A stretch of 64,000 bases of DNA from an uncultured Planifilum sp. (GTDB taxonomy: Bacteria; Bacillota; Bacilli; Thermoactinomycetales; DSM-44946): NCBI GenBank assembly GCA_937983105.1, contig CALKAM010000031.1, positions 85,553 to 149,552 of the forward strand. The letters run 5' to 3'. Positions 1 to 64,000 of this stretch are shown one piece after another. How positions within the stretch are numbered: the first letter of the stretch is position 1; every line of letters starts with the position of its first letter. Under the pieces are notes generated by a model, which was not told the origin of the DNA, did not search any database, and saw only the letters and a program-made list of their open reading frames with translations. The translations under genes and the position numbers were made by a program.

Positions 1-141
1 ATTTTGATAATCGACCTCCGCCACCGACAAGTTGAATCGGTGACGGATCCGGTCCAGGCCGCTCTTGATCACACGGCGCTTATCTTTCAAAGAAGCGGAC
101 CCGATTACCCGACAGCGGCATTCCTGAATTCCGACAATCAT
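1..141 (-). CDS. ylxP: DUF503 family protein YlxP (5' part; runs off the window start)
   Basis: Hand translation [47 protein letters not shown] carries the SLKDKR..FNxSVAEV motif. The ATG overlaps the infB TGA (ATGA). This is the canonical position after infB. Not in the ORF track. Confidence 0.88.
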
Positions 142-2459
142 GTGGCGCGTTCCACTTCCTCCACCACGTATACTTCGATGATGTCCCCTTCTTTGATGTC
201 GTTGAAGTTTTGCAGGGTCATTCCACATTCATAGCCCTGGGCCACTTCACGAACATCGTCCTTAAACCGCCGCAGGGTATCCACTTCCCCTTCGTGGATC
301 ACCACGCCGTCGCGGATCAAGCGGGCCTTTCCGTCGCGAACCACTTTTCCGTTGGTCACATAACAGCCGGCGATGGTGCCCACCTTGGAGACCTTGAAGG
401 TTTGGCGGACTTCCGCCGTTCCCACCACCTTCTCCTCGTACTCGGGATCCAGCATTCCCTTCATCGCCGACTCGATTTCCTCGATCACATCGTAGATCAC
501 CCGGTGGAGGCGAAGATCCACCTTCTCCTGTTCCGCCATCGTCCGGGCATTGGGCTCGGGTCGAACGTTGAAGCCGATGACAATGGCGTTGGAGGCGGAA
601 GCGAGGATGATGTCCGATTCCGTAATCGCCCCCACTCCGGAGTGAATAATATTCACCTTCACGCCTTCGACATCGATCTTCTCCAATCCGCCGCGCAAAG
701 CCTCTGCCGATCCCTGAACATCCGCCTTGATGATGATGTTCAGCTCCTTGACATCGCCTTCCTGGATCTGCTTGTAGAGATCATCCAGCGTAATCCGCGT
801 CTGTCCCTTCAACTCCTTCTGGCGCTGCCGCTCGGCGCGGACATCGGCGATCGAGCGGGCCTGCTTCTCATCCTGGAATACCATGAAGGGATCCCCCGCA
901 TTGGGGACATCGGACAACCCGAGGATCTCCACCGGCGTGGAAGGAGTTGCTTCCTTCACCCGGCGTCCCCGATCGTTGATCATCGCCCGGACTTTCCCGA
1001 AATAATTGCCGGCGACCAGCGCATCGCCCACCCGGAGGCTGCCGTTCTGCACCAAGATCGTCGCCACCGGACCGCGGTTCTTGTCCAGCTCGGCCTCGAT
1101 CACCACACCGCGGGCACGCTTGTTCGGATTGGCCTTCAATTCCTGCACCTCAGCCACCAGCAGGATCATCTCCAAAAGATCGTCGATCCCTTCGCCCTTC
1201 AGGGCCGACACCGGGACGAAGATCGTATCGCCCCCCCATTCCTCGGGAACGAGGCCGTGCTCGGTCAGCTGCTGCTTCACCCGATCCGGGTTAGCTTCCG
1301 GCTTGTCGATTTTGTTCACCGCCACAATAATGGGAACATCCGCCGCTTTCGCATGGTTGATCGCCTCAATGGTTTGGGGCATCACTCCGTCATCGGCGGC
1401 CACCACCAGTACGGTGATGTCCGTCACCTGGGCGCCGCGGGCGCGCATGGTGGTAAAGGCGGCGTGTCCGGGAGTATCCAAAAAGGTGATCTTCTTCCCG
1501 CCGGACTCCACCTGGTATGCACCGATATGTTGAGTAATCCCTCCCGCCTCCGAGGCGGCAACTTTGGACTGGCGAATCGTATCCAACAGCGTGGTTTTTC
1601 CGTGGTCCACGTGACCCATGATCGTCACCACGGGCGGCCGCTCCTTCAGATCCTCCGGAGCATCCGTCTCCTCGATCTCTTCGAAGAGGGCCTGGTCGAC
1701 CTCTTCCTTATACTCCACCGTCACACCGAACTCTTCCGAGACCAGGGTAATCGTGTCCACGTCGATTTCCTGGTTGATGGTGGCCATCACTCCGAGACCC
1801 ATCAGCTTTTTGATCACTTCAGAAGCTTCCTTCCGCAAGCGCTGGGCCAATTCTCCCACTGTGAGGGGTCCCGTGATTTCCAACTTCGACGGCAGGACGG
1901 GAGCTTGCTTCTCACGGACCTTCGATTTCTTATCCTGTTTCCGCTTGCGCCCCTTTTGCCCACGCACCGAAGCTGCAGACTTCCTGGTACGATCCTTTTC
2001 CTCCGAACCCTCCGGAACACGGTTCGGATCCGCGGGTTTGGACTTTCTTCGAGCCGAGCGGTTGGAATTGGCCGTTGGAGCAGTCGCAGCCTTTGCCGAC
2101 GAATTGGATGCGGATGGTCCTTTTCCCCGCTGCTCGCGCTTTTGCCCCGCTTTCTCGCTCTCCTGTTTCCCCTGGGTCCTCGCCGAATGGTTGCGGCGCC
2201 GACCCCGATTGCTTTTCCCCTTGCGATTCGTCTCTTCGGTCTGTGCAGGCTTCCCTTCTTTGGATTCCTTCTCTTTTTTGGTTGCCTCCGCGCCCTTTTT
2301 AATATCCCGGAAGAACTGTTCCACCTTTTCGATCATCTCATCGTTCATCACACTCATGTGGTTGTTGACTTCCATGTTCATCCGTTTGAGGATGGTGAGC
2401 ACTTCCTTGCTGCTCATATTCATTTTTCTCGCATATTCGTAGACGCGCATTTTCGTCAA
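138..2459 (-). CDS. infB: Translation initiation factor IF-2
   Basis: [14 protein letters not shown] and NKID GTPase motifs; IF2 N-terminal RVYEYA. Likely TTG start at 2459 after GGGGGTGA (ORF track extends to 2474). Confidence 0.98.
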
Positions 2460-2775
2460 ACTCGTCACCCCCATCTGATACTCGGACCCATTTCCTCATC
2501 GTCCGGGCAAACCCCTGATCGGTGACGGCCACAACCACCCGCTCCGGCTTGCCGACCGCGTTGCCCAAGGCCTTTCGCGTACCGTAACGAATGACGGGAA
2601 CGGAGTAGTAGGTACATTTGTCCCGCACCTTCTTCACGGCACCCGGGGATGCGTCCTCCGCAAGCAACACCATCTTCGCCTCACCGGACCGGATCGCCCT
2701 CAGAACGGCATCGGTTCCCGTGACCACCTTTCTCGCCCGCATCGCCAAACCCAATAATTGCAACAACTTATCCAT
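2338..2775 (-). CDS. ylxQ: L7Ae/L30e family RNA-binding protein YlxQ with a C-terminal extension overlapping infB
   Basis: [41 protein letters not shown]; lies between ylxR and infB; ATG at 2775 overlaps the ylxR stop. Confidence 0.92.
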
Positions 2776-3049
2776 TGCTTTCAACCCTGCCGATGGCTTC
2801 CTCCATCTGGGCATACACTTCGTCGCTCACCTTGGTCTTCAAGGCCTTCTCGAGGGATCTTCGTTTCTTGGCCAACTGAAAACACTCCGCACTCGCGCAC
2901 AGGTAGGCTCCCCGCCCCGATTTTTTCCCCGTCGGGTCCACCAGGGTCTCGTGTTCCGGAGTGCGAACAATCCGAATGAGACTTTTCTTCGGTTTCATCT
3001 CCTGACAGGCGATGCACTTGCGCATGGGAATTTTCCGCACTCGCACCAC
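2768..3049 (-). CDS. ylxR: YlxR/DUF448 RNA-binding protein
   Basis: RKIPMRKCIAC..KKSLIRIVR..DPTGKKSGRGAYLC; GTG start at 3049 after GGAGGTG. Confidence 0.93.
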   Translation of the reverse strand: MVRVRKIPMRKCIACQEMKPKKSLIRIVRTPEHETLVDPTGKKSGRGAYLCASAECFQLAKKRRSLEKALKTKVSDEVYAQMEEAIGRVESNG

Positions 3050-3081
3050 GCAACCACCTCCGCACTCAAAAAATCGCCGCA

Positions 3082-4233
3082 TCAATCGGACGATTCTTCG
3101 GATCCGAACGCGTCCTCCTCCGAAACCTGCGTCGCCGGATCCTCCGGCGCCGGCTCTTCCGCCGCCGGTTCTTCCTCGACCGGATCCTCGGCATCCAGCT
3201 CTTCCGCCTCGGATTCACTCCGGATATCGATTTTCCAACCCGTCAACTTGGCGGCAAGACGGGCGTTTTGCCCCTCTTTCCCAATAGCCAGCGAAAGTTG
3301 ATGATCCGGAACCACCACCCGGGCGATCTTCTCCTCCTCATCCACTTCCACACGGGTCACCTTCGCCGGCCGCAGGGCGTTGGCCACAAATTCCACCGGA
3401 TCGTCCGACCAGGGAACCACATCGATCTTTTCGCCTCGGAGTTCGTTCACCACCGTCTGCACCCGTATTCCCCGGTGGCCGACACAAGCGCCGACGGGAT
3501 CCACCTGCTCATCCCGGGAAGAGACGGCGATTTTGGACCGGTGTCCCGCTTCCCGGGCCACCGAATGAATCTCCACGATGCCATCATAAATTTCCGGTAC
3601 TTCAAGCTCAAACAGGCGGCGGATAAGTCCCGGATGAGTTCGAGAAACAAAAATTTGCGGCCCTTTTGTCGACTTTTCCACCCGGGTGATATAGGTTTTC
3701 ACCCGGTCCCCATGCTTGAACCGTTCTCCCGGCATCGCCTCCGACAGGGGGAGGAGCGCCTCCACTCTTCCCAGGTCAATGTAAAAAAACCGGTTATCCA
3801 TCCGTTGGACGACACCGGTGACGATATCCTCCTCCCGGTCGACATATTCCTGATAGATGATGCTCCTCTCCGCCTCCCGGATCCGCTGCGTCACCACCTG
3901 CTTGGCCGTCTGTGCAGCGATGCGTCCAAAGTCCGCCGGAGTCACCTCGATCTCGACAATATCGTCCAGCTGGTAGGAGGGACTGATCTCTCTGGCCGCC
4001 TCCAGGGAGATCTCCAAACGGGGATCCGTCACCTCATCGACCACCGTCTTTCGGGCGAACACGCGAACCTTGCCGTTTTCCCGGTCGATGTCAACCCGGA
4101 CATTCTGCGCAGAATGAAAATTTCGTTTATACGCCGAAATCAAGGCAGCTTCGATGGCTTCGAGCAGAATGTCTTTGCTGATCCCCTTCTCCTTTTCCAA
4201 TTGATTGAGGGCCTCGATAAACTCCGCATTCAA
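3082..4233 (-). CDS. nusA: Transcription termination/antitermination factor NusA
   Basis: FGRIAAQTAKQV, S1 and KH domains, AIGKEGQNARLAAKLTGWKIDI; TTG start. Confidence 0.98.
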   Translation of the reverse strand: MNAEFIEALNQLEKEKGISKDILLEAIEAALISAYKRNFHSAQNVRVDIDRENGKVRVFARKTVVDEVTDPRLEISLEAAREISPSYQLDDIVEIEVTPADFGRIAAQTAKQVVTQRIREAERSIIYQEYVDREEDIVTGVVQRMDNRFFYIDLGRVEALLPLSEAMPGERFKHGDRVKTYITRVEKSTKGPQIFVSRTHPGLIRRLFELEVPEIYDGIVEIHSVAREAGHRSKIAVSSRDEQVDPVGACVGHRGIRVQTVVNELRGEKIDVVPWSDDPVEFVANALRPAKVTRVEVDEEEKIARVVVPDHQLSLAIGKEGQNARLAAKLTGWKIDIRSESEAEELDAEDPVEEEPAAEEPAPEDPATQVSEEDAFGSEESSD

Positions 4234-4256
4234 CGCATTGTCCTCCCTTCCTTCGC

Positions 4257-4718
4257 TTAAAAGAGAATCGCCAACCGCGCCTTGGCCACCAGGGTGTTGG
4301 GGATGACAACCTCCTTCCCTTCCACTTCCACGATCAGCCTCTCCGGCGTATAATCCGTCAAGGTTCCCTCAAAGGTTTTTCTGCCGTCGACGGGCTCATA
4401 GGTCTTGATGTGGACATGCTTGCCGACAGCCCTTTCAAAATCCCGCTCCTTTTTCAACGGACGTTCCGCCCCCGGCGAAGAAACCTCCAGGATATATGCT
4501 CCGGATATGGGATCCACCCGGTCCAACTCTTTGCTCAACCGCTCGCTGACGCGGCTGATGTCGTCCAGGCTCACCCGTCCTTCGATCCGATCGATAAACA
4601 GACGCAAAAAACGGTTCTTTCCCTCTTTTTTAAACTCGATATCCACCAATTCCAAACCGTCTTCAGCCAGAAGAGGGGCAGCCAATTCCTCTACGATCTC
4701 CGTGATCTTGCGGCCCAC
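4257..4718 (-). CDS. rimP: Ribosome maturation factor RimP
   Basis: LEVSSPGAERPL motif. Likely GTG start at 4718 after GGAGG; the longer track ORF runs through the leader. Confidence 0.95.
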   Translation of the reverse strand: MGRKITEIVEELAAPLLAEDGLELVDIEFKKEGKNRFLRLFIDRIEGRVSLDDISRVSERLSKELDRVDPISGAYILEVSSPGAERPLKKERDFERAVGKHVHIKTYEPVDGRKTFEGTLTDYTPERLIVEVEGKEVVIPNTLVAKARLAILF

Positions 4719-4772
4719 CTTCGTCCCTCCCCGTACATCCCGCAGAAGTTTGTCATAAACCGCACCCAAAGG

Positions 4773-4800
4773 GAAAGAGTGGGCGACAACCCACTCTTTC
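4773..4800 (-). terminator. Leader hairpin upstream of rimP (attenuator-like)
   Basis: Perfect 11-bp stem GAAAGAGTGGG/CCCACTCTTTC with a 6-nt loop, followed by a U-rich run on the minus strand, between the promoter and the rimP start. Confidence 0.7.
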
Positions 4801-4838
4801 TCAGGGACGCTATCCATGCTACCAGTATAGCCACAAAG

Positions 4839-4867
4839 ATTATATCATAACCGTGAACCACTGACAA
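4839..4867 (-). promoter_or_regulatory. SigA promoter of the rimP-nusA-infB operon
   Basis: Minus strand TTGTCA-17 nt-TATAAT with an extended TG (TGaTATAAT). Confidence 0.75.
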
Positions 4868-4884
4868 TCCGCTATTTCATCGGA

Positions 4885-7800
4885 TCAAAACAGGGTCAGC
4901 TGATTGCTCTCCGGCAGATCCCGGAGGCAACCCAGGCGCTCCAGCACCTCCACCACGGCGCTGGAAACACGGCTCCGCTTCTGGAAATCCTCGATGGACA
5001 AAAAGTGTCCCTCTTCCCGGGCTTTGACAATATTGCGGGCCGCGTTTACCCCGATTCCGGATACGGAGGAGAAAGGAGGCAGCAGGGCGTCCCCATCCAC
5101 CAGGAATCGGGTCGCGTCGGAGCGGTACAGATCGATCGGGAGGAAGGAGAGGCCGCGGGCCATCATTTCCCTGGCCGACTCGAGCACGGTCAGCAGCCCC
5201 TTTTCCTTCGGCGAGGCATCCGCCCCCTTTTCATCGATCTCATGGATCCTCCGATTGACCACTTCGGGTCCCTTGAGCACCAGTTCCAGATCGAAATCGT
5301 CCGCCCGAACGGTAAAGTACGTGGCGTAATACTCGGCGGGATAGTACACCTTGAACCAGGCAATCCGAACGGCCATGAGCACGTAGGCCACCGCATGGGC
5401 CTTGGGAAACATATACTTGATCTTGCGGCAGGAGCTGATATACCAATCCGGGATCCCGTATTCCTTCATCTCCTTTTCTTCTTCCTCGGTGAGTCCCTTC
5501 CCTTTACGCACCTTCTCCATGATCTTGAAGGCCGTTTTCGGCTTCATTCCCTTGTAGATGAGGTAGAGCATAATGTCGTCCCGGGTGGCGATCACCTCCG
5601 ACAACACGGCGGTGCCGCTTCGAATCAGCTCCTGGGCATTGTTCAACCAGACGTCCGTTCCGTGGGACAAACCCGATATCCGGACCAGTTCACCGAAGGT
5701 CGTCGGCCGCGTATCCTCCAGCATCTGCCGGACAAACCGGGTGCCGAATTCCGGTATGCCCAGCGTTCCCGTCAAACATCCGATCTCCTCCGGCGTCACC
5801 CCCAGCGATTCCGTCCCGCTGAACAGCTGGAGCACTTTCGGGTCGTCCACGGGAATCTTCTTGGGATCCACCCCTGTCAGGTCCTGCAACATGCGGATGA
5901 CGGTGGGATCATCATGGCCCAAAATGTCCAGCTTCAGCAGCCGGCCGCTGATGGCATGGTAATCGAAGTGGGTGGTCACCGTCCGGGCTTTGGGATCGTC
6001 CGCCGGGCGCTGGATCGGCGTGAAATCAAACACATCCCGGTTCTGGGGCACCACCATCAACCCGCCCGGATGCTGGCCGGTGGTTCGCTTCACACCTGTA
6101 CATCCGCGGACCAGCCGTTCGACCTCCGCGTTGCGCAAAGTGAGCCCCATCTCCTCCTGATACTTTTTCACATACCCGTAAGCCGTCTTCTCCGCGACGG
6201 TGGAAATCGTTCCCGCCCGGTACACGTACTCCTTTCCGAACAATTCCTCCGTGTATTTGTGGGCCCTGGGCTGGTACTCACCCGAGAAGTTCAAGTCGAT
6301 ATCCGGGGTTTTGTCCCCTTCAAATCCCAGGAAGGTCTCGAAGGGAATATCATGACCGTCCTTCCGCATCTTCGCACCGCACCGGGGACAATCCTTGTCG
6401 GGCAAGTCGAAACCGGACGCCACCGATCCGTCCGTGACAAACTGGCTAAATTTGCACTCCGGACAGACGTAATGGGGAGGCAGGGGATTCACTTCGGTGA
6501 TGGAACTCATCGTAGCCACAAAGGACGATCCCACCGAACCCCGGGATCCCACCAGGTAGCCGTCCGAAAGGGATTTGGTCACCAGCTTGTGCGAAATCAG
6601 ATAGATAACGGCAAAGCCGTGCTTGATAATGCTATTCAGTTCCTTCTCCAGCCGCTCCTTCACAATATCGGGCAGAGGAGAGCCGTAGGTCTGCTCCGCC
6701 GTTTCATAGCAGATTCGCCGCAGCTCTTCGTCGGCCCCCTCGATAATCGGCGTGTGCGTCCCATCGGGATAGGGGGCGATCTCCTCTATCCGGTCAGCGA
6801 TGCCCCGGGGGGCGGTGATAACCACCTCCCGCGCCTTTTCCTCCCCCAGATAGGCAAAGGCCTCCAGCATCTCCTCCGTCGTCCGAAAGTAGACCGGAGG
6901 AAGGGGGTCTTTGCGGCGGAAACCGCTCTGGTTGGCCGTGAGAATCTCCCGATATATCGAATCCCATGGATCCAGATAGTGAACGTTGGCCGTCGCCACC
7001 ACCGGCTTCCCCAATTTTTCGCCGATCCGGACCAAAAGCCGATTCGTCTCCCGGAGCCGCTCCTCGCTTTCCACAATGCCCTTCTCGATCAGGTGACGGT
7101 TCACCTCGACCGGCTGGATTTCGATATAATCGTAAAAACGGGCAATCTCCTCGGCCTCCTGGGGAGACTTCTGGAGAGCCGCCTCGAAAAGCTCTCCCTT
7201 TTCACATCCGGAGCCGACAATCAGCCCCTCCCGGTGCTTCTCCAATTCGCTCCTCGGAATGCGGGGAACCCGATGAAAATATTCCAAATGAGACAGGGAA
7301 ATCAATTTGTACAAATTTTTCAGGCCGGTGGCATTCTGAACCAACAGAACGACGTGGAACGGCCGCAGTCGGGATACGTCGCGCCGATCGGTGATTTCAT
7401 TTAACTGGTCAAGGCGCACAACCTCTTTCGCCAGACAGTCCTCCACCATCTTCCACAACAGATAACCGGTCGCTTCCGCGTCGTGAATCGCCCGGTGATG
7501 CTGTTTCAATTCGATGCCGAAATGCTTACACAGCGTGTTCAACCGGTAGTTTTTCAGCCCCGAATAAAGGGAGCGGGCCATCTCGAGGGTATCGATCACC
7601 GGATTGGTCAAAGGTTCGCGGCCCAGCCGCTGAACGCCCATGTCAAGAAAACCCATGTCAAAACGGGCGTTGTGGGCGACGAGCACGCTGTCACCGACAA
7701 ACTGGAGAAAGCGCTGAAGCACCTCCTCCACCTCCGGTGCCCCCTCCAGCATCTCATCGGTAATACCCGTCAATTCGGTAATCGTCGATGTCAATTTCCG

Positions 7801-9174
7801 GTGGGGATTGGCAAAGGAGCTGAAGCGGTCGACGATCTCACCGCCGCGTACCTTGACCGCCGCCAGTTCGATGATCGTGTCGTGGACAGCGGAGAGCCCC
7901 GTCGTTTCGACGTCGAAAACGACATAGGTGTCCTCCTGGAGGTTCCGGGGAGCGGGTCGCATCACGATGGGAACCCCATCGTCCACCAAATAGGCCTCCA
8001 CCCCGTAGATCACCTTGATGCCGTGCTTTTGGGCCGCAGCATGCGCTTCGGGGAAGGCCTGCACCACCCCGTGATCGGTGATGGCCACAGCGGGGTGGCC
8101 CCATTCCGCCGCTCGCTTTACCACTTCTCCGGGATCATTCACCCCATCCATGCTGCTCATCGCCGTGTGCAGATGGAGCTCCACCCGCTTTTCCTCGGCA
8201 TGGTCGGCGCGCTTCATCGGCTCCGTCTCGTTGAGGTCATTCCCCATCAGAACCAGTTCCCGGGCAAAGTTATCGTATTGAACGGACCCCCGAACTACAA
8301 CCCACATCCCATCCTTTACCCGGGACAGGAGGGCGGCGTCTTCCTTATCGCGGGCGAACATTTTCACCTGAATCGAATCGGTAAAATCCGTCAGGTTGAA
8401 CGTAAGCAGCGTGCGACCGCTGCGCAGCTCCCGGGTCTCTGCCTTGAAAACCTCCCCCCGCAATACGACGCGCCGCTCCTCTTCGGTAATCCTCCGGATC
8501 GGCACCGGCTCCTCCCGAATCGCATACCCGACAACCAGCTCCTGATCGGATGCAGGCTGAGGCGCCGGTGGCGGTGTCGACTCCCTTTCCACCAACGCCT
8601 GCTCTTTCAATCGTTGTTCCTCGGCCTGCTGTTGTTCACGAAACCGCGTCTCCTCTTCCTCCAAGGGGCGGCTCTCGAGGGTGACACGGATCTCCTTTCC
8701 GGAGACCTCCCGAATCATCGATGCGATCACCCGATCGAGGCGCTTCTGCTCAGCCATCTGCACCATCATCGGATGGGGAAACGTAATGATCATCCCATCC
8801 TTTTCCCAGCGCCATTCCGCCCTTCCCATCCAGCCTGCGGCTGCAGCGGACACATCTTCCGCCACCCTTTTCCGGATCCACTCCCAGTACAACTGTAAAA
8901 TCTGCTCCGGATCGACACCCGCCGGCCTCAGACGAACCGACACCCCAGCCGCCCGGCCCAATACCGAGCTGAGCCGGGACTCCATCTCCTGCCATATATG
9001 GGGTGGAACCGGTCGTTTCAGACCGAGAAAAAGGGTCCACGTTCGCCGGGAAAGGCTCACTTGAATCTTTTCGATATACGCATCCTGAAAGTGCTTGTCC
9101 AACCATTCCCGCGGCAGATCCGCCCGGGAAAAGAGCTGCTCCAATCTCTCCCTCTTGACCTCCGGCGTCGCCAT
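4885..9174 (-). CDS. polC: DNA polymerase III PolC-type
   Basis: PHP (ELHLHTAMS, AITDHG), exonuclease (VVFDVETTG, HRAIHDA), GSRGSVGSS, PDIDLNFSG, KKIKYMFPKAHA-like motif. Likely ATG at 9174 after GGGAGGG. No intein-sized insertion. Confidence 0.98.
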   Translation of the reverse strand: MATPEVKRERLEQLFSRADLPREWLDKHFQDAYIEKIQVSLSRRTWTLFLGLKRPVPPHIWQEMESRLSSVLGRAAGVSVRLRPAGVDPEQILQLYWEWIRKRVAEDVSAAAAGWMGRAEWRWEKDGMIITFPHPMMVQMAEQKRLDRVIASMIREVSGKEIRVTLESRPLEEEETRFREQQQAEEQRLKEQALVERESTPPPAPQPASDQELVVGYAIREEPVPIRRITEEERRVVLRGEVFKAETRELRSGRTLLTFNLTDFTDSIQVKMFARDKEDAALLSRVKDGMWVVVRGSVQYDNFARELVLMGNDLNETEPMKRADHAEEKRVELHLHTAMSSMDGVNDPGEVVKRAAEWGHPAVAITDHGVVQAFPEAHAAAQKHGIKVIYGVEAYLVDDGVPIVMRPAPRNLQEDTYVVFDVETTGLSAVHDTIIELAAVKVRGGEIVDRFSSFANPHRKLTSTITELTGITDEMLEGAPEVEEVLQRFLQFVGDSVLVAHNARFDMGFLDMGVQRLGREPLTNPVIDTLEMARSLYSGLKNYRLNTLCKHFGIELKQHHRAIHDAEATGYLLWKMVEDCLAKEVVRLDQLNEITDRRDVSRLRPFHVVLLVQNATGLKNLYKLISLSHLEYFHRVPRIPRSELEKHREGLIVGSGCEKGELFEAALQKSPQEAEEIARFYDYIEIQPVEVNRHLIEKGIVESEERLRETNRLLVRIGEKLGKPVVATANVHYLDPWDSIYREILTANQSGFRRKDPLPPVYFRTTEEMLEAFAYLGEEKAREVVITAPRGIADRIEEIAPYPDGTHTPIIEGADEELRRICYETAEQTYGSPLPDIVKERLEKELNSIIKHGFAVIYLISHKLVTKSLSDGYLVGSRGSVGSSFVATMSSITEVNPLPPHYVCPECKFSQFVTDGSVASGFDLPDKDCPRCGAKMRKDGHDIPFETFLGFEGDKTPDIDLNFSGEYQPRAHKYTEELFGKEYVYRAGTISTVAEKTAYGYVKKYQEEMGLTLRNAEVERLVRGCTGVKRTTGQHPGGLMVVPQNRDVFDFTPIQRPADDPKARTVTTHFDYHAISGRLLKLDILGHDDPTVIRMLQDLTGVDPKKIPVDDPKVLQLFSGTESLGVTPEEIGCLTGTLGIPEFGTRFVRQMLEDTRPTTFGELVRISGLSHGTDVWLNNAQELIRSGTAVLSEVIATRDDIMLYLIYKGMKPKTAFKIMEKVRKGKGLTEEEEKEMKEYGIPDWYISSCRKIKYMFPKAHAVAYVLMAVRIAWFKVYYPAEYYATYFTVRADDFDLELVLKGPEVVNRRIHEIDEKGADASPKEKGLLTVLESAREMMARGLSFLPIDLYRSDATRFLVDGDALLPPFSSVSGIGVNAARNIVKAREEGHFLSIEDFQKRSRVSSAVVEVLERLGCLRDLPESNQLTLF

Positions 9175-9338
9175 GGGGCCAAACCCTCCCGTTTTCCACC
9201 TTTCACCGTTCCTACGTTGCTCCATCAAGTGTATCAAAAAATGGACAGACGAACCACACATGTGAAGCCCTTCGGGGAATTCACCTTCTAAACGAATTTT
9301 CCGCAAAGAAACTCTTCACTTATTTTTCCTTCAAAGCA

Positions 9339-9394
9339 TTGACAGGCCAAGCCCTCCTGAAGTACATTAATATCATCAATAGAAACTATGTTTC
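9339..9394 (+). promoter_or_regulatory. SigA-like promoter with a downstream inverted repeat (possible operator) for the methyltransferase
   Basis: TTGACA (9339-44)-18 nt-TACATT (9363-68), then GAAAC-tat-GTTTC at 9382-9394. Confidence 0.45.
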
Positions 9395-9481
9395 ATCTAA
9401 TAAAACACCGCGGATCCCCGGACCGGCTGCGGCGATAGCAGTTATAGGATTGGTTCTCACCGAACACCAAGGAGGATATCC

Positions 9482-10249
9482 ATGGACGATACCAAAGGGA
9501 AGGTGAAAAAGCAGTTTAAACAGTCCGGCAGCGATTACCGGCACAGCGCCATCCATGCCAAGGGGCGGGACCTGGAGTGGATCGTCGAAGAAGTCGAAAC
9601 ATCCCCTCCGCCGCTGCTGGCCCTGGACATCGCCACCGGCACGGGGCATACCGCCTTCGCCCTCAGCCGGTGCGTAGGCCGGGTCGTCGGTTTGGACCTG
9701 ACACCGGAGATGCTGCGCATCGCCGCGGAAGAAGCCAATCGGCGGGGCATTGACAATGTCACCTGGGCGGAGGGGGACGCGGAAAGTCTTCCCTTTCCCG
9801 ACCGGCTTTTTGACGTGGTCACCTGCCGCATCGCCGCCCATCACTTTCCCCGGGCGGAACAAGCCTTTGCCGAAGCGCGCCGGGTGTTGGTGCCGGGGGG
9901 ACGGATGATCCTGATCGACAATTACGCCCCCGAAGAAGCCGACGCGCTGCTCAACCGGGTGGAAACCCTTCGGGACCCTTCCCATTTCCGGGTGCACACC
10001 CTGTCCGGCTGGACCCGCCTGCTCCAACAAGCCGGATTTTCCACCGTCACCCTGTTGCGGCGGTGGAAGACCCCCGTCGTCCTGGAGGAGTGGTTCCAAC
10101 GGGCGAAAACCCGGGCGGAGCACCGTAAAGCCGCTATCCGGCTGCTTTCCGAAGCTCCGCAACCGGTGCGGGATCGGGTCCTCTGCCGCCCTTTCCCGGA
10201 ACCGGACCAGCTGATCCTGCGAAAGGGCATGTGGATCGCAACGAGGTAA
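9482..10249 (+). CDS. Class I SAM-dependent methyltransferase (UbiE-like)
   Basis: ALDIATGTGH motif I, GDAESLPFPDRLFDVV, AAHHFP, RVLVPGG; AAGGAGG RBS. Confidence 0.88.
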   Translation: MDDTKGKVKKQFKQSGSDYRHSAIHAKGRDLEWIVEEVETSPPPLLALDIATGTGHTAFALSRCVGRVVGLDLTPEMLRIAAEEANRRGIDNVTWAEGDAESLPFPDRLFDVVTCRIAAHHFPRAEQAFAEARRVLVPGGRMILIDNYAPEEADALLNRVETLRDPSHFRVHTLSGWTRLLQQAGFSTVTLLRRWKTPVVLEEWFQRAKTRAEHRKAAIRLLSEAPQPVRDRVLCRPFPEPDQLILRKGMWIATR

Positions 10250-10486
10250 ACCCCCCGGGGGACCCATGCGAGGGGGCCGGACGCGCCGCTGCCACCAGGG
10301 GAAAACGAGCGGCACCGCCCCCTCCGCCCTTCGAGAATGAAAAAACGACTACTCAAATGGGAGCATTGCCGGATTGCCCGGAAGGATTGAAACCGTCCGG
10401 GTAAAAAAAGAAACGGCCCAAATGCGGACCGTTTCCTTGGACTTTCCGAAGGCCCCAAAACGCCCGGCGGCAGGGCCGCTTTGCGC

Positions 10487-10903
10487 TCATTCATCCCCCT
10501 TCCTGGCCATCACTAAAAACAGGGAGATCAGAACAAAAGCGGTGAAAGCCAGGAGAGGGATGGTGACAAAGCCCAACCAATTGATATATTGACCGGAACA
10601 GGGAACCCCCTGCTTGCAGGGAGCCCAATCCGCCATCCCCGGCATCTTCTGCAGCAGGTAGTGAAAGGCGGACAACGCAGCACCGCCCAGGCTGAGGGGA
10701 AGCGAGTATGGGATGATAGAACGGTCATCCCGGTACGAGGCGATCCCCAGGATCACTGCGAGGGGATACATCAGGATCCGCTGATACCAGCACAATTCAC
10801 AGGGGATGAATCCCGCAACCTCGCTGAAATAAAGACTGCCTCCGGTGGCGACGAGCGATACCAGCCAAGCCAAGTACAGGCCATAACTGCGCATCCAGGC
10901 CAC
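10487..10903 (-). CDS. bdbC: Disulfide bond formation protein, DsbB/BdbC family
   Basis: GSLYFSE..PCELCWYQRILMYP, second Cys pair PC..GVPCS, four TM segments. Confidence 0.92.
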   Translation of the reverse strand: MAWMRSYGLYLAWLVSLVATGGSLYFSEVAGFIPCELCWYQRILMYPLAVILGIASYRDDRSIIPYSLPLSLGGAALSAFHYLLQKMPGMADWAPCKQGVPCSGQYINWLGFVTIPLLAFTAFVLISLFLVMARKGDE

Positions 10904-10923
10904 ACCCGCTCCTCCTCTCCCCG

Positions 10924-11661
10924 CTACCTGCTTTCATTCAATGCTTCTTCAATCTGCTTCTTTAAGGCGGGATAATCGAACACGACATGTTGGTCCACCC
11001 GTTTCCCGTTGATAAAGAGAGCGGGAACCGAATCAACTCCCAGTTTGGCGGCGATCTTCTTATCCTCCTCCACCGCCTGCTTATGCGCCTGATCCTTCAA
11101 CTCCTTTTCCAACCGGGCGTGATCAATATCCGGCACTTCTTTTTTGGCCAACTCGACCAAAAAGGGGACCGTGGCCCACTGATCGGTCTCCAATCCCTGA
11201 TGGGCGTATACCGCCTCATAAAAAGACCAGAAGGCCTCGGGCTTTTGCCGGTATACCGCCTCTCCCGCCATGCTGGCCGTTTTGGAATCCTCCCCGAGAA
11301 GCGGATTGTCAATAAAGTACAGGCCCACCCGCTCCGTATCCAGAAAATCCCGCTTCAACTGCGGAAAGATCTCCTCGGCAAACCGTTTGCAAACCGGGCA
11401 CTTGTAGTCTCCAAATTCCACGATTTTGACTGGAGCGTCGGGATTTCCAATCACCGGCTGTTTTTCATAAGCGAAGACCTGGTGATCCACCGGTGTCGCC
11501 TGTTGCTCAGAAAGGGATGTCGTCAAAAAATACAGGCCGACGACCAATCCCAGTACGACCAGGGTCCCGAGCGTCAGATTCCGGATCCGGCGCTCCCTCG
11601 CCTTGGCCTGCTTCTTCAACGCCTGTTTTTGGCGGTTCTTTTTTTTCTTCGGTTTGGACAT
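10924..11661 (-). CDS. bdbD: Membrane-anchored DsbA-family thiol-disulfide oxidoreductase (BdbD-like)
   Basis: Basic N-terminus plus TM, IGNPDAPVKIVEFGDYKCPVC, cis-Pro SVPALFING; adjacent to bdbC. Likely ATG at 11661. Confidence 0.85.
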   Translation of the reverse strand: MSKPKKKKNRQKQALKKQAKARERRIRNLTLGTLVVLGLVVGLYFLTTSLSEQQATPVDHQVFAYEKQPVIGNPDAPVKIVEFGDYKCPVCKRFAEEIFPQLKRDFLDTERVGLYFIDNPLLGEDSKTASMAGEAVYRQKPEAFWSFYEAVYAHQGLETDQWATVPFLVELAKKEVPDIDHARLEKELKDQAHKQAVEEDKKIAAKLGVDSVPALFINGKRVDQHVVFDYPALKKQIEEALNESR

Positions 11662-11733
11662 GGTTACCCCCCTACGACCGTGGGAGCCGGAGGTGATCCC
11701 TTCCGACTCCCAAGTATTCACGGCCTCCCCCGA

Positions 11734-13008
11734 TCATCCGCTGAAGAACACCCTCATAATATCGTTGTAGGTGACCACCAGCATCAGCATCATGAGCAGC
11801 GCAAAGCCGACGAAATGGACCAGGCTCTCCTTGTTGGGATCCACCGGACGACCGCGAATCGCCTCAAAGACGATAAAGGCCAGACGGCTTCCATCCAGCG
11901 CAGGGATGGGCAACAGGTTAAACACTCCCAGGTAGAGGCTCAATAGCGCTGTCCAACGGATCAGCGGAATGTAACCCGCCTCGGCGGCCTGCCCGGTGAT
12001 CGAGGCGATCTGCACCGGCCCGCCCAGGCTTTCGATGCCAATCCGACCGGTGATCAACTGGCCAAATCCGTCAAAAATGCGCACCGTCCACTGATACGTT
12101 TCCTTAAATCCATTCGCAACGGCATCCGAAAAAGTGGCCTTTCGCATGTGGGGTTGGAGTTGCACATCGATCCAGTACATCTTGTGCTGCTCATTCCATT
12201 CCGGATGCACATCCAGCTCAAAGGTGGTTCCGGCCCGGCGAACCTCGAAGGTTAAAGGCTCGCCCTTGGATTCTTGGATGTTCATGGATACGGCTTCGGC
12301 GTTTTGGATCCGTTTCCCATCGATGGCAATGATCTCGTCGCCGGCCTTCAAACCCGCCTGCTCCGCCGGGGAATCGGGATTCACCTTGTGAATCGAAACC
12401 TTGGTCTCCACCCCGGTCATCAACGTCAGCACCCCGAACAGGATCATGCTCAGGATGATGTTGAAGACTGGGCCGGCCAGGATGGTCGATGCCCGTTGAC
12501 CGACGGACTTGGAACCAAACTGCCGATCCCGGGGAGCGATTTGCAGGACATTTTTTTCATCCCGTTGGATGACAGCCTGGGGATGAACGGAATAGCGCTT
12601 TTGCTGCCCCTCTTCATCCTCCAAGACGAGATACAAGTCCCTTTCCAAATCCAACTCCATCACTTTGCCGACAACCGCATCGCCCTTTGCGGGAGCATCC
12701 CCGAGATGAATCCGCACCAACCGGCCGCTTTCATCCCGCTCAGCGGTCACCTTTGATCCGGTCGGAATCTCCACCGTTTCGGGGTCCTCCCCGGCCATCC
12801 GGACAAACCCCCCCAAAGGGAGTACGCGGATCGAATACAAGGTTTCCCCTTTAAAGACGGAGAACAGCTTCGGCCCGAAGCCGATGGCAAACTCCCGTAC
12901 CAGAATGCCCGCCCGCTTGGCGAACAAAAAATGTCCCAGCTCGTGAATAAAGACGAGCACGCTCAATACCAGAATAAACGCCACGATGGTCAGCATGGAC
13001 AGGATCAC
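11734..13008 (-). CDS. rasP: RIP (site-2) metalloprotease RseP/RasP
   Basis: HELGH, PDZ region (DSPAEQAGLKAGD), NLLPIPALDG. Confidence 0.95.
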   Translation of the reverse strand: MILSMLTIVAFILVLSVLVFIHELGHFLFAKRAGILVREFAIGFGPKLFSVFKGETLYSIRVLPLGGFVRMAGEDPETVEIPTGSKVTAERDESGRLVRIHLGDAPAKGDAVVGKVMELDLERDLYLVLEDEEGQQKRYSVHPQAVIQRDEKNVLQIAPRDRQFGSKSVGQRASTILAGPVFNIILSMILFGVLTLMTGVETKVSIHKVNPDSPAEQAGLKAGDEIIAIDGKRIQNAEAVSMNIQESKGEPLTFEVRRAGTTFELDVHPEWNEQHKMYWIDVQLQPHMRKATFSDAVANGFKETYQWTVRIFDGFGQLITGRIGIESLGGPVQIASITGQAAEAGYIPLIRWTALLSLYLGVFNLLPIPALDGSRLAFIVFEAIRGRPVDPNKESLVHFVGFALLMMLMLVVTYNDIMRVFFSG

Positions 13009-13020
13009 CGCCTTCGTTGA

Positions 13021-14184
13021 TCAAACCGCCGATGGACTTACCGGACAAGCCTTCGCCTGCTCCCGGGCCCATCGATCCGCTTCCTCGATCGCTTCCAGCG
13101 TGGGGTTGGCAATGCAGTCGTGGGCAGAAAGGACCCGCTCGATCACCTCTTCGATGGCCAAAAAGGAAATCTCACCGGCCAAAAACCGCTCCACCGCCAC
13201 CTCGTTGGCGGCATTGAGCACCGCCGGCATGGTGCCCCCTGCCCGGCCCGCCTCATACGCCATTTTGAGACAGGGAAAGCGGGCGAAATCGGCCCGCCGA
13301 AAATGGAGCGCACCGAGGGCCACCAAATCGAGGGGCCGGGCGGTCAACGGCAGGCGTGCCGGATAACTTAAAGCGTATTGGATCGGCACCCGCATATCGG
13401 GCGTCCCCAATTGGGCCATCACGGCACCGTCCCGGAATTCCACCATGGAATGAACGATGCTTTCCGGATGGATCACTACGTCGATGCGATCATAGGGCAA
13501 ATCAAACAGCCAATGGGCCTCGATCACTTCCAAACCCTTGTTCATCATCGTGGCCGAATCGATGGTCACCTTCGCGCCCATCGACCAATTGGGGTGGGTG
13601 AGGGCCTGCTCCCGGGTAACGGATTCCAGCGCTTCCCGGGACAGGTCCCGAAACGCCCCGCCCGAGGCGGTCAAAATGATCCGCTGAACATCTCCCGGAC
13701 GCTCCCCGTTGAGACACTGAAAAATCGCCGAATGCTCACTATCGACGGGCAGAATCGAAACCCCCGCTTTTTCGGCCTCCCGCATCACGATCGCCCCGGC
13801 CATCACCAGGGTTTCCTTGTTGGCCAAACCGATGGTTTTCCCGGCGCGGATCGCCGCCAGGGTGGGGCGCAGCCCCCGGCTGCCCACAATCGCGGAAATC
13901 ACGGTGGACACTTCAGGGTGGGCGGCCACCTCCAGGGCCCCCTCCTCCCCGGAAACCACGCGGACCTCCTCTCCCACTTCACTGCGCACCTGCTCCGCCG
14001 CTTCCGGGGTGGCCATCGACACGATCCGGGGGGAAAACTCCCGGATTTGCCGCACCATTTCCCGGACGTTGCTGCCTGCAGCCAGTCCGATCACATCGAA
14101 GTGTTCGGGATGTTCCCGGACCACCGACAAAGTGTTTTGGCCGATGGAACCGGTCGAGCCGAGAACGGCAATCCGCTGCTTCAT
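13021..14184 (-). CDS. dxr: 1-deoxy-D-xylulose-5-phosphate reductoisomerase
   Basis: [43 protein letters not shown]. Confidence 0.98.
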
Positions 14185-14196
14185 ATATTGTTCCCC

Positions 14197-14982
14197 CTAT
14201 ACAACCCGAAAGAGATGGATGATGAAAAACGCAAACAGCAAACTGTCAAACCGATCCAACACGCCACCGTGACCGGGCAGCAATCCTCCGGAATCCTTCA
14301 CTCCGGTGGTCCGCTTAATGGCCGACTCAACCAAGTCGCCCAACTGGCCGGCCACGGCGATCAACAGGATGAACCCCAGCGCTGCCAACCGATCCAAGGA
14401 CGGGATGGTCGAAGCGATCGGGAGGCCGATGATCACCGCGAGGATCAGACCACCTGCCGATCCCTCCACGGTCTTGTTCGGGCTGATCGCCGGCCACAAT
14501 TTTCGCCTTCCGAATTTCCTCCCCACAAAATAGGCCCCGGTATCTCCTGCCCAGATCACTCCAAGGACCAACAGAGACCACAGCAACCCGTCCGTCATCC
14601 ACCTCAACTGTATCATGTAGGAAAAACCGAAACCTATGTATATGGCGCCGATAAAAAGGTAACTCACCCGATAAATATCCAGGCGGTTGCGGCTGAGAAC
14701 CATCAGCAGAAAAAAAACAATCAAGCCGGTGAGAACGACTGTCTGTCCAAGGGAGTCGATCGCCTTTCCCTCATACACCACGCCGAAAAGCAAAAGCCAC
14801 ACCATCAGGAAGCCGGGCAGCGCCCACCCGCTTCGCCATGCGATCCTTCCCATTCGACAGTATTCCATATAACCCAGGGTCGCCAACAGAACAACCAAAC
14901 CTGCGTACCATCCACCGCCCAGCCACAACAGGATCAGAAAACCGGCGGCCCCGAGCCCTCCTGTGATAATCCGTTGCCTCAT
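14197..14982 (-). CDS. cdsA: Phosphatidate cytidylyltransferase
   Basis: ISPNKTVEG, GDLVESAIKR..GVKDSG.LLPGHGGVLDRFDS. Confidence 0.97.
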   Translation of the reverse strand: MRQRIITGGLGAAGFLILLWLGGGWYAGLVVLLATLGYMEYCRMGRIAWRSGWALPGFLMVWLLLFGVVYEGKAIDSLGQTVVLTGLIVFFLLMVLSRNRLDIYRVSYLFIGAIYIGFGFSYMIQLRWMTDGLLWSLLVLGVIWAGDTGAYFVGRKFGRRKLWPAISPNKTVEGSAGGLILAVIIGLPIASTIPSLDRLAALGFILLIAVAGQLGDLVESAIKRTTGVKDSGGLLPGHGGVLDRFDSLLFAFFIIHLFRVV

Positions 14983-15000
14983 CCACCGACTCTCCAGTCT

Positions 15001-15783
15001 TTACACCGCTCCGAAGCGACGGGAACGATGCTGGTAATCTTCGATGGCTTGAAAAAAATGGTTGCGTCTGAAATCAGGCCAGGAAATATCGGTAAACCAC
15101 AATTCGCTATACGCCATTTGCCACAGCATGAAATTGCTGACCCGGATTTCACCGCTGGTGCGAATGACCAGATCGGGATCCGGCAGTCCCGCCGTGTACA
15201 GGCATCGATTCATGACCGCTTCATCGATCGCATCCTTATCCACTTTTCCGGATTGGACTTCTTCGACAATCTGACGCACGGCCCGGAGGATTTCGTCTCG
15301 CGATCCGTAATTGAGGGCAAAATTGAGGATCAATCCCGAATTGTCCCGGGTCGCTTCCTGAAACCGACGAATCGCCGACAGGGTGTGCGCCGGCAGTTGC
15401 GTTTCATCTCCGATCATCCGCACCTGAACATTGCGTCGGACCAACTCATCCAGTTCCGTGCGCAGAAACTCCTCGGGCAGCTTCATCAAATAATCGACTT
15501 CTTCCCGGGGACGCTTCCAATTTTCCGTGGAAAAAGAATATAGCGTCAACACCTCAATGCCCAATTCATCGGCGGCCCGGGCAATCTCCCGAACGGTCTT
15601 CATGCCCTCCCGGTGGCCGGCCACCCGGGGAAGGCCCCGTTTCTTGGCCCACCGCCCGTTTCCGTCCATGATTATCGCCACATGGCGTGGGATCGGGCCG
15701 CTTCGCACCCTGGAAAGCAGAGACTCCTCATCCAACGCCTCCGACCCGGCAAACCAGCTTTTCAGAAATCGGATCATGCCCAT
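15001..15783 (-). CDS. uppS: Isoprenyl transferase (undecaprenyl diphosphate synthase)
   Basis: HVAIIMDGNGRWA, FSTENWKRP, PDLVIRTSGE.RVSNF. Confidence 0.97.
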   Translation of the reverse strand: MGMIRFLKSWFAGSEALDEESLLSRVRSGPIPRHVAIIMDGNGRWAKKRGLPRVAGHREGMKTVREIARAADELGIEVLTLYSFSTENWKRPREEVDYLMKLPEEFLRTELDELVRRNVQVRMIGDETQLPAHTLSAIRRFQEATRDNSGLILNFALNYGSRDEILRAVRQIVEEVQSGKVDKDAIDEAVMNRCLYTAGLPDPDLVIRTSGEIRVSNFMLWQMAYSELWFTDISWPDFRRNHFFQAIEDYQHRSRRFGAV

Positions 15784-15885
15784 TCCTCCGCAGTATTCCT
15801 CCGGCCATCCATTCTAAGTATATAACAAAAGCCGTTTGATAGAAATGAATCCCCCTGTATCGGGGGATGTCGGGAGATATCCCCG

Positions 15886-16442
15886 TCAGACTTCCATAAT
15901 CTCTTTTTCCTTCGCTCCGATCACCTCGTCCACTTTTTGGATATAACCGTCCGTCAATTTTTGGATCTCATCCTGACCGCGCCGAACCTCGTCCTCGGAG
16001 ATCTCGCCGTTTTTCCCCAATTTCTTGATCTCCTCATTGGCATCCCGCCGGATGTTGCGAATGGCCACCTTCGAATCTTCGCCGCTCTTTTTCACCACTT
16101 TGACGAGCTCCGCCCGACGTTCCTCCGTCAGCGCCGGGATGGTAATCCGGATCACATTTCCGTCATTGGTCGGGGTGAGCCCCAATTCCGATTTCAAAAT
16201 GGCCCGTTCGATTTCAGTCAAGGCGGACTTATCCCAGGGCTGAATCACAAGCAGGCGCGGCTCCGGAGCGGAAATGCTGGCCAACTGGTTAACGGGCATC
16301 TCGCTTCCGTAATAGGAAACCGTCACCTTCTCCAGGAGAGCGGGTGTGGCCCGACCGGCGCGCAGGCTGGCCAAATCCTTCTTCAAAACCTGAATCGCCT
16401 TCTCCATTTTTTCAGCGGATTGCTTTTTGATGTTCTCCAACA

Positions 16443-16443
<1 letters not shown>
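15886..16443 (-). CDS. frr: Ribosome recycling factor
   Basis: [32 protein letters not shown] at 16443 overlaps the pyrH stop. Confidence 0.97.
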
Positions 16444-17204
<761 letters not shown>

Positions 17205-17217
17205 TCACCCCTCATCC

Positions 17218-17245
17218 AAAAAAAGGGAACACAGGGTGTTCCCTT
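17218..17245 (-). terminator. Rho-independent terminator after tsf
   Basis: AAGGGAACAC-agg-GTGTTCCCTT stem plus a T-run on the minus strand. Confidence 0.7.
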
Positions 17246-17254
17246 GGCGCCTCC

Positions 17255-17905
17255 TCAGTTCTTGACCTGCGAATAGACTTCCTCGGCAAAATTGGTTTCC
17301 TTCTTCTCGATGCCTTCACCCAGCTCAAAGCGAACAAAGCGCCGGATCGCCATGTTCTCTCCGATGCGCGCGATCATTTCCTTAACCATTTGCTCGATGG
17401 TTTTGTCCCCGTCTTTAATAAACGGTTGCTCCAGGAGACAGACTTCCTTGAAGTATTTCTCCAGTCTGCCCTCCACGATCTTCTCAACGATGTGCTCCGG
17501 CTTGCCCTCTTTCAGTGCCTGAGCGCGCAGGATCTCCCGCTCCTTCTCCACTTCTTCTGCCGGAATCTCATCCCGCTTCACATACTTGGGATTCATGGCA
17601 GCGATCTGCATGGCAATGTCGCGCACAAAGGAGCGGAATTCCTCGGTCTTGGCCACAAAATCCGTTTCACAGTTCACTTCGACCAGAACCCCGATCCGTC
17701 CTCCGGAGTGTATGTAGGATTCCACCAAACCTTCAGCGGCAACGCGTCCCGCTTTTTTCGCCGCAGCGGCCAAGCCCTTTTCACGCAAAATCTCCATCGC
17801 TTTATCCATATCACCGTTAGCTTCGGTGAGGGCCTTTTTGCAATCCATCATTCCCGCACCGGTTTTTTCACGCAATTCCTTTACCTGAGCAGCCGATATC
17901 GCCAT
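17255..17905 (-). CDS. tsf: Elongation factor Ts (short, 216-aa type)
   Basis: [30 protein letters not shown]; lacks the second internal repeat of the long form. Confidence 0.98.
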
Positions 17906-18036
17906 TTTTTATGATCCTCCTTGTTTGCTTCAGATGACTCCGGTCTCCTTCCACGCCCCCATCCGGGGTGATCGCCGAAGGGTTGTATAAAAAAGGGGGG
18001 TGAGGTTCATCCCCAAACCCACCCTTTTACGCAAGA

Positions 18037-18735
18037 TCAGGAAGCGCTTTGCTCTCCCTGTTTCCCTTCCAGAACCGCATCCGCCATTTTGGACGTGAAC
18101 AAGCGAACCGCCCGGATGGCGTCATCGTTGCCGGGAATGATGTAATCCACTTCGTCCGGGTCGCAGTTCGTATCGACAATGGCGATAATGGGGATTCCCA
18201 ACCTCCGGGCCTCGGCGACCGCGATCCGCTCCTTCCTCGGGTCAATGATGAAGACTGCATCGGGCAGCTCCTTCATCTCCTTGATACCTCCGAGGAATTT
18301 TTCCAACCGCGCGTGTTCTTTGCGGAGGAGAACCACTTCCTTCTTGGGGAGCACATCGAAGGTTCCGTCCTCTTCCATCCGCTTCAGATCGTGCAACCGT
18401 TCAATCCGCGTGCGGATGGTCTGGAAGTTGGTCAAGGTGCCTCCCAGCCAGCGGTGGTTCACATAAAACATTCCGCAACGCTCTGCTTCCTCGCGGACCG
18501 CATCCTGAGCCTGTTTCTTGGTCCCCACGAAGAGCAGGGTTCCGCCTCGGGAGGCCAGATCGCGAACGTAGTTGTAGGCCTCCTCCATCATTTTCACCGT
18601 TTTCTGCAGATCGATGATATAAATCCCGTTCCGCTCGGTGAAAATGTATTTTTCCATCTTGGGGTTCCAACGGCGCGTTTGATGTCCGAAATGGACCCCC
18701 GCCTCCAGCAACTGCTTCATTGAAACGACTGCCAT
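18037..18735 (-). CDS. rpsB: 30S ribosomal protein S2
   Basis: [36 protein letters not shown]. Start is either 18735 or 18747. Confidence 0.98.
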
Positions 18736-18749
18736 AGACCCATTCATCC

Positions 18750-18840
18750 TCTCTGGTTATTTCCTCCGTCGGCATCATCACGAACGGGATCGCCTGCGCG
18801 ACACCGCCCGCCCACCTCCGCCGACGTGTGTGCTGACACC
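18750..18840 (-). ncRNA. rpsB leader (t44/S2 autoregulatory RNA-like)
   Basis: The leader begins GCACACACGTCGGC; its CGTCGGC pairs with GCCGACG just before GGAGG. An extended -10 (TGgTATATT) lies immediately upstream. The CACACAC start resembles t44 leaders as I recall them. Confidence 0.6.
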
Positions 18841-18980
18841 GTTCATTAATATACCACAGGAAAAACCGCTTCCGCAACGATTCCCCCATCAATTTTTTCA
18901 GTTTGGACATGGCTTTTAGATTTATAACCACCGAGAAAAATGCCGGGAGCACCCTTGCTCGAGGGACTTTCCCCCCGCCT

Positions 18981-20393
18981 TTATAAGATATATTGGCTCA
19001 TGTCCCGATCCCGCGCGATGTCGCCCAGCCGTTCCTGAACATACTGGGGAGTGATCACGATCTCCTTCAGATGGATGTCCGGCGCTTCAAAGGAGAGCTC
19101 CTCCAACAACCTCTCCAGGATCGTGTGCAGCCTTCGGGCGCCGATGTTTTCCGTGCCCTGGTTCACCTCGGCGGCCAGACGGGCGATCTCGCGGATGGCA
19201 TCCTCGGTGAACTTCACTTCGATGCCCTCGGTTCGAAGCAGCTCCGTATACTGCTTGATCAGCGCTCCCTTGGGTTCCGTCAGGATGCGGAAAAAATCGT
19301 CGGCGGTCAAGTCGTCCAATTCCACCCGGATCGGGAATCGACCCTGGAGCTCGGGAATCAGGTCCGAGGGTTTGGCGATGTGGAAAGCGCCTGCCGCGAT
19401 GAAGAGAATGTGGTCCGTCTTTACCGGACCGTACTTGGTCATCACCGTCGAACCCTCGACGATGGGTAGAATATCCCGCTGCACCCCTTCCCGGGAGACA
19501 TCGGGGCCGCCTCGCTGATCCTTGCCGGCGATTTTATCCACCTCGTCGATAAAGATGATCCCCGATTGCTCCACCCGCTGAATCGATTCCTGGGTCACCT
19601 GATCCATGTCGATCAACTTTTGACCCTCTTCCTGGATCAACACCTTCCGGGCTTCCCGGATGGGCAGGCGGCGCTTCTTCGTCCGCTTCGGAAGGAACTG
19701 TCCCAACATCTCCTGCATGTTGATGCCCATCTGTTCCATTCCGGAACCGGCAAACATGTCAAACATCGGGACCTGGTCCTCCACCTCGATTTCGATGATC
19801 TCCTCCTCCAGCTCGCCCCTTTTCAGCTGTTCCCGCACCTGTCTTCTGCGCTCCTGGACCCCCGTCTCGTCGGCTCCGACATCCTGGGCCCGATGGGCGT
19901 GACCGGACTGATTCAAGAACATCTCCAGCGGATTTTTAAAGCCGCCGGATTTTCGGGAGGGAACCAGGATGGAAACAATCCGCTCGTCGGCCAATTGAGC
20001 CGCCTTATCCTTCACCCTTTCCAATTGTTCCGCCTTGACAATCCGGACGGCGGTTTCCACCAGGTCCCGGACCATCGACTCCACATCCCGGCCCACGTAA
20101 CCCACTTCGGTAAATTTGGTGGCTTCCACCTTGACAAAGGGGGCACCGACCAACTTCGCCAAGCGTCGTGCGATTTCGGTCTTTCCCACGCCGGTGGGAC
20201 CGATCATCAAAATGTTTTTGGGCACCACCTCGTCCCGCAGCTCCTCCGGCAGCAAAGTCCGGCGATACCGGTTGCGCAGGGCGATGGCCACCGCCCGTTT
20301 GGCCGCCTGCTGGCCGACGATGTACTTATCCAATTCAGCGACAATCTGGCGTGGCGTCATCTGTTCTTGTCGGCGAATCGATCCCCCGTTCAC
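18981..20393 (-). CDS. hslU: ATP-dependent protease ATPase subunit HslU/ClpY
   Basis: [44 protein letters not shown]. Confidence 0.98.
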
Positions 20394-20395
20394 CG

Positions 20396-20935
20396 CTATA
20401 CCTCCTCAACGACGATTTGCTGATTGGTAAACACACAAATCTCTCCGGCGATCTTCAGCGCCGCTTCCGCAATTTCCCGGGCACTCATCTCCGGCGCATG
20501 CCTTTTCAAGGCCCGGCCGGCGGCCAGCGCGTATCCCCCTCCGGAGCCGATCGCCAACATCTGATCATCCGGCTCGATCACCTCACCGGTCCCTGACACC
20601 AACAGCAGACGCTCTGCATCCATGACGATCAGCATCGCTTCCAGACGCCGCAATACCTTATCCGCTCGCCATTCCTTGGCCAACTCGACGGCCGCCCGGG
20701 TCAAATTGCCGTGGAACTCCTCCAGTTTCCCTTCGAACTTCTCGAAGAGCGTCATGGCATCGGCCACCGACCCGGCAAAGCCGGCGACCACTTTGCCGTG
20801 GTACAACCTGCGAACTTTTTTCGCCCGGTGTTTCATCACCATTTGATTGCCGAAGGTGACCTGGCCGTCTCCGACGATCGCTCCCGCTCCCTTGTGCCGA
20901 ATGGCAAAGATGGTCGTCCCGCGAAATCCCTCCAC
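20396..20935 (-). CDS. hslV: ATP-dependent protease subunit HslV/ClpQ
   Basis: [32 protein letters not shown]. Confidence 0.97.
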
Positions 20936-21105
20936 CTGAAATCCCCCTTTGTTCGCCCGGATTCACCCATCTTCGTTTGCAGGAAAAAGGAAAAGCCGAT
21001 TCTTTCACCGTAAAAGAAAGAGCAGCACGATCGACGGCTGCTGCTTCGCATAATCATCGTATTTCATGCCGTTGCCGCATTCATCTTAGCACACCATCGA
21101 TTTGA

Positions 21106-22425
21106 TTAGCAAGGCAAAGGTTGCAGCTCTCGGGAGAGATCCTGAATGTTGTTCAAGGCCCTCTCAGCAAATTGGCGGTTTCGCTCCTCCCGGGAGCGGA
21201 TCCGCTTCGGCAACGGAGGAAAGAGGCCAAAATTGGCGTTCATGGGCTGAAAATGTTTCGGATCGGCGGTGGTGATATACCGGGCCAGACTGCCCATCGC
21301 CGTCTCCGGCGGAAAGACCACCGGCTCCTTTCCCACCGCCAAGCGGGCGGCGTTGATTCCGGCGATCAATCCGGAGGCGGCGGATTCCACATAGCCTTCC
21401 ACGCCGGTAATCTGGCCGGCGAAGAACAGGTCCATCCGTCGGATCAACTGGTAGGTCGGGCGCAGCAGTCGGGGAGAATTGATGAAGGTGTTCCGGTGCA
21501 TGACCCCGTACCGGACAATTTCCGCCTGCTCCAGCCCGGGGATCATCCGGATCACCCGCCTCTGTTCCCCCCATTTGAGGTGCGTCTGAAAACCGACGAG
21601 ATTGTACAGGGTTCCGGCGCTGTTATCCTGACGCAATTGCACCACGGCATAGGGACGCTTCCCGGTTCGCGGGTCCGTGAGGCCCACCGGCTTCATCGGA
21701 CCGAACAGGATCGTTTTCTTCCCGCGCCGGGCCATCACTTCGATGGGCATGCACCCTTCAAAATACATCTCCTTCTCAAACTCCTTGAGGGGTGCCTGCT
21801 CGGCGGAGATGAGCGCTTCATAGAACCGGTCAAACTCTTCCTGCGTCATCGGACAGTTGATGTAGGCCGACTCCCCCTTTCCGTAGCGGGAGGCGACAAA
21901 CACCTTATCCATGTCGATGCTGTCCCTTTCCACGATGGGGGCCGCCGCATCGTAAAAGTACAGGTACTCTTCACCGGTCAGGCGGCGGATCTTTTCCGAC
22001 AGGGCCGGAGATGTGAGGGGGCCGGTGGCGATCACGACGATGCCCTCGGGAATCTCCGTCACTTCCTCATGATGGATCTCCACATTGGGGAGCTGTTTCA
22101 GCGCATCCGTGACGGCGGCGGAAAACCCTTCCCGATCCACCGCCAGCGCTCCCCCTGCAGGCACCTCGTGGGCGTCGGCGCACCGCATGATCAGCGAATC
22201 CATCCGTCGCATCTCTTCCTTTAAAATCCCCACCGCGTTGGTCAGGGCTTTGGCCCGGAGGGAATTGCTGCAGACCAGCTCGGCGAACCGGCCCGTCCGG
22301 TGAGCCGGGGTCTGTTTCACCGGGCGCATCTCGACGAGGCGGACCGGAACCCCGCGTCGGGCGATCTGCCATGCCGCCTCGCTGCCGGCCAAGCCGGCTC
22401 CGATCACTGTCACCGTCTGTGGCAT
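21106..22425 (-). CDS. trmFO: FAD/folate-dependent tRNA (uracil-54) methyltransferase TrmFO
   Basis: [37 protein letters not shown]. Confidence 0.97.
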
Positions 22426-22438
22426 TCATGTCACCTCC

Positions 22439-24511
22439 TCAGGGTTTCACTTCCTCATACCCGCATTCCGTACAGCGGATCACGGTCTCTTTCTTTTTCC
22501 GCTTTTCCACCATCAGCTTGCCGCACTTGGGACAGGAGCGGGAAACGGGTTTGTCCCAGGATACGAAGTCACATTCCGGATATCGGCTGCAGCCGTAAAA
22601 GGTGCGGCGCTTTTTGCTCTTCCGCTCGACGATTTCCCCTTCGCCGCATTTGGGACAGCTGACACCCGTCGATTTCAGGATCGGTTTGGTGTTGCGGCAT
22701 TCCGGAAAGGAGGAGCAGGCCAAGAAACGCCCGTAGCGGCCCATTTTATAAACCATCGGGCTTCCGCATTTTTCACAGACCTCATCGGAAACCTCGTCCT
22801 TGATTTCCACTTCCTCCATCTCTTTTTCCGCAATCGCTAGGCGTCGGTGGAAGGGGCGGTAAAATTCATCGACGATCTGGACCCAGTCCACGATCCCCTC
22901 TTCGATCTGGTCCAACTCTTCCTCCATGTTGGCCGTAAATTCCACATCCAGAATTTCCGGAAAAAACTCCTCCATCAGTTTGGTGACGATCTCTCCCAGC
23001 TCCGTCGGTACAAAGCGGCGGTCTTCCAGCGCCACGTAACCCCGTTTTTGGATCGTTTCCAGCGTCGGAGCATAGGTCGACGGCCTTCCAATCCCCAATT
23101 CCTCCAGGGTTCGGACCAGCCGCGCTTCCGTATACCGGGGCGGCGGCTGGGTGAAATGCTGCTTCGGCTGAACCGCTTTGCGCTTCAGGGTCTCCCCCTT
23201 CTCCAGCTCCGGCAGCCGTCCGTCCTCCTCGGTTTTATTGTCATCGGTGCCTTCCACATACACCTTCATAAACCCGGGAAATCGGACCGTCGAACCGGTT
23301 GCCCGGAACAGCGCATCGCCGACGCGAATGTCCGCGGAGACGGCATCCATGACGGCGGGGGCCATCTGGCTGGCCACATAGCGTTCCCAGATCAGTTTGT
23401 ACAACCGGTATTGATCCCGACTCAGAAAGGCCTTCACCTTTTCGGGGGTACGCGTCACCGACGTCGGCCGGATCGCCTCATGGGCATCCTGGGCACCCGC
23501 CTTCGTCCGGTGCCGGCGCGGAGACTCCGGCAGATAAGCGTCTCCGAAGGTCTTCTGGATCCAGTCCATCGCCTCCCGCTGGGCCGTCTCGGATATCCGG
23601 GTCGAGTCGGTCCGCATATAGGTGATCAACCCGACGGAACCCTCGGAACCGAGATCGACCCCTTCGTACAATTGCTGTGCGATGGCCATGGTTCGAGAAG
23701 CGCGAAACCTGAGCTTCCTCGCCGCTTCCTGCTGCAGGGTGCTGGTGATGAAAGGCGGAGCGGGATTGCGGCGCCGCTGGTTCTTTTTCACTTCTTCAAC
23801 GACAAAGCGCTTTCCTTTGATTTTCTGGAGAAGTTCCTGGACGTCCTCCTCGTTCTTCAGTTCCGCTTTTTCCTTTCCATAACCGTAAAACTTCGCCTGA
23901 AAGGACTCATCGTCCTTCAGCAGCACCGCCGTGACCGTCCAGTATTCCTCCGGCTTAAATTCCCGGATCTCCTTTTCCCGGTCGATGATCAGCTTGGTAG
24001 CCACGGATTGGACCCGTCCGGCGCTTAATCCCTTTTTCACCTTTTTCCACAGAATCGGACTGATTCCGTATCCGACCAGCCGATCCAATATGCGCCGAGC
24101 CTGTTGGGCGTTGACCAGATCCATATCGATCGGCCGGGGATTTTTAAAGGCTTCTTGGATGGCCTGTTTGGTGATCTCGTTAAAAACGACCCGGCATTTT
24201 TCATTCGGGCTCAGATCCAGGCTGTGCGCCAAATGCCAAGCGATCGCTTCGCCCTCCCGGTCCGGGTCGGCGGCAAGGTAGACCCGCTTCACCTTTTTCT
24301 TCGCTTCCCGCAGCTCTTTCAGCACATTCCCCTTGCCCCGGATGGTGATGTATTTGGGCTCAAAGCGTCGTTCGAAATCGATGCCCATTTGGCTTTTGGG
24401 CAGGTCCCGCACATGCCCCATCGAAGCTTTGACGATATATTTTTTTCCCAGATATTTGCCGATGGTTTTCGCTTTGGCAGGCGATTCGACGATAACGAGC
24501 GAATCGGCCAT
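22439..24511 (-). CDS. topA: DNA topoisomerase I
   Basis: [35 protein letters not shown]-terminal Zn ribbons. Confidence 0.98.
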
Positions 24512-24762
24512 CCCGTGTCCTCCCCTCTATTGGAAAACCGCTTTCGTGTTGGGCGGTTGTCAAATCCTGAAAATCTACCACAAGGTCGCATCTGTAACAA
24601 TAACAAATATCCGGTCCCCACGGCAACCGGGGAGAGCATCCGGCGGGACACCCTGGGGGAAAGATTCGTCGTGGAAAGACGGGTTCATCCAAATGGTATC
24701 CAGCCCTATGTCATGTCATTCCCCCTATCACCCATCCCTTCAAACCACGGTTGCCGAAACCC

Positions 24763-25854
24763 TCAACTCAATTTGACGTATCGAGACCCCGGCAATTGGC
24801 GAATCCGCTTCTTGAGCAGGAGCGAAACGAGATGGCGATGGATCTGCCCGGCCGGGAGGGAGATTCTCTCCACCAATTCGTCCATGTGCACCGGTTCATC
24901 TTCCAGCAGGGAAAGGAGCCGCCGCTCCTCCGGAGAAAGATCGGAAGGCTCCGCCGGTTTTGCCGGAGACGCCGGGGTTCGGACCAGCGAAGGGAATTCC
25001 TCCAGGATATCCTCCACCCCGGTGACGCATTTGGCACCCTGCTGGATCAACCGATTGGTGCCGACACTCTTTTCGGAGGTGATGGGACCGGGGATGGCAA
25101 ACACCTCCCGCCCCTGCTCCATGCTGAAGTCGGCGGTGATGAGGGCACCGCTCCGCTCCGCCGCCTCCACCACCAGCGTTCCCACCGAAAGACCGGCAAT
25201 GATCCGGTTTCGCTGAGGAAAGAGGCCGGGGCGAGGCGCGGTCCCCGGAGGCATTTCCGAACAGACTGCTCCCTTGTGAACCAACTCCGCGTAAAGGGCG
25301 CGCAGGTGCTTCGGATAGACGACGTCCACCCCCGATCCCAACACGGCAACGGTTCTCCCTTCCGCCTCCAAAGCCCCCCGATGGGCTTCGGTATCGATCC
25401 CGGCCGCCATCCCGCTGACCACCACCCATCCGCGGGAGGCGATCTCGGCTCCGATGCGCCTGGCGACCCTTTTTCCGTAATGGGTGGGTTTGCGCGTGCC
25501 CACCACGGCAAAACAAACCTCGGATAAAAGGGAAGGATCCCCTTTGATATAAAGCACCCAGGGAGGCTGGGCGATCTCTTTCAAATATTCCGGGTATTCC
25601 GGATCAAAAACGGTGACGGCGGTAATCCGGCGACGCTTCAGCTCCTCCTTCACCTTCCGCACGAAGGAAGGACCCCATTTGGCGCGGATGCGCTCCGCCG
25701 TGCCTTTTGGAATGCGCTCCCCCTCGAGACGCTCCAGGATATCCGACGCCGACCCCTCCGCAGGGGACCAACCCGCTTCCAACAATGTATGCAAGGTACG
25801 CCATCCGATACCCCGAAATTGATGCAGGGCGATCAATCCGTCCCGCTCTTCCAT
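24763..25854 (-). CDS. dprA: DNA-processing protein DprA
   Basis: AVVGTR, VSGMAAGIDTEAH, FPQRNRIIAGLS, GREVFAIPG. Confidence 0.96.
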   Translation of the reverse strand: MEERDGLIALHQFRGIGWRTLHTLLEAGWSPAEGSASDILERLEGERIPKGTAERIRAKWGPSFVRKVKEELKRRRITAVTVFDPEYPEYLKEIAQPPWVLYIKGDPSLLSEVCFAVVGTRKPTHYGKRVARRIGAEIASRGWVVVSGMAAGIDTEAHRGALEAEGRTVAVLGSGVDVVYPKHLRALYAELVHKGAVCSEMPPGTAPRPGLFPQRNRIIAGLSVGTLVVEAAERSGALITADFSMEQGREVFAIPGPITSEKSVGTNRLIQQGAKCVTGVEDILEEFPSLVRTPASPAKPAEPSDLSPEERRLLSLLEDEPVHMDELVERISLPAGQIHRHLVSLLLKKRIRQLPGSRYVKLS

Positions 25855-25908
25855 CGCACTCCCTCCAAAAAACGGGGGACCGCAGGGCGGTCCCCAGAAA
25901 GCCGATGC

Positions 25909-26814
25909 CTATTTCTTGGTGATGCACTGTTCCAGCAAACCTTTCTCCTTCAGGACCTGAACCAACGTCTCGCCGATATCCGCCGGGGTGGGTGCCACCT
26001 TCACGCCGCATTCCTCAAGCTTGGCGATTTTTTCGGCGGCTGTTCCCTTACCTCCGGAGATGATGGCCCCCGCATGGCCCATCCGCTTGCCCGGAGGAGC
26101 CGTCTTGCCACCGATGAAGGCCACCACCGGCTTATCCATGTTCTGCCGGATCCATTCGGCGGCTTCCTCCTCGGCCGTTCCCCCGATCTCCCCGATCAGA
26201 ATAACCGCCAAGGTGTCCGGATCCGCCTGAAACTCCTTGAGCACATCGATAAAGTTCGTTCCGTTGACCGGGTCACCGCCGATCCCGACCGCCGTGGATT
26301 GCCCGATGCCGCGGGTAGTCAACTGGTGAACCGCTTCATAGGTGAGGGTTCCGCTGCGGGAAACGATCCCCACCTTCCCGGGCATGTGAATATATCCGGG
26401 CATAATACCGATCTTACATTCGCCGGGCGTGATCACCCCGGGACAGTTGGGCCCGATCAGGCGGGTTTTCTTCCCCTCCATATACCGCTTCACTTTGACC
26501 ATATCGAGAACCGGAATCCCTTCCGTGATACAGACCACCAAATCCAGCTCGGCATCCACCGCTTCCATGATCGCATCGGCGGCAAAGGCCGGAGGCACAT
26601 AGATGACCGACGCGTTGGCCCCGGTCTCCTTGACCGCCTCCTCCACGGTGTCAAAAACCGGAACGCCCTCGACGCTCGTTCCGCCCTTTCCCGGCGTCAC
26701 CCCTGCGACCACCTTCGTCCCGTACTCCAACGCCTGCTTGGTGTGAAACATTCCGTTGGAACCGGTGATTCCCTGCGTAATCACTTTGGTGTCCTTATTT
26801 ACAAAGATGCTCAA
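25909..26814 (-). CDS. sucD: Succinyl-CoA ligase alpha subunit
   Basis: QGITG, IGPNCPG, MGHAGAI. Confidence 0.98.
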
Positions 26815-26846
26815 TGCCCAACCCGCCTTTCTTCAACGTGCTGAAT

Positions 26847-28007
<1,161 letters not shown>

Positions 28008-28119
28008 GCTTCTCCTGCCTCCTATCCTCGATTTCCTCCACAAAAAAAGAAGCCGGTCGATCCCTCACCGGCCTCCGGCAGCCCTTTCAGGACATGCCGT
28101 GGTTGCGGAAAGCGCTGCA

Positions 28120-28133
28120 TGGGAGCGTTTACG
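28120..28133. promoter_or_regulatory. cre-like (CcpA) site upstream of sucC
   Basis: TGGGAGCGTTTACG versus consensus TGWAARCGYTWNCA; a second partial match (GGAAAGCGCTGCAT) is adjacent at 28107-28120. Confidence 0.35.
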
Positions 28134-28218
28134 GCGCCCCCAAAACGCGCCCCTTTCCGGACAGGGATCGCACAACAGGTGACATTCCGACCAATCTCGG
28201 CCTTCGGGAAGTCCCCGC

Positions 28219-28353
28219 TCACCAGACGAGGCTGATCACCGTCGCCACCACGGCAATCCCCATGAAGAAAATAAAGGAACCGGCCGTGGAGACAACCATG
28301 TCCAGAAAATCGTTATCGTGGTTTTCTCTTTCGTTTTTCCATTTTAAGCTCAT
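28219..28353 (-). CDS. 44-aa single-TM protein, YqzM-like
   Basis: MSLKWKNERENHDNDFLDMVVSTAGSFIFFMGIAVVATVISLVW with a strong GGGAGGTG RBS. The ND..D...G.F.FF....ATVI pattern resembles YqzM from memory. Not in the ORF track. Confidence 0.65.
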   Translation of the reverse strand: MSLKWKNERENHDNDFLDMVVSTAGSFIFFMGIAVVATVISLVW

Positions 28354-28544
28354 CTGTCACCCTCCCGGTTTCGTTCGGTTTTACGGATCCTACTTCGGGC
28401 CCGTCCCGGCAACTAACCGTCGATCAACTTCCGGTTGGATCGATCAAATCGGCATCCGGGATTAGTATAACACGGTTTTCCCCTCGAAAAAACACCGTTC
28501 GTTGGCAAACTCCCGAAATCTCCTTTCCGATTGCCCGTTCCGCT

Positions 28545-28751
28545 TTACAAATCCAACTCCCGGGCCGCTAAAATATTGGAACGCTTAAAGCGGCGTACCC
28601 CTTTCCGCTCGTAACAATACGCCTCCACCAGATCTTCGCCCAACGACCGGATGCGAATCCGCCTTTGGGTGATTTCCCCCTTCTCATCCATATAAATGAT
28701 CTCCACCGGTCGCCCGACCTTGGCGGCCCTTTTTAAGACCGTATCCCGCAT
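28545..28751 (-). CDS. Small stand-alone WYL-domain-like protein
   Basis: PVEIIYMDEKGEITQRRIRIRSL..DLVEAYCYERKGVRRFKRSNI fits the WYL pattern (I.Y....G..T.R.I....L.AYC..R...R.F....I). ATG at 28751. Confidence 0.7.
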   Translation of the reverse strand: MRDTVLKRAAKVGRPVEIIYMDEKGEITQRRIRIRSLGEDLVEAYCYERKGVRRFKRSNILAARELDL

Positions 28752-28886
28752 GTGGGATTCACCTCGAAAATTATGATACAACCCTTTCCGGGGATTCAAC
28801 CATCCGACTTTCTTTCCATGAAGCGGATAAAAAGGGGGTCCTTTTGTCAATAAATAGTCACAAAACGCTCAAAAAGGGGGATCGCC

Positions 28887-29339
28887 GTGACCACTGCGCG
28901 TCAATGGCTAGAACTCACCATTGCTTTCTTGTTGGTGTTGATCGGAACCACCCTCCTGCTCCCCATTCCCTGGCTCGACGACCGGACTGTGATTCAGGAG
29001 CTGACCGAGACGCCGGAAAAAACCTTCCATCTCGTCACCGTCGAATATGAAGGTGAAGCGGAGGGAAAGGAGATCGAGGCGTACCGCTGGGATCCCGGCT
29101 TTATCACGGTCAACCAGGGGGACAAGGTCAACCTGGTTCTGCATGGAGTCAACGGAAGGGAACACCGCTTTTCCCTCAAGGAGTTCGGCATCAGCGGCGT
29201 TGTCCGAAAAGGGAAAACAGCCCGGGTCTCCTTCGTGGCCGACAAGCCGGGGACATACCAGCTGATCTGCCACGACCATGCGACCGCCGACACCAACGGT
29301 CCGATGATTGCCTACATCATGGTGCTGGGCGGAAACTGA
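28887..29339 (+). CDS. Membrane-anchored cupredoxin-domain protein
   Basis: N-terminal TM; ITVNQGDKV, H..F, ADKPGTYQLICHDH...M type-1 copper ligand set. Confidence 0.75.
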   Translation: MTTARQWLELTIAFLLVLIGTTLLLPIPWLDDRTVIQELTETPEKTFHLVTVEYEGEAEGKEIEAYRWDPGFITVNQGDKVNLVLHGVNGREHRFSLKEFGISGVVRKGKTARVSFVADKPGTYQLICHDHATADTNGPMIAYIMVLGGN

Positions 29340-29437
29340 CCCGGGTTTCACCGTCATCCTCTCGAGCCATCGCCGTTTGCCCCGTCGCCATCCGGTTTTG
29401 GACCGGATGTCAGCGAGGGGGCAATTTTTTTCCCTTT

Positions 29438-29470
29438 CTTTATGCTTCCTTTATTTTTGAATGCTACATT
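29438..29470 (+). promoter_or_regulatory. Direct repeat plus extended -10 upstream of the lanF-like gene (putative OmpR-family box)
   Basis: CTTTAT-gcttc-CTTTAT (11-bp period, 29438-29454) followed by TGcTACATT (29462-29470). Confidence 0.4.
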
Positions 29471-29511
29471 CACCTCAAAACCACTATTCCCCGGAAGAGA
29501 GGTTGACGAAC

Positions 29512-30213
29512 ATGATCGATTACGCCCTCGAAACCCGGAACCTGACCAAGCACATGGGAGGCCGCCGGATTGTGAGAAGCGTTTCCCTTCAAATTCCGAA
29601 AGGCTCCGTATACGGCTTGCTGGGACCCAACGGGGCGGGAAAATCGACAACGTTAAAGTTGCTGACGGGACTGATGTGTCCGTCGGAAGGAGAAGTGCGC
29701 ATCTTTGGAAAACCATGGAGCAGGGACTGTCTGGGTCGGATCGGTGCCCTGATCGAAACCCCCGCCCTGTACGGCAATCTGACCGCCTATGAAAATCTTC
29801 TCGTTCACAGCCGGCTGAGGGGCCTGCCCCAGGGAGAAATCGACAAAGTCCTCGTCATCACCGGGCTGGAGGCGACGGGCAAACAATTGGTTTCCCAATT
29901 TTCCCTCGGGATGAAGCAGCGGCTCGGCCTCGCCATCGCTCTCCTCGGAGACCCGGAAATTTTGATCCTGGACGAACCGACCAACGGACTGGATCCGATC
30001 GGGATCGAGGAATTCAGAGAACTGATCCGATCCCTCCATTCCAGCGGAAAAACCATCCTCCTATCCAGCCACATCCTGTCGGAGGTGGCCCAACTGGTCG
30101 ACCACATCGGCATCATCAGCGACGGGGAGTTGAAATTGCAGGCGCCCATCGGGCAAAAAGACGATCTGGAGGCGCTGTTCCTCCAAACCGTAAGGGGGAA
30201 AACCCATGCTTGA
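29512..30213 (+). CDS. Lantibiotic protection ABC transporter ATPase (LanF/SpaF-like)
   Basis: GPNGAGKST, FSLGMKQRLG signature, LILDEPTNGLDP (E-loop type), SSHILSE; ATG at 29512. Confidence 0.88.
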   Translation: MIDYALETRNLTKHMGGRRIVRSVSLQIPKGSVYGLLGPNGAGKSTTLKLLTGLMCPSEGEVRIFGKPWSRDCLGRIGALIETPALYGNLTAYENLLVHSRLRGLPQGEIDKVLVITGLEATGKQLVSQFSLGMKQRLGLAIALLGDPEILILDEPTNGLDPIGIEEFRELIRSLHSSGKTILLSSHILSEVAQLVDHIGIISDGELKLQAPIGQKDDLEALFLQTVRGKTHA

Positions 30214-30961
30214 CATTCTGGCCTCGGAGCATTTGAAATACAAAAGAAGCTTTGCCAAGCGGCTGACGCTGATCACGCCCTTGCTGTTCATCCTGATCTC
30301 CCTGCGCGTCACCCTGTTTCTTTCCGATGGGATGGAGGCCTGGGATCTGCTAATCGCCCAGATCTACAACTGGTGGCCGGTCCTCTTCGTCCCCCTGGGA
30401 ACGGCTCTGCTGGCGGCCCTGGTCCAGCAAAAGGAGCGAAGGGCGGGCAACTTCCAAAACCTGCGGATTCACCCCGTATCCTCGACCGTTCTGTGGACGG
30501 GCAAAATCGCCATCCTGGCCTACCACACCCTCCTGTCCACCAGCCTTTTGGCAGGTGCCCTCTTCCTCTCGGGCCTTTTTACCGCCGGCGGGGAGATCCC
30601 CTGGTCCCGAATCGCGACGGGGGCGCTGTTGATCTGGCTGACTTCTCTCCCCCTCATCCCGATTCAACTGTGGGCGGCGGCCTGGAAGGGCACCCTCTTC
30701 AGCATGACCCTCGGTCTGACCGGTCTGATCGCCGGTGTGCTGGCGGCACCCACTCCCCATTGGGTGTACGTACCCTGGAGCTGGCCGACCCGACTCATGG
30801 CCCCGGTGGCGGGGGTGCATCCCAACGGCGTGCCCCTGGATTCCCAGGATCCCCTTCTGGATCCCTCCGTCATCCCGGTGGGCACATTTCTGGGCGCGAC
30901 CGCTTTGATCCTGTTTACTTGGATCACCGCCCGATGGTTTAAAGGAAAGGAGACCCGTTAG
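30206..30961 (+). CDS. Lantibiotic immunity ABC permease, LanE/MutE-like
   Basis: SEHLKYKRS start, YNWW motif, PWSWP.RLM.P..G.HPNG; six TMs. Confidence 0.82.
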   Translation: MLDILASEHLKYKRSFAKRLTLITPLLFILISLRVTLFLSDGMEAWDLLIAQIYNWWPVLFVPLGTALLAALVQQKERRAGNFQNLRIHPVSSTVLWTGKIAILAYHTLLSTSLLAGALFLSGLFTAGGEIPWSRIATGALLIWLTSLPLIPIQLWAAAWKGTLFSMTLGLTGLIAGVLAAPTPHWVYVPWSWPTRLMAPVAGVHPNGVPLDSQDPLLDPSVIPVGTFLGATALILFTWITARWFKGKETR

Positions 30962-30965
30962 AACG

Positions 30966-31754
30966 ATGATGGCCCTCCTCAAATCCGAATGGCTGAAGAC
31001 GAAGCGGACGCCGCTCCGGCCCCTGGTCGCGGTTCTTCCCCTTCTCTATGCGACGCTGATCCTCTGGTACTTCTCCCGGTGGGATATCACGCCCGAAAGG
31101 CAGCTCTCCCTGTTTATGGCCTTTTTTAAAGGGTGGACCATCCTGGTGATCCCCGTCGGCATCGGCGTCGCGGCCGGGTACATGGGCCATCAGGAGGAGT
31201 CGGCGGGCGTTTTCCGGGGACTCCTGGGAAACCATCGGCCCCGAAGCCATTTATACTTCGGGAAGCTGATCATCCTCCTCCTTTTGTTCACGGCGGCCAC
31301 GCTGGCGGCCACATCCTCCCTGATCCTGGGATTTCAGCTGATGATGGACGTTCTGATCGCCTGGCCCGTTTTTCTGATGGCCACCCTGATGGCTTGGGTC
31401 GGTTCCCTGCCCCTGTTGACCCTCCATTATTGGGTAGGCTATGCCTGGGGATTCGGCCCGTCGATCGGAATCGGCGGATTGGGTCTTTTAATCGCCGCCC
31501 TGATGGCGACCGGCATCGGGGACACCCTCTGGACCTATATTCCCTGGGCGTGGCCCGTCCGCCTGTCCCTGCTGGCAGGCGCCTATTTGACGTATCTCCC
31601 CGGCATGGATGTTCCGCCGGACGTTATCGCTTCGGGGACGATCCTGCGCGAAACCCTCAAGGGAGTGTGTGCAGCATCGCTCACCTTTTTCATCCTGTTG
31701 ATCGGGGGAGCCAAATGGTTTCGCCGCTGGGAAGGACGGAAAGGGGAGTTTTGA
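30966..31754 (+). CDS. Lantibiotic immunity ABC permease, LanG/MutG-like
   Basis: LKSEWLKTKRT, QEE.AG.FRGLL, GIGD.LW.YIPWAWPVR, WF.RWEGR. Confidence 0.82.
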   Translation: MMALLKSEWLKTKRTPLRPLVAVLPLLYATLILWYFSRWDITPERQLSLFMAFFKGWTILVIPVGIGVAAGYMGHQEESAGVFRGLLGNHRPRSHLYFGKLIILLLLFTAATLAATSSLILGFQLMMDVLIAWPVFLMATLMAWVGSLPLLTLHYWVGYAWGFGPSIGIGGLGLLIAALMATGIGDTLWTYIPWAWPVRLSLLAGAYLTYLPGMDVPPDVIASGTILRETLKGVCAASLTFFILLIGGAKWFRRWEGRKGEF

Positions 31755-31771
31755 AGACGGGAGGAATCGAT

Positions 31772-32452
31772 GTGTCGGCAACCCTTTTGATCGTCGACGA
31801 TGAACAAGACCTTCTGGATATGATTAAGGACGCCTTGGAAGACGAAGGATACCGGGTGCTCACCGCCACCGACGGAAACGAGGTCTTTCCGCTCCTCAAG
31901 CATCAACCGGACCTGATCATCCTGGACATCATGATGCCGGGGCTGGACGGGATCGAGGTCTGCCGGGCCATCCGGGAGACGGTGGCGTGTCCCATCCTCT
32001 TTTTGTCCGCCCGGCGGGAGGTGGAAGACCGAATCGAGGGCTTAACCGCAGGGGCCGACGACTACTTGACCAAACCCTTCAGCCTGCGGGAACTGAAGGC
32101 GCGGATCGCCGCCCACCTGCGCCGGGAACAGCGCGCCGCCGTGGGTCGGGAGGTGACGACCCTCCGATTCGGACATTTGGCCATCGATCTCCAACAGCGG
32201 AAGGTGTATGTCCGAAACCGGGAAGTATCGATGACGGGCAAGGAATTTGAGATCCTTCGCTTGTTGGCCCTGCATCCGGGTCAGGTGTTTTCCAGGGAAC
32301 AAATCTACGAAAAAGTCTGGGGTTTCGGGGAAGGCAGCAGCGCCACGGTGACTGAGCACATCAAAAAAATCCGGGCAAAGCTGGCCGCCGTCGATCCCGG
32401 ACTAAATCCCATCACCACCGTTTGGGGGATTGGATACCGTTGGGAAAAATGA
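31772..32452 (+). CDS. OmpR-family response regulator (LanR/SpaR-like)
   Basis: LIVDDE, DLIILDIMMP, GADDYLTKPF, wHTH ending ITTVWGIGYRW; GTG at 31772 after GGAGG. Confidence 0.92.
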   Translation: MSATLLIVDDEQDLLDMIKDALEDEGYRVLTATDGNEVFPLLKHQPDLIILDIMMPGLDGIEVCRAIRETVACPILFLSARREVEDRIEGLTAGADDYLTKPFSLRELKARIAAHLRREQRAAVGREVTTLRFGHLAIDLQQRKVYVRNREVSMTGKEFEILRLLALHPGQVFSREQIYEKVWGFGEGSSATVTEHIKKIRAKLAAVDPGLNPITTVWGIGYRWEK

Positions 32453-33873
32453 CCACCCCTCCGACCTTTCGCCATCAATTCATCCGCCTGGCCCTGTCCG
32501 TCATCCTGTGGAGCGCCCTGGCCTCCGCCCTGATCTGGCTCTTGCTCGCCCTGACAGCCCTGCCATTTTTTCGGCCCGCCAACTATTACGAAAAACAGGT
32601 GCCATCCATTGTCCAATTTGCGGAGGAGTCGGGTGCAAAGCTGCTCGATTCCGACAACCGCCCCCTGTTGGAAGGGAAAATCCCGGCCGAAGGCATCGCT
32701 TACCGGGTCCTGCCCCTGCGGGGAGGGAAAGGCTACGGAACCCTCCCCCCGCCGGAAAACCCGGAGCCGGAACAATGGATTCGAAAATTGAACACGGCGG
32801 AAACTCGGGACGGACAAATTTACCGGTATGTTCCCCTGATCGACAGACAGGGTCGCCTGGTGGGGATGCTGGTGCTCAGCTACCAAATCTCTTTCCTGAA
32901 GGCCAACGACTCTCCCCTGGCGGCGGCGGTTCTCGTTCTGGCGATGGCCACTCCCTTTATCACCCTCGGCTTCTTTACCTACTGGTTCGGCCGGCGCCTC
33001 GAAAAGCGGATCTCCCCGGCGATGGCCTCCTTGATGGAGGGGGCGACCCGGGTGGAGAGGGCGGACCTGGACTTCACCCTGGGCGAGGTGGGCGGAACCC
33101 GGGAGCTGGCCGCCCTGGGCAACGCCTTTGAAAAAATGCGCCAATCCCTCCGCACCTCCCTGGAGTCCCAGTGGCGGGCGGAACAGGGGCGGCGGGAGAT
33201 GCTGGCCGCCCTGGCCCATGATCTGTTCACGCCGCTTACGATCATCCTCGGCCATGCCGAAAACCTCCTGAATCGGGAATCGCGGCGCGATGAGCACCGG
33301 TATCGTCCCGCCCGGGCCATCCACGCCAATGCCGAGCGGGCCATCCGGATCCTGGAGGAAATGCAGGAGGCCAATCGATTGGAACGGGCCGATTTTTCCC
33401 TTTCCCCCGCCCCCCTGGACATCCGCGCCTACCTGGAAGAAAAAAGGGAAGAGTACCTTTCCCTATGCCAGCGGAAGGGCATCCGATTGCATTTCAGCCT
33501 GGAGGATCTCCGCAGCCGTCCCGGACCGATGCGGGTGGACGGACTGCGCCTGTCGCAAATCCTGGACAACGTGGTCGCCAACGCCCTTCGGTACACCCCG
33601 TCCCGGGGCGAAATTCGCTGGCGCGTGCTCCTGGATGAGGAGGGTTTGGACATGGAGATCACCGACACGGGTCCGGGCCTTTCCGAAAAGGATCTGCGCC
33701 ACCTCTTCCAACCCTTTTACCGGGGAGACCCGGCGCGGGAAACCGGCGCGGGACATACCGGACTGGGGATGTATATCGCCAAGGCCCTGGCGGAGAAACA
33801 CGGCGGATGGATCGCCGCGGGCAATGCCCCCGAGGGAGGAGCGCAAATCCGCTTCCGCATCGCCGAGCTGTAA
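32449..33873 (+). CDS. Sensor histidine kinase with HAMP (LanK/SpaK-like)
   Basis: Two TMs, HAMP, LAHDLFTPL H-box, NALRYT, DTGPG, HTGLGMYIAK; ATGA overlap with the regulator. Confidence 0.92.
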   Translation: MTTPPTFRHQFIRLALSVILWSALASALIWLLLALTALPFFRPANYYEKQVPSIVQFAEESGAKLLDSDNRPLLEGKIPAEGIAYRVLPLRGGKGYGTLPPPENPEPEQWIRKLNTAETRDGQIYRYVPLIDRQGRLVGMLVLSYQISFLKANDSPLAAAVLVLAMATPFITLGFFTYWFGRRLEKRISPAMASLMEGATRVERADLDFTLGEVGGTRELAALGNAFEKMRQSLRTSLESQWRAEQGRREMLAALAHDLFTPLTIILGHAENLLNRESRRDEHRYRPARAIHANAERAIRILEEMQEANRLERADFSLSPAPLDIRAYLEEKREEYLSLCQRKGIRLHFSLEDLRSRPGPMRVDGLRLSQILDNVVANALRYTPSRGEIRWRVLLDEEGLDMEITDTGPGLSEKDLRHLFQPFYRGDPARETGAGHTGLGMYIAKALAEKHGGWIAAGNAPEGGAQIRFRIAEL

Positions 33874-33927
33874 AGGTGGACCGCCAAAAAGCGGATGCCC
33901 GCAGGAGGGCATCCCCGCAAACCCCTT

Positions 33928-34146
33928 TCACTCGTACAAGTCGTACATGTTGACCGGTATATTCCGCCTCCAACCTCGCACTTCCCCTCCGCCCTGTTCC
34001 TGGAGGATGGCCAGACCGACGAGTGGAATCTGCGCCGGATGGTTGGCCAGCTCCCCCAGCCAACGCACGGGGTCTTCGGGCGGAAATCCCCTTGATCCGG
34101 GCACCATTTCAGGGTACCCGGTCCCCCATTCGCTCCCGCAATGCAT
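33928..34146 (-). CDS. Hypothetical 72-aa protein or gene remnant
   Basis: GAGGAG 5 nt before the ATG and host-like G/C-ending codons in this frame; no recognised motif. Confidence 0.35.
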   Translation of the reverse strand: MHCGSEWGTGYPEMVPGSRGFPPEDPVRWLGELANHPAQIPLVGLAILQEQGGGEVRGWRRNIPVNMYDLYE

Positions 34147-34343
34147 CCGCTCTCCTCAAGGTCCTTTTGCGGCACTTCCCGCAGGAAGCGCCTTCCCCCC
34201 TCCGATTTGAACGTGTGTTCGTTTACTCATTCGACCGTTTCCGAGCGATTCCTCCCCTTTTTGTCCAGGTGGAGCTTGCCGGGGATTGGTGTTATAGTTA
34301 GGGTCGCACCCCCATTATCACCCACGGCGGGAGGGATCAAACC

Positions 34344-34763
34344 GTGCATGTCCGTTTCCAGACCCCTCACCAGTACGTCTTTATCCATGAAAACGTGAAA
34401 CACCTGCTGCTGATCTGGTCCAAAGAGTCCAAAAAACAACTGTTTGTGGCGGAAGAAGAGGAAAGCACCCTGGTGCTCCGCTACCCGGGGGAAACCTATA
34501 CCGAAACCGTCCTGGAACAGGTGGAACCCGTCTTCTTTCTCGATCTGGAGGGCGGTGTGGAAGCGATCCTGGGCGCCACCTTCTATCATCGGGGGCGTCT
34601 TATCGGCATGTATTACGACAAAAAACAGCCTTCGGGTCCCCCCTATTTCTTCGAAATCGAAGGCGGAGCCCCCTTGGAAATTCCCGACGAGGAATACCAG
34701 GAGGTCGTGCAGACCTTTGCGGAGGAGTTTCCCGAATATGTTTCGGAGGGGCCGGAAAAGTGA
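34344..34763 (+). CDS. Hypothetical acidic protein; C-terminus weakly DUF1292-like
   Basis: GGGAGG RBS, good codon usage; EIPDEEYQEVVQTF ending. Confidence 0.65.
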   Translation: MHVRFQTPHQYVFIHENVKHLLLIWSKESKKQLFVAEEEESTLVLRYPGETYTETVLEQVEPVFFLDLEGGVEAILGATFYHRGRLIGMYYDKKQPSGPPYFFEIEGGAPLEIPDEEYQEVVQTFAEEFPEYVSEGPEK

Positions 34764-34844
34764 ATTTGTGAAGCGGCGGACCCGTCATATTCCGGCGATT
34801 CCGGGGGATACTGCAAAAAAAGCGCAGCTAAAGGAGAGTCCGCC

Positions 34845-34985
34845 ATGAAGAAACGAAGGGAGAAAGCAGTCCGTCCCCCCGGCAACGAAGGCCAAAGCGC
34901 CAACCGACAGCCGGAGGCCGCCCGGGACCCGAGACCCGGACGCGGCGACAAAAAATTGGACGGCCCCAACATCCCGTCCACCTGA
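34845..34985 (+). CDS. 46-aa small acid-soluble spore protein, SspM-like
   Basis: MKKRREKAVRPPGNEGQSANRQPEAARDPRPGRGDKKLDGPNIPST ends like B. subtilis SspM as I recall it (DKKLGGPNRPST). AAGGAG RBS; sigG/F-like TCATA..GATACTG upstream. Not in the ORF track. Confidence 0.7.
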   Translation: MKKRREKAVRPPGNEGQSANRQPEAARDPRPGRGDKKLDGPNIPST

Positions 34986-34996
34986 TCGGAAACGAC

Positions 34997-35032
34997 AAAA
35001 AAGAGGCGGATGTTTTTCATCCGCCTCGAACC
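34997..35032. terminator. Hairpin terminator between convergent genes
   Basis: AAAAAAGAGGCGGATG-ttttt-CATCCGCCTC, 10-bp perfect stem, between the SspM-like gene and crr. Confidence 0.7.
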
Positions 35033-35034
35033 GC

Positions 35035-35604
35035 TTATTGGGAAGTTATTGCCACAATTTTCTCCTCGCCCTGCCGGGCCTCGGACTTCTTCAGCTCCAC
35101 CCTTTGTCCTTCCTGTAAGTTGGTGAACAGGACCGGGGTGATGGGGGAGGGCGCCTTGTCCCGGATCACGTCCAGATCCACTTCCATCAACTTTTGACCC
35201 GGCTTGACCGCATCCCCTTCAGCGATAAAGGACTTGAAACCCTCTCCCTGCAAGTTGACGGTATCGATCCCGATGTGAATCAGAATTTCCCGCCCGCCTT
35301 TGGAGCGGATGCCGATGGCGTGTTTGGTGGGGAACACATTGACGATTTCCCCCTCAACGGGAGAGACGACGACCCCCTCCGCCGGATCGATTGCGAAACC
35401 GTCGCCCATCATCTTCTGGGAAAAAACCTGGTCCGGCACTTCGGTGATCGGGAGCAGTTTGCCGGTCATCGGAGAAACGAAGGTTTCTTCCTCTCCGGTG
35501 GAGGGTCTTTCGGGGGGCTGCGCCGATGCCGATTCCCTCGTCTCCCCTTCCACCGATCCTTTTTTGATGAGACGTTGGAGTTTGCCAAGTGCCTGTTTAA
35601 ACAT
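35035..35604 (-). CDS. crr: Stand-alone PTS glucose-family EIIA (Crr/YpqE-like)
   Basis: [36 protein letters not shown]. Confidence 0.92.
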
Positions 35605-35660
35605 CTTCCGACCCTTCCATTCCTTGTTCGTGATTTCGACTACCCATTTAGTATCTTCGA

Positions 35661-36662
<1,002 letters not shown>

Positions 36663-36995
36663 TTACGGATTTTCCAGCTTCTCCACCCGTTTTCTCAGGT
36701 CGTCAATCAGCCGATAATTTTGCACGAAGCGTTTAACCAGGTTCAATTCCGCCAGAGCGGTCATCAGATGGTCCTGGGCATGAATGGCGAGAAAACTTGG
36801 CGGATGATCCCCCGTCGACTGCACCAGATCCGTCTGCCATTTGTGCCCTTTCATCAACTCCTCTTCCGCCTGCTGGAGCAGCTCCTCCGCCTTTTCAAAC
36901 TGGAACTCCTCCGCCGCATCCAACGCTTCATAGGCGATGCCGCGGGCATTTCCTCCGTAAAGGACGAGATGATAAATGGCCTTTTCCAGATCCAT
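36663..36995 (-). CDS. PTS lactose/cellobiose-family EIIA
   Basis: GGNARG..YEAL, IHAQDHLM phospho-His motif. Confidence 0.92.
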   Translation of the reverse strand: MDLEKAIYHLVLYGGNARGIAYEALDAAEEFQFEKAEELLQQAEEELMKGHKWQTDLVQSTGDHPPSFLAIHAQDHLMTALAELNLVKRFVQNYRLIDDLRKRVEKLENP

Positions 36996-37017
36996 AACGG
37001 ATCACTCCTTCCTATCT

Positions 37018-38310
37018 TCAAGCCGTCTGGCCGGATTGCTCCTGTTCGATCAGCGTTTTTTCATAACGCTTGAAGAAGGGCCAGTAAATCAGGGCGGCGA
37101 TCACGGCATCCAGCACCTGTACCAAACCGGCGAGGATGGAACCGCCGGTGGCGATAAAGCCGCCGAGAAAGATCGGTACCGTAAAGGGGGGTTGAAGGAT
37201 CACCGGCGGCAAGATCCCGGTGGCAAACAGGATATAGTTGATGGTCACAATCACCGCCGGAGCCAGTACAAAGGGAATAAACAGGATCGGGTTCAACACG
37301 ATGGGAAGTCCGAAAATCACCGGTTCGTTGATGTTGAAGACCGCCGGGATCAAGGCGGTTTTCCCCACTTCCTTCAATTGGCGGGAGCGCGAGAACAACA
37401 TGAAGATGACCAGACCCCAGGTCGCTCCGGAACCCCCGATATGGGCAAACATGTGGAAAAAGGGCTCCGTCACGATGCCCTGGGCCACCTCTCCGGCGCT
37501 GACCGCATCGGCGTTTTCGGCCAGTTGCGTCATCCAGAAGGGATAGGCAACCGAAGATACCACATTCATTCCGTGGATCCCCATCCCCCAAAGCACCATC
37601 ATCAACAGAATCATGCCCAGGGCGGCGGGATAGGAGTTGGACGCCGCGACGAGGGGGCTGAACAATTCCAGGACCGCCTGCGGGATGGTGATGCCGAAAT
37701 TGGCCCAGACAATCCATTCCAGGATCCAGACGGTGGGCAGTATCAGCATAAAAGGAACCAGTACGCGGAACGTCCGCATCACGTACGGGGGGACTCCCGC
37801 CGGCAATTCAAAGGCAAATCCCCGTTTGATCAGCAAGCGCATCGCTTCGGTGGTCAAGATGCCCAAGATGATCGCAACGAACAATCCCTGACCACCGAGA
37901 TAATCCAATATCCTCCCAAAGGGAATCTTGGTGATGTCTTCTACCGGAAAGGCGGTCATCAAAAACGCCAGCATGGAAAGGATTCCCGCCATCACCGAAT
38001 CCACGTCCCGGCGCTCGCCGAGGCTGTACCCGATGCCGAAGGCGACCGTGACGGCCATGATGCCGAAGGTGAGCTGAAAAGGAAACAGAATCTGCGCCTG
38101 GATCGGTTCAATCGCCTTCGCCCACGCCTGAATCGGCGCCCACTCAATCGACGTGGGCGGGTTGGCGATAATGAGAAAAATCGCGCCCGTCAGAATGACC
38201 GGCAGCGCAAAGATGACAAAGGCATCCCGAATCGATTGGAGATAAATGTTTTGGGCCAATCGTCCGAGGGGTTCCATGAGACGGTTTTCCAGCCAATTTA
38301 CCATGTTCAT
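37018..38310 (-). CDS. PTS lactose/cellobiose-family EIIC
   Basis: IRDAF, GGQGLFVAII, GIHG, GGSGATWGL, FNINEPVIFGLPIVLNP. Confidence 0.93.
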   Translation of the reverse strand: MNMVNWLENRLMEPLGRLAQNIYLQSIRDAFVIFALPVILTGAIFLIIANPPTSIEWAPIQAWAKAIEPIQAQILFPFQLTFGIMAVTVAFGIGYSLGERRDVDSVMAGILSMLAFLMTAFPVEDITKIPFGRILDYLGGQGLFVAIILGILTTEAMRLLIKRGFAFELPAGVPPYVMRTFRVLVPFMLILPTVWILEWIVWANFGITIPQAVLELFSPLVAASNSYPAALGMILLMMVLWGMGIHGMNVVSSVAYPFWMTQLAENADAVSAGEVAQGIVTEPFFHMFAHIGGSGATWGLVIFMLFSRSRQLKEVGKTALIPAVFNINEPVIFGLPIVLNPILFIPFVLAPAVIVTINYILFATGILPPVILQPPFTVPIFLGGFIATGGSILAGLVQVLDAVIAALIYWPFFKRYEKTLIEQEQSGQTA

Positions 38311-38312
38311 GT

Positions 38313-38636
38313 TTACCGTCCCCTTTTCGTCATCGCCAACACTTGATCCAAAACCTTGTCCCCGTCCATCAAGGCGAAGGCGCGCTGATCGACGATTTCC
38401 AGCGGAATACCGTGTTCCTCGGCAACCTTGGACATTTCTTTCTTCAAGTGACGGACCTGGGGTTCCAGCAGGGCGACATTATACTGATCGGCCTTCTTTT
38501 TAAATTCGCCCGTTCCCCCCGCATCGGCTACCAATTCAACCCCCCGCTTGTCCGCCGCCTCCTTCACCTTTTTGGCCAGCTGACTGGAAGTTGCTCCCCA
38601 ACTGCACAAAATGATCAATCGAATCGGTTCGGCCAT
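38313..38636 (-). CDS. PTS lactose/cellobiose-family EIIB
   Basis: ILCSWGATSS phospho-Cys loop, LLEPQVR. Confidence 0.88.
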   Translation of the reverse strand: MAEPIRLIILCSWGATSSQLAKKVKEAADKRGVELVADAGGTGEFKKKADQYNVALLEPQVRHLKKEMSKVAEEHGIPLEIVDQRAFALMDGDKVLDQVLAMTKRGR

Positions 38637-38670
38637 GTAGATCCCTCCTCAACACTGGGATTGGATATCG

Positions 38671-38904
38671 TCACTTCCGCCGATTCAAGATGGCACTTCT
38701 CTCGGATTCGAATCGACGAATGTGGCTGAGCAGGCGACTGCTCAACCAGGTTGCAGCGATCAGAACGAGGACAAATCCGAGACTAAACGCCAACACTCTC
38801 TGGGAAAGCGGTCCTCCCTCGATCACGGCATGCACTCCAAAGGCAATCCAGATCAGCGAGAACACAGCGGCATAACCCGCCCAATAACGGCGACTCAAGG
38901 TCAT
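38671..38904 (-). CDS. Small two-TM hypothetical membrane protein
   Basis: GGGGGTGG RBS; two hydrophobic segments; first gene of the PTS-ldh run. Confidence 0.6.
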   Translation of the reverse strand: MTLSRRYWAGYAAVFSLIWIAFGVHAVIEGGPLSQRVLAFSLGFVLVLIAATWLSSRLLSHIRRFESERSAILNRRK

Positions 38905-38994
38905 CCACCCCCCTATCCCAACCCCTTTCAGTCAGAGCTTTCGCTTTCTTCATTTTCATTATACGTCCCGACCGGGGGGAAAGGGTTGAACAAT

Positions 38995-39012
38995 TGGTGA
39001 ACCATTTCACAA
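38995..39012. promoter_or_regulatory. Rex-like operator 1
   Basis: TGGTGAA-CCAT-TTCACAA versus TTGTGAA-N4-TTCACAA (1 mismatch). Confidence 0.6.
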
Positions 39013-39114
39013 ATAGATCGGCTCCCATCACCGCTCCCCCCGCGCCAACCGGCTTATAATCCGTTAAAATAGCTATCCTTTTTGTCAACTGCCAAAGTCA
39101 CTACCACTTTATTC

Positions 39115-39132
39115 TAGTGAAATATATCACAT
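39115..39132. promoter_or_regulatory. Rex-like operator 2 (also fits a Crp/Fnr-type TGTGA-N6-TCACA site)
   Basis: TAGTGAA-ATAT-ATCACAT (3 mismatches to the Rex consensus). Confidence 0.45.
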
Positions 39133-39141
39133 AGTGTTTTG

Positions 39142-39157
39142 TTATATCCGATATAAT
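39142..39157 (+). promoter_or_regulatory. Palindromic operator overlapping the treP -10 box
   Basis: Perfect TTATATC-C-GATATAA (39142-39156) overlapping TATAAT (39152-39157). Confidence 0.5.
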
Positions 39158-39283
39158 GGACTATGGGGACACCGCTGCACAGTTGACCAATCACGGTTTT
39201 TGAGCCATAATTCATGTGTTTGTCCTTATCCATCGAACGCGCTGTCACCGTTGTGTCCATCCTACAAAAAGAAGGTTTGTTCA

Positions 39284-40726
39284 TTGTCCAGGAATTATCG
39301 ACGAATTGCCGAGGAAATTTTACAAAGCATCGGTGGAAAAGAAAACCTCGAAAAAGCCGCCCATTGCGTAACAAGGCTTCGCCTGGTCTTGAAGGATGAG
39401 GGCAAGGTTGATTCGGATAAGCTTGAAAACATCGAGCTGGTGAAGGGCCATTTTACCAATGCAGGGGTTTTTCAAATCGTGATCGGCCCCAACGAAGTGG
39501 AAAAGGTTTACAAGGAGTTTGTGGACCTGGCCGGCGTTGATGCCTCCAACGTCTCGGAAGTCAAAAGTGTCGGGTCCCAAAAACTGAACCCCTTCCAGCG
39601 TTTGATCAAAACCTTTTCCGATGTCTTCATGCCCATCTTGCCAGCCATCATCACCGCCGGTTTATTGATGGGGATCAACAACCTCATCGGAGCCGAAGGC
39701 CTGTTCATCGAGGGAAAAAGCTTGCTGGAGGCCTATCCCCACCTGGAAGGCCTTTGGGATCTCATTAACACGATGGCCAACACCGCCTTCGTCTTCCTCC
39801 CCGCCATCGTCGGTTGGTCCGCGGCCAAGCGGTTCGGGGGATCGGAGATTCTGGGTATCGTGCTGGGGCTGCTCCTGGTCCACCCTGATCTCTTGAACGC
39901 TTGGAACTACGGAAAAGCGGCGGCGGGAATCGAAGGGGAAGTTCCCTACTTCGACATTCTCGGCCTTTTCCAAATCGAAAAAGTGGGTTACCAGGGACAG
40001 ATCCTGCCGGTGTTTGTGGCGGCCTATGTCCTGAGCGTCGTTGAAAAATGGCTGAGAAAGCGGGTTCCCAACGCCATTCAGCTGTTGGTGGTCCCCATCA
40101 CGACGATCGTGATCACCGGGGGACTCGCCCTGGCGATCATCGGTCCCGTCACCCGTCACCTCGGGGATTTGCTGACCCAGGGAATCGTGATGGTCTACGA
40201 AGCCGCCCCGGCGGTGGGAGCCTTCCTGTTCGGTGCGCTGTACGCTCCCCTGGTGATCACGGGGATGCACCACATGTTCATCGCCGTCGACCTGCAACTG
40301 ATCACCCAAAACGGGGGAACGTTCATCTGGCCGATGATCGCCCTGTCCAACATCGCCCAGGGAAGCGCGGCCCTCGCCATGTTCTGGCTCGCCAAAAACG
40401 CCAACGAAAAGAGCATGGCTTCCACATCGGCCTTGTCCGCCTATTTCGGGATCACGGAGCCGGCGATGTTCGGTGTGAACCTGCGGCATAAATTCCCCTT
40501 CTACGCGGCGATCACCGGCTCCGCCTTGGCCGCAGTCTTCATCTCCCTCAACGGCGTGTTGGCACCCGCCATCGGCGTCGGGGGATTGCCGGCCTTCATC
40601 TCCATCATGGTGGAACACATTCCGATGTTCCTGGTCGGCATGGCGATCGTCCTGGTCGTCCCCTTCCTGCTCACGGTTCTGCTTTACAATCTCAGCAAGA
40701 AAAGGGCCCAAAAATCCCAGGCCTGA
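39284..40726 (+). CDS. treP: PTS trehalose-specific EIIBC
   Basis: HCVTRLRL, NAGVFQIVIG, GYQGQILP, ITGMHH, FGITEPAMFGVN; upstream of a trehalose-6-P hydrolase. Likely TTG start at 39284. Confidence 0.92.
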   Translation: MSRNYRRIAEEILQSIGGKENLEKAAHCVTRLRLVLKDEGKVDSDKLENIELVKGHFTNAGVFQIVIGPNEVEKVYKEFVDLAGVDASNVSEVKSVGSQKLNPFQRLIKTFSDVFMPILPAIITAGLLMGINNLIGAEGLFIEGKSLLEAYPHLEGLWDLINTMANTAFVFLPAIVGWSAAKRFGGSEILGIVLGLLLVHPDLLNAWNYGKAAAGIEGEVPYFDILGLFQIEKVGYQGQILPVFVAAYVLSVVEKWLRKRVPNAIQLLVVPITTIVITGGLALAIIGPVTRHLGDLLTQGIVMVYEAAPAVGAFLFGALYAPLVITGMHHMFIAVDLQLITQNGGTFIWPMIALSNIAQGSAALAMFWLAKNANEKSMASTSALSAYFGITEPAMFGVNLRHKFPFYAAITGSALAAVFISLNGVLAPAIGVGGLPAFISIMVEHIPMFLVGMAIVLVVPFLLTVLLYNLSKKRAQKSQA

Positions 40727-40829
40727 TCTCCAAAGAAACGGGGCCGGTTTCCCGGAAGCGATCTGCGGAAACCAGCCCCTCTCCCTTTTTTTCACCTCGT
40801 CTCGACATCACCGCAAGGAGGCGAATCCC

Positions 40830-42494
40830 ATGAAAAACCTCAGAAACGAAGACTGGAGAAAATCCGTCATCTATCAGATCTACCCCAAAAGCTTTTACAG
40901 CGCCAAAAACCAACCCACCGGAGATCTCGCGGGCATCATCGAAAAACTGGACTACCTCGCCTTTTTGGGCGTCGATTACCTTTGGCTGACACCGATTTAT
41001 CCCTCCCCGCAACGGGACAACGGCTATGATGTGAGCGATTATCGCGCCATCGATCCCCGCTACGGAACGATGGAGGAGTTCAAAACGCTGCTCGAGGAAG
41101 CGCGCCGGCGCAAGATCGGAATCATCATGGACATGGTGTTCAACCACACATCCACGGATCACAAATGGTTTCAGGAGGCCCGCAAATCCCCGGACAACCC
41201 GTACCGCTCCTATTACATCTGGCGGGATCAGCCCAACAACTGGAAGTCCAAGTTCGGGGGTTCCGCCTGGGAATACGACGAGGTGGCCCAGCAATATTAC
41301 CTGCATCTGTTCGACAAAACCCAGGCGGATTTGAATTGGGAAAACGAAGAGGTGCGGCGGGAGATTTACAAAATCATGAAGTTTTGGGCCGATATGGGCG
41401 TCGCGGGATTCCGCCTGGATGTCATCAATCTGATCTCCAAGGATCAGCGCTTTCCGGATGCCATCGGAGAGGGACCGATGAACGACGGTCGCAAGTTTTA
41501 CACCGACGGACCGAGGGTCCACGAGTTCCTTCAGGAAATGCACCGGGAAGTGCTGGAGGGCACCAATCTGATCACCGTAGGGGAAATGTCCTCCACCACC
41601 ATCGAACACGGGGTGAAATACTCCCGGCCGGATCGGAAGGAACTCAATATGATCTTCAGCTTCCATCACATGAAGGTGGATTATCCCGACGGCGAGAAGT
41701 GGGTAAAAGGCTCCTTCGACCTGCGGAAATTGAAAAAGGTGATGTCCGAATGGCAGAAGGGGATGTACGAAGGCGGGGGATGGAACGCCCTCTTCTGGTG
41801 CAACCACGATCAGCCCCGCATCGTGTCCCGGTTCGGAAACGAAACCATCTACCGGCGCGAGTCGGCCACCATGCTGGCCACGGCTTTGCACATGCTTCAG
41901 GGCACTCCCTACATTTATCAGGGAGAAGAAATCGGGATGACCAACCCCCATTTTGATTCCATCGATGAATACCGCGATGTGGAAACCCTGAACGCCTACC
42001 GCCTTCACCCGGACAAAGAGGCCATCATGGAAGCGATCAAACAAAAATCCCGGGACAACTCGCGCACACCCATGCAGTGGAACAGCGAAAAATACGCCGG
42101 ATTTTCCACCACCGAACCCTGGATCAACGTCGCTCCCAATTACAAGGAGATCAACGTGGAAAACGCCCTCCAGGATCCGCGTTCCATCCTCTATCACTAC
42201 AAAGAACTGATCCGGCTGAGGAAAACCTACGATATCATCACCTACGGAAAATACGAACTTCTCCTGGAAGACCACCCCCGCATCTGGGCCTATACCCGAA
42301 GCCTGGAAGACGAAGCGCTTTTGGTGGTGAACAACTTCTCTGAAGAGGAGGCCGAATTTATCCTGCCGGAAGGTCTCCCCTTTGCCCATTGGAACAGCCG
42401 AGTGCTCATCGCCAACTACGAGGACGCTCCCAACGATTTCCGGCGCATCCCGCTCAGGCCCTATGAATCCGTCGTCTTCCACTTCACTCGGTAA
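40830..42494 (+). CDS. treA: Alpha,alpha-phosphotrehalase (trehalose-6-phosphate hydrolase, GH13)
   Basis: IYQIYPKSF, DNGYDVSDY, GFRLDVIN, TVGEM, NHDQPR, SRDNSRTPMQW. Confidence 0.93.
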   Translation: MKNLRNEDWRKSVIYQIYPKSFYSAKNQPTGDLAGIIEKLDYLAFLGVDYLWLTPIYPSPQRDNGYDVSDYRAIDPRYGTMEEFKTLLEEARRRKIGIIMDMVFNHTSTDHKWFQEARKSPDNPYRSYYIWRDQPNNWKSKFGGSAWEYDEVAQQYYLHLFDKTQADLNWENEEVRREIYKIMKFWADMGVAGFRLDVINLISKDQRFPDAIGEGPMNDGRKFYTDGPRVHEFLQEMHREVLEGTNLITVGEMSSTTIEHGVKYSRPDRKELNMIFSFHHMKVDYPDGEKWVKGSFDLRKLKKVMSEWQKGMYEGGGWNALFWCNHDQPRIVSRFGNETIYRRESATMLATALHMLQGTPYIYQGEEIGMTNPHFDSIDEYRDVETLNAYRLHPDKEAIMEAIKQKSRDNSRTPMQWNSEKYAGFSTTEPWINVAPNYKEINVENALQDPRSILYHYKELIRLRKTYDIITYGKYELLLEDHPRIWAYTRSLEDEALLVVNNFSEEEAEFILPEGLPFAHWNSRVLIANYEDAPNDFRRIPLRPYESVVFHFTR

Positions 42495-42637
42495 TATCAC
42501 GCATCGGTCAACGAGGGAGGCCATTTTTCACCACACAGTAGCGAAAAATCGCCTCTTATCCCGGTTTTGAGGTTTGTCTGCAATCTCCCCGGACGATCCC
42601 GTCCGGGTTTTCTGCAGATTTGCCCTTCACTACCCCT

Positions 42638-42680
42638 TGTAACCGGTGTGCAATCGGTTTGTGACGAATTGGATTATAAT
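42638..42680 (+). promoter_or_regulatory. Triple heptamer direct repeat plus -10 upstream of the secreted esterase
   Basis: TGTAACC-ggtg-TGCAATC-ggtt-TGTGACG-8 nt-TATAAT; no canonical -35. Confidence 0.7.
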
Positions 42681-42719
42681 TTTGAATAGATCGACGATGA
42701 TAGAGGGGAGGTGAACGGC

Positions 42720-43721
42720 ATGCAAGTCCCCCGGAATCGGAAACGCGTCCCCTGGATTCTTGTCCTAACCCTCATAACCGGCGTAGCGTTCGCGGCAGCG
42801 GGGTACAAACCGGTCTCGGCCGCCGGGAGCTTCACCCGGCATCCGTACGAAGACGGCTTCCAGTTCAAAGTGTATGTTCCCGAAGGCTACGCGGGGGAAC
42901 CGGTCCCGCTCATGGTCATGCTTCACGGTTGCACCCAGAATGCCGATGATTTTGCGGCGGGTACGCAGATGAATCGATTGGCGGATGAAGAAAATTTCAT
43001 CGTCCTCTATCCGGAGATGAATCCCGCGGCCAATATCAACCGCTGCTGGAATTGGTTTTCCGACGCCCACCAGCACCGGGGTTCCGGGGAACCCGCCATC
43101 ATCAAGGGAATGGTGGATTGGGTGAAAAGCCATTACCGGATCGACGGAAACCGGGTCTATGTCGCCGGGCTGTCGGCGGGGGGCGCCATGAGCGTGATCC
43201 TGGGCGCCGCGTATCCCGATGTTTTCCGCGGGGTAGGGGTTCATTCCGGATTGGCATACGATGCGGCCAATTCTTTGCTGGAGGCGACGCTGGCCATGCT
43301 GTACGGGGGTCCGGATCCGGCGACGAAGGGGCATTTGGCCTACAGGGAGATGGGCGACCACAAGCGGTTGATGCCGGTCCTGGTTTTCCACGGTACCGCC
43401 GACTACACCGTCGCCCCCGTCAACGGCGACCAAACCCTCGCCCAATGGGCCCAGACCAACGATTACGCCGACGATGGCAGCGACAATGGGTCGGTGGATG
43501 ATAATGCGGATCAAACCATCACCGGAAGCGCCAACGGGCGGTCCTACACCCGGTATGTCTACCACGACGGTCGCGGCAGCCCCCTGATGGAAAAATGGAT
43601 CGTCAACGGATTGGGACACGCCTGGTCCGGAGGAAGCAGCTCCGGGTCCTACGCCGATCCCCGGGGTCCGGAGGCGAGCCGCATCCTGTGGAATTTCTTT
43701 GCCTCCCGCGAAGGCAGTTAG
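42720..43721 (+). CDS. Secreted PHB-depolymerase-family (LpqC-type) esterase
   Basis: Signal peptide (RKR..LVLTLITGVAFAA), MLHGCTQ oxyanion motif, CWNWF, VAGLSAGGAM lipase box, FHGTADYTV, GLGHAWSGG; ATG at 42720 after GGAGGTG. Confidence 0.88.
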   Translation: MQVPRNRKRVPWILVLTLITGVAFAAAGYKPVSAAGSFTRHPYEDGFQFKVYVPEGYAGEPVPLMVMLHGCTQNADDFAAGTQMNRLADEENFIVLYPEMNPAANINRCWNWFSDAHQHRGSGEPAIIKGMVDWVKSHYRIDGNRVYVAGLSAGGAMSVILGAAYPDVFRGVGVHSGLAYDAANSLLEATLAMLYGGPDPATKGHLAYREMGDHKRLMPVLVFHGTADYTVAPVNGDQTLAQWAQTNDYADDGSDNGSVDDNADQTITGSANGRSYTRYVYHDGRGSPLMEKWIVNGLGHAWSGGSSSGSYADPRGPEASRILWNFFASREGS

Positions 43722-43737
43722 GCGCGCTTTACCACCG

Positions 43738-44631
43738 TTATTCGTCGAGGAACCGCGTCACCCGGCCCAACAATTGCTCCGGATCGTCCACCAGCGGAGA
43801 ATGGCCGCAGTCGACCAGACCCACCGGCCGGGCGCCCGATCCGATGTCCTCCACAATCTCCAGGGCCATCCTCTCCGGCACCACCCGGTCGCGATCCCCC
43901 CACAGCACCAGGGTGGGAGCGACGATCCGCTCCGCCTCCCCCGTCCCATCCACCAGTCCGTTGTGCCGATCACTGATATTGAAGGTATTCAGCGCGTGAT
44001 ACACATCCACCAAATTCCGCTGGGTCAGGATATCCTCCAGATACGCCTCATACCGATCCGGATCGGGACGGCGATGGGTGTAGATGAGCATTTCCCACAG
44101 GTTGCGGAGAAACTGCTTGTCCCGCTGCCTCAGAGCCCGCAGGATCGGGAGCGTTTTGCCCGGATCGCCGGCGATCTCCGCCCTGGTCGACAGCCGCCGG
44201 CCCGTGGGCTGCCCCTTTTCGTCGGTCCCATAAAAGGGGTAGCCCCGGGTCGACACCGAAGCGAGGAGAACCAGTTTTTCCACCTGCTCCGGGCGATCCG
44301 CCGCCAGGTGCATGGCCACCCCGCCTCCCATCGACCAGCCCATGACCGAATAGCGTTCCAATCCCAGGGCGTCGATCCACTCCTTCACATCCGCTGCAAA
44401 ATCCCGAAGGGACTCCACCGGACGGCGATAGGTGGAAAGGCCGAATCCCCGCAGATCGACGGCATACACCCTGAACCGTCCGTCGATCCGCTCCAGGACC
44501 ACATCCCAATGGACGGAGGACGTCATATTTCCGTGGATCAGGACCAGCGGCCGCTCCCCTCCCTCCCGCATTCGATAACCCAGCTTCTCCCCATTGGACA
44601 GCTCCACCGTGCCGATGCGTATCGGCCTCAC
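43738..44631 (-). CDS. Alpha/beta hydrolase resembling Bacillus intracellular PHB depolymerase PhaZ
   Basis: IHGNMTSS, DLRGFG.STY, GWSMGG lipase box (the G-W-S-M-G box reported for B. thuringiensis PhaZ), WGDRD, CGHSPL; no signal peptide. Confidence 0.8.
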   Translation of the reverse strand: MRPIRIGTVELSNGEKLGYRMREGGERPLVLIHGNMTSSVHWDVVLERIDGRFRVYAVDLRGFGLSTYRRPVESLRDFAADVKEWIDALGLERYSVMGWSMGGGVAMHLAADRPEQVEKLVLLASVSTRGYPFYGTDEKGQPTGRRLSTRAEIAGDPGKTLPILRALRQRDKQFLRNLWEMLIYTHRRPDPDRYEAYLEDILTQRNLVDVYHALNTFNISDRHNGLVDGTGEAERIVAPTLVLWGDRDRVVPERMALEIVEDIGSGARPVGLVDCGHSPLVDDPEQLLGRVTRFLDE

Positions 44632-44634
44632 GGA

Positions 44635-45675
44635 TCAATCCCCCCTTTGCTTTTCTTCTTCTCCCCACCGGATCACCGTCGCCCCCCAGGCGTAACCGAT
44701 CCCCGCGCTGACGAGGACGACCAAATCCCCCTCCCGGATTTTGTTCTCCCGGAGTCCCAGCTCCAGGGACAATACGGGATCAAACTGCCCGATGTGCCCG
44801 TAATGATCCAGATAAATCGTCTGATCCCCGGACAGCCCCAGCTCCCCCAAAATCCGTTCGTGGGCCGACCGCTTCATATGAAGGATTCCGAGATAGTCGA
44901 TGTCCCGCTCCGTATAACCGCTCTTGTCCAGGGCTCGGCGAATCGCTTCGAGAAAGTTGCGGATCGACCGCTCCTCCAGCCGCCGCTTCATCCCCCGGGG
45001 ATCCGGGACATCCAGGAGGTGATCCCCCCGGGCGATCCCCTCCGCAGTCAGCGGCATCCTGGTTCCCCCGGCCCGGATCACCACGTCCTCGGAGAAGGAG
45101 CCGTCGGTGATGAGGTGGCTTTCCATCACGGCATTTCGGGACAAGCCCCGCCGCAGAATCACCGCCCCCGCTCCGGCCGCCAGGTTAAACAAGAAGCGGG
45201 TTCGCTCGTTCCGGTAATCCACCAGGTCCACATTCCGGTATCCGCCGGCCAGAAGCACCGTGCGGATCGACGGATCGGCCAGCATCATGTCCTTCGCCAA
45301 TTTCATCCCCAAGATGAGCGTCCCGCAGCGCTGGGACACGTCGAAGGCCCAGGCCCGCCACGCCCCCACCAGCCGCTGCAGGTGAATCCCTGCGGTCCAT
45401 ACGGGATATTCCTTGTACTCTTCGCCGACATATACGACCACATCGATTGTCTCCGGGTCGATGCCCGCCCCGGCGATGGCCTTCCGGGCGGCGCGGGCCC
45501 CCATCTCGCAGGTGTGATCGTCATCCCCGGGAATCGGTTTCTGGACAATCCCCATCTTTCGCTCCACCACATCCACCGGCAGGCCCGCGGCCGCCGCGAT
45601 CTCCCGTCCGGTCATCACCCGCTTTGGAAGATAGACGCCGGTGGACAAAATGCCGATGCTCTCACGGGACACCAT
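44635..45675 (-). CDS. FabH/KAS-III-fold enzyme with Cys-His-His instead of Cys-His-Asn
   Basis: GVYLP, AFDVSQRCG (Cys), ILHMK (His), HYGHIG in place of HGNT, SAGIGYAWG; TGATG coupling to livM. Confidence 0.85.
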   Translation of the reverse strand: MVSRESIGILSTGVYLPKRVMTGREIAAAAGLPVDVVERKMGIVQKPIPGDDDHTCEMGARAARKAIAGAGIDPETIDVVVYVGEEYKEYPVWTAGIHLQRLVGAWRAWAFDVSQRCGTLILGMKLAKDMMLADPSIRTVLLAGGYRNVDLVDYRNERTRFLFNLAAGAGAVILRRGLSRNAVMESHLITDGSFSEDVVIRAGGTRMPLTAEGIARGDHLLDVPDPRGMKRRLEERSIRNFLEAIRRALDKSGYTERDIDYLGILHMKRSAHERILGELGLSGDQTIYLDHYGHIGQFDPVLSLELGLRENKIREGDLVVLVSAGIGYAWGATVIRWGEEEKQRGD

Positions 45676-46679
45676 CAAACCTTCTCCCCCTCAAAACCGG
45701 GATCGGATCGGCGCGCTACCGACCGGGAGGACCGCCACTCCCGGATCGTTCCGACAATCCCCTTGGGAAAAAAGAGGACGGCCAAAATGTACACGATGCC
45801 GAACAAAATGATCCACCGTTCAAACAACAGGTGCACCTTGGCCAAATCGGTCAGCACATCGTGGGTCAGTTCGATCAGCGCCGCCCCGACGATGCCCCCC
45901 AACAGGGTGCCGACGCCGCCGATGATGGTCATCAGCAGCACATCCAGGGTGATCTCGACGGAAAAAACGGCGGTGTTGACGAAGCGGAGGGTCAACCCGT
46001 ACAAAAGTCCGCTCAGCCCTGCGAGAACGCCGGACAGGACGCTGGCCGCCACTTTGTAGTCGAGCACCCGATATCCCAGGGCCTCCGCCCGCTGCTCATT
46101 CTCCCGGATCGCCTGCAGTACCCGCCCCATCGGCGACCGGGTGAAGCGGAGCAGCAGGTAAAAGGTAAAAATCATGAAGAACAGGGCGATGAAATAGACC
46201 GTTTCCCGGTCCCGCAGCCAATCGGGAACCGAAAAGGTGAACCCGTCATTCCCCATGGTGAGGCTGCGCCACTTTTCCGCCGCCACCTGAAACAGGCCGG
46301 CGAAGGCCAGGGTCAACATGGCGTAATAATGGCTCTTCAGCCGCAGGGACAACATGCCCACCCCGTAACTGACCAGTGCCGCCAGGGCGATCGTCACCAG
46401 GACCGACAGAAAAAAGCTTTCCGTCGTCGCGTCCCCCCGCTTCATCAGGATCCCGACGGTGTAGGCCCCGATCCCGAAAAACATTGCATGGCCGAAGGAG
46501 ACGATGCCGGTGAATCCCAGCAGCAAATCGTAACTCATGGCGAAAACGGCGAAGATGAATATCTGCGTCAACAGAATCAGGGTGCTGCGGGAATCCGTCA
46601 GAAAGGGAAGCAGACACAATATCGCCACGATGCCCCCATATAGAAAACGCGACCGGGAAACGGCGGTTTGCCGAACCAT
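45675..46679 (-). CDS. Branched-chain-amino-acid-type ABC permease (LivM-like)
   Basis: LLLGFTGIVSFGHAMFFGIGAY, SPMGRVLQAIRENE.RA..LG, IIGGVGT. Confidence 0.9.
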   Translation of the reverse strand: MVRQTAVSRSRFLYGGIVAILCLLPFLTDSRSTLILLTQIFIFAVFAMSYDLLLGFTGIVSFGHAMFFGIGAYTVGILMKRGDATTESFFLSVLVTIALAALVSYGVGMLSLRLKSHYYAMLTLAFAGLFQVAAEKWRSLTMGNDGFTFSVPDWLRDRETVYFIALFFMIFTFYLLLRFTRSPMGRVLQAIRENEQRAEALGYRVLDYKVAASVLSGVLAGLSGLLYGLTLRFVNTAVFSVEITLDVLLMTIIGGVGTLLGGIVGAALIELTHDVLTDLAKVHLLFERWIILFGIVYILAVLFFPKGIVGTIREWRSSRSVARRSDPGFEGEKV

Positions 46680-46683
46680 CCCC

Positions 46684-47544
46684 TCACCCCCTCGCTCCGA
46701 ACAGGCCGGAAGGTTTAAACAGGAGCACGGCCGCCATCAGCAGCATATTGACCGCCAGGGCGGCGTCGGGCAGAAAATAATTCATGAAGGCGCTGGACAG
46801 TCCCACCATCACCGCCGCCATGGCGGAACCGGAAACGCTGCCCAGGCCCCCGACCACCACGACGATAAAGGCGAGGATCGCGTACTCCATCCCCATTTCC
46901 GCGTAAATCACTCCCGAATACGGAGCGAACAGCATGCCCGCCAGCGCCGCCAAAACGGCTCCCAGCACGAACACCAGCAAAAAATATCGTTTTACATTAA
47001 TGCCTAGCGATTCCACCATCTCGCGATGGATCACGCCCGCCCGGATGATCAGCCCCACCCGGGTCTTCTTCAGCAGCCATTGCAGCAGCGCAAAGACCAG
47101 AGCCCCCGCCGCGATGACAAAGATCCGGTACTTGATCAGGACGATCTCACCGATCCGCCAACTGCCTTCCAGGAGATTGAGCGTCGGAACACTGATCTGA
47201 TTGGGACCCCAGACCACCTTCACCATCTCGCTCAGTACCAACATCACACCGAGGGTGATCAAAATCTGCCGCGTGGAGTCCCCGTAAACCGGCTGAATGA
47301 TCAGGCGTTCCATGATCAAACCCAACAGCAGCCCGGCCGAACATGCGCCCAGAAGCCCCGCAAGAAAACTTCCGGTCCAAAGATAGAACCAGACTCCGGC
47401 ATAGGCGCCCCAGACGAACAGCCCGCCGTGGGCAAAATTGAGCACGTGCATGAGGCCGAAAATGAGAGTCAATCCCGCGGCCAGGAGAAAGAGAAGCATT
47501 CCCGTCGCCAAACCGTTGATGATCAGATTGATCGCAATATCCAT
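46684..47544 (-). CDS. Branched-chain-amino-acid-type ABC permease (LivH-like)
   Basis: GLTLIFGLMHVLNFAHG, TRVGLIIRA, FIVVVVGGLGS. Confidence 0.9.
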   Translation of the reverse strand: MDIAINLIINGLATGMLLFLLAAGLTLIFGLMHVLNFAHGGLFVWGAYAGVWFYLWTGSFLAGLLGACSAGLLLGLIMERLIIQPVYGDSTRQILITLGVMLVLSEMVKVVWGPNQISVPTLNLLEGSWRIGEIVLIKYRIFVIAAGALVFALLQWLLKKTRVGLIIRAGVIHREMVESLGINVKRYFLLVFVLGAVLAALAGMLFAPYSGVIYAEMGMEYAILAFIVVVVGGLGSVSGSAMAAVMVGLSSAFMNYFLPDAALAVNMLLMAAVLLFKPSGLFGARG

Positions 47545-47590
47545 GCGGACCTGACACCCTCTTCCCCGTGATACTCCATCGCGAAGAAAC

Positions 47591-49042
47591 TCAAGCGATT
47601 CCCAGGTACCGCCGTTGCAATTCCTTTTCCTCTTTTAACGCGTCCATCGGACCGGTGTGGACACATCGCCCGCCGTCCAGGATCACAAACCGATCCCCCA
47701 CGGCCTGGGCCATGGAAAAGTTTTGCTCCACCAGCAAAATGGTGGTCCGCTCCTTGATCTGCCGGATCCCTTCGACCATTTTGTCCACCATGATCGGTGC
47801 CAGACCCTTGCTCGGCTCGTCGATCAACAGCAGAGACCGGTTCTGGATGAAGGCCCGGGCGATCGAGAGCATCTGTTTCTGTCCCCCGCTCAATTGCCCC
47901 CCTTTTCGTCGCCAATACACCTTTAAATCGGGGAAGAGCTCCAAAATCCAAGCCAGCCGATCCGACACTGCAGGATCATCCCTCCCCATGGCCACCTTCA
48001 GATTCTCTTCCACCGTCAAATCACCGAAGATGCCCATATCCTCGGGAACATAGCCGATCCCTTTCCGGGCGATCACATGGGTGGGCAGGGATTGGATCTG
48101 CTCCCCTTCAAACCGCACCTCTCCCCGGACCACCGGGGAAAGCCCCATGATCGACCGGATCGTCGTGGTCTTCCCCGCTCCGTTCCTCCCCAACAGCACC
48201 GTCACTTCTCCCCGGGGAACCCCGAAGGAGACCCCCTGGAGGATGTGGAAGCGGCCGATCATGGTGTGAATTCCCTTCACTTCAAGGAGCATGAGCGTCC
48301 CCCCCAGATAGGCCGATTGCACCCGTTCATCCTTCATGATCTCCTCCGGCGTGCCCTCCGCCAGCAGGCGGCCGGCGGCCAGCACCAACACCCGGTCCGA
48401 AAGGCTGAGGATCAGGTCCATCTTGTGCTCGATCAGCAGGATGGTCCGTTCACCCTCCTCCCTCAGAAGGCGGATCACCTCCAGAATGGCCGGCACCTCT
48501 TCCCGGGACATGCCGGCGGTCGGCTCATCCAGCAATAGCAATTCCGTTTCCAGGGCGAGGAGCATGGCGATTTCCAATTGGCGTTGTTCCCCGTGGGTCA
48601 AATTTTTGGCCGGCATCGCCGCCTTTGGCAGGAGACGAACCTTCTCCAGCCAATGCGTCGTCTTTTCTTCCAACTCCGGATATCCGTCGGCCCGGGTCCA
48701 CATCGGATAGCGGATGCCCATGCGGGATTGGACCGCCAGCCGGACATTCTCCCGAACCGTCAGGCCGGGAAATACGTTGGTGATCTGGAAGGAACGGCCG
48801 ATCCCCTCCCGGGTCCGGGCATGCGAAGCGAGGTGGGTGATCTCCCGCCCCTTAAACCGGATGCTCCCCCGGGTCGGCTTCAGCTGTCCGCTCAGCAGAT
48901 TGAAAAAGGTGGTCTTCCCCGCGCCGTTGGGACCGATGATGGACGTGAGCCGGTTCTTCGGAATTTTGACGCTCACCCCGTCGACCGCGACATGGCCCCC
49001 GAAGGCGATGGTCAAGTCGCGGGTTTCCAAAAGGGTCTCCAT
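47591..49042 (-). CDS. LIV-type ABC ATPases LivG and LivF in one reading frame (fusion, or two genes with an internal start at 48292)
   Basis: Two Walker A motifs (GPNGAGKTT, GRNGAGKTT), LTHGEQ and LSGGQ signatures, two DEP motifs. No stop between ..SAYLGG and MLLEVKG; the junction contains a G7 run. Confidence 0.88.
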   Translation of the reverse strand: METLLETRDLTIAFGGHVAVDGVSVKIPKNRLTSIIGPNGAGKTTFFNLLSGQLKPTRGSIRFKGREITHLASHARTREGIGRSFQITNVFPGLTVRENVRLAVQSRMGIRYPMWTRADGYPELEEKTTHWLEKVRLLPKAAMPAKNLTHGEQRQLEIAMLLALETELLLLDEPTAGMSREEVPAILEVIRLLREEGERTILLIEHKMDLILSLSDRVLVLAAGRLLAEGTPEEIMKDERVQSAYLGGTLMLLEVKGIHTMIGRFHILQGVSFGVPRGEVTVLLGRNGAGKTTTIRSIMGLSPVVRGEVRFEGEQIQSLPTHVIARKGIGYVPEDMGIFGDLTVEENLKVAMGRDDPAVSDRLAWILELFPDLKVYWRRKGGQLSGGQKQMLSIARAFIQNRSLLLIDEPSKGLAPIMVDKMVEGIRQIKERTTILLVEQNFSMAQAVGDRFVILDGGRCVHTGPMDALKEEKELQRRYLGIA

Positions 49043-49114
49043 CGGTTCACCCCCGTTCAAGCGAGGAGGCATTCGCGCCCCTTCGACGGCCGGACGCCGG
49101 TCCGCCGCACGCCC

Positions 49115-50329
49115 TTACCGCTGGTTTTCGATCGGCGGTGCCGCCTCCTCCGGTGAAATTTCGCGGATCAACACCGGTTCCGGTCCATCGGAACCCTTTT
49201 TCTTTTCCAGCTTGACCGCATACATCGCCTGGAGGGCCTGATGATCCTCCGGGCGGAAGGTCATTTTCCCTTTGGGCGTCTCAAAGGACATGCCCTCCAT
49301 CGTCTGAATCAATCGCTCCGCATCCGGATCCCCGCCGGTTTTCTCCAGGGCTTCGACGATGGCTATCGCCGCCGACATTCCACCGGGGGTGAACAGGTCC
49401 GGCGGATCTCCGAAGCGCTCCCGATGCTCCCTCACCAGCCAATCGTTGACCGGATTTTTCGGAAGGGAGTAGTGATATACCGTAAAGCCCTCCATCCCGA
49501 CCATCGGCTTCATAACCTGCATCGCCGCGAAATCCGGCACCCCGGTGGAAACTTTGATCCCTCGCTCCTGGACCTTCATGTCCGCCAGCTGTTTCCAAGG
49601 CGTATTGGCCCCCGACCAGATGACAAAGAGGTAGTCCGGCTTTTTCATAATAATTTTCTGGATATTCGGAGTAAAATCGGTGGCCTTCGGATCGGCATAC
49701 TCCTCCAGAACGATTTCAGCCCCCAATTTCTCCGCCGCTCGTTTGAAGGCGGCCACCCCATCCCGACCAAAGGCGTAATCCGGAGCCAGGGTGGCGATTT
49801 TCACCCCCGGTCCGGCGATGGCCCGGGCACCGGCCACGGCGTCCTGGGAGGAATTGCGCGCTGTCCGGAAAATATACCGGTTCCAATCGTCCCCGGTGAT
49901 GCTGTCCGCCACCGCGGGTTCCACCACCATCACCCGCTGGTACTCCTCCGCCAGGGGCAGGATAGCCAAAGTGTCCGCCGAGCTGGACGCCCCCACCAAA
50001 ATGTCCACCTCGTCCTCCTCCAGCAGTTTCGTCGCCTTCTGAACCGCCACATCCGGCTTGGTCTCCGTATCCTCCACGATCCACTCGATGGATCGTCCCG
50101 CCACCCTCTTCGTTCCTTCGGTGGCGTATTCGATTCCCAGCTCAAACCCGTTGATCGTCTGCTCCCCGTAGGACTCCAGCGCCCCCGTCTTTGAAACCAG
50201 AAGTCCGATCTTGATCGGCTCTCCGCTGCCGGAAGCCGACTCGGACCCGGCCGGGCCGCAACCAGTGCTCAGCATCAACAGGACTGAAAGCGCGAGCATC
50301 CATCCGATGATGCTGATCCGCCGTTTCAT
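49115..50329 (-). CDS. LIV-family substrate-binding lipoprotein
   Basis: Lipobox LSTGC; IKIGLL, SKTG.L..YG, YIFRTARNSSQD, DYAFG, FRPEDHQA. Confidence 0.9.
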   Translation of the reverse strand: MKRRISIIGWMLALSVLLMLSTGCGPAGSESASGSGEPIKIGLLVSKTGALESYGEQTINGFELGIEYATEGTKRVAGRSIEWIVEDTETKPDVAVQKATKLLEEDEVDILVGASSSADTLAILPLAEEYQRVMVVEPAVADSITGDDWNRYIFRTARNSSQDAVAGARAIAGPGVKIATLAPDYAFGRDGVAAFKRAAEKLGAEIVLEEYADPKATDFTPNIQKIIMKKPDYLFVIWSGANTPWKQLADMKVQERGIKVSTGVPDFAAMQVMKPMVGMEGFTVYHYSLPKNPVNDWLVREHRERFGDPPDLFTPGGMSAAIAIVEALEKTGGDPDAERLIQTMEGMSFETPKGKMTFRPEDHQALQAMYAVKLEKKKGSDGPEPVLIREISPEEAAPPIENQR

Positions 50330-50357
50330 CCCTCACCCCTCCTTCGCCTTTGATTCG

Positions 50358-50390
50358 ATCATAGCGGCGAGGGGTTACAAAGCGGTTACA
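50358..50390 (-). promoter_or_regulatory. Heptamer direct repeat plus -10 upstream of the ABC/FabH/PhaZ operon
   Basis: Minus strand TGTAACC-gctt-TGTAACC-9 nt-TATGAT. Confidence 0.7.
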
Positions 50391-50424
50391 GCGGACAAAA
50401 CGCCCACCGGAGGGCCTGAGGGCA

Positions 50425-53400
50425 TCACGAGACGAAGGGGTCCGGATCGCCCCCGCCGACGCCCCGGGCAGGGCCATCAACCGGGGTTTCATCGCCCAAA
50501 TCGCCTTCCCGGATCATCCGATAAAGTCGCTCAGTCTCGGGCATCGGGGCAATGTCGAGCTCCCGCTCCAGCGTTTGCCGGCAGCGGCGGTACCATTTGA
50601 TGGATTGGGGACGATTATTTTTGCGGAAATAGGCGATCATCAGCAGGCGATACGCCTCCTCCCAGCAGGAATCCTGCCGAAGAATCCGTTCACTCCAGTA
50701 AATCACCCCATCATCATCCCCCGCATCCAACAACAGCTGCGCCAGCCGCTCCGCCCCCCGGAGAAACAGCGTATCCAGCCGCTCCCTCTCTTCCCGGCAC
50801 CAGTCATCGTAACGCCGCTCCGGAAGATACTCTCCCTTATACAGGGACAGCCCGGCGGCGAGAACGTTCCGGGCGCGATCCGGGTTCCGCGATTGCAACC
50901 CCTCCAGAATCCGCCGCTCAAATTCGGCGGCATCCAGCTCAAATCCCGACGCCGGATTCAGTCCGTACATCGATCCCTGCCGCTGGATGAAAAAGGGCGT
51001 CGACCGGGCGGGACGACCGGGTTCCAATACCTGGTTCAATGCGTGGAGGGCCACCTTAAAATCCCGGGATGCCGCCGACTTCTCCACCCCCGGCCACAGG
51101 AGGGAGAGAATTTCCTCCTTGGGAAGCAGATGCTGCCGCCGGGTGATAAACAGCTGGAGAAGCTCCTTCGCTTTCCACCGTTGCCACCCCTTCTCCTCCA
51201 CCGGTTCATCCCCCAGCCACACGCGGAAACCGCCCAGGGTCTCCACCCGCAGGGTGTAGCCGGGGTGGAAGGTGATCCGTTCAAAGCCCAAATCCGCCAA
51301 CAAGTGGGAGACATACGCTTCCTTCACACCTTGCCGCTGGGCTTCGAACAGCAGCCGGGTCACCCATTGCACATCGGACGGTCCGAAGAGGGTGCGGCGC
51401 CGGAGGAGGTACTCATGTTCCCCCGTGCGCATCCAGTTTAGAAAGCGCTCCATGCAGGTGGAGAATCGATCCTGTTCCTTCAGTTTAAAGGCCGCCAGCG
51501 CCTGCCACAGGGAAGTGACGGTCAAACCGTAGCTGTCACCACAGCGGGCAAAATCCCGGCTGCACTGCGCAAACCACCCGTCAGCCTCCTTCCAGCGGGA
51601 GGCATGGGCGCAGGCGATCCCCATGGCCAGGCGGATCAGCGTGGAAAGCCAAAAATCCTTCGCCCGCTCCGTTTCGGTCAACGCTTCTTCCCCGCAAGCC
51701 AAGGCCGATTCAACGGAACCCTCCCGCCCGTAGAGCAGACACAGTCCCATCAGCGGTTCCGCCTTTCCCCGGGAAACCTTCAGCTCCTCCATCAGATCCA
51801 GGGATGTCCGGTAACAGTCGGCAGAAAGTTGCGTCTCATACCGGTTCAACAGCTGGACGGCGTGGCCCATGCGCATCCAACCGCACGCCTCCACAAAGGG
51901 AACCTGCCACCGAACCCCCTGCATGATGCCTGCTTCGGCAAATTGCTTGGCCCGTTCAGGCTCCCCCATCATCGCGTGGATCAGGGACAACAGGACATCC
52001 GTTTCCCGGTGGGATCGGGGAAGGCGAAGTCTTTCCCGGCCCGTCTCCACCCGTTTTTTTCGTTCTAGAATTTGTTTGGCCTGAACCAGCTGGCCGGTTC
52101 GCAGGTAATAGCGGGCCTCCAACTCCTCCTCCCCGTCGGGCGGCTCCCTGCTCTTGGCCACCCACTCGCCGGCGTCATCGCCTCGGCCGTAATTGACCAG
52201 GTTTTCGGCGATCAAACGGGTGAGACGCCTCCGCTGCTTTTCCGCCCCCGCGACGCCCTCCAACACATCCAAGGCGCGATTCAAGAGGCGCTCCGCCTCC
52301 TGGGGTTGGATCGTATCGAGGAAAATTCGCGCCTGCCCCTCGAGGGCCATGCTGACTCCCCGGACATCTCCCCTGTCCTCGGCCAGCCGCTCCCCGCGGG
52401 CATAGCAGTCCATCGCCCGGGCATAGGAACAACGGTACCGATTCACTTCCCCCTCCAACACCCAGAGCGAATAGCGCCGATCCTTCACCTCTTCGGGCAA
52501 TTCAGAAAGGGCCGTTTCAATCGGATCCAGCCGGCCCTGATCCAACATCGCCGGGCCGTGTTCCTCCAAAAAACGGCTGATGCTCTCGGCATCCTTCGTC
52601 TCGAGCATCAGGCGAACCGCTTCGTCAAACCGCCGGTTCCGACAGTAATGCTCGGCAGCGAAACGGTAAAAGGAAAGCCGTTCTTCAGGCCTCTGTTCCA
52701 ACTTTTGTCGAAGGTAATTCCGGAAAAGGGGGAGGTAGCAAAAGGCCCCCTCCTCTGTCCGCCTTAGAAAGAGGTGTTGACGCAGGAGATGCTCCTGGAT
52801 TTGTCGGGCGTCCGCCTCCGGATACGATGCCTCCAAATCCTCCAAAGACCACGCATCCAATAGGGCTGTCTGCATAAAAAACCGCCGGACATCGTGGGGT
52901 TGTTTCTCCCATACCGCCGCATCCAGAAAAGGAAACAACTCCGCCCCAATCTCCTCGGCGAACTGCTCTTCCATCCTGCGGAATCTGGCGAACTTTTCCC
53001 CGATCAGCCGAAGGGCCAGTACCCATCCCCCCGTCTGTGCATGGAGCCGTTTGGAGTCGTCCGGCGAAAGGGCGATCCCGTACTCGTCAGCCAGCCACAC
53101 CGCCGCCTCTTCCTCGGAAAAGGAGAGATCATCGCCGGTCAGCTCCAACACGTTTCCCTTCACCCGCATCTCCGCCAACCGGGGCCAATGGGGACGGGTC
53201 CGGCTGATCAGCACGAGGTGGAAACCCTCCGGCAAATGGGACACAAACCACTCCATCCATCGGGCCAGAAACGGTTCCTCCTCCGCCAGATGCCAGTTAT
53301 CCAGCACGAAGACCGCCCGTTCCTCGAGGAGAACCAACTCGTTGAGGAGATCCGATCCCAGATCAAACCATTCGTCCGCTTCCGGGTCTTCCTCCCCCCG

Positions 53401-53712
53401 CTCCAACCGGTGCCGCCAGGTCTCACCGATCGAGGGGAATCGGGCATTCAACGCGCTGAGCAGATAGCGAAAAAAAACGGCCGGTTTCGCATCGCCCTCT
53501 CCGATTCGATACCAACCGGGAGTCAGCTGCTCATCCTGAAAAAAACAGGCGACAGCGGCGGTTTTGCCGTATCCCGGGCCGGCATGGACCAGGGTGAGGG
53601 GGGATTGGACCCATCCTTTCAACTTTTTCGCCAACTCCGGTCTCCGAAAAGTGCGGGGGCTCGGAAGCGGAGGGATCCACTTCGTTTTCAGGATGCGCTG
53701 TCCTGTTCTCAT
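50425..53712 (-). CDS. Large transcriptional activator: MalT-like ATPase, TPR region, C-terminal OmpR-type wHTH plus BTAD
   Basis: HAGPGYGKT Walker A, VFVLDNWH Walker B, helical repeats; LRVETLGGFRV..KAKELL..EILSLLWP; BTAD motifs (D..EFE, YKGEYL, EERERL, EEAYRLLM, ERELDIAPMPET). Confidence 0.9.
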   Translation of the reverse strand: MRTGQRILKTKWIPPLPSPRTFRRPELAKKLKGWVQSPLTLVHAGPGYGKTAAVACFFQDEQLTPGWYRIGEGDAKPAVFFRYLLSALNARFPSIGETWRHRLERGEEDPEADEWFDLGSDLLNELVLLEERAVFVLDNWHLAEEEPFLARWMEWFVSHLPEGFHLVLISRTRPHWPRLAEMRVKGNVLELTGDDLSFSEEEAAVWLADEYGIALSPDDSKRLHAQTGGWVLALRLIGEKFARFRRMEEQFAEEIGAELFPFLDAAVWEKQPHDVRRFFMQTALLDAWSLEDLEASYPEADARQIQEHLLRQHLFLRRTEEGAFCYLPLFRNYLRQKLEQRPEERLSFYRFAAEHYCRNRRFDEAVRLMLETKDAESISRFLEEHGPAMLDQGRLDPIETALSELPEEVKDRRYSLWVLEGEVNRYRCSYARAMDCYARGERLAEDRGDVRGVSMALEGQARIFLDTIQPQEAERLLNRALDVLEGVAGAEKQRRRLTRLIAENLVNYGRGDDAGEWVAKSREPPDGEEELEARYYLRTGQLVQAKQILERKKRVETGRERLRLPRSHRETDVLLSLIHAMMGEPERAKQFAEAGIMQGVRWQVPFVEACGWMRMGHAVQLLNRYETQLSADCYRTSLDLMEELKVSRGKAEPLMGLCLLYGREGSVESALACGEEALTETERAKDFWLSTLIRLAMGIACAHASRWKEADGWFAQCSRDFARCGDSYGLTVTSLWQALAAFKLKEQDRFSTCMERFLNWMRTGEHEYLLRRRTLFGPSDVQWVTRLLFEAQRQGVKEAYVSHLLADLGFERITFHPGYTLRVETLGGFRVWLGDEPVEEKGWQRWKAKELLQLFITRRQHLLPKEEILSLLWPGVEKSAASRDFKVALHALNQVLEPGRPARSTPFFIQRQGSMYGLNPASGFELDAAEFERRILEGLQSRNPDRARNVLAAGLSLYKGEYLPERRYDDWCREERERLDTLFLRGAERLAQLLLDAGDDDGVIYWSERILRQDSCWEEAYRLLMIAYFRKNNRPQSIKWYRRCRQTLERELDIAPMPETERLYRMIREGDLGDETPVDGPARGVGGGDPDPFVS

Positions 53713-53717
53713 GGCAC

Positions 53718-55232
53718 CTACCTCTCCGAGCTGGATTCCTTTTGGGCGAAGAGGCGGAGGACGGCCCGCTTGTCGATCTTGCCCACCGGCGTTTTCGGCA
53801 GTTCGCCGATGAAGCGGAAGGATTTGGGTATCTTGTATGAAGCCAGTTTGCCCCTTAAGTGGGACCTCAGCCCTTCATCGGTCAACCTGGAGCCCTCCTT
53901 CGGAACCACGACGGCCACCACCGCCTCCCCCCATTTGGAATCCGGCGCACCCACCACGACCGCTTGTTCCACTTCGGGATGGTCGGCGATGAGCTGTTCC
54001 ACCTCCGCAGGATACACGTTTTCTCCTCCCGTGACGATCATCTCCTTTTTTCGCCCGACGATGTAGTGATCCCCCTCTTCATCCCGCATCCCCAGATCGC
54101 CGGTCTTGAGCCAGCCGTCGACCAGCGCTTCGGCGGTCGCCCCGGAATTGTTCCAGTAGCGGTCGAACAGGTGCCCTCCCCGAAGCCAAATCTCCCCCAC
54201 GCTTCCCGTCGGAGCATCCGTCCCGTCCTCCGAAACGATCCGGACCTGGTTGTAAATCATCGGCTTCCCGACGGTTCCGGGTTTTCTCCGGGCGGTGGAA
54301 GGATCGGTGACAAAATTGTTGGGGCCCGCTTCGGTCAAACCGTAGCCCTCCCGGAAGGGAAGGCCCTTGGCGGCGAAGGACTGGTACACCTCCCGCGGGC
54401 ACGGGGCTCCCCCGGAGAGGAACTCCCGCATGGTGGGAAAGGACTTGTCGGCAAACCGGGGCGATCGGATGATCTGGTGATACATCGTCGGCACCATCAG
54501 GGCAATGGTACATCCTTCCCGTTCAATCACATCCATGACCTTGTCGGGATCGAAACGGTCGATGATGACAAGGGTCCCCCCCGCATGCAACACCGGGATG
54601 GAGAGGGCGTTCAACCCCCCGGTGTGGAACATGGGCAGGCAGGAGAGGGCCCGATCCTTGGCCGTCAGCTGCCAGCTCAGAATCGTGTTGACCGAGTTCC
54701 AGAAGATGGATCCGTGGGTGAGCACCACTCCCTTCGGTTTACCCGTCGTCCCTCCCGTATAGAGGATCATCGCCGGATCCGACAGCGAGGGATAATCGGC
54801 GGCTTCTCCTTCCTCCGGCTCCGGCGGAAAGTCCGGATCCAGGCGTTCATAGGGGACGACCGCCGGAGCCGACAGTTCCGCCGCCAGGTGTTCCATTCGC
54901 CGGTGAAATGCCAACACCTTCGGCTCGGCATCTTCCAGAATCCCGTTCAATTCCCGGGGGGAAAGTCGCCAGTTCAGCGGGACAAAAACCGCCCCCAGCC
55001 GCTCACAGGCAAAAATCACGGCGAAAACGGATGCATCATTGGGAGAAAGAAATGCTACCCGGTCGCCCCGTGAAATGCCCATCGCCGAGAGCGTTCGAGC
55101 CATCCGGACCGAGCGCCGGTACAGAAGATCGTAACTCCATCGCCTACCGGTTTCTCCATCCACGACGGCGATCCGATCCGGCGAAAGCCGCCTGCGCCCT
55201 TCGAGCCAACCCGTTTCCCAATTCACCGACAT
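53718..55232 (-). CDS. Acyl-CoA synthetase (AMP-forming; FadD/MenE-like)
   Basis: YTGGTTGKPKG, EGYGLTEAGP, WLKTGDLG, GRKKEMIVTGGENVYP, PKTPVGKIDK; likely ATG at 55232. Confidence 0.92.
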   Translation of the reverse strand: MSVNWETGWLEGRRRLSPDRIAVVDGETGRRWSYDLLYRRSVRMARTLSAMGISRGDRVAFLSPNDASVFAVIFACERLGAVFVPLNWRLSPRELNGILEDAEPKVLAFHRRMEHLAAELSAPAVVPYERLDPDFPPEPEEGEAADYPSLSDPAMILYTGGTTGKPKGVVLTHGSIFWNSVNTILSWQLTAKDRALSCLPMFHTGGLNALSIPVLHAGGTLVIIDRFDPDKVMDVIEREGCTIALMVPTMYHQIIRSPRFADKSFPTMREFLSGGAPCPREVYQSFAAKGLPFREGYGLTEAGPNNFVTDPSTARRKPGTVGKPMIYNQVRIVSEDGTDAPTGSVGEIWLRGGHLFDRYWNNSGATAEALVDGWLKTGDLGMRDEEGDHYIVGRKKEMIVTGGENVYPAEVEQLIADHPEVEQAVVVGAPDSKWGEAVVAVVVPKEGSRLTDEGLRSHLRGKLASYKIPKSFRFIGELPKTPVGKIDKRAVLRLFAQKESSSER

Positions 55233-55269
55233 CGCTCCCCGTTTTTCCATGGTGAAATATCCAACGGGG

Positions 55270-55302
55270 AAGATAGCAAAAAGGGGTTGCAAACGGGTTA
55301 CA
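55270..55302 (-). promoter_or_regulatory. Heptamer direct repeat plus extended -10 upstream of the acyl-CoA ligase/regulator operon
   Basis: Minus strand TGTAACC-cgtt-TGCAACC-9 nt-TATCTT, with TG immediately upstream of the -10. Confidence 0.68.
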
Positions 55303-55444
55303 CCCTCTGGACGAGGCCTTCATAACAAAGGCGGGCCGGTCACCCGCTCCAGGCTTTGACAAAGCGTCGGTGGAAAGCCTCTCCGGGGTCAAGGCGCATC
55401 GCCCGACTTCCATCCAAGGGGTCGCCCCCTTCCCGAGAGGACCG

Positions 55445-56281
55445 TCAGGGGATGCTTTCCCCCTGCGCGATCGGATTTTCCTCGTAACTGATCCAGTCGC
55501 TGAAGCTGCCCGCATACAGGCGTCCCTCTCGTCCCGCCAGATGCAGGGCCAACAAATTGGCGCATGCCGTCACACCGGACCCGCAGTAGACGATGGGTTG
55601 CTCCTCCTCGGGAATAAAGGAAAAATCCTTTTTCAATGCCTGGGGAGTTTTCCATCGCCGCCCCTTTTTCAAATTGTTTTTCCAGAAATAATTGACCGCA
55701 CCGGGAATGTGTCCCGCCTTGGCATCGATGGGCTCATACCTTCCCGCAAACCGTTCGGGATCCCGGGAGTCGATCAAAAGCCCCCGGTGCCGCCGAACCT
55801 CCTCCATGCCCACCAGCCATTCGGGGTTACGGATCTGGGGGGTGAACCGGGAGGGCTTCGGATGGACCCGATCCGGCGTTACCGGATACCCCTTCTCCTT
55901 CCACCCCCGGTACCCCTCATCCAAAACCGCCACCTGATCATGACCAAGATACCGGAGCAGCCACCACAGGCGGGCGGCCATCGCTCCTCCCTGATCATCG
56001 TAGGCGACGACGGTTTTGGTGCGATCGATTCCGACCCGCCCCAACGTGTTTGCAAGGGCCTCCAGCTCCGGCAGGGGGTGACGGCCGCCGTGTCGGCGGA
56101 CCGGTCCCGACAGATCCCGCTCCAAGTCCATATATACGGCTCCCGGTATGTGATCCCGTTCATAGGCCTTTCGGCCCGCATGGGGCTTCGACAATTCAAA
56201 CCGGCAATCGACGATGACCAGATTGGAATCCCCCAACCTTTCCCGCAGCCACTTCGGCGAAACGACGGCAGATGGCAGCAC
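55445..56281 (-). CDS. Two-domain rhodanese / sulfurtransferase (SseA-like)
   Basis: DHIPGAVY, GRHPLP, GHIPGAVN, YCGSGVTA active-site loop, YAGSFSDW. Confidence 0.9.
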   Translation of the reverse strand: MLPSAVVSPKWLRERLGDSNLVIVDCRFELSKPHAGRKAYERDHIPGAVYMDLERDLSGPVRRHGGRHPLPELEALANTLGRVGIDRTKTVVAYDDQGGAMAARLWWLLRYLGHDQVAVLDEGYRGWKEKGYPVTPDRVHPKPSRFTPQIRNPEWLVGMEEVRRHRGLLIDSRDPERFAGRYEPIDAKAGHIPGAVNYFWKNNLKKGRRWKTPQALKKDFSFIPEEEQPIVYCGSGVTACANLLALHLAGREGRLYAGSFSDWISYEENPIAQGESIP

Positions 56282-56304
56282 ATGGATCCTCCTTCGTCCG
56301 AATC

Positions 56305-57756
56305 TCAGGATACGTTCCTCCCGCGTTCATCCCGGACTTCCGCATCGTATTTCTTGCAGCGCACGTACCCCCGGAAGGCGGACTCCACCCGGCGCCCCCA
56401 CTGAAACAGCGCATCTTCCTGACCGACGGCGGTGATCAGCTGAAGACCGATCGGCAGCCCGGACCGGTCGGTTCCCACCGGGATGGTCAGGGAGGGAAGT
56501 CCGAAGGTGTTGGCATAGGCCACATACGGCAGATACCGGAGAAAGGTTTTCCGGATCGAGAAGATCTCCCCATACACTTTCCCGTGTTCAGGGGCGGCAC
56601 AATGGTACACCGGGAACACCAACACCCGATTTTGTAGAAACTTCTTCACTTCCTCCTCTCCCTTGCGCAGCTGGTCCCTCAGCTGAATCCACTCCTTCTT
56701 GGAGGGGCGGAACAGGCGCGTTCCCAGGAGGGCCCAGGTCAGGTACGGATGCAGCTGCACCCGCATCTTGAAACGCCCCTTTAAATATTGGCGAAGGATC
56801 CCTGAAAACCCCTTTTCCCCACACAGCCGGACCAGTTCCTCCCCTCCGTCGACGGACATGATCCACTGCCACATCAGCGCCGCCTGCTCGAAAAAGGGAG
56901 GCATCACCGTTAAGGAACCGGAAGCGAACTCCGAGCGGATCGCTTCCAACAACTCGGCCGTCTCCTCGCCCACCGGTGCATCGGGGTGGGGGGGCGGAAC
57001 CACCAGCCGATATGCGTCGATATCCACCGAGGGCGGTTTTTGGAAAGCCAAAATGGCATGGATCTTTTCCGCATCCTTCACCGATTTGGCCAGGGCTCCG
57101 ATTCCGAACATGGAGACCTGGTGGGGCTCCTTCACGTCCGGAAAGGCACCGGCCAGGGAAACCTGGCGGTTCCCCGATTTGAAGCCGATCACCCCATTAA
57201 AGTGGGCGGGAAAACGGATCGATCCGCCGATGTCGGAACCGATCCCCACCGCCGCACCGCCCACCGCGATCAGGGCTCCCTCTCCCCCGCTGGAGCCGCC
57301 GGCAGTTCGGCTCAGGTCCCAGGGATTGTTGGTGCGGCCGAACAGCGTGTTCTCCGTTTCCTGGCAATAGCACAGGGCAGGGGTGTTGGTCTTGCCCAGG
57401 ATGATGGCCCCTTCCTCCTTCAACCGCCTGACGATCTCAGCGTCTGCTGCATCGACCGCCCCCCGGCGATGGGGCAATCCGCCGGTGGTGTGCATCCCCT
57501 TGACGAAAAAGGCTTCCTTCATGCTGATGGGGACGCCCCACAGCCGTCCTCGGGCTTTTCCTTCCTGCAGCAGCCGGTCCCGTTCCTCCGCCTCCCGCCT
57601 GGCTTCATCGAACCGGGTTTCCACGACCGCCCGGATGTGGGGATTCACCCGCTCGATGTGCCGGATATACCCCTCGACCGCTTCAGCGGAGGTGATCTCC
57701 CCCGCCCGGATTTTCTCCGCCAAGGTGGAGGCATCCATGTCCAACAATTCCGTCAT
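56305..57756 (-). CDS. Amidase-signature family hydrolase (FAAH-like)
   Basis: GVPISMKE (Lys), GKTNTP, GGSSGGEG, GSDIGGSIRFPA, GLPIGLQL. Confidence 0.9.
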   Translation of the reverse strand: MTELLDMDASTLAEKIRAGEITSAEAVEGYIRHIERVNPHIRAVVETRFDEARREAEERDRLLQEGKARGRLWGVPISMKEAFFVKGMHTTGGLPHRRGAVDAADAEIVRRLKEEGAIILGKTNTPALCYCQETENTLFGRTNNPWDLSRTAGGSSGGEGALIAVGGAAVGIGSDIGGSIRFPAHFNGVIGFKSGNRQVSLAGAFPDVKEPHQVSMFGIGALAKSVKDAEKIHAILAFQKPPSVDIDAYRLVVPPPHPDAPVGEETAELLEAIRSEFASGSLTVMPPFFEQAALMWQWIMSVDGGEELVRLCGEKGFSGILRQYLKGRFKMRVQLHPYLTWALLGTRLFRPSKKEWIQLRDQLRKGEEEVKKFLQNRVLVFPVYHCAAPEHGKVYGEIFSIRKTFLRYLPYVAYANTFGLPSLTIPVGTDRSGLPIGLQLITAVGQEDALFQWGRRVESAFRGYVRCKKYDAEVRDERGRNVS

Positions 57757-58077
57757 CGGCTCACCTCCGAATTCCGCTTTGCTTCCGCGACATCAGTCCA
57801 TCGATCGACCCGGCCGGTGGAGAAAACGTTTTCATACCGACGCACCGCCGGAGCCGAGATGGTCAACCGCCGCTGATCTGCAGCCCCGCCGAATTTTTCT
57901 TTCCGTTTATATCTTTATATTAGTCCGACGTCCAAAAAACTCCTTCCGCAATCGCCTTAAGGCCGCGGATCGGCACCGCTACGTCAAAAAATGGACGAAG
58001 GCGCGCTCTTCAGGGATCGCCTGCTTTTTTGATTTTTGATAAATTGAGTAGGAGAACCTGGTGGAAGGGGTAGAAAA

Positions 58078-59178
58078 ATGAGCGCAAAATTGAACGAGCT
58101 GACTCGCTGGATGAAGGAACGGGGCGTTGATCTCACCCTGATCACTTCTCCGGCCAACATCCTGTACCTGACCCGTTTCCACTGCGATCCCCACGAACGG
58201 CTCCTTAGCCTGATCATTCCGGCGGAGGAGCAACCCTTTCTGATCGCCCCGCGCATGGAGGTCCAACGGGCCAAGGATGCGGGATGGAAAGGTGAGATCC
58301 TGGGATACGACGATGCGGAGGATCCCTGGAAACGGATCCGGGAGAAGCTGGACCGCCTCGGCCGGCATGCGGTCAGGACGATCGCCGTCGAAAAGGAACA
58401 CCTGACCCAGGGACGGGCGGAACGCCTCCTCTCGCTGTACCCTGAAGCATCGCTGGTTTCCGTCGAGGAGAAAATATACGAACTTCGCGCCATCAAGGAT
58501 CGGGATGAAATCCGCCTGCTCGCCCGGGCAGCACGGCTGGCCGATTATGGCGTGGAAATCGGGATCGACACCCTGCGGGAAGGCTGCACCGAGATGGAGA
58601 TCGTCGCCGAAATCGAGTACCAGTTAAAGCGTCAAGGGGTCCAGGGCATGTCCTTCTCCACCACCGTCCTGTTTGGTGAAAGGACAGCCCTCCCCCACGG
58701 CACCCCGGAAACCCGAAAGCTCGCCCCCGGCGATCTGGTCTTATTCGACCTCGGTGTGATCGTGGAAGGGTACTGCTCCGACATCACCCGAACCGTCGCA
58801 TTCCGTCGGATCGACGTTGAACAGCGTCAAATCTACGACACGGTCCTCCGGGCTCAACGGGCCGCCATCCAGCGTTGCTCCCCCGGCACCCCCATCCGGG
58901 AGGTCGATCAGGCCGCACGAAAGGTGATCACCTCCGCCGGATACGGAGACCGGTTTACCCATCGCGTCGGCCACGGTTTGGGAATCGAGGTCCATGAGTA
59001 TCCATCCCTGAGCGCCTCCAATGAACAAACGCTCCAGGAAGGGATGGTATTCACCGTCGAACCCGGCATTTATCTTCCCGGGAAGGGCGGTGTGCGGATT
59101 GAGGATGACGTCGTCATCACCGCCGACGGCTGCCAAATCCTCACCCATTTCCCCAAAGAATTAAAGATTGTAGAATAA
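58078..59178 (+). CDS. Xaa-Pro dipeptidase (M24B family)
   Basis: LFDLG..GYCSDITRT, HRVGHGLGIEVHE, TVEPGIY, GVRIEDD. Confidence 0.92.
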   Translation: MSAKLNELTRWMKERGVDLTLITSPANILYLTRFHCDPHERLLSLIIPAEEQPFLIAPRMEVQRAKDAGWKGEILGYDDAEDPWKRIREKLDRLGRHAVRTIAVEKEHLTQGRAERLLSLYPEASLVSVEEKIYELRAIKDRDEIRLLARAARLADYGVEIGIDTLREGCTEMEIVAEIEYQLKRQGVQGMSFSTTVLFGERTALPHGTPETRKLAPGDLVLFDLGVIVEGYCSDITRTVAFRRIDVEQRQIYDTVLRAQRAAIQRCSPGTPIREVDQAARKVITSAGYGDRFTHRVGHGLGIEVHEYPSLSASNEQTLQEGMVFTVEPGIYLPGKGGVRIEDDVVITADGCQILTHFPKELKIVE

Positions 59179-59179
59179 C

Positions 59180-59215
59180 CTCCCGGTGTAACCGGGAGAC
59201 TTCTCCTTCCCGCCC
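59180..59215 (+). terminator. Hairpin terminator after the peptidase
   Basis: CTCCCGGT-gta-ACCGGGAG followed by a pyrimidine-rich tract. Confidence 0.55.
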
Positions 59216-59374
59216 TGTTTGGCTCCGCCTCCGAAGAAAAAACCTCTTGATATTTCACTGAATTTCATCGAAAGATCGTGAAATCTATTCGTCGGAATTG
59301 TATCATAGAAAGTGTAAAGCATAGCCGGGCCGTCCCGAAAAATCAATCGAAATATCGTGAAGGGAGGATCCTAA

Positions 59375-60127
59375 TTGAAAAAAATTCCATTTTGGACATG
59401 TCTCACCCTTTCTCTCGCCTTCATCGCCCTTCTATGGTATCAAGCACCGGCACAGGCCCAGGAGACCGCTGATCCGGATCCAGCCGATGCCTCCACCCCG
59501 CCGCCCAGTCAAGAGCCGCCCACCCAACAACTTCCCAACTCCACCAAGCTGGAGGGGACGGTTGTCCGGGTGGTCGACCCGGATACCATTGAGGTGAACT
59601 TGTCCAATGGGAAACGGGAGAAGGTGCGGCTTCTGCAAATCCAGGTTCCCACCGGACGATCCTGCGGACCGGAAGCGATGGATCGGATCAATGAGTTGAT
59701 TCTGGGGAAGACCGTCCAATTGGAGTTGGATGCCAAAAAAAGAGACCAAGAGGGGCGGCTTCTGGCATATGTCTACGTCAACGGCAAATCCGTGCAACAG
59801 GCGCTTCTCAACGAGGGACTTGCAAAGGTATCCTCCTCATCCCAAGGCAAATATGCGGATCAGTACCGGGCCTTTGAAGATCACGCCAAAGCGCTGGAAA
59901 AGGGAGTCTGGGCCTCGAATCCCTGCGGCAAGGGAGAAGATTCGACGGCTTCCAAAGCCCGGGATTCCAACCAAAATGATCACAACCAGTCCGGCACGAT
60001 GGAGCAACAAAAGGCGGGAAACAGCGGCGGGCCATTGCCGAAGACCGGAACCCAGCATCCGACCCAGGCCCTGTTGGGCGCGGGAATCCTCCTGGCCGGT
60101 CTCTGGCTTCGCCGGCGAACGGCTTGA
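59375..60127 (+). CDS. Sortase-anchored thermonuclease (SNase)-fold protein
   Basis: Signal peptide (AQA), Pro/Gln linker, VVRVVDPDT, DQEGRLLAYVY, LLNEGLA, GVW; C-terminal LPKTG plus hydrophobic segment plus RRR. Confidence 0.85.
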   Translation: MKKIPFWTCLTLSLAFIALLWYQAPAQAQETADPDPADASTPPPSQEPPTQQLPNSTKLEGTVVRVVDPDTIEVNLSNGKREKVRLLQIQVPTGRSCGPEAMDRINELILGKTVQLELDAKKRDQEGRLLAYVYVNGKSVQQALLNEGLAKVSSSSQGKYADQYRAFEDHAKALEKGVWASNPCGKGEDSTASKARDSNQNDHNQSGTMEQQKAGNSGGPLPKTGTQHPTQALLGAGILLAGLWLRRRTA

Positions 60128-60368
60128 TCCCGGATTCCTCGCCCCGCCCTCCCAGCATGCCACATGATTTTTTTGTTTTATAAAAAATCATACCGGGAGG
60201 ATGGATCCCTCCCGGTTCTTATATCTAATAAGTCTTTGATCTTGGTCCCTAATAACCATTTTATTCATCTTTGACCGTGAATCAATCCCATATCTTTTTC
60301 ACCAAAAAAATATATTTTCAGTATTTGATTTTGGTTTTCGACACAATCGCAGATCTCGATTGGCACCA

Positions 60369-61787
60369 TCATCCGATGAGCAGGGCAAGAGCCGTGGAAA
60401 GGATCAGGCCCACGGTCACGGGGATAAAATTTTTTCGCACCAGATCGAGGGTCGACACCCCTGTAAATCCCGCCACCGCCACCAACGAAGACCATGCGAT
60501 AATCGTTCCTCCTCCGCTCCAGACCGCTCCCATTTGACCGATGGCCGCCAACAGGGCGGTGTCTCCGGAGGACAGCGCACCGGCCAAGCCGCCGGTTAGG
60601 GGCAGTCCGGAAAAGCCGGACCCGTCCAACCCGCTCAACATGCCGACGGTCAGGAGTCCAAAACCGGCAAAAAAGCGGTTGTCCGGGATCAAGGATTGTC
60701 CGCTGTGTATCAGGTCAAACAGGAAGGCGGGGGCGCGATCCGGGTCCGATAGGATCTCGCTTGAAAAATCCCCATTTCCCAGGAAGAAAAAGCCGGCAAT
60801 GGGAATGACGGGACCCATCGCTCTGACGGCGAAAATCAAACCCTCCACCAAATGGTCGGAGATCCGATCCAACGCGTGCGCTTTGCCGTGTATCGCCGTA
60901 GCCAATACGAGCAAAAGGGCTCCCACGCCGCCGATGAACGCCGCTCCCCCTTCCCCGTCCAGGCTCGATCCGCCGCCGAATTTGGAAAAAATCATGCTGA
61001 CGACAACGCCGAGCAGGGCCAGGGGAACCAACACGGCAAACACGCCGCCCCACCGATGCCGTCCCTCCGGCTTGGAACCCGCTTCTTCTCCCCTTCCCTG
61101 GGCACCCACCACAGATGCCCACTCCCGTTCACTGCGGGGATCTTCGGGATGTCGAATCCGCCGGAATAGGCTCAAATAGGCCAAACCGATTGCCACAGCG
61201 CCGGTGATGATCGACAGGATCAAGGCCTGATCCGCCACTTCCGCCGCCGTAACGCCGGCGGCCCGAGCGCTTAACATCGGAGCAACCTGCATCACATAGT
61301 CGGAAGAGAGCGCCATCCCTTGTCCGGCCAAGGCAATCGCCACAGCCGCTCCCATCTTCGGAAGTCCGGCGCGGATGGCCGGGGGGACCAACAGGGCGCC
61401 TACCAAAGGCACCGTCGGCGTCGGCCAAAAAAACAGGGAAAGAAGGTAAGTCGCTCCCACCAGCGTCCAAAAGGCCATGTGGCCGTTCACCATGATTTTT
61501 CCGATGGGAGCAATCATTTTCCGATCGGCGCCCAAATCATTGAGGGATCGGAGCAGGGCCACCATGAAGGTAATAATGAGAAAAATGCTGAACAGTTCCT
61601 TGGCCGCCACCATATTCGCCTTAAAGATCGCCTGCAATCCGGACGTCAGGCTCTTCTCGTATACCCCGGCGACCAGGAGGGTGCCGATCAAAGCGGGAAG
61701 CACCACCCCCCGCCGGAACAACATGGTGCCGATCACCGTCAAGGTGACCCCCGCATAGATCCAGTGGGCAACGGTCAGTGTCATCAC
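60369..61787 (-). CDS. Multi-pass membrane protein, probable permease
   Basis: About 12-13 hydrophobic segments; LDGSGFSGLPL, W.GGGT.IAWS; substrate unknown. Confidence 0.7.
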   Translation of the reverse strand: MMTLTVAHWIYAGVTLTVIGTMLFRRGVVLPALIGTLLVAGVYEKSLTSGLQAIFKANMVAAKELFSIFLIITFMVALLRSLNDLGADRKMIAPIGKIMVNGHMAFWTLVGATYLLSLFFWPTPTVPLVGALLVPPAIRAGLPKMGAAVAIALAGQGMALSSDYVMQVAPMLSARAAGVTAAEVADQALILSIITGAVAIGLAYLSLFRRIRHPEDPRSEREWASVVGAQGRGEEAGSKPEGRHRWGGVFAVLVPLALLGVVVSMIFSKFGGGSSLDGEGGAAFIGGVGALLLVLATAIHGKAHALDRISDHLVEGLIFAVRAMGPVIPIAGFFFLGNGDFSSEILSDPDRAPAFLFDLIHSGQSLIPDNRFFAGFGLLTVGMLSGLDGSGFSGLPLTGGLAGALSSGDTALLAAIGQMGAVWSGGGTIIAWSSLVAVAGFTGVSTLDLVRKNFIPVTVGLILSTALALLIG

Positions 61788-61961
61788 AGACCCCCGCTTT
61801 CATGAGATTTTAAATTTTCATCCCCCTCCCTTTCCATCAAACCGTATCGGGTATACGAGACAGACAGATGGATAACCCGTTACTGAACCGGCTCGATCAC
61901 CCACTCCGCACCTATCCTATTCATCGCTTCGCCGGAATGTGTACCGGGAGGTGTCCCCCGC

Positions 61962-62723
61962 ATGTGTCTGATTCTTTTGGCTTACCGATCTCACCCGGAT
62001 TATCCCTTGATCGTCGCCGCCAACCGGGATGAATTTCTCGACCGGCCGACGGAACCGGCCCGATTCTGGAAGGATCACCCGGATCTGCTGGCCGGACGCG
62101 ACGGCGTCGGAGGGGGGACGTGGATGGGAATCACCCGCAGGGGACGATTCGCCGCCCTGACCAACTTTCGCAACCCCTCCGAATCGCTAACCCATAAAAA
62201 AAAATCCCGGGGCCTGCTGGTCCGGGATTATCTGATCACGGATCTTTCCCCTCAAAACTACCTGAAGAGGCTGTCGGATCAGCGAACATCCTATCCCGGT
62301 TTCAACCTGCTGGTCGGCAGTCACCGGGAATTATGGTACTATTCCAACCAAACCGGGGCCGTTTGCTCCGTTGCACCCGGAATCCACGGGCTCAGCAACG
62401 CCCTCTTGGACACTCCCTGGCCCAAGGTCGTCAAAGGGAAGGCGCGCATGGCAGCCTGCCTTCAAAAGCCGGATCCCTCCTGCCTCTTCGAACTGTTGGC
62501 CGATGAGGAGCCGGCCCCCGATGAACAACTGCCGGATACCGGAATCGGATTGGAAAGGGAACGGCTCCTGTCCCCGGCCTTCATCCGAGCCCCCGGATAC
62601 GGCACCCGCTCCTCCACCGTATTGCTTGTGAGCGCGCGGGGAGAAGTGAACTTCATCGAGCGGTCCTTCGCCGGAGAAAAGACGACCGAGGTCCGCTACC
62701 GCTTTTTCATCGAGGAAGAGTAA
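61962..62723 (+). CDS. NRDE/TANGO2 family protein
   Basis: MCLILL, AANRDEF..RPT, GGTWMGI, LTNFR, LSNALLDTPWPK, YGTRSST. Confidence 0.92.
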   Translation: MCLILLAYRSHPDYPLIVAANRDEFLDRPTEPARFWKDHPDLLAGRDGVGGGTWMGITRRGRFAALTNFRNPSESLTHKKKSRGLLVRDYLITDLSPQNYLKRLSDQRTSYPGFNLLVGSHRELWYYSNQTGAVCSVAPGIHGLSNALLDTPWPKVVKGKARMAACLQKPDPSCLFELLADEEPAPDEQLPDTGIGLERERLLSPAFIRAPGYGTRSSTVLLVSARGEVNFIERSFAGEKTTEVRYRFFIEEE

Positions 62724-62785
62724 TGGGGAAGCCGGGGGGCCGCACCATCTCGCCCACTCCCTGCGGGTTCTTGCAGGGAGTTTTT

Positions 62786-63931
62786 TTATTCCTCCTCCTG
62801 CGCTCCTGATTTTCCCTTTCCCAGCCCGCGGATCCAGGTCACCGCCAATAGGAGCAACGGCGCAAGCAGTCCAAACAGGGCGGAATAGGGAGTCCAGTAG
62901 AGATTCACATTCTCGATCAAATGGACTTCACTGGGAATCTCCTTCTCAGCAAAGAGGAGGATGGCAACCGCCAAGGGAATGGAAAGCAGGTGCGTGTTGG
63001 GAACGCGCACCAGCGTGCAAATTCCGTCCAGGACAAAGGCGAAACACAGGATCAGTTTGATCTGTACGCAGGCGATCCAGGCGATCAGCGTCAAGGGCTC
63101 AATTCGTTCAATGACATCGGCGATTCCCGCCTCTTGGGCCAAACTGTACAACGGGAAAGAGAGATGGGCGGTCCATTCGGCCCCGAACACCATCAGTGTA
63201 AACAAGATGACCAGTGAGACCGCAACCGCCCCGAGAAAATACGTCGCCATCATTTTGCGGCGAAATCCCGGCGGCTCCTGGATCTGCGGGAGAATCCATC
63301 CGCACACGACCAGGGTTTCCAGAAAAGGGAATCCCACGACAGGATAAGCCCCGGCAACCAGCCGCCTCCAGCCGCCGTCCAGGACGGGGAAAAGAAATTC
63401 GGGATGAAGTTTTCCGATCAAAAACAGAAAGGTGAAGGTGAACACCACCAGAACGATGATCAGTAACAGCTGGCCAAACCGGCCCAGGACCTCGGGACCC
63501 AGACGGTAGGCATAGACGGCCACCGTCAGGATCAACAGGTGAAAGGGCCAGAAGGGCGTCTCCGGCTGCAGCATCATCGTCATAAACATGCCGACGTTCT
63601 TGGTGACGTGAATGCTGAGATAAAACCCGTAAAACACAAATCCCGCCCCCAATACCGTCCCCGCGTAAGGACCCATGACAGATAGGCAGGCGCCTACCAC
63701 GGTCTGCCCCCGATGCTTCCTGCACAGGGAAAGGGTCATCAGCGGCGCCGGACAAGCGACCAGGGCGGCCAGGAGAACCGACAGCCATGCGTCCTGTTGG
63801 GCATGAGAGGTGATGATCGTCGGAATGATCAGGATGGCCGTTCCCAGGATGAAAAGGAATAGCAGGGCTTGGGCCTGTCCCGGAGTCATCAACCGGTCGC
63901 GGACAACCGGTGGAAAATTGGAGGGCCTCAC
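62786..63931 (-). CDS. Spore germination receptor subunit B (GerAB/GerKB family)
   Basis: QQDAWLS, LQPETP, LFPVL..GW, ERIEPL; about 10 TMs. GTG at 63931 overlaps the upstream TGA. Confidence 0.85.
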   Translation of the reverse strand: MRPSNFPPVVRDRLMTPGQAQALLFLFILGTAILIIPTIITSHAQQDAWLSVLLAALVACPAPLMTLSLCRKHRGQTVVGACLSVMGPYAGTVLGAGFVFYGFYLSIHVTKNVGMFMTMMLQPETPFWPFHLLILTVAVYAYRLGPEVLGRFGQLLLIIVLVVFTFTFLFLIGKLHPEFLFPVLDGGWRRLVAGAYPVVGFPFLETLVVCGWILPQIQEPPGFRRKMMATYFLGAVAVSLVILFTLMVFGAEWTAHLSFPLYSLAQEAGIADVIERIEPLTLIAWIACVQIKLILCFAFVLDGICTLVRVPNTHLLSIPLAVAILLFAEKEIPSEVHLIENVNLYWTPYSALFGLLAPLLLLAVTWIRGLGKGKSGAQEEE

Positions 63932-64000
63932 GATGCTCCCACCCGCAACCAATCAAATGCAGGGCGGGCCACCGGATCCGTCAACCAACTGATCAACTCC
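63928..64000 (-). CDS. 3' end of a small ger-operon-type protein (runs off the window)
   Basis: ELISWLTDPVARPAFDWLRVGAS*; the stop overlaps the gerB GTG (GTGA coupling). Confidence 0.5.
   Translation of the reverse strand, partial: ELISWLTDPVARPAFDWLRVGAS

What the first reader, a model, noticed from the sequence alone, without database searches (positions are those of the whole stretch)
44635..45675. FabH-fold enzyme with Cys-His-His triad inside a catabolic operon
Seen: Cys (SQRCG) and His (LHMK) are retained, but the FabH HGNT Asn is replaced by His (HYGHIG), and no ACP gene is nearby. Established: FabH uses Cys-His-Asn, while thiolases and CerJ/DpsC-like acyltransferases deviate at this position. 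Inference: it is not a fatty-acid initiation enzyme but a CoA-dependent acyltransferase or thiolytic enzyme, for example on 3HB-oligomer-CoA or acetoacetyl-CoA. That could be a new catabolic step.
Basis: partly seen in the sequence, partly recalled or inferred. Interest (0 to 1): 0.62.

Follow-up and report, generated by a model that had tools for sequence, protein, structure and literature searches.

The report
Acyl-transfer-type FabH look-alike in PHB-scavenging operon
This gene is labelled a fatty-acid starter enzyme, but it has the active site of DpsC/CerJ-type acyl-transfer enzymes, is not linked to an acyl carrier protein, and shares a promoter motif with an importer and two bioplastic (PHB) depolymerase-like genes, so it most likely performs an undescribed CoA-dependent step in consuming PHB fragments from outside the cell.

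Summary
Observation confirmed. The ORF (44635-45675, minus strand) has Cys118, His267 and His295 in place of FabH's Asn. No ACP gene was found in the window or in 101 homologous loci. It belongs to NCBIfam PRK06840, a widespread family with no characterised member found.

The site is C-H-H-D, the arrangement of DpsC (S118/H266/H297/D302) and close to CerJ/ChlB3 (Cys-His-Asp). So the triad is not new, and by itself it does not exclude condensation. A paralogue clade (B. cereus group) uses Ser.

Context carries the argument. The host has a normal fabH-fabD-fabG-acpP-fabF cluster and no PhaC match. The gene lies in a conserved operon: acyl-CoA ligase, BTAD regulator, LIV-type importer, PhaZ, and usually an NAD-type SDR. 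A direct repeat occurs only three times in the genome: before the ligase, the importer operon and a secreted LtPHBase-like depolymerase.

Best reading (0.45): CoA-dependent acyl transfer or thiolysis of imported (R)-3-hydroxybutyrate oligoesters. Rivals: 3-oxoacyl-CoA thiolase (0.22) and malonyl-CoA condensation (0.18). No activity was tested. The scan noted similar operons before on other DNA.

The parts
44635..45675 (-). PRK06840-family KAS III-fold enzyme; Cys118/His267/His295/Asp300 (numbered from the TTG at 45678), also Glu86, Glu87, Lys89, Trp94
   Evidence: NF005308 502.6 bits vs cut-off 315; conservation; AlphaFold model pLDDT 92.8, KAS III fold
43738..44631 (-). PhaZ-type alpha/beta hydrolase without signal peptide (GWSMGG), 3 nt after the KAS stop
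   Evidence: NF050089 424 bits vs 300; E 8e-95 to B. thuringiensis-type PHB depolymerase structure 8YNV
42711..43721 (+). Secreted-type PHB depolymerase, convergent with the operon, preceded by the shared motif
   Evidence: NF050058 336.6 bits vs 150; E 1.6e-124 to 8DAJ, which I identify from memory as LtPHBase, described in PMC9601781
45675..46679 (-). LivM-type ABC permease; stop codon overlaps the KAS start
   Evidence: PF02653; junction
46684..47544 (-). LivH-type ABC permease
   Evidence: PF02653
47591..49072 (-). LivG and LivF ATPases; the apparent fusion is probably a one-base error or a strain variant near 48298
   Evidence: two ABC domains; all four runs carry extra C there, and one extra C ends LivG at 263 aa
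49115..50329 (-). LivK-type substrate-binding protein
   Evidence: PF13458; closest structure 3N0X, ligand not established here
50373..50390 (-). Direct-repeat motif TGYAAYC-N4-TGYAAYC upstream of livK
50425..53712 (-). MalT-like/BTAD transcriptional regulator, inferred to bind the repeat
   Evidence: motif tracks BTAD-bearing loci
53718..55292 (-). Acyl-CoA ligase (AMP-binding); probable start at the ATG near 55232
   Evidence: PF00501; a ligase homologue lies within 10 kb of the KAS gene in 71/80 loci
55285..55302 (-). Direct-repeat motif upstream of the acyl-CoA ligase
42638..42655 (+). Direct-repeat motif upstream of the secreted PHB depolymerase
   Evidence: same arrangement in L013 and L101

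Best explanation
An ACP-independent, CoA-linked acyl-transfer enzyme of the DpsC/CerJ/ChlB3 active-site type, used in catabolism of imported 3-hydroxy-acid oligoesters. Proposed path: the secreted depolymerase cuts environmental PHB, and the LIV-type ABC system imports the fragments. PhaZ can hydrolyse them to 3HB. In parallel the ligase makes an oligomer-CoA (or 3HB-CoA). Cys118, activated by His295-Asp300, takes over a 3-hydroxybutyryl group from an ester bond and hands it to CoA (the reverse of the CerJ reaction). The resulting (R)-3-hydroxyacyl-CoA is removed by an NAD-type SDR or a MaoC hydratase. Shown: residues, family, fold, operon, shared motif, co-occurrence. Inferred: co-regulation, substrate, direction and the reaction itself.
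For: GHxGxxD, the loop Trp and the nucleophile position match DpsC, CerJ and ChlB3 (PMC9573744, PMC12664062). His295 and Asp300 persist across distant relatives while the first His varies, and it is Leu in five Anaerolineae enzymes that keep the BTAD/SDR context, most also the ligase. The nucleophile is Ser in 117/117 of the paralogue clade, as in DpsC. No ACP in 101 loci; the same module occurs in haloarchaea. A ligase lies nearby in 71/80 loci and LivK in 53/80. The motif occurs 3 times in 3.5 Mb (0.13-0.27 expected), all at this locus, including the secreted depolymerase; 22 hits vs 3 in shuffles over 29 BTAD loci, 0 in 11 TetR-type loci. The depolymerase is found in 15/40 family-positive vs 15/261 family-negative Bacilli, 10 of the 15 within about 11 kb (kin are not independent). 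No PhaC match in the host, full PhaC in only 7/40. Partner SDRs carry the NAD-type acidic residue. CoA-dependent PHB thiolysis has a precedent in PhaZa1 (PMC7147478).
Against: His267 is kept in 195/200 and 117/117 sequences, whereas the acyl-transfer specialists CerJ (Val), ChlB3 and Pau29 (Asn) lost it; this points to enolate (C-C) chemistry (PMC4425429). Turning an oxygen ester into a thioester is uphill and needs a downstream pull (own knowledge). LtPHBase is hypothesised to release only monomer (PMC9601781), which would leave little oligomer to import. This window lacks the SDR. Non-Bacillota loci have different hydrolases (about 27% identity) and binding proteins (about 25%), so PHB may not be the family-wide substrate. 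Fold scores do not favour CerJ/ChlB3 (Z 35-36) over FabH/BioZ (Z 38-39). AU tests do not reject grouping with FabH (p 0.13).
Confidence: 0.45

Rival explanations
1. A non-canonical degradative thiolase: Cys118 attacks the 3-oxo group of acetoacetyl-CoA or a longer 3-oxoacyl-CoA, His267/His295 stabilise the acetyl-CoA enolate, and Glu86 (at the HMG-CoA synthase Glu79 position) protonates it. It would fill the thiolase slot of an (R)-specific beta-oxidation cassette.
For: Partner genes cover the other beta-oxidation steps: ligase, SDR or MaoC, sometimes an acyl-CoA dehydrogenase (L092, L109). Both His are strongly kept. Glu86 lies 32 residues before Cys118, the same spacing as S. aureus HMG-CoA synthase Glu79-Cys111, and aligns with it.
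Against: No second catalytic Cys in the C-terminal loop (SAGIG). Glu86 is absent in the Ser clade, Spirochaeta and haloarchaea. A Ser nucleophile is atypical of thiolases (own knowledge). The host has six canonical thiolases, and L088 has one just behind the operon. No acid at the OleA Glu117 position.
Confidence: 0.22
2. A DpsC/CosE- or NphT7-like ACP-independent condensing enzyme: acyl-CoA made by the ligase is extended with malonyl-CoA, reduced by the SDR and released by the hydrolase, giving a 3-hydroxy acid, ester or signal molecule.
For: Cys(Ser)-His-His is described as the condensation-competent state (PMC4425429; PMC12664062), and both His are present.
Against: No ACP in the loci and no malonyl-supply genes among the conserved neighbours identified. 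The SDRs are NAD-type rather than NADPH-type like the host FabG. An importer and a secreted depolymerase share the motif. His267 is Leu in one subclade with the same context.
Confidence: 0.18
3. The same acyl transfer run forward: a PhaC-independent synthase that links 3HB-CoA units into short oligoesters (comparable to NonJ/NonK-type C-O bond formation), with PhaZ as the turnover enzyme.
For: CerJ-type enzymes make esters from acyl-CoA (PMC9573744, PMC4425429), which is the downhill direction (own knowledge). Most hosts have a PhaZ-like or other hydrolase but no PhaC match.
Against: The importer, secreted depolymerase and NAD-type SDR point to consumption. No report of oligoester storage in these hosts was found.
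Confidence: 0.08
4. An ordinary second FabH (acyl-CoA:malonyl-ACP condensation for membrane fatty acids), as the database name says.
For: FabH fold (TM about 0.8 by query) and automatic names.
Against: Far below FabH cut-offs. Asn and Ser replaced by His and Asp. No ACP linkage, a canonical fab cluster elsewhere, and occurrence in haloarchaea.
Confidence: 0.04

Closest known systems
DpsC / CosE (DpsC-type priming KS and acyltransferase; PDB 5WGC, 4XS7)
   Same: KAS III fold; nucleophile + PH/LH His + GHxGxxD (DpsC S118, H266, H297, D302 vs C118, H267, H295, D300); loop Trp; the Ser clade of this family has the identical S-H-H-D set
   Different: Weak sequence match (E 1e-11); DpsC works with an ACP in type II polyketide synthesis; here no ACP and an uptake/hydrolase operon
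CerJ and ChlB3 (KAS III-like Cys-His-Asp acyltransferases; PDB 3S3L, 7EQI)
   Same: Cys nucleophile (CerJ also reads QRC), His and Asp five residues apart, loop Trp
   Different: They lack the first His (Val, Asn) and are biosynthetic tailoring or loading enzymes; 19-22% identity
FabH / KAS III (E. coli 1HN9, B. subtilis FabHA 8VD9)
   Same: Fold, Cys and first His
   Different: Asn and Ser replaced by His and Asp; longer acidic/basic loop 86-94; no ACP or fab linkage; below family cut-off
NCBIfam PRK06840 (NF005308), neighbour of PRK06839 ligase
   Same: It is a member (502.6 bits vs 315)
   Different: The name '3-oxoacyl-ACP synthase' is not backed by any study I found; the family splits into a Cys clade (this one) and a Ser clade
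HMG-CoA synthase (S. aureus MvaS, 1XPL)
   Same: Glu at the Glu79 position in this clade
   Different: HMGS has Asn at the GH position and a long C-terminal extension; the Glu is not family-wide
PhaZa1 of Cupriavidus necator (CoA-dependent PHB thiolysis)
   Same: Proposed net reaction: PHB ester + CoA gives 3HB-CoA (PMC7147478)
   Different: Unrelated protein family acting on the cell's own granules; functional analogy only

Membership tests
FabH (KAS III of fatty acid synthesis) | Cys-His-Asn triad | tested here: not met
   His295 at the Asn position in 200/200
FabH (KAS III of fatty acid synthesis) | Score above TIGR00747 / PRK09352 cut-off | tested here: not met
   123 vs 292 and 124 vs 249 bits
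FabH (KAS III of fatty acid synthesis) | Malonyl-ACP condensation, fabH complementation | not testable with these tools
   needs an assay
PRK06840 (NF005308) | Score above equivalog cut-off | tested here: met
   502.6 vs 315 bits
DpsC/CerJ/ChlB3-type KAS III-like acyltransferases | Cys/Ser nucleophile with GHxGxxD His-Asp pair | tested here: met
   C118, H295, D300 invariant; motifs read from the PDB chains
DpsC/CerJ/ChlB3-type KAS III-like acyltransferases | One clade with DpsC/CerJ apart from FabH | tested here: inconclusive
   Best tree joins all GHxxxxD proteins incl. a DpsC homologue and Mup045 (SH-aLRT 99, quick tree), but AU tests reject no alternative
DpsC/CerJ/ChlB3-type KAS III-like acyltransferases | His-Asp geometry at the nucleophile | not testable with these tools
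DpsC/CerJ/ChlB3-type KAS III-like acyltransferases | Acyl-transfer activity | not testable with these tools
   needs an assay
DpsC-type priming ketosynthase of type II PKS | Cognate ACP and KS/CLF in the cluster | tested here: not met
   No ACP match in window or 101 loci; no KS/CLF among the conserved neighbours identified
Classical thiolase (TIGR01930) | Thiolase family profile and second catalytic Cys (CxG) | tested here: not met
   No thiolase hit; loop reads SAGIG; VIA Z about 24 to thiolases vs 35-39 to KAS III folds
OleA | Glu117 general base, Cys-His-Asn | tested here: not met
   Glu117 aligns near V93; Asn replaced by His; 34 vs 285 bits
HMG-CoA synthase | Glu79-equivalent base | tested here: met
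   E86, same 32-residue spacing to Cys; this clade only
HMG-CoA synthase | Family score and GN motif | tested here: not met
   58 vs 244 bits; GH instead of GN
NphT7 (acetoacetyl-CoA synthase) | Acetyl-CoA + malonyl-CoA condensation; sequence clade | not tested
   No NphT7 sequence was retrieved

The most novel reading that the evidence does not exclude
PRK06840 enzymes are thiolase-fold oligoester:CoA acyltransferases, the core of a widespread, undescribed bacterial and haloarchaeal route that imports 3-hydroxy-acid oligoesters (PHB fragments in Bacilli) and converts ester bonds directly to CoA thioesters, or builds such oligoesters without PhaC.
Probability: 0.35. Interest if true: 0.75.

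Novelty: new variant of a known kind. Interest (0 to 1): 0.5.

Why it matters
I found no description of how bacteria take up and use fragments of other organisms' PHB after extracellular depolymerisation. This locus gives a testable set of importer, activator, ligase and two enzymes in compost-associated Bacilli relevant to bioplastic breakdown. It would move DpsC/CerJ-type chemistry from antibiotic biosynthesis into primary catabolism, and correct a FabH label on a family present in about 13% of sampled Bacilli (40/301), including the B. cereus group, and in haloarchaea. It also suggests that many 'intracellular PHB depolymerases' of the B. thuringiensis PhaZ family sit in hosts without PhaC and may act on imported substrate.

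Tried and rejected
Fold searches (Foldseek, VIA wide, ESM Atlas) confirm only the KAS III fold and do not separate FabH from CerJ/ChlB3. AU tests on the tree rejected nothing. A 25-residue motif query against the PDB gave no hits. The idea that Glu86 is a family-wide base was rejected: it is absent in the Ser clade, Spirochaeta and haloarchaea. An OleA-like Glu is absent. An obligate Cys/Ser heterodimer was rejected because this genome has only the Cys form and the B. cereus-group locus only the Ser form. The NHL protein in Ser-clade operons has no PHB depolymerase domain. A ligand for the LivK homologue 3N0X could not be found. RNA runs are contigs only and do not show transcription. The sigma-70 and terminator scan was at chance level. 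The Tseng 2006 and Uchino 2007 papers were not held. No study of a PRK06840 protein turned up in ten searches of an open-access library, none of which used the family accession, so this does not prove there is none. MAFFT places the FabH first His one column off, so triad labels for outgroups must be read with the HMMER alignments.

Full report
Observation. The finding is a real ORF on the minus strand (44635-45675 from ATG; residues are numbered from the TTG at 45678). In 200 homologues Cys118, His295 and also Asp300 are invariant; His267 is present in 195 and is Leu in five Anaerolineae proteins. The host ACP finds no match in the window or in 101 homologous loci.

Family. The protein is a clear member of NCBIfam PRK06840 (502.6 bits, cut-off 315) and far below the FabH, OleA and HMG-CoA synthase cut-offs. 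The AlphaFold model (pLDDT 92.8) has the KAS III fold, with Z 35-39 to BioZ, FabH, PqsD, OleA, ChlB3 and CerJ alike and about 24 to thiolases. The family occurs in Bacillota (40/301 sampled Bacilli), Deinococcota, Chloroflexota, Spirochaetota, some Gammaproteobacteria and haloarchaea. It has at least two forms: this Cys clade (loop EEYKEY) and a Ser clade (loop SPHKDY; Ser in 117/117, H/H/D kept) that includes the B. cereus group.

Active site. Among distant 50%-identity representatives the constant elements are the nucleophile and GHxxxxD; the first His varies. The PDB sequences show DpsC as QVSNG / LPHMG / GHLGGGD, CerJ as QRCNG / VIPV / GHVGAGD, and ChlB3 as QGCNG / YMNFS / GHLGASD. Papers give DpsC S118-H297-D302 (PMC12664062) and ChlB3 C113-H296-D301 (PMC9573744). 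PMC4425429 describes Cys(Ser)-His-His as the condensation-competent triad of DpsC/CosE and Cys-His-Asp as the acyl-transfer triad of CerJ. This protein has both sets. A quick tree joins all GHxxxxD proteins, including a DpsC homologue and Mup045, apart from FabH, OleA and HMGS (SH-aLRT 99), but AU tests reject no alternative. Glu86 aligns with HMG-CoA synthase Glu79 but is limited to part of the family.

Context. Gene order here is ligase, BTAD regulator, livKGFHM, KAS, phaZ, convergent with a secreted-type depolymerase. In 80 related loci a ligase lies within 10 kb in 71 and LivK in 53; nearly all of the closest Bacilli loci continue KAS-phaZ-SDR. The Ser clade typically comes as TetR-ligase-(MaoC)-KAS-liv. 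Haloarchaeal plasmids carry liv-KAS, in two of three cases with MaoC, hydrolase and ligase; archaea generally lack ACP (own knowledge). Partner SDRs have an acidic residue after the second strand, the NAD-type signature, unlike the host FabG. True 3HB dehydrogenases lie in or near two loci. The two flanking hydrolases are close to PHB depolymerases of known structure, 8YNV (E 8e-95) and 8DAJ (E 1.6e-124). The host has a canonical plsX-fabH-fabD-fabG-acpP-fabF cluster, six thiolases, a bdh gene next to a GntP-type permease and no PhaC match at 99.6% completeness. Only 7 of 40 family-positive Bacilli have a full PhaC.

Regulation. TGYAAYC-N4-TGYAAYC occurs exactly three times in the 3.5-Mb genome (0.13-0.27 expected): 43-55 nt before the ligase, livK and the secreted depolymerase. 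With one mismatch it is found 22 times in 29 BTAD loci (3 in shuffles) and never in 11 TetR-type loci; in L013 it again precedes the secreted depolymerase. The lead came from scan note e1-5278758 and was tested here. The depolymerase is present in 15/40 family-positive and 15/261 family-negative Bacilli, and 10 of the 15 are within about 11 kb of the KAS gene; relatives are not independent, so no p-value is claimed.

Mechanism. The simplest account of importer, ligase, hydrolase, His-Asp enzyme and NAD-type SDR or MaoC, with no ACP and mostly no PhaC, is scavenging of external 3-hydroxy-acid esters. The KAS-fold enzyme would move a 3-hydroxyacyl group between an oxygen ester and CoA through acyl-Cys118 (0.45). 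The Cys/Ser interchange and the loss of His267 in one subclade favour this. The strong retention of His267 keeps C-C chemistry open, either as 3-oxoacyl-CoA thiolysis (0.22) or as malonyl-CoA condensation (0.18). Forward oligoester synthesis (0.08) and plain FabH (0.04) are unlikely. All catalytic steps are inferred. PHB is well supported as the substrate class only for Bacilli loci of this clade.

Verdict. Observation confirmed; interpretation partly supported. The active-site type is known from Streptomyces biosynthesis; its use in an uptake and catabolism operon is not described in the papers I could search. The scan has noted this operon type on other DNA (e1-2408898, e1-5396172, and a Cys-Thr-Tyr sister clade in e1-2995471). 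New variant of a known kind, interest 0.5.

Noticed in passing
window 47591-49072 (-), near 48298: The livG-livF fusion is probably an assembly error or strain variant: all four public runs have one or two extra C, and one extra C ends LivG at 263 aa.
   Followed up: yes
L086:8243-9235 and relatives: The B. cereus-group PRK06840 paralogue has Ser in place of the catalytic Cys (117/117) and lies in a TetR-ligase-MaoC-KAS-NHL protein-liv operon, far from phaZ. Some genomes carry both the Cys and Ser forms in one locus (L002, L005, L006, L087, L088, L100).
   Followed up: partly
L039, L059, L067, L069, L071, L073: Anaerolineae members; five of them (all but L039) have Leu in place of His267 together with Q298E and N149V changes.
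   Followed up: partly
L109-L111: Haloarchaeal plasmids carry the same module (LIV importer and C-H-H-D enzyme; MaoC, hydrolase and ligase in L109 and L111).
   Followed up: partly
L086:9232-11094, L091:6940-8901, L096:6372-8207: A secreted-looking NHL-repeat protein of about 620 aa follows the Ser-clade enzyme in several Bacilli; role unknown.
   Followed up: partly
genome contig C62:2178-6925: A cluster with SDR, MaoC-like genes, a second SDR and a thiolase; its first SDR is 78% identical to the SDR in the Thermoflavimicrobium operon (L001) and may stand in for the SDR missing from this window.
   Followed up: partly
genome contig C8:3153-5247 (L112): bdh followed by a GntP-family permease, a likely separate route for 3HB monomer uptake and oxidation.
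   Followed up: partly
window 55445-57756 (-): Rhodanese-type sulfurtransferase and amidase genes upstream of the ligase; not found in any of the 80 related loci (the sulfurtransferase only in a same-genus locus), so probably not part of the system.
   Followed up: partly
P0306-P0411: A large uncharacterised set of Cys-(Asn/Gln)-His-Asp KAS III-like proteins lies between this family and DpsC/CerJ; the one context checked (L125) was unrelated.
   Followed up: partly

Follow-up and report, generated by a model that had tools for sequence, protein, structure and literature searches.

To our knowledge, STAND switches and SARP activators are well studied only in the MalT–LuxR and SARP–NB-ARC combinations. 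MalT of Escherichia coli comprises a NOD, an arm, a helical-repeat sensor and a C-terminal LuxR/GerE helix-turn-helix domain, and MalT boxes lie upstream of the -35 position. In AfsR of Streptomyces coelicolor (SARP–NB-ARC–TPR), a regulator of secondary metabolism, the SARP module is N-terminal and the NOD belongs to the NB-ARC clade. Large SARPs have been classified as N-terminal SARP types only, with the SARP–LAL regulators, where SARP and LAL/MalT-type parts share one polypeptide, as the second subgroup (bioRxiv 10.64898/2026.09.02.748808). SARPs bind direct repeats spaced 11 or 22 bp apart and activate transcription. At SARP-controlled promoters, the repeats are 11 bp apart, the 3' repeat is 8 bp from the -10 box, and the afs box is centred at -29.5 (PMC10936776).

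Here we consider a regulator of Bacillales encoded in the window (the whole 64,000-nt stretch of DNA analysed), in which a MalT-type switch is joined to a C-terminal SARP module. We regard it as reasonably probable that this protein activates three local promoters, including its own via the ligase gene, and hence forms a feedback loop in this lineage. The literature searched contained no characterised MalT–SARP member, nothing relevant on C-terminal SARP/BTAD proteins or on a regulator of Bacillus phaZ, and no dedicated activator of short-chain polyester or 3-hydroxybutyrate mobilisation and uptake; nor was the gene context described in the B. thuringiensis and B. cereus PHB literature searched.

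Domain architecture of the regulator

The regulator gene and its parts are as follows.

50425-53712, minus strand: regulator gene, present once in the genome; 1095 aa, MalT-type STAND with a C-terminal SARP module
52693-53712, minus strand: NOD (NBD-HD-WHD), residues about 1-340, from the MalT profile and the 8bob alignment
51277-52692, minus strand: arm and helical-repeat (TPR-like) sensor, residues about 341-812; the AF2 model shows helices only
50503-51276, minus strand: SARP module, OmpR-type winged helix (about 816-925) and BTA domain (926-1070)

A sequence-only reading had proposed a MalT-like ATPase at the N-terminus, a TPR-like middle part, and a winged helix-turn-helix with BTAD at the C-terminus, and this arrangement was borne out by the Pfam and NCBIfam searches, the AlphaFold model and Foldseek. 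Residues 9-485 match positions 4-483 of the NCBIfam MalT profile (E 2e-63), with an equivalog score below the cutoff (215 bits vs 537). The MalT NOD (8bob) is matched by the single regulator sequence with E 2e-30 and by a profile of 119 family members with E 1e-67, the same profile matching the AfsR SARP domain with E 3e-4. No NB-ARC domain was found in the domain searches, and no LuxR/GerE domain in Pfam or NCBIfam. The sensor region yields weak Pfam matches to TPR_MalT (E 1.5e-5, below the cutoff) and TPR_12. At the C-terminus, Pfam BTAD matches residues 926-1068 (E 2e-24, 86.9 bits vs a cutoff of 22.1), and Trans_reg_C gives a weak match at residues 849-898.

In the AlphaFold model (pLDDT 90.3), residues about 342-810 form all-helical repeats. 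The top Foldseek match of the model is the MalT NOD (8bob_C); the STAND–TPR protein PH0952 and TPR proteins are matched as well, as are EmbR (2ff4) and the AfsR SARP domain (8hvr/8k60; TM 0.80-0.81, rmsd 3.2-3.4 Å). As the sequence match to AfsR alone is weak (E 6e-5 to 3e-4) and confined to its SARP domain, we base the SARP assignment on Pfam BTAD and the fold: an OmpR-type winged helix is directly followed by a BTA domain, which makes the protein a SARP by module.

Profile comparisons place the NOD in the MalT clade of STAND proteins, not in the NB-ARC clade of AfsR. With MalT the regulator shares a homologous NOD, including the N-terminal loop motif, Walker A/B and the WHD FCYxPLF motif, as well as the order of domains and a similar length up to the output domain, whereas the sensors are only weakly similar and the protein ends in a winged helix and BTA domain instead of LuxR/GerE. 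With AfsR it shares an output module of the same fold and the coupling of a STAND switch to a SARP, but the module occupies the opposite end (residues about 816-1070 of 1095). In contrast to the SARP–LAL regulators, it has a single DNA-binding module, the SARP, which is C-terminal, and TPR-like repeats are present. The initial description as an inverted AfsR thus has to be abandoned: the domain order is that of MalT itself with another C-terminal DNA-binding module, and the protein is better described as a MalT chassis whose LuxR domain has been exchanged for a SARP module.

Among the 119 relatives, the winged helix is the best conserved region (identity 64%, compared to 53% for the BTA domain and 45-49% for the sensor and arm), which fits a conserved operator. 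Full-length orthologues were found in more than 500 Bacillales genomes, and a search with the SARP module yielded 372 clusters at E <= 1e-30, with the module being C-terminal in most full-length best matches. Judging by these searches, the MalT–SARP architecture is not rare.

Candidate operators and the predicted regulon

The candidate operator is a phased direct repeat, TGTAACY-N4-TGTAACY, with the -10 box starting 9 nt downstream. The sites and the genes adjacent to two of them are listed below.

55270-55302, minus strand: ligase–regulator promoter, TGTAACC-CGTT-TGCAACC at 55285-55302, 9 nt, -10 box TATCTT at 55270-55275; no -35 hexamer
50358-50390, minus strand: SBP-operon promoter, TGTAACC-N4-TGTAACC at 50373-50390, 9 nt, -10 box TATGAT at 50358-50363
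42638-42680, plus strand: atypical esterase operator, three phased repeats TGTAACC, TGCAATC and TGTGACG, 8 nt, TATAAT
43738-50329, minus strand: downstream operon, Liv-type ABC transporter, KASIII-like protein and PHB-depolymerase-type hydrolase, by Pfam and NCBIfam
49115-50329, minus strand: SBP gene, first of the Liv-type ABC operon
47591-49072, minus strand: fused ATPase gene of this operon
46684-47544 and 45675-46679, minus strand: permease genes of this operon
44635-45678, minus strand: KASIII-like gene, PRK06840, 503 vs a cutoff of 315
43738-44631, minus strand: intracellular scl-PHA depolymerase-type hydrolase, NF050089, 424 bits vs a cutoff of 300
42720-43721, plus strand: secreted PHB-depolymerase-type esterase gene, NF050058, 337 bits vs a cutoff of 150

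The operator pattern was observed three times in the window (0.33 expected) and exactly three times in the whole 3.48-Mb genome, all within the cluster. Across 80 related loci of 23 kb each, nearly all of its occurrences precede either the SBP gene (n = 69) or the ligase gene (n = 32), the ligase box following its gene to whichever side of the regulator that gene occupies, and in every locus examined the pattern co-occurs with the regulator gene. The distance to the -10 box is nearly constant, TAnnnT being situated exactly 9 nt past the second heptamer in 99 of the 114 sites in relatives, and the central 4 nt vary among sites. The -35 hexamer is absent from the operator-bearing promoters, both in relatives and in the window, which fits activation better than repression.

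This geometry, seen at the three candidate promoters here and at the 114 predicted sites in relatives, agrees with the published SARP geometry within 1 bp, the distance from the 3' repeat being 9 nt by our delimitation. Similarly to AfsR, the two predicted repeats are 11 bp apart and centred near -30, replacing the -35 box; unlike the MalT boxes, these direct heptamers lie over the -35 position. The sister species has retained all three operators despite divergence of the spacers. The phased operator with its -10 box, predicted at three promoters of this cluster, is new here. The esterase site departs from the standard, having an 8-nt spacing after a degenerate third repeat.

The SBP-to-hydrolase gene order behind the regulator recurs in most of the 80 related loci, and in some Paenibacillus a thiolase gene is also under the operator; no esterase homologue was found within 10 kb in these 80 loci, which are more distant than the sister species. 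Matches at the level of NCBIfam equivalogs to both intracellular and extracellular scl-PHA depolymerases are present in the regulon, and no PHA synthase was found in this 99.6%-complete genome. The closest solved homologues of the SBP, 3n0x and 3nnd (E about 1e-110), are structural-genomics entries whose names contain no ligand, and hence are of no help in identifying the inducer.

The genes of the predicted regulon suggest catabolism of polyesters or 3-hydroxyacids, with catabolic and transport targets in a Bacillales host as opposed to the secondary metabolism controlled by AfsR. The regulator probably switches on a PHB-scavenging cluster together with its own gene. As the predicted regulon combines PHB-depolymerase-type hydrolases with an ABC importer and an acyl-CoA ligase and, in some relatives, with a thiolase, the list of candidate inducers becomes shorter: the signal is likely a short-chain polyester breakdown product, that is, 3-hydroxybutyrate or one of its oligomers, acetoacetate, or a CoA ester. 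As for the earlier suggestion of an acyl-CoA or oligoester inducer made available through the ligase, this is a guess; the data do no more than place the ligase in the predicted regulon.

If this interpretation is true, PHB and 3-hydroxybutyrate utilisation in Bacillales would gain a named regulator. A sharply defined operator and a small, local, interpretable regulon make it, in our view, the most tractable entry point to MalT–SARPs, and the orthologues in cultivable Bacillus, Priestia, Neobacillus and Paenibacillus strains would aid its study.

The ligase–regulator junction and possible self-activation

The elements upstream of the regulator are as follows.

55331-55347, minus strand: terminator-like hairpin between the 3' end of the rhodanese gene and the ligase promoter, close to the latter, from a pattern scan
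53718-55250, minus strand: acyl-CoA ligase gene (AMP-binding), start uncertain (GTG 55226, ATG 55232 or ATG 55250)
53713-53717, minus strand: ligase–regulator gap, GTGCC, 5 nt, free of a terminator and too short for a promoter

The ligase matches Pfam AMP-binding (E 3e-86), all its NCBIfam FadD/MenE-like matches being below the cutoff. The mechanically assigned start of its reading frame, TTG 55292, falls within the operator, and the real start is probably one of the three listed. As claimed previously, the regulator starts 5 nt past the ligase stop: the TAG codon occupies 53718-53720 and the regulator ATG 53710-53712, with the ribosome-binding site GGAGAGG lying inside the final ligase codons. 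The 5-nt gap recurs in the sister species (L094). A pattern scan and a fold test revealed no terminator or promoter-like site between the two genes, and in a crude consensus scan no promoter-like site on the minus strand within the ligase gene reached 9/12 matches. The fold z-score of the upstream hairpin is not significant. Neither at the junction nor in the interval from the regulator to the SBP promoter, where a terminator was looked for, did the folds outperform those of shuffled sequences, so read-through from the regulator into the transporter operon is possible.

In this arrangement the regulator would be transcribed from the promoter that carries its own predicted site. This part of the sequence-only reading is consistent in silico with the operator-bearing promoter, the hairpin upstream of it, the 5-nt gap and the absence of sites in between, whereas other relatives are arranged differently. 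Since the regulator is 5 nt behind the ligase under its own predicted operator, self-activation is plausible in this lineage.

The ligase directly precedes the regulator in 14 of the 80 related loci, from Paenibacillaceae, Thermoactinomycetaceae and one Brevibacillus MAG, with gaps from -11 to +90 nt; the genes overlap (-8 and -11 nt) in Thermoactinomycetaceae, and in some Paenibacillus loci they are separated by a terminator-like hairpin and a promoter-like stretch. In Bacillaceae, the ligase gene lies at the distal end of the cluster and has an operator to itself, and none is found before the regulator: upstream of the stand-alone Bacillaceae regulator genes, the best matches have 4-7 mismatches, which is the background level. 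As most Bacillaceae thus separate the regulator from the ligase and have no box upstream of the former, the loop is lineage-specific. Autoactivation, as initially proposed, hence stands as plausible for the present locus and fails as a family trait; most relatives having no operator before the regulator, the family can do without autoregulation, and the signalling logic does not require the ligase to be co-transcribed.

From the observed architecture, fold, operator distribution and synteny we infer DNA binding, activation, co-transcription and an inducer, which would be connected as follows. By analogy with MalT and AfsR, the NOD would be closed in the resting state. A small-molecule inducer acting on the helical-repeat sensor, together with ATP, would open the NOD and cause multimerisation, presumably with co-operative binding to repeated sites as in MalT. 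Two SARP modules placed side by side would then occupy the two heptamers 11 bp apart, which extend from about -39 to -22 in promoters equipped with a -10 box but lacking a -35 box, and would recruit RNA polymerase, as AfsR does at the afsS promoter. The regulon would consist of three promoters, those of the ligase–regulator pair, of the ABC transporter/KASIII-like/hydrolase operon and of the secreted esterase. The regulator gene, being 5 nt past the ligase, would drive its own synthesis, in a loop absent from most of the family.

Nucleotide-switch residues and alternative explanations

Walker A (GPGYGKT) occupies residues 45-51 (53560-53580), and the LDN motif of Walker B includes D138-N139 (53296-53301). 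G47, G49, K50 and the first Walker-B aspartate, D138, are invariant among relatives. At two positions the window protein deviates from MalT and from 116 of the 119 relatives: the second acidic residue of Walker B is replaced by asparagine (D139N), and L327 (52732-52734), which aligns with the histidine of the MalT motif FCY-H-PLF, replaces the ADP-latch histidine (H327L). The two changes are combined only in the window protein and in one relative with 83% identity to it. Thus, the nucleotide switch of the window protein may not work like that of MalT. The family as a whole keeps the WHD histidine and the second acidic Walker-B residue, and the genus of the window protein has neither. These natural variants provide a ready-made test of the nucleotide latch in a MalT-clade protein.

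The same replacements could mean that in this genus the activator is inducer-independent or hair-trigger, being biased towards the open, ATP-bound state, so that the amount of the regulator would be the main control on the cluster, in a self-locking, possibly bistable loop instead of ligand control. The bond between the WHD histidine and the beta-phosphate is conserved in resting MalT and is described as the key to autoinhibition (PMC10427625), AfsR becomes autoactive when HD is changed to GV in its equivalent motif (bioRxiv 10.64898/2026.09.02.748808), and STAND proteins are reset to the resting state by ATP hydrolysis (PMC4381067). We nevertheless hold this quite unlikely, as the sensor and arm are still well conserved, which argues that ligand control is retained, and other autoinhibitory contacts of MalT (the N-loop and the sensor–NBD contact) could compensate. 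A different possibility is that the activator and regulon are as proposed but no true feedback exists, with the regulator expressed mainly from a constitutive promoter internal to the ligase gene, or through transcription running on from the rhodanese gene, and with the 5-nt junction reflecting no more than compact gene packing. This would agree with the expression of the regulator without an upstream operator in most of the family, with the hairpin and promoter-like stretch of some Paenibacillus loci, and with the need of any feedback loop for some basal expression to start. Set against it are the empty promoter scan of the ligase gene, the terminator-like hairpin upstream of the ligase promoter, and the short gap here and in the sister species, along with the overlaps in Thermoactinomycetaceae; on this evidence we consider the absence of feedback unlikely.

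The repeats could also be sites of another factor (CcpA, an ECF sigma factor or another OmpR-family protein), with the regulator acting elsewhere or as a repressor. TGTAAC resembles the -35 element found in certain ECF sigma promoters of Bacillus, as well as one half of a cre box. The cre/CcpA reading was ruled out, as the box is a direct repeat and not a palindrome and, its central 4 nt being unconserved, has no cre CG core; the ECF reading was ruled out by the distance of 10 or 21 nt between the heptamers and TAnnnT and by the sigma-A type of the -10 box. Given, in addition, that the box accompanies the regulator in each locus examined and is absent from the rest of this genome, and that promoters lacking a -35 box suit activation, a site of another factor seems very improbable. 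Returning to the ligand-controlled activator with a local loop, we add a speculative extension to which we assign a low probability: the Bacillales MalT–SARP would be a dedicated sensor-activator of short-chain polyester and 3-hydroxybutyrate mobilisation and uptake, and the first MalT–SARP family to which a signal, an operator and a regulon could be assigned; because the ADP-latch histidine and the Walker-B acid are lost here and the gene would be self-transcribed, this genus would have a self-locking (bistable or memory-type) switch with which an organism that makes no PHB itself would scavenge it from outside.

The regulator gene of the sister genome G001 carries a frameshift within seven consecutive G residues. 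The frameshift probably arose during assembly and probably does not mark a pseudogene, given that the ATPase gene is also split in the same assembly and that an intact protein with 99% identity is found elsewhere.

Domain composition of the regulator and its family

The sequence-only reading had placed a MalT-like ATPase at the N-terminus of the 1095-aa regulator, a TPR-like part in the middle, and a winged helix-turn-helix plus BTAD at the C-terminus, and sequence profiles, the AlphaFold model and Foldseek all agree with it. The NCBIfam MalT profile locates the MalT-type NOD at residues 9-485 (E 2e-63, well short of the equivalog cutoff), and the BTAD domain lies at residues 926-1068 (E 2e-24, above the cutoff), with a weak OmpR-type winged helix just N-terminal to it. 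As a single sequence, the protein matched the solved structures of the MalT NOD (8bob, residues 10-407) and the AfsR SARP domain (8hvr, residues 820-1071); with a profile of 119 relatives the MalT match improved to E 1e-67. The AlphaFold model built on the alignment of these relatives is confident (pLDDT 90.3, pTM 0.76), and its top Foldseek matches are the MalT NOD, the archaeal STAND-TPR protein PH0952, the AfsR SARP domain (TM 0.80-0.81, rmsd 3.2-3.4 A) and EmbR; residues ~342-810 form a helical-repeat solenoid.

The suggestion that the protein is an inverted AfsR does not hold: the domain order (NOD, arm, sensor, DNA-binding domain) is that of MalT, and the NOD, including the N-terminal loop and the FCYxPLF motif of the WHD, is of the MalT clade, whereas the AfsR NOD belongs to the NB-ARC clade (PMC10936776; bioRxiv 10.64898/2026.09.02.748808). 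The output, in contrast, is LuxR-type in MalT and SARP in the regulator. Thus, the regulator is best read as a MalT-clade STAND with the LuxR-type output swapped for SARP, a novel variant combining known kinds.

A word-indexed search yielded 833 matches, the best 120 of which were all full-length (994-1109 aa, all but one above 1,035), with identity of 40-49% (83% in one case). The hosts among these 120 include Paenibacillus, Bacillus sensu lato, Geobacillus and Thermoactinomycetaceae, among others, and their source names are solely "BTAD domain-containing putative transcriptional regulator" or "LuxR family maltose regulon positive regulatory protein". Scanning a single genome for each species turned up 508 loci with a gene for a relative. 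When 1.84 billion cluster representatives were searched with the SARP module alone, 372 clusters were found at E <= 1e-30. Among the best 150, about 100 represent proteins of ~1,000-1,170 aa with the module at the C-terminal end; most of the remaining matches are shorter and likewise match at or near their own C-terminal end, and many of them may be fragments. The literature search found no paper on a C-terminal SARP module and no studied member of the large MalT-SARP family; a 2026 preprint divides large SARPs into two subgroups, each with an N-terminal SARP domain (bioRxiv 10.64898/2026.09.02.748808). The spread is patchy: a full-length copy was observed in 5 of 41 genomes searched within the window's order, one genome of the window's genus has none, and the window's genome has a single one.

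The predicted operator

Between 43.7 and 57.8 kb, the minus strand encodes the following genes in order, and one plus-strand gene converges on them:

56305-57756, minus strand, amidase gene
55445-56281, minus strand, rhodanese gene
stop at 53718, minus strand, acyl-CoA ligase gene
50425-53712, minus strand, regulator gene (1095 aa)
49115-50329, minus strand, Liv-type substrate-binding protein (SBP) gene
3' of the SBP gene, minus strand, fused LivG/LivF-like ATPase gene, then two permease genes
44635-45678, minus strand, KASIII-like enzyme gene
43738-44631, minus strand, alpha/beta hydrolase gene
42720-43721, plus strand, PHB-depolymerase-type esterase gene, convergent with the minus-strand cluster

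A phased repeat, TGTAACY-N4-TGTAACY, is the predicted binding site of the regulator. The ligase promoter carries TGTAACC-CGTT-TGCAACC followed after 9 nt by TATCTT; the stretch from the regulator stop to the SBP start contains TGTAACC-GCTT-TGTAACC, again 9 nt, and TATGAT; a third, looser box upstream of the esterase gene has three repeats in phase, with TATAAT. Against 0.33 expected, the window contains three copies of the pattern, and the entire 3.48-Mb genome holds exactly three, all of them in this cluster. In 80 related loci of ~23 kb it is nearly confined to the regions upstream of the SBP gene (69 loci) and the ligase gene (32), the latter box being present whether the ligase lies on one side of the regulator or the other; the few remaining sites are upstream of either a thiolase-ligase pair or two hydrolase-like genes.

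The consensus over 114 sites is tttTGTAACTcatTTGTAACT-N9-TAtgAT, with TAnnnT exactly 9 nt past the second heptamer in 99 of them and no TTGACA-like element at the -35 position. Assuming a start site ~7 nt after the -10 element, the box covers about -39 to -22. [quoted passage not shown] Neither of two other readings of the box was retained: a cre site would be palindromic with a conserved centre, and the box has neither property; for the -35 element of an ECF-sigma promoter the spacing is wrong, and the -10 element is of the sigma-A type. All three boxes persist in the sister species together with their -10 elements, while the intervening spacers have diverged. Among the 119 relatives, identity to the window protein is highest in the winged helix (64%), followed by BTA (53%), the sensor (45-49%) and the NOD (26-34%); the conserved winged helix fits the conserved predicted operator.

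Proposed autoregulation and switch-residue substitutions

The coordinates and description of the regulator gene in the sequence-only reading are correct: 5 nt separate the ligase stop TAG from the regulator ATG, and a GGAGAGG ribosome-binding site sits inside the last ligase codons. No promoter-like or terminator-like site was found between the two genes, a terminator-like hairpin lies immediately upstream of the ligase promoter, and the junction is identical in the sister species; together with the short gap and the embedded ribosome-binding site, this makes co-transcription from the operator-bearing promoter plausible.

Hence the proposed autoactivation is plausible here, although as a lineage-specific arrangement. 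Of the 80 loci, 14 have the ligase immediately 5' of the regulator. These two genes overlap in Thermoactinomycetaceae (-8, -11 nt) and are separated by 23-39 nt in several Paenibacillus species and by 69-90 nt in others, two of which (L002 and L067) have a clear terminator-like hairpin and a promoter-like stretch in the gap; in Bacillaceae, the ligase gene is located past the hydrolase gene and has an operator of its own, and no operator is present upstream of the regulator. Thus, positive autoregulation is plausibly a local feature of the window's lineage rather than a family trait, and the ligase is a predicted regulon member everywhere, yet not physically tied to the regulator.

On the minus strand, the start codon of the longest ligase ORF, TTG 55292, falls within the operator. 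The start is likely GTG 55226 (GGGGAG 8 nt upstream), ATG 55232 or ATG 55250, resulting in a short leader.

Two substitutions affect switch residues: D139N at the second acid of Walker B (53296-53301; Asp in 116 of 119 relatives) and H327L at the WHD histidine (52732-52734; His in 116 of 119), which aligns with the His of the MalT FCYHPLF motif. Only the window protein and the relative at 83% identity to it carry them. According to the MalT structure paper, the bond between a conserved WHD histidine and the ADP beta-phosphate plays a pivotal part in autoinhibition and is conserved in MalT at rest (PMC10427625), STANDs are reset to the resting state by ATP hydrolysis (PMC4381067), and AfsR with an altered equivalent HD motif is autoactive (bioRxiv 10.64898/2026.09.02.748808); changes of this sort in other STAND proteins favour the active state. 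By analogy, the regulator of this genus could be biased to the active state and, combined with its own transcription, form a self-locking switch; we consider this unlikely in view of the conserved sensor and the further autoinhibitory contacts known in MalT. The locus contributes these two natural substitutions, along with orthologues in cultivable Bacillales.

The sister-species locus (L094, G001:C23:21000-40000) has a frameshift within a run of 7 G that interrupts the regulator, and its transporter ATPase is likewise broken into two (around 4814-4839 and 9267-9295). An intact 99%-identical regulator (P0003) is present in other assemblies, and the interruption probably reflects a homopolymer sequencing error rather than a true pseudogene.

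Predicted regulon content and candidate signals

Besides a precise predicted operator, the locus contributes a coherent predicted polyester/3-hydroxyacid regulon. The alpha/beta hydrolase of the transporter operon scores above the NCBI equivalog cutoff for Bacillus-type intracellular short-chain-length PHA depolymerases (424 vs 300 bits), and the esterase above that for the type-1 extracellular PHA-depolymerase catalytic domain (337 vs 150 bits). Both an intracellular-type and a secreted PHB depolymerase are encoded in the 99.6%-complete genome (G000, the window being C31:85553-149552), where searches for class III/IV (TIGR01836) and class I/II (PF07167) enzymes found no PHA synthase. Hence the cluster looks like a system for scavenging external polyester or its breakdown products, in which the "intracellular" depolymerase may act on imported oligomers. 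Given the regulon content, 3-hydroxybutyrate, its oligomers, acetoacetate or their CoA esters are reasonable candidate inducers, none of them favoured by the data over the others.

The order regulator, SBP, ATPase, two permeases, KASIII-like enzyme, hydrolase is retained in the great majority of the 80 loci, and in some Paenibacillus species a thiolase gene is also under the operator. In four such loci (L002:7115-9914; also L003, L034, L067) the operator is followed by the thiolase gene and the ligase, then by a terminator-like hairpin and a promoter-like stretch before the regulator. The Paenibacillus tyrfis/elgii/ehimensis group and a Brevibacillus MAG have no transporter genes beside the regulator; there (L007:15912-18435; also L009, L012, L017, L018, L061) the KASIII-like and hydrolase genes are directly 3' of it, and a TGCAAC-type box lies upstream of the gene for a 477-aa protein without known function and that for a further alpha/beta hydrolase. 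A number of Bacillaceae loci, among them those of Fredinandcohnia and of the Bacillus timonensis type (L005, L008, L011, L013, L015, L021, L023, L029, L040, L078, L079; about 13980-16900), have an additional, divergent pair of genes inserted after the regulator and before the SBP operator: a second ligase (37-40% identity) and a KASIII-like gene (38-41%).

The closest solved homologues of the SBP (3n0x and 3nnd, E about 1e-110) bear names that give no ligand. Across families, conservation of the SBP (49115-50329, minus strand) is far higher, at 68-78% identity, than that of the regulator, at 39-49%.
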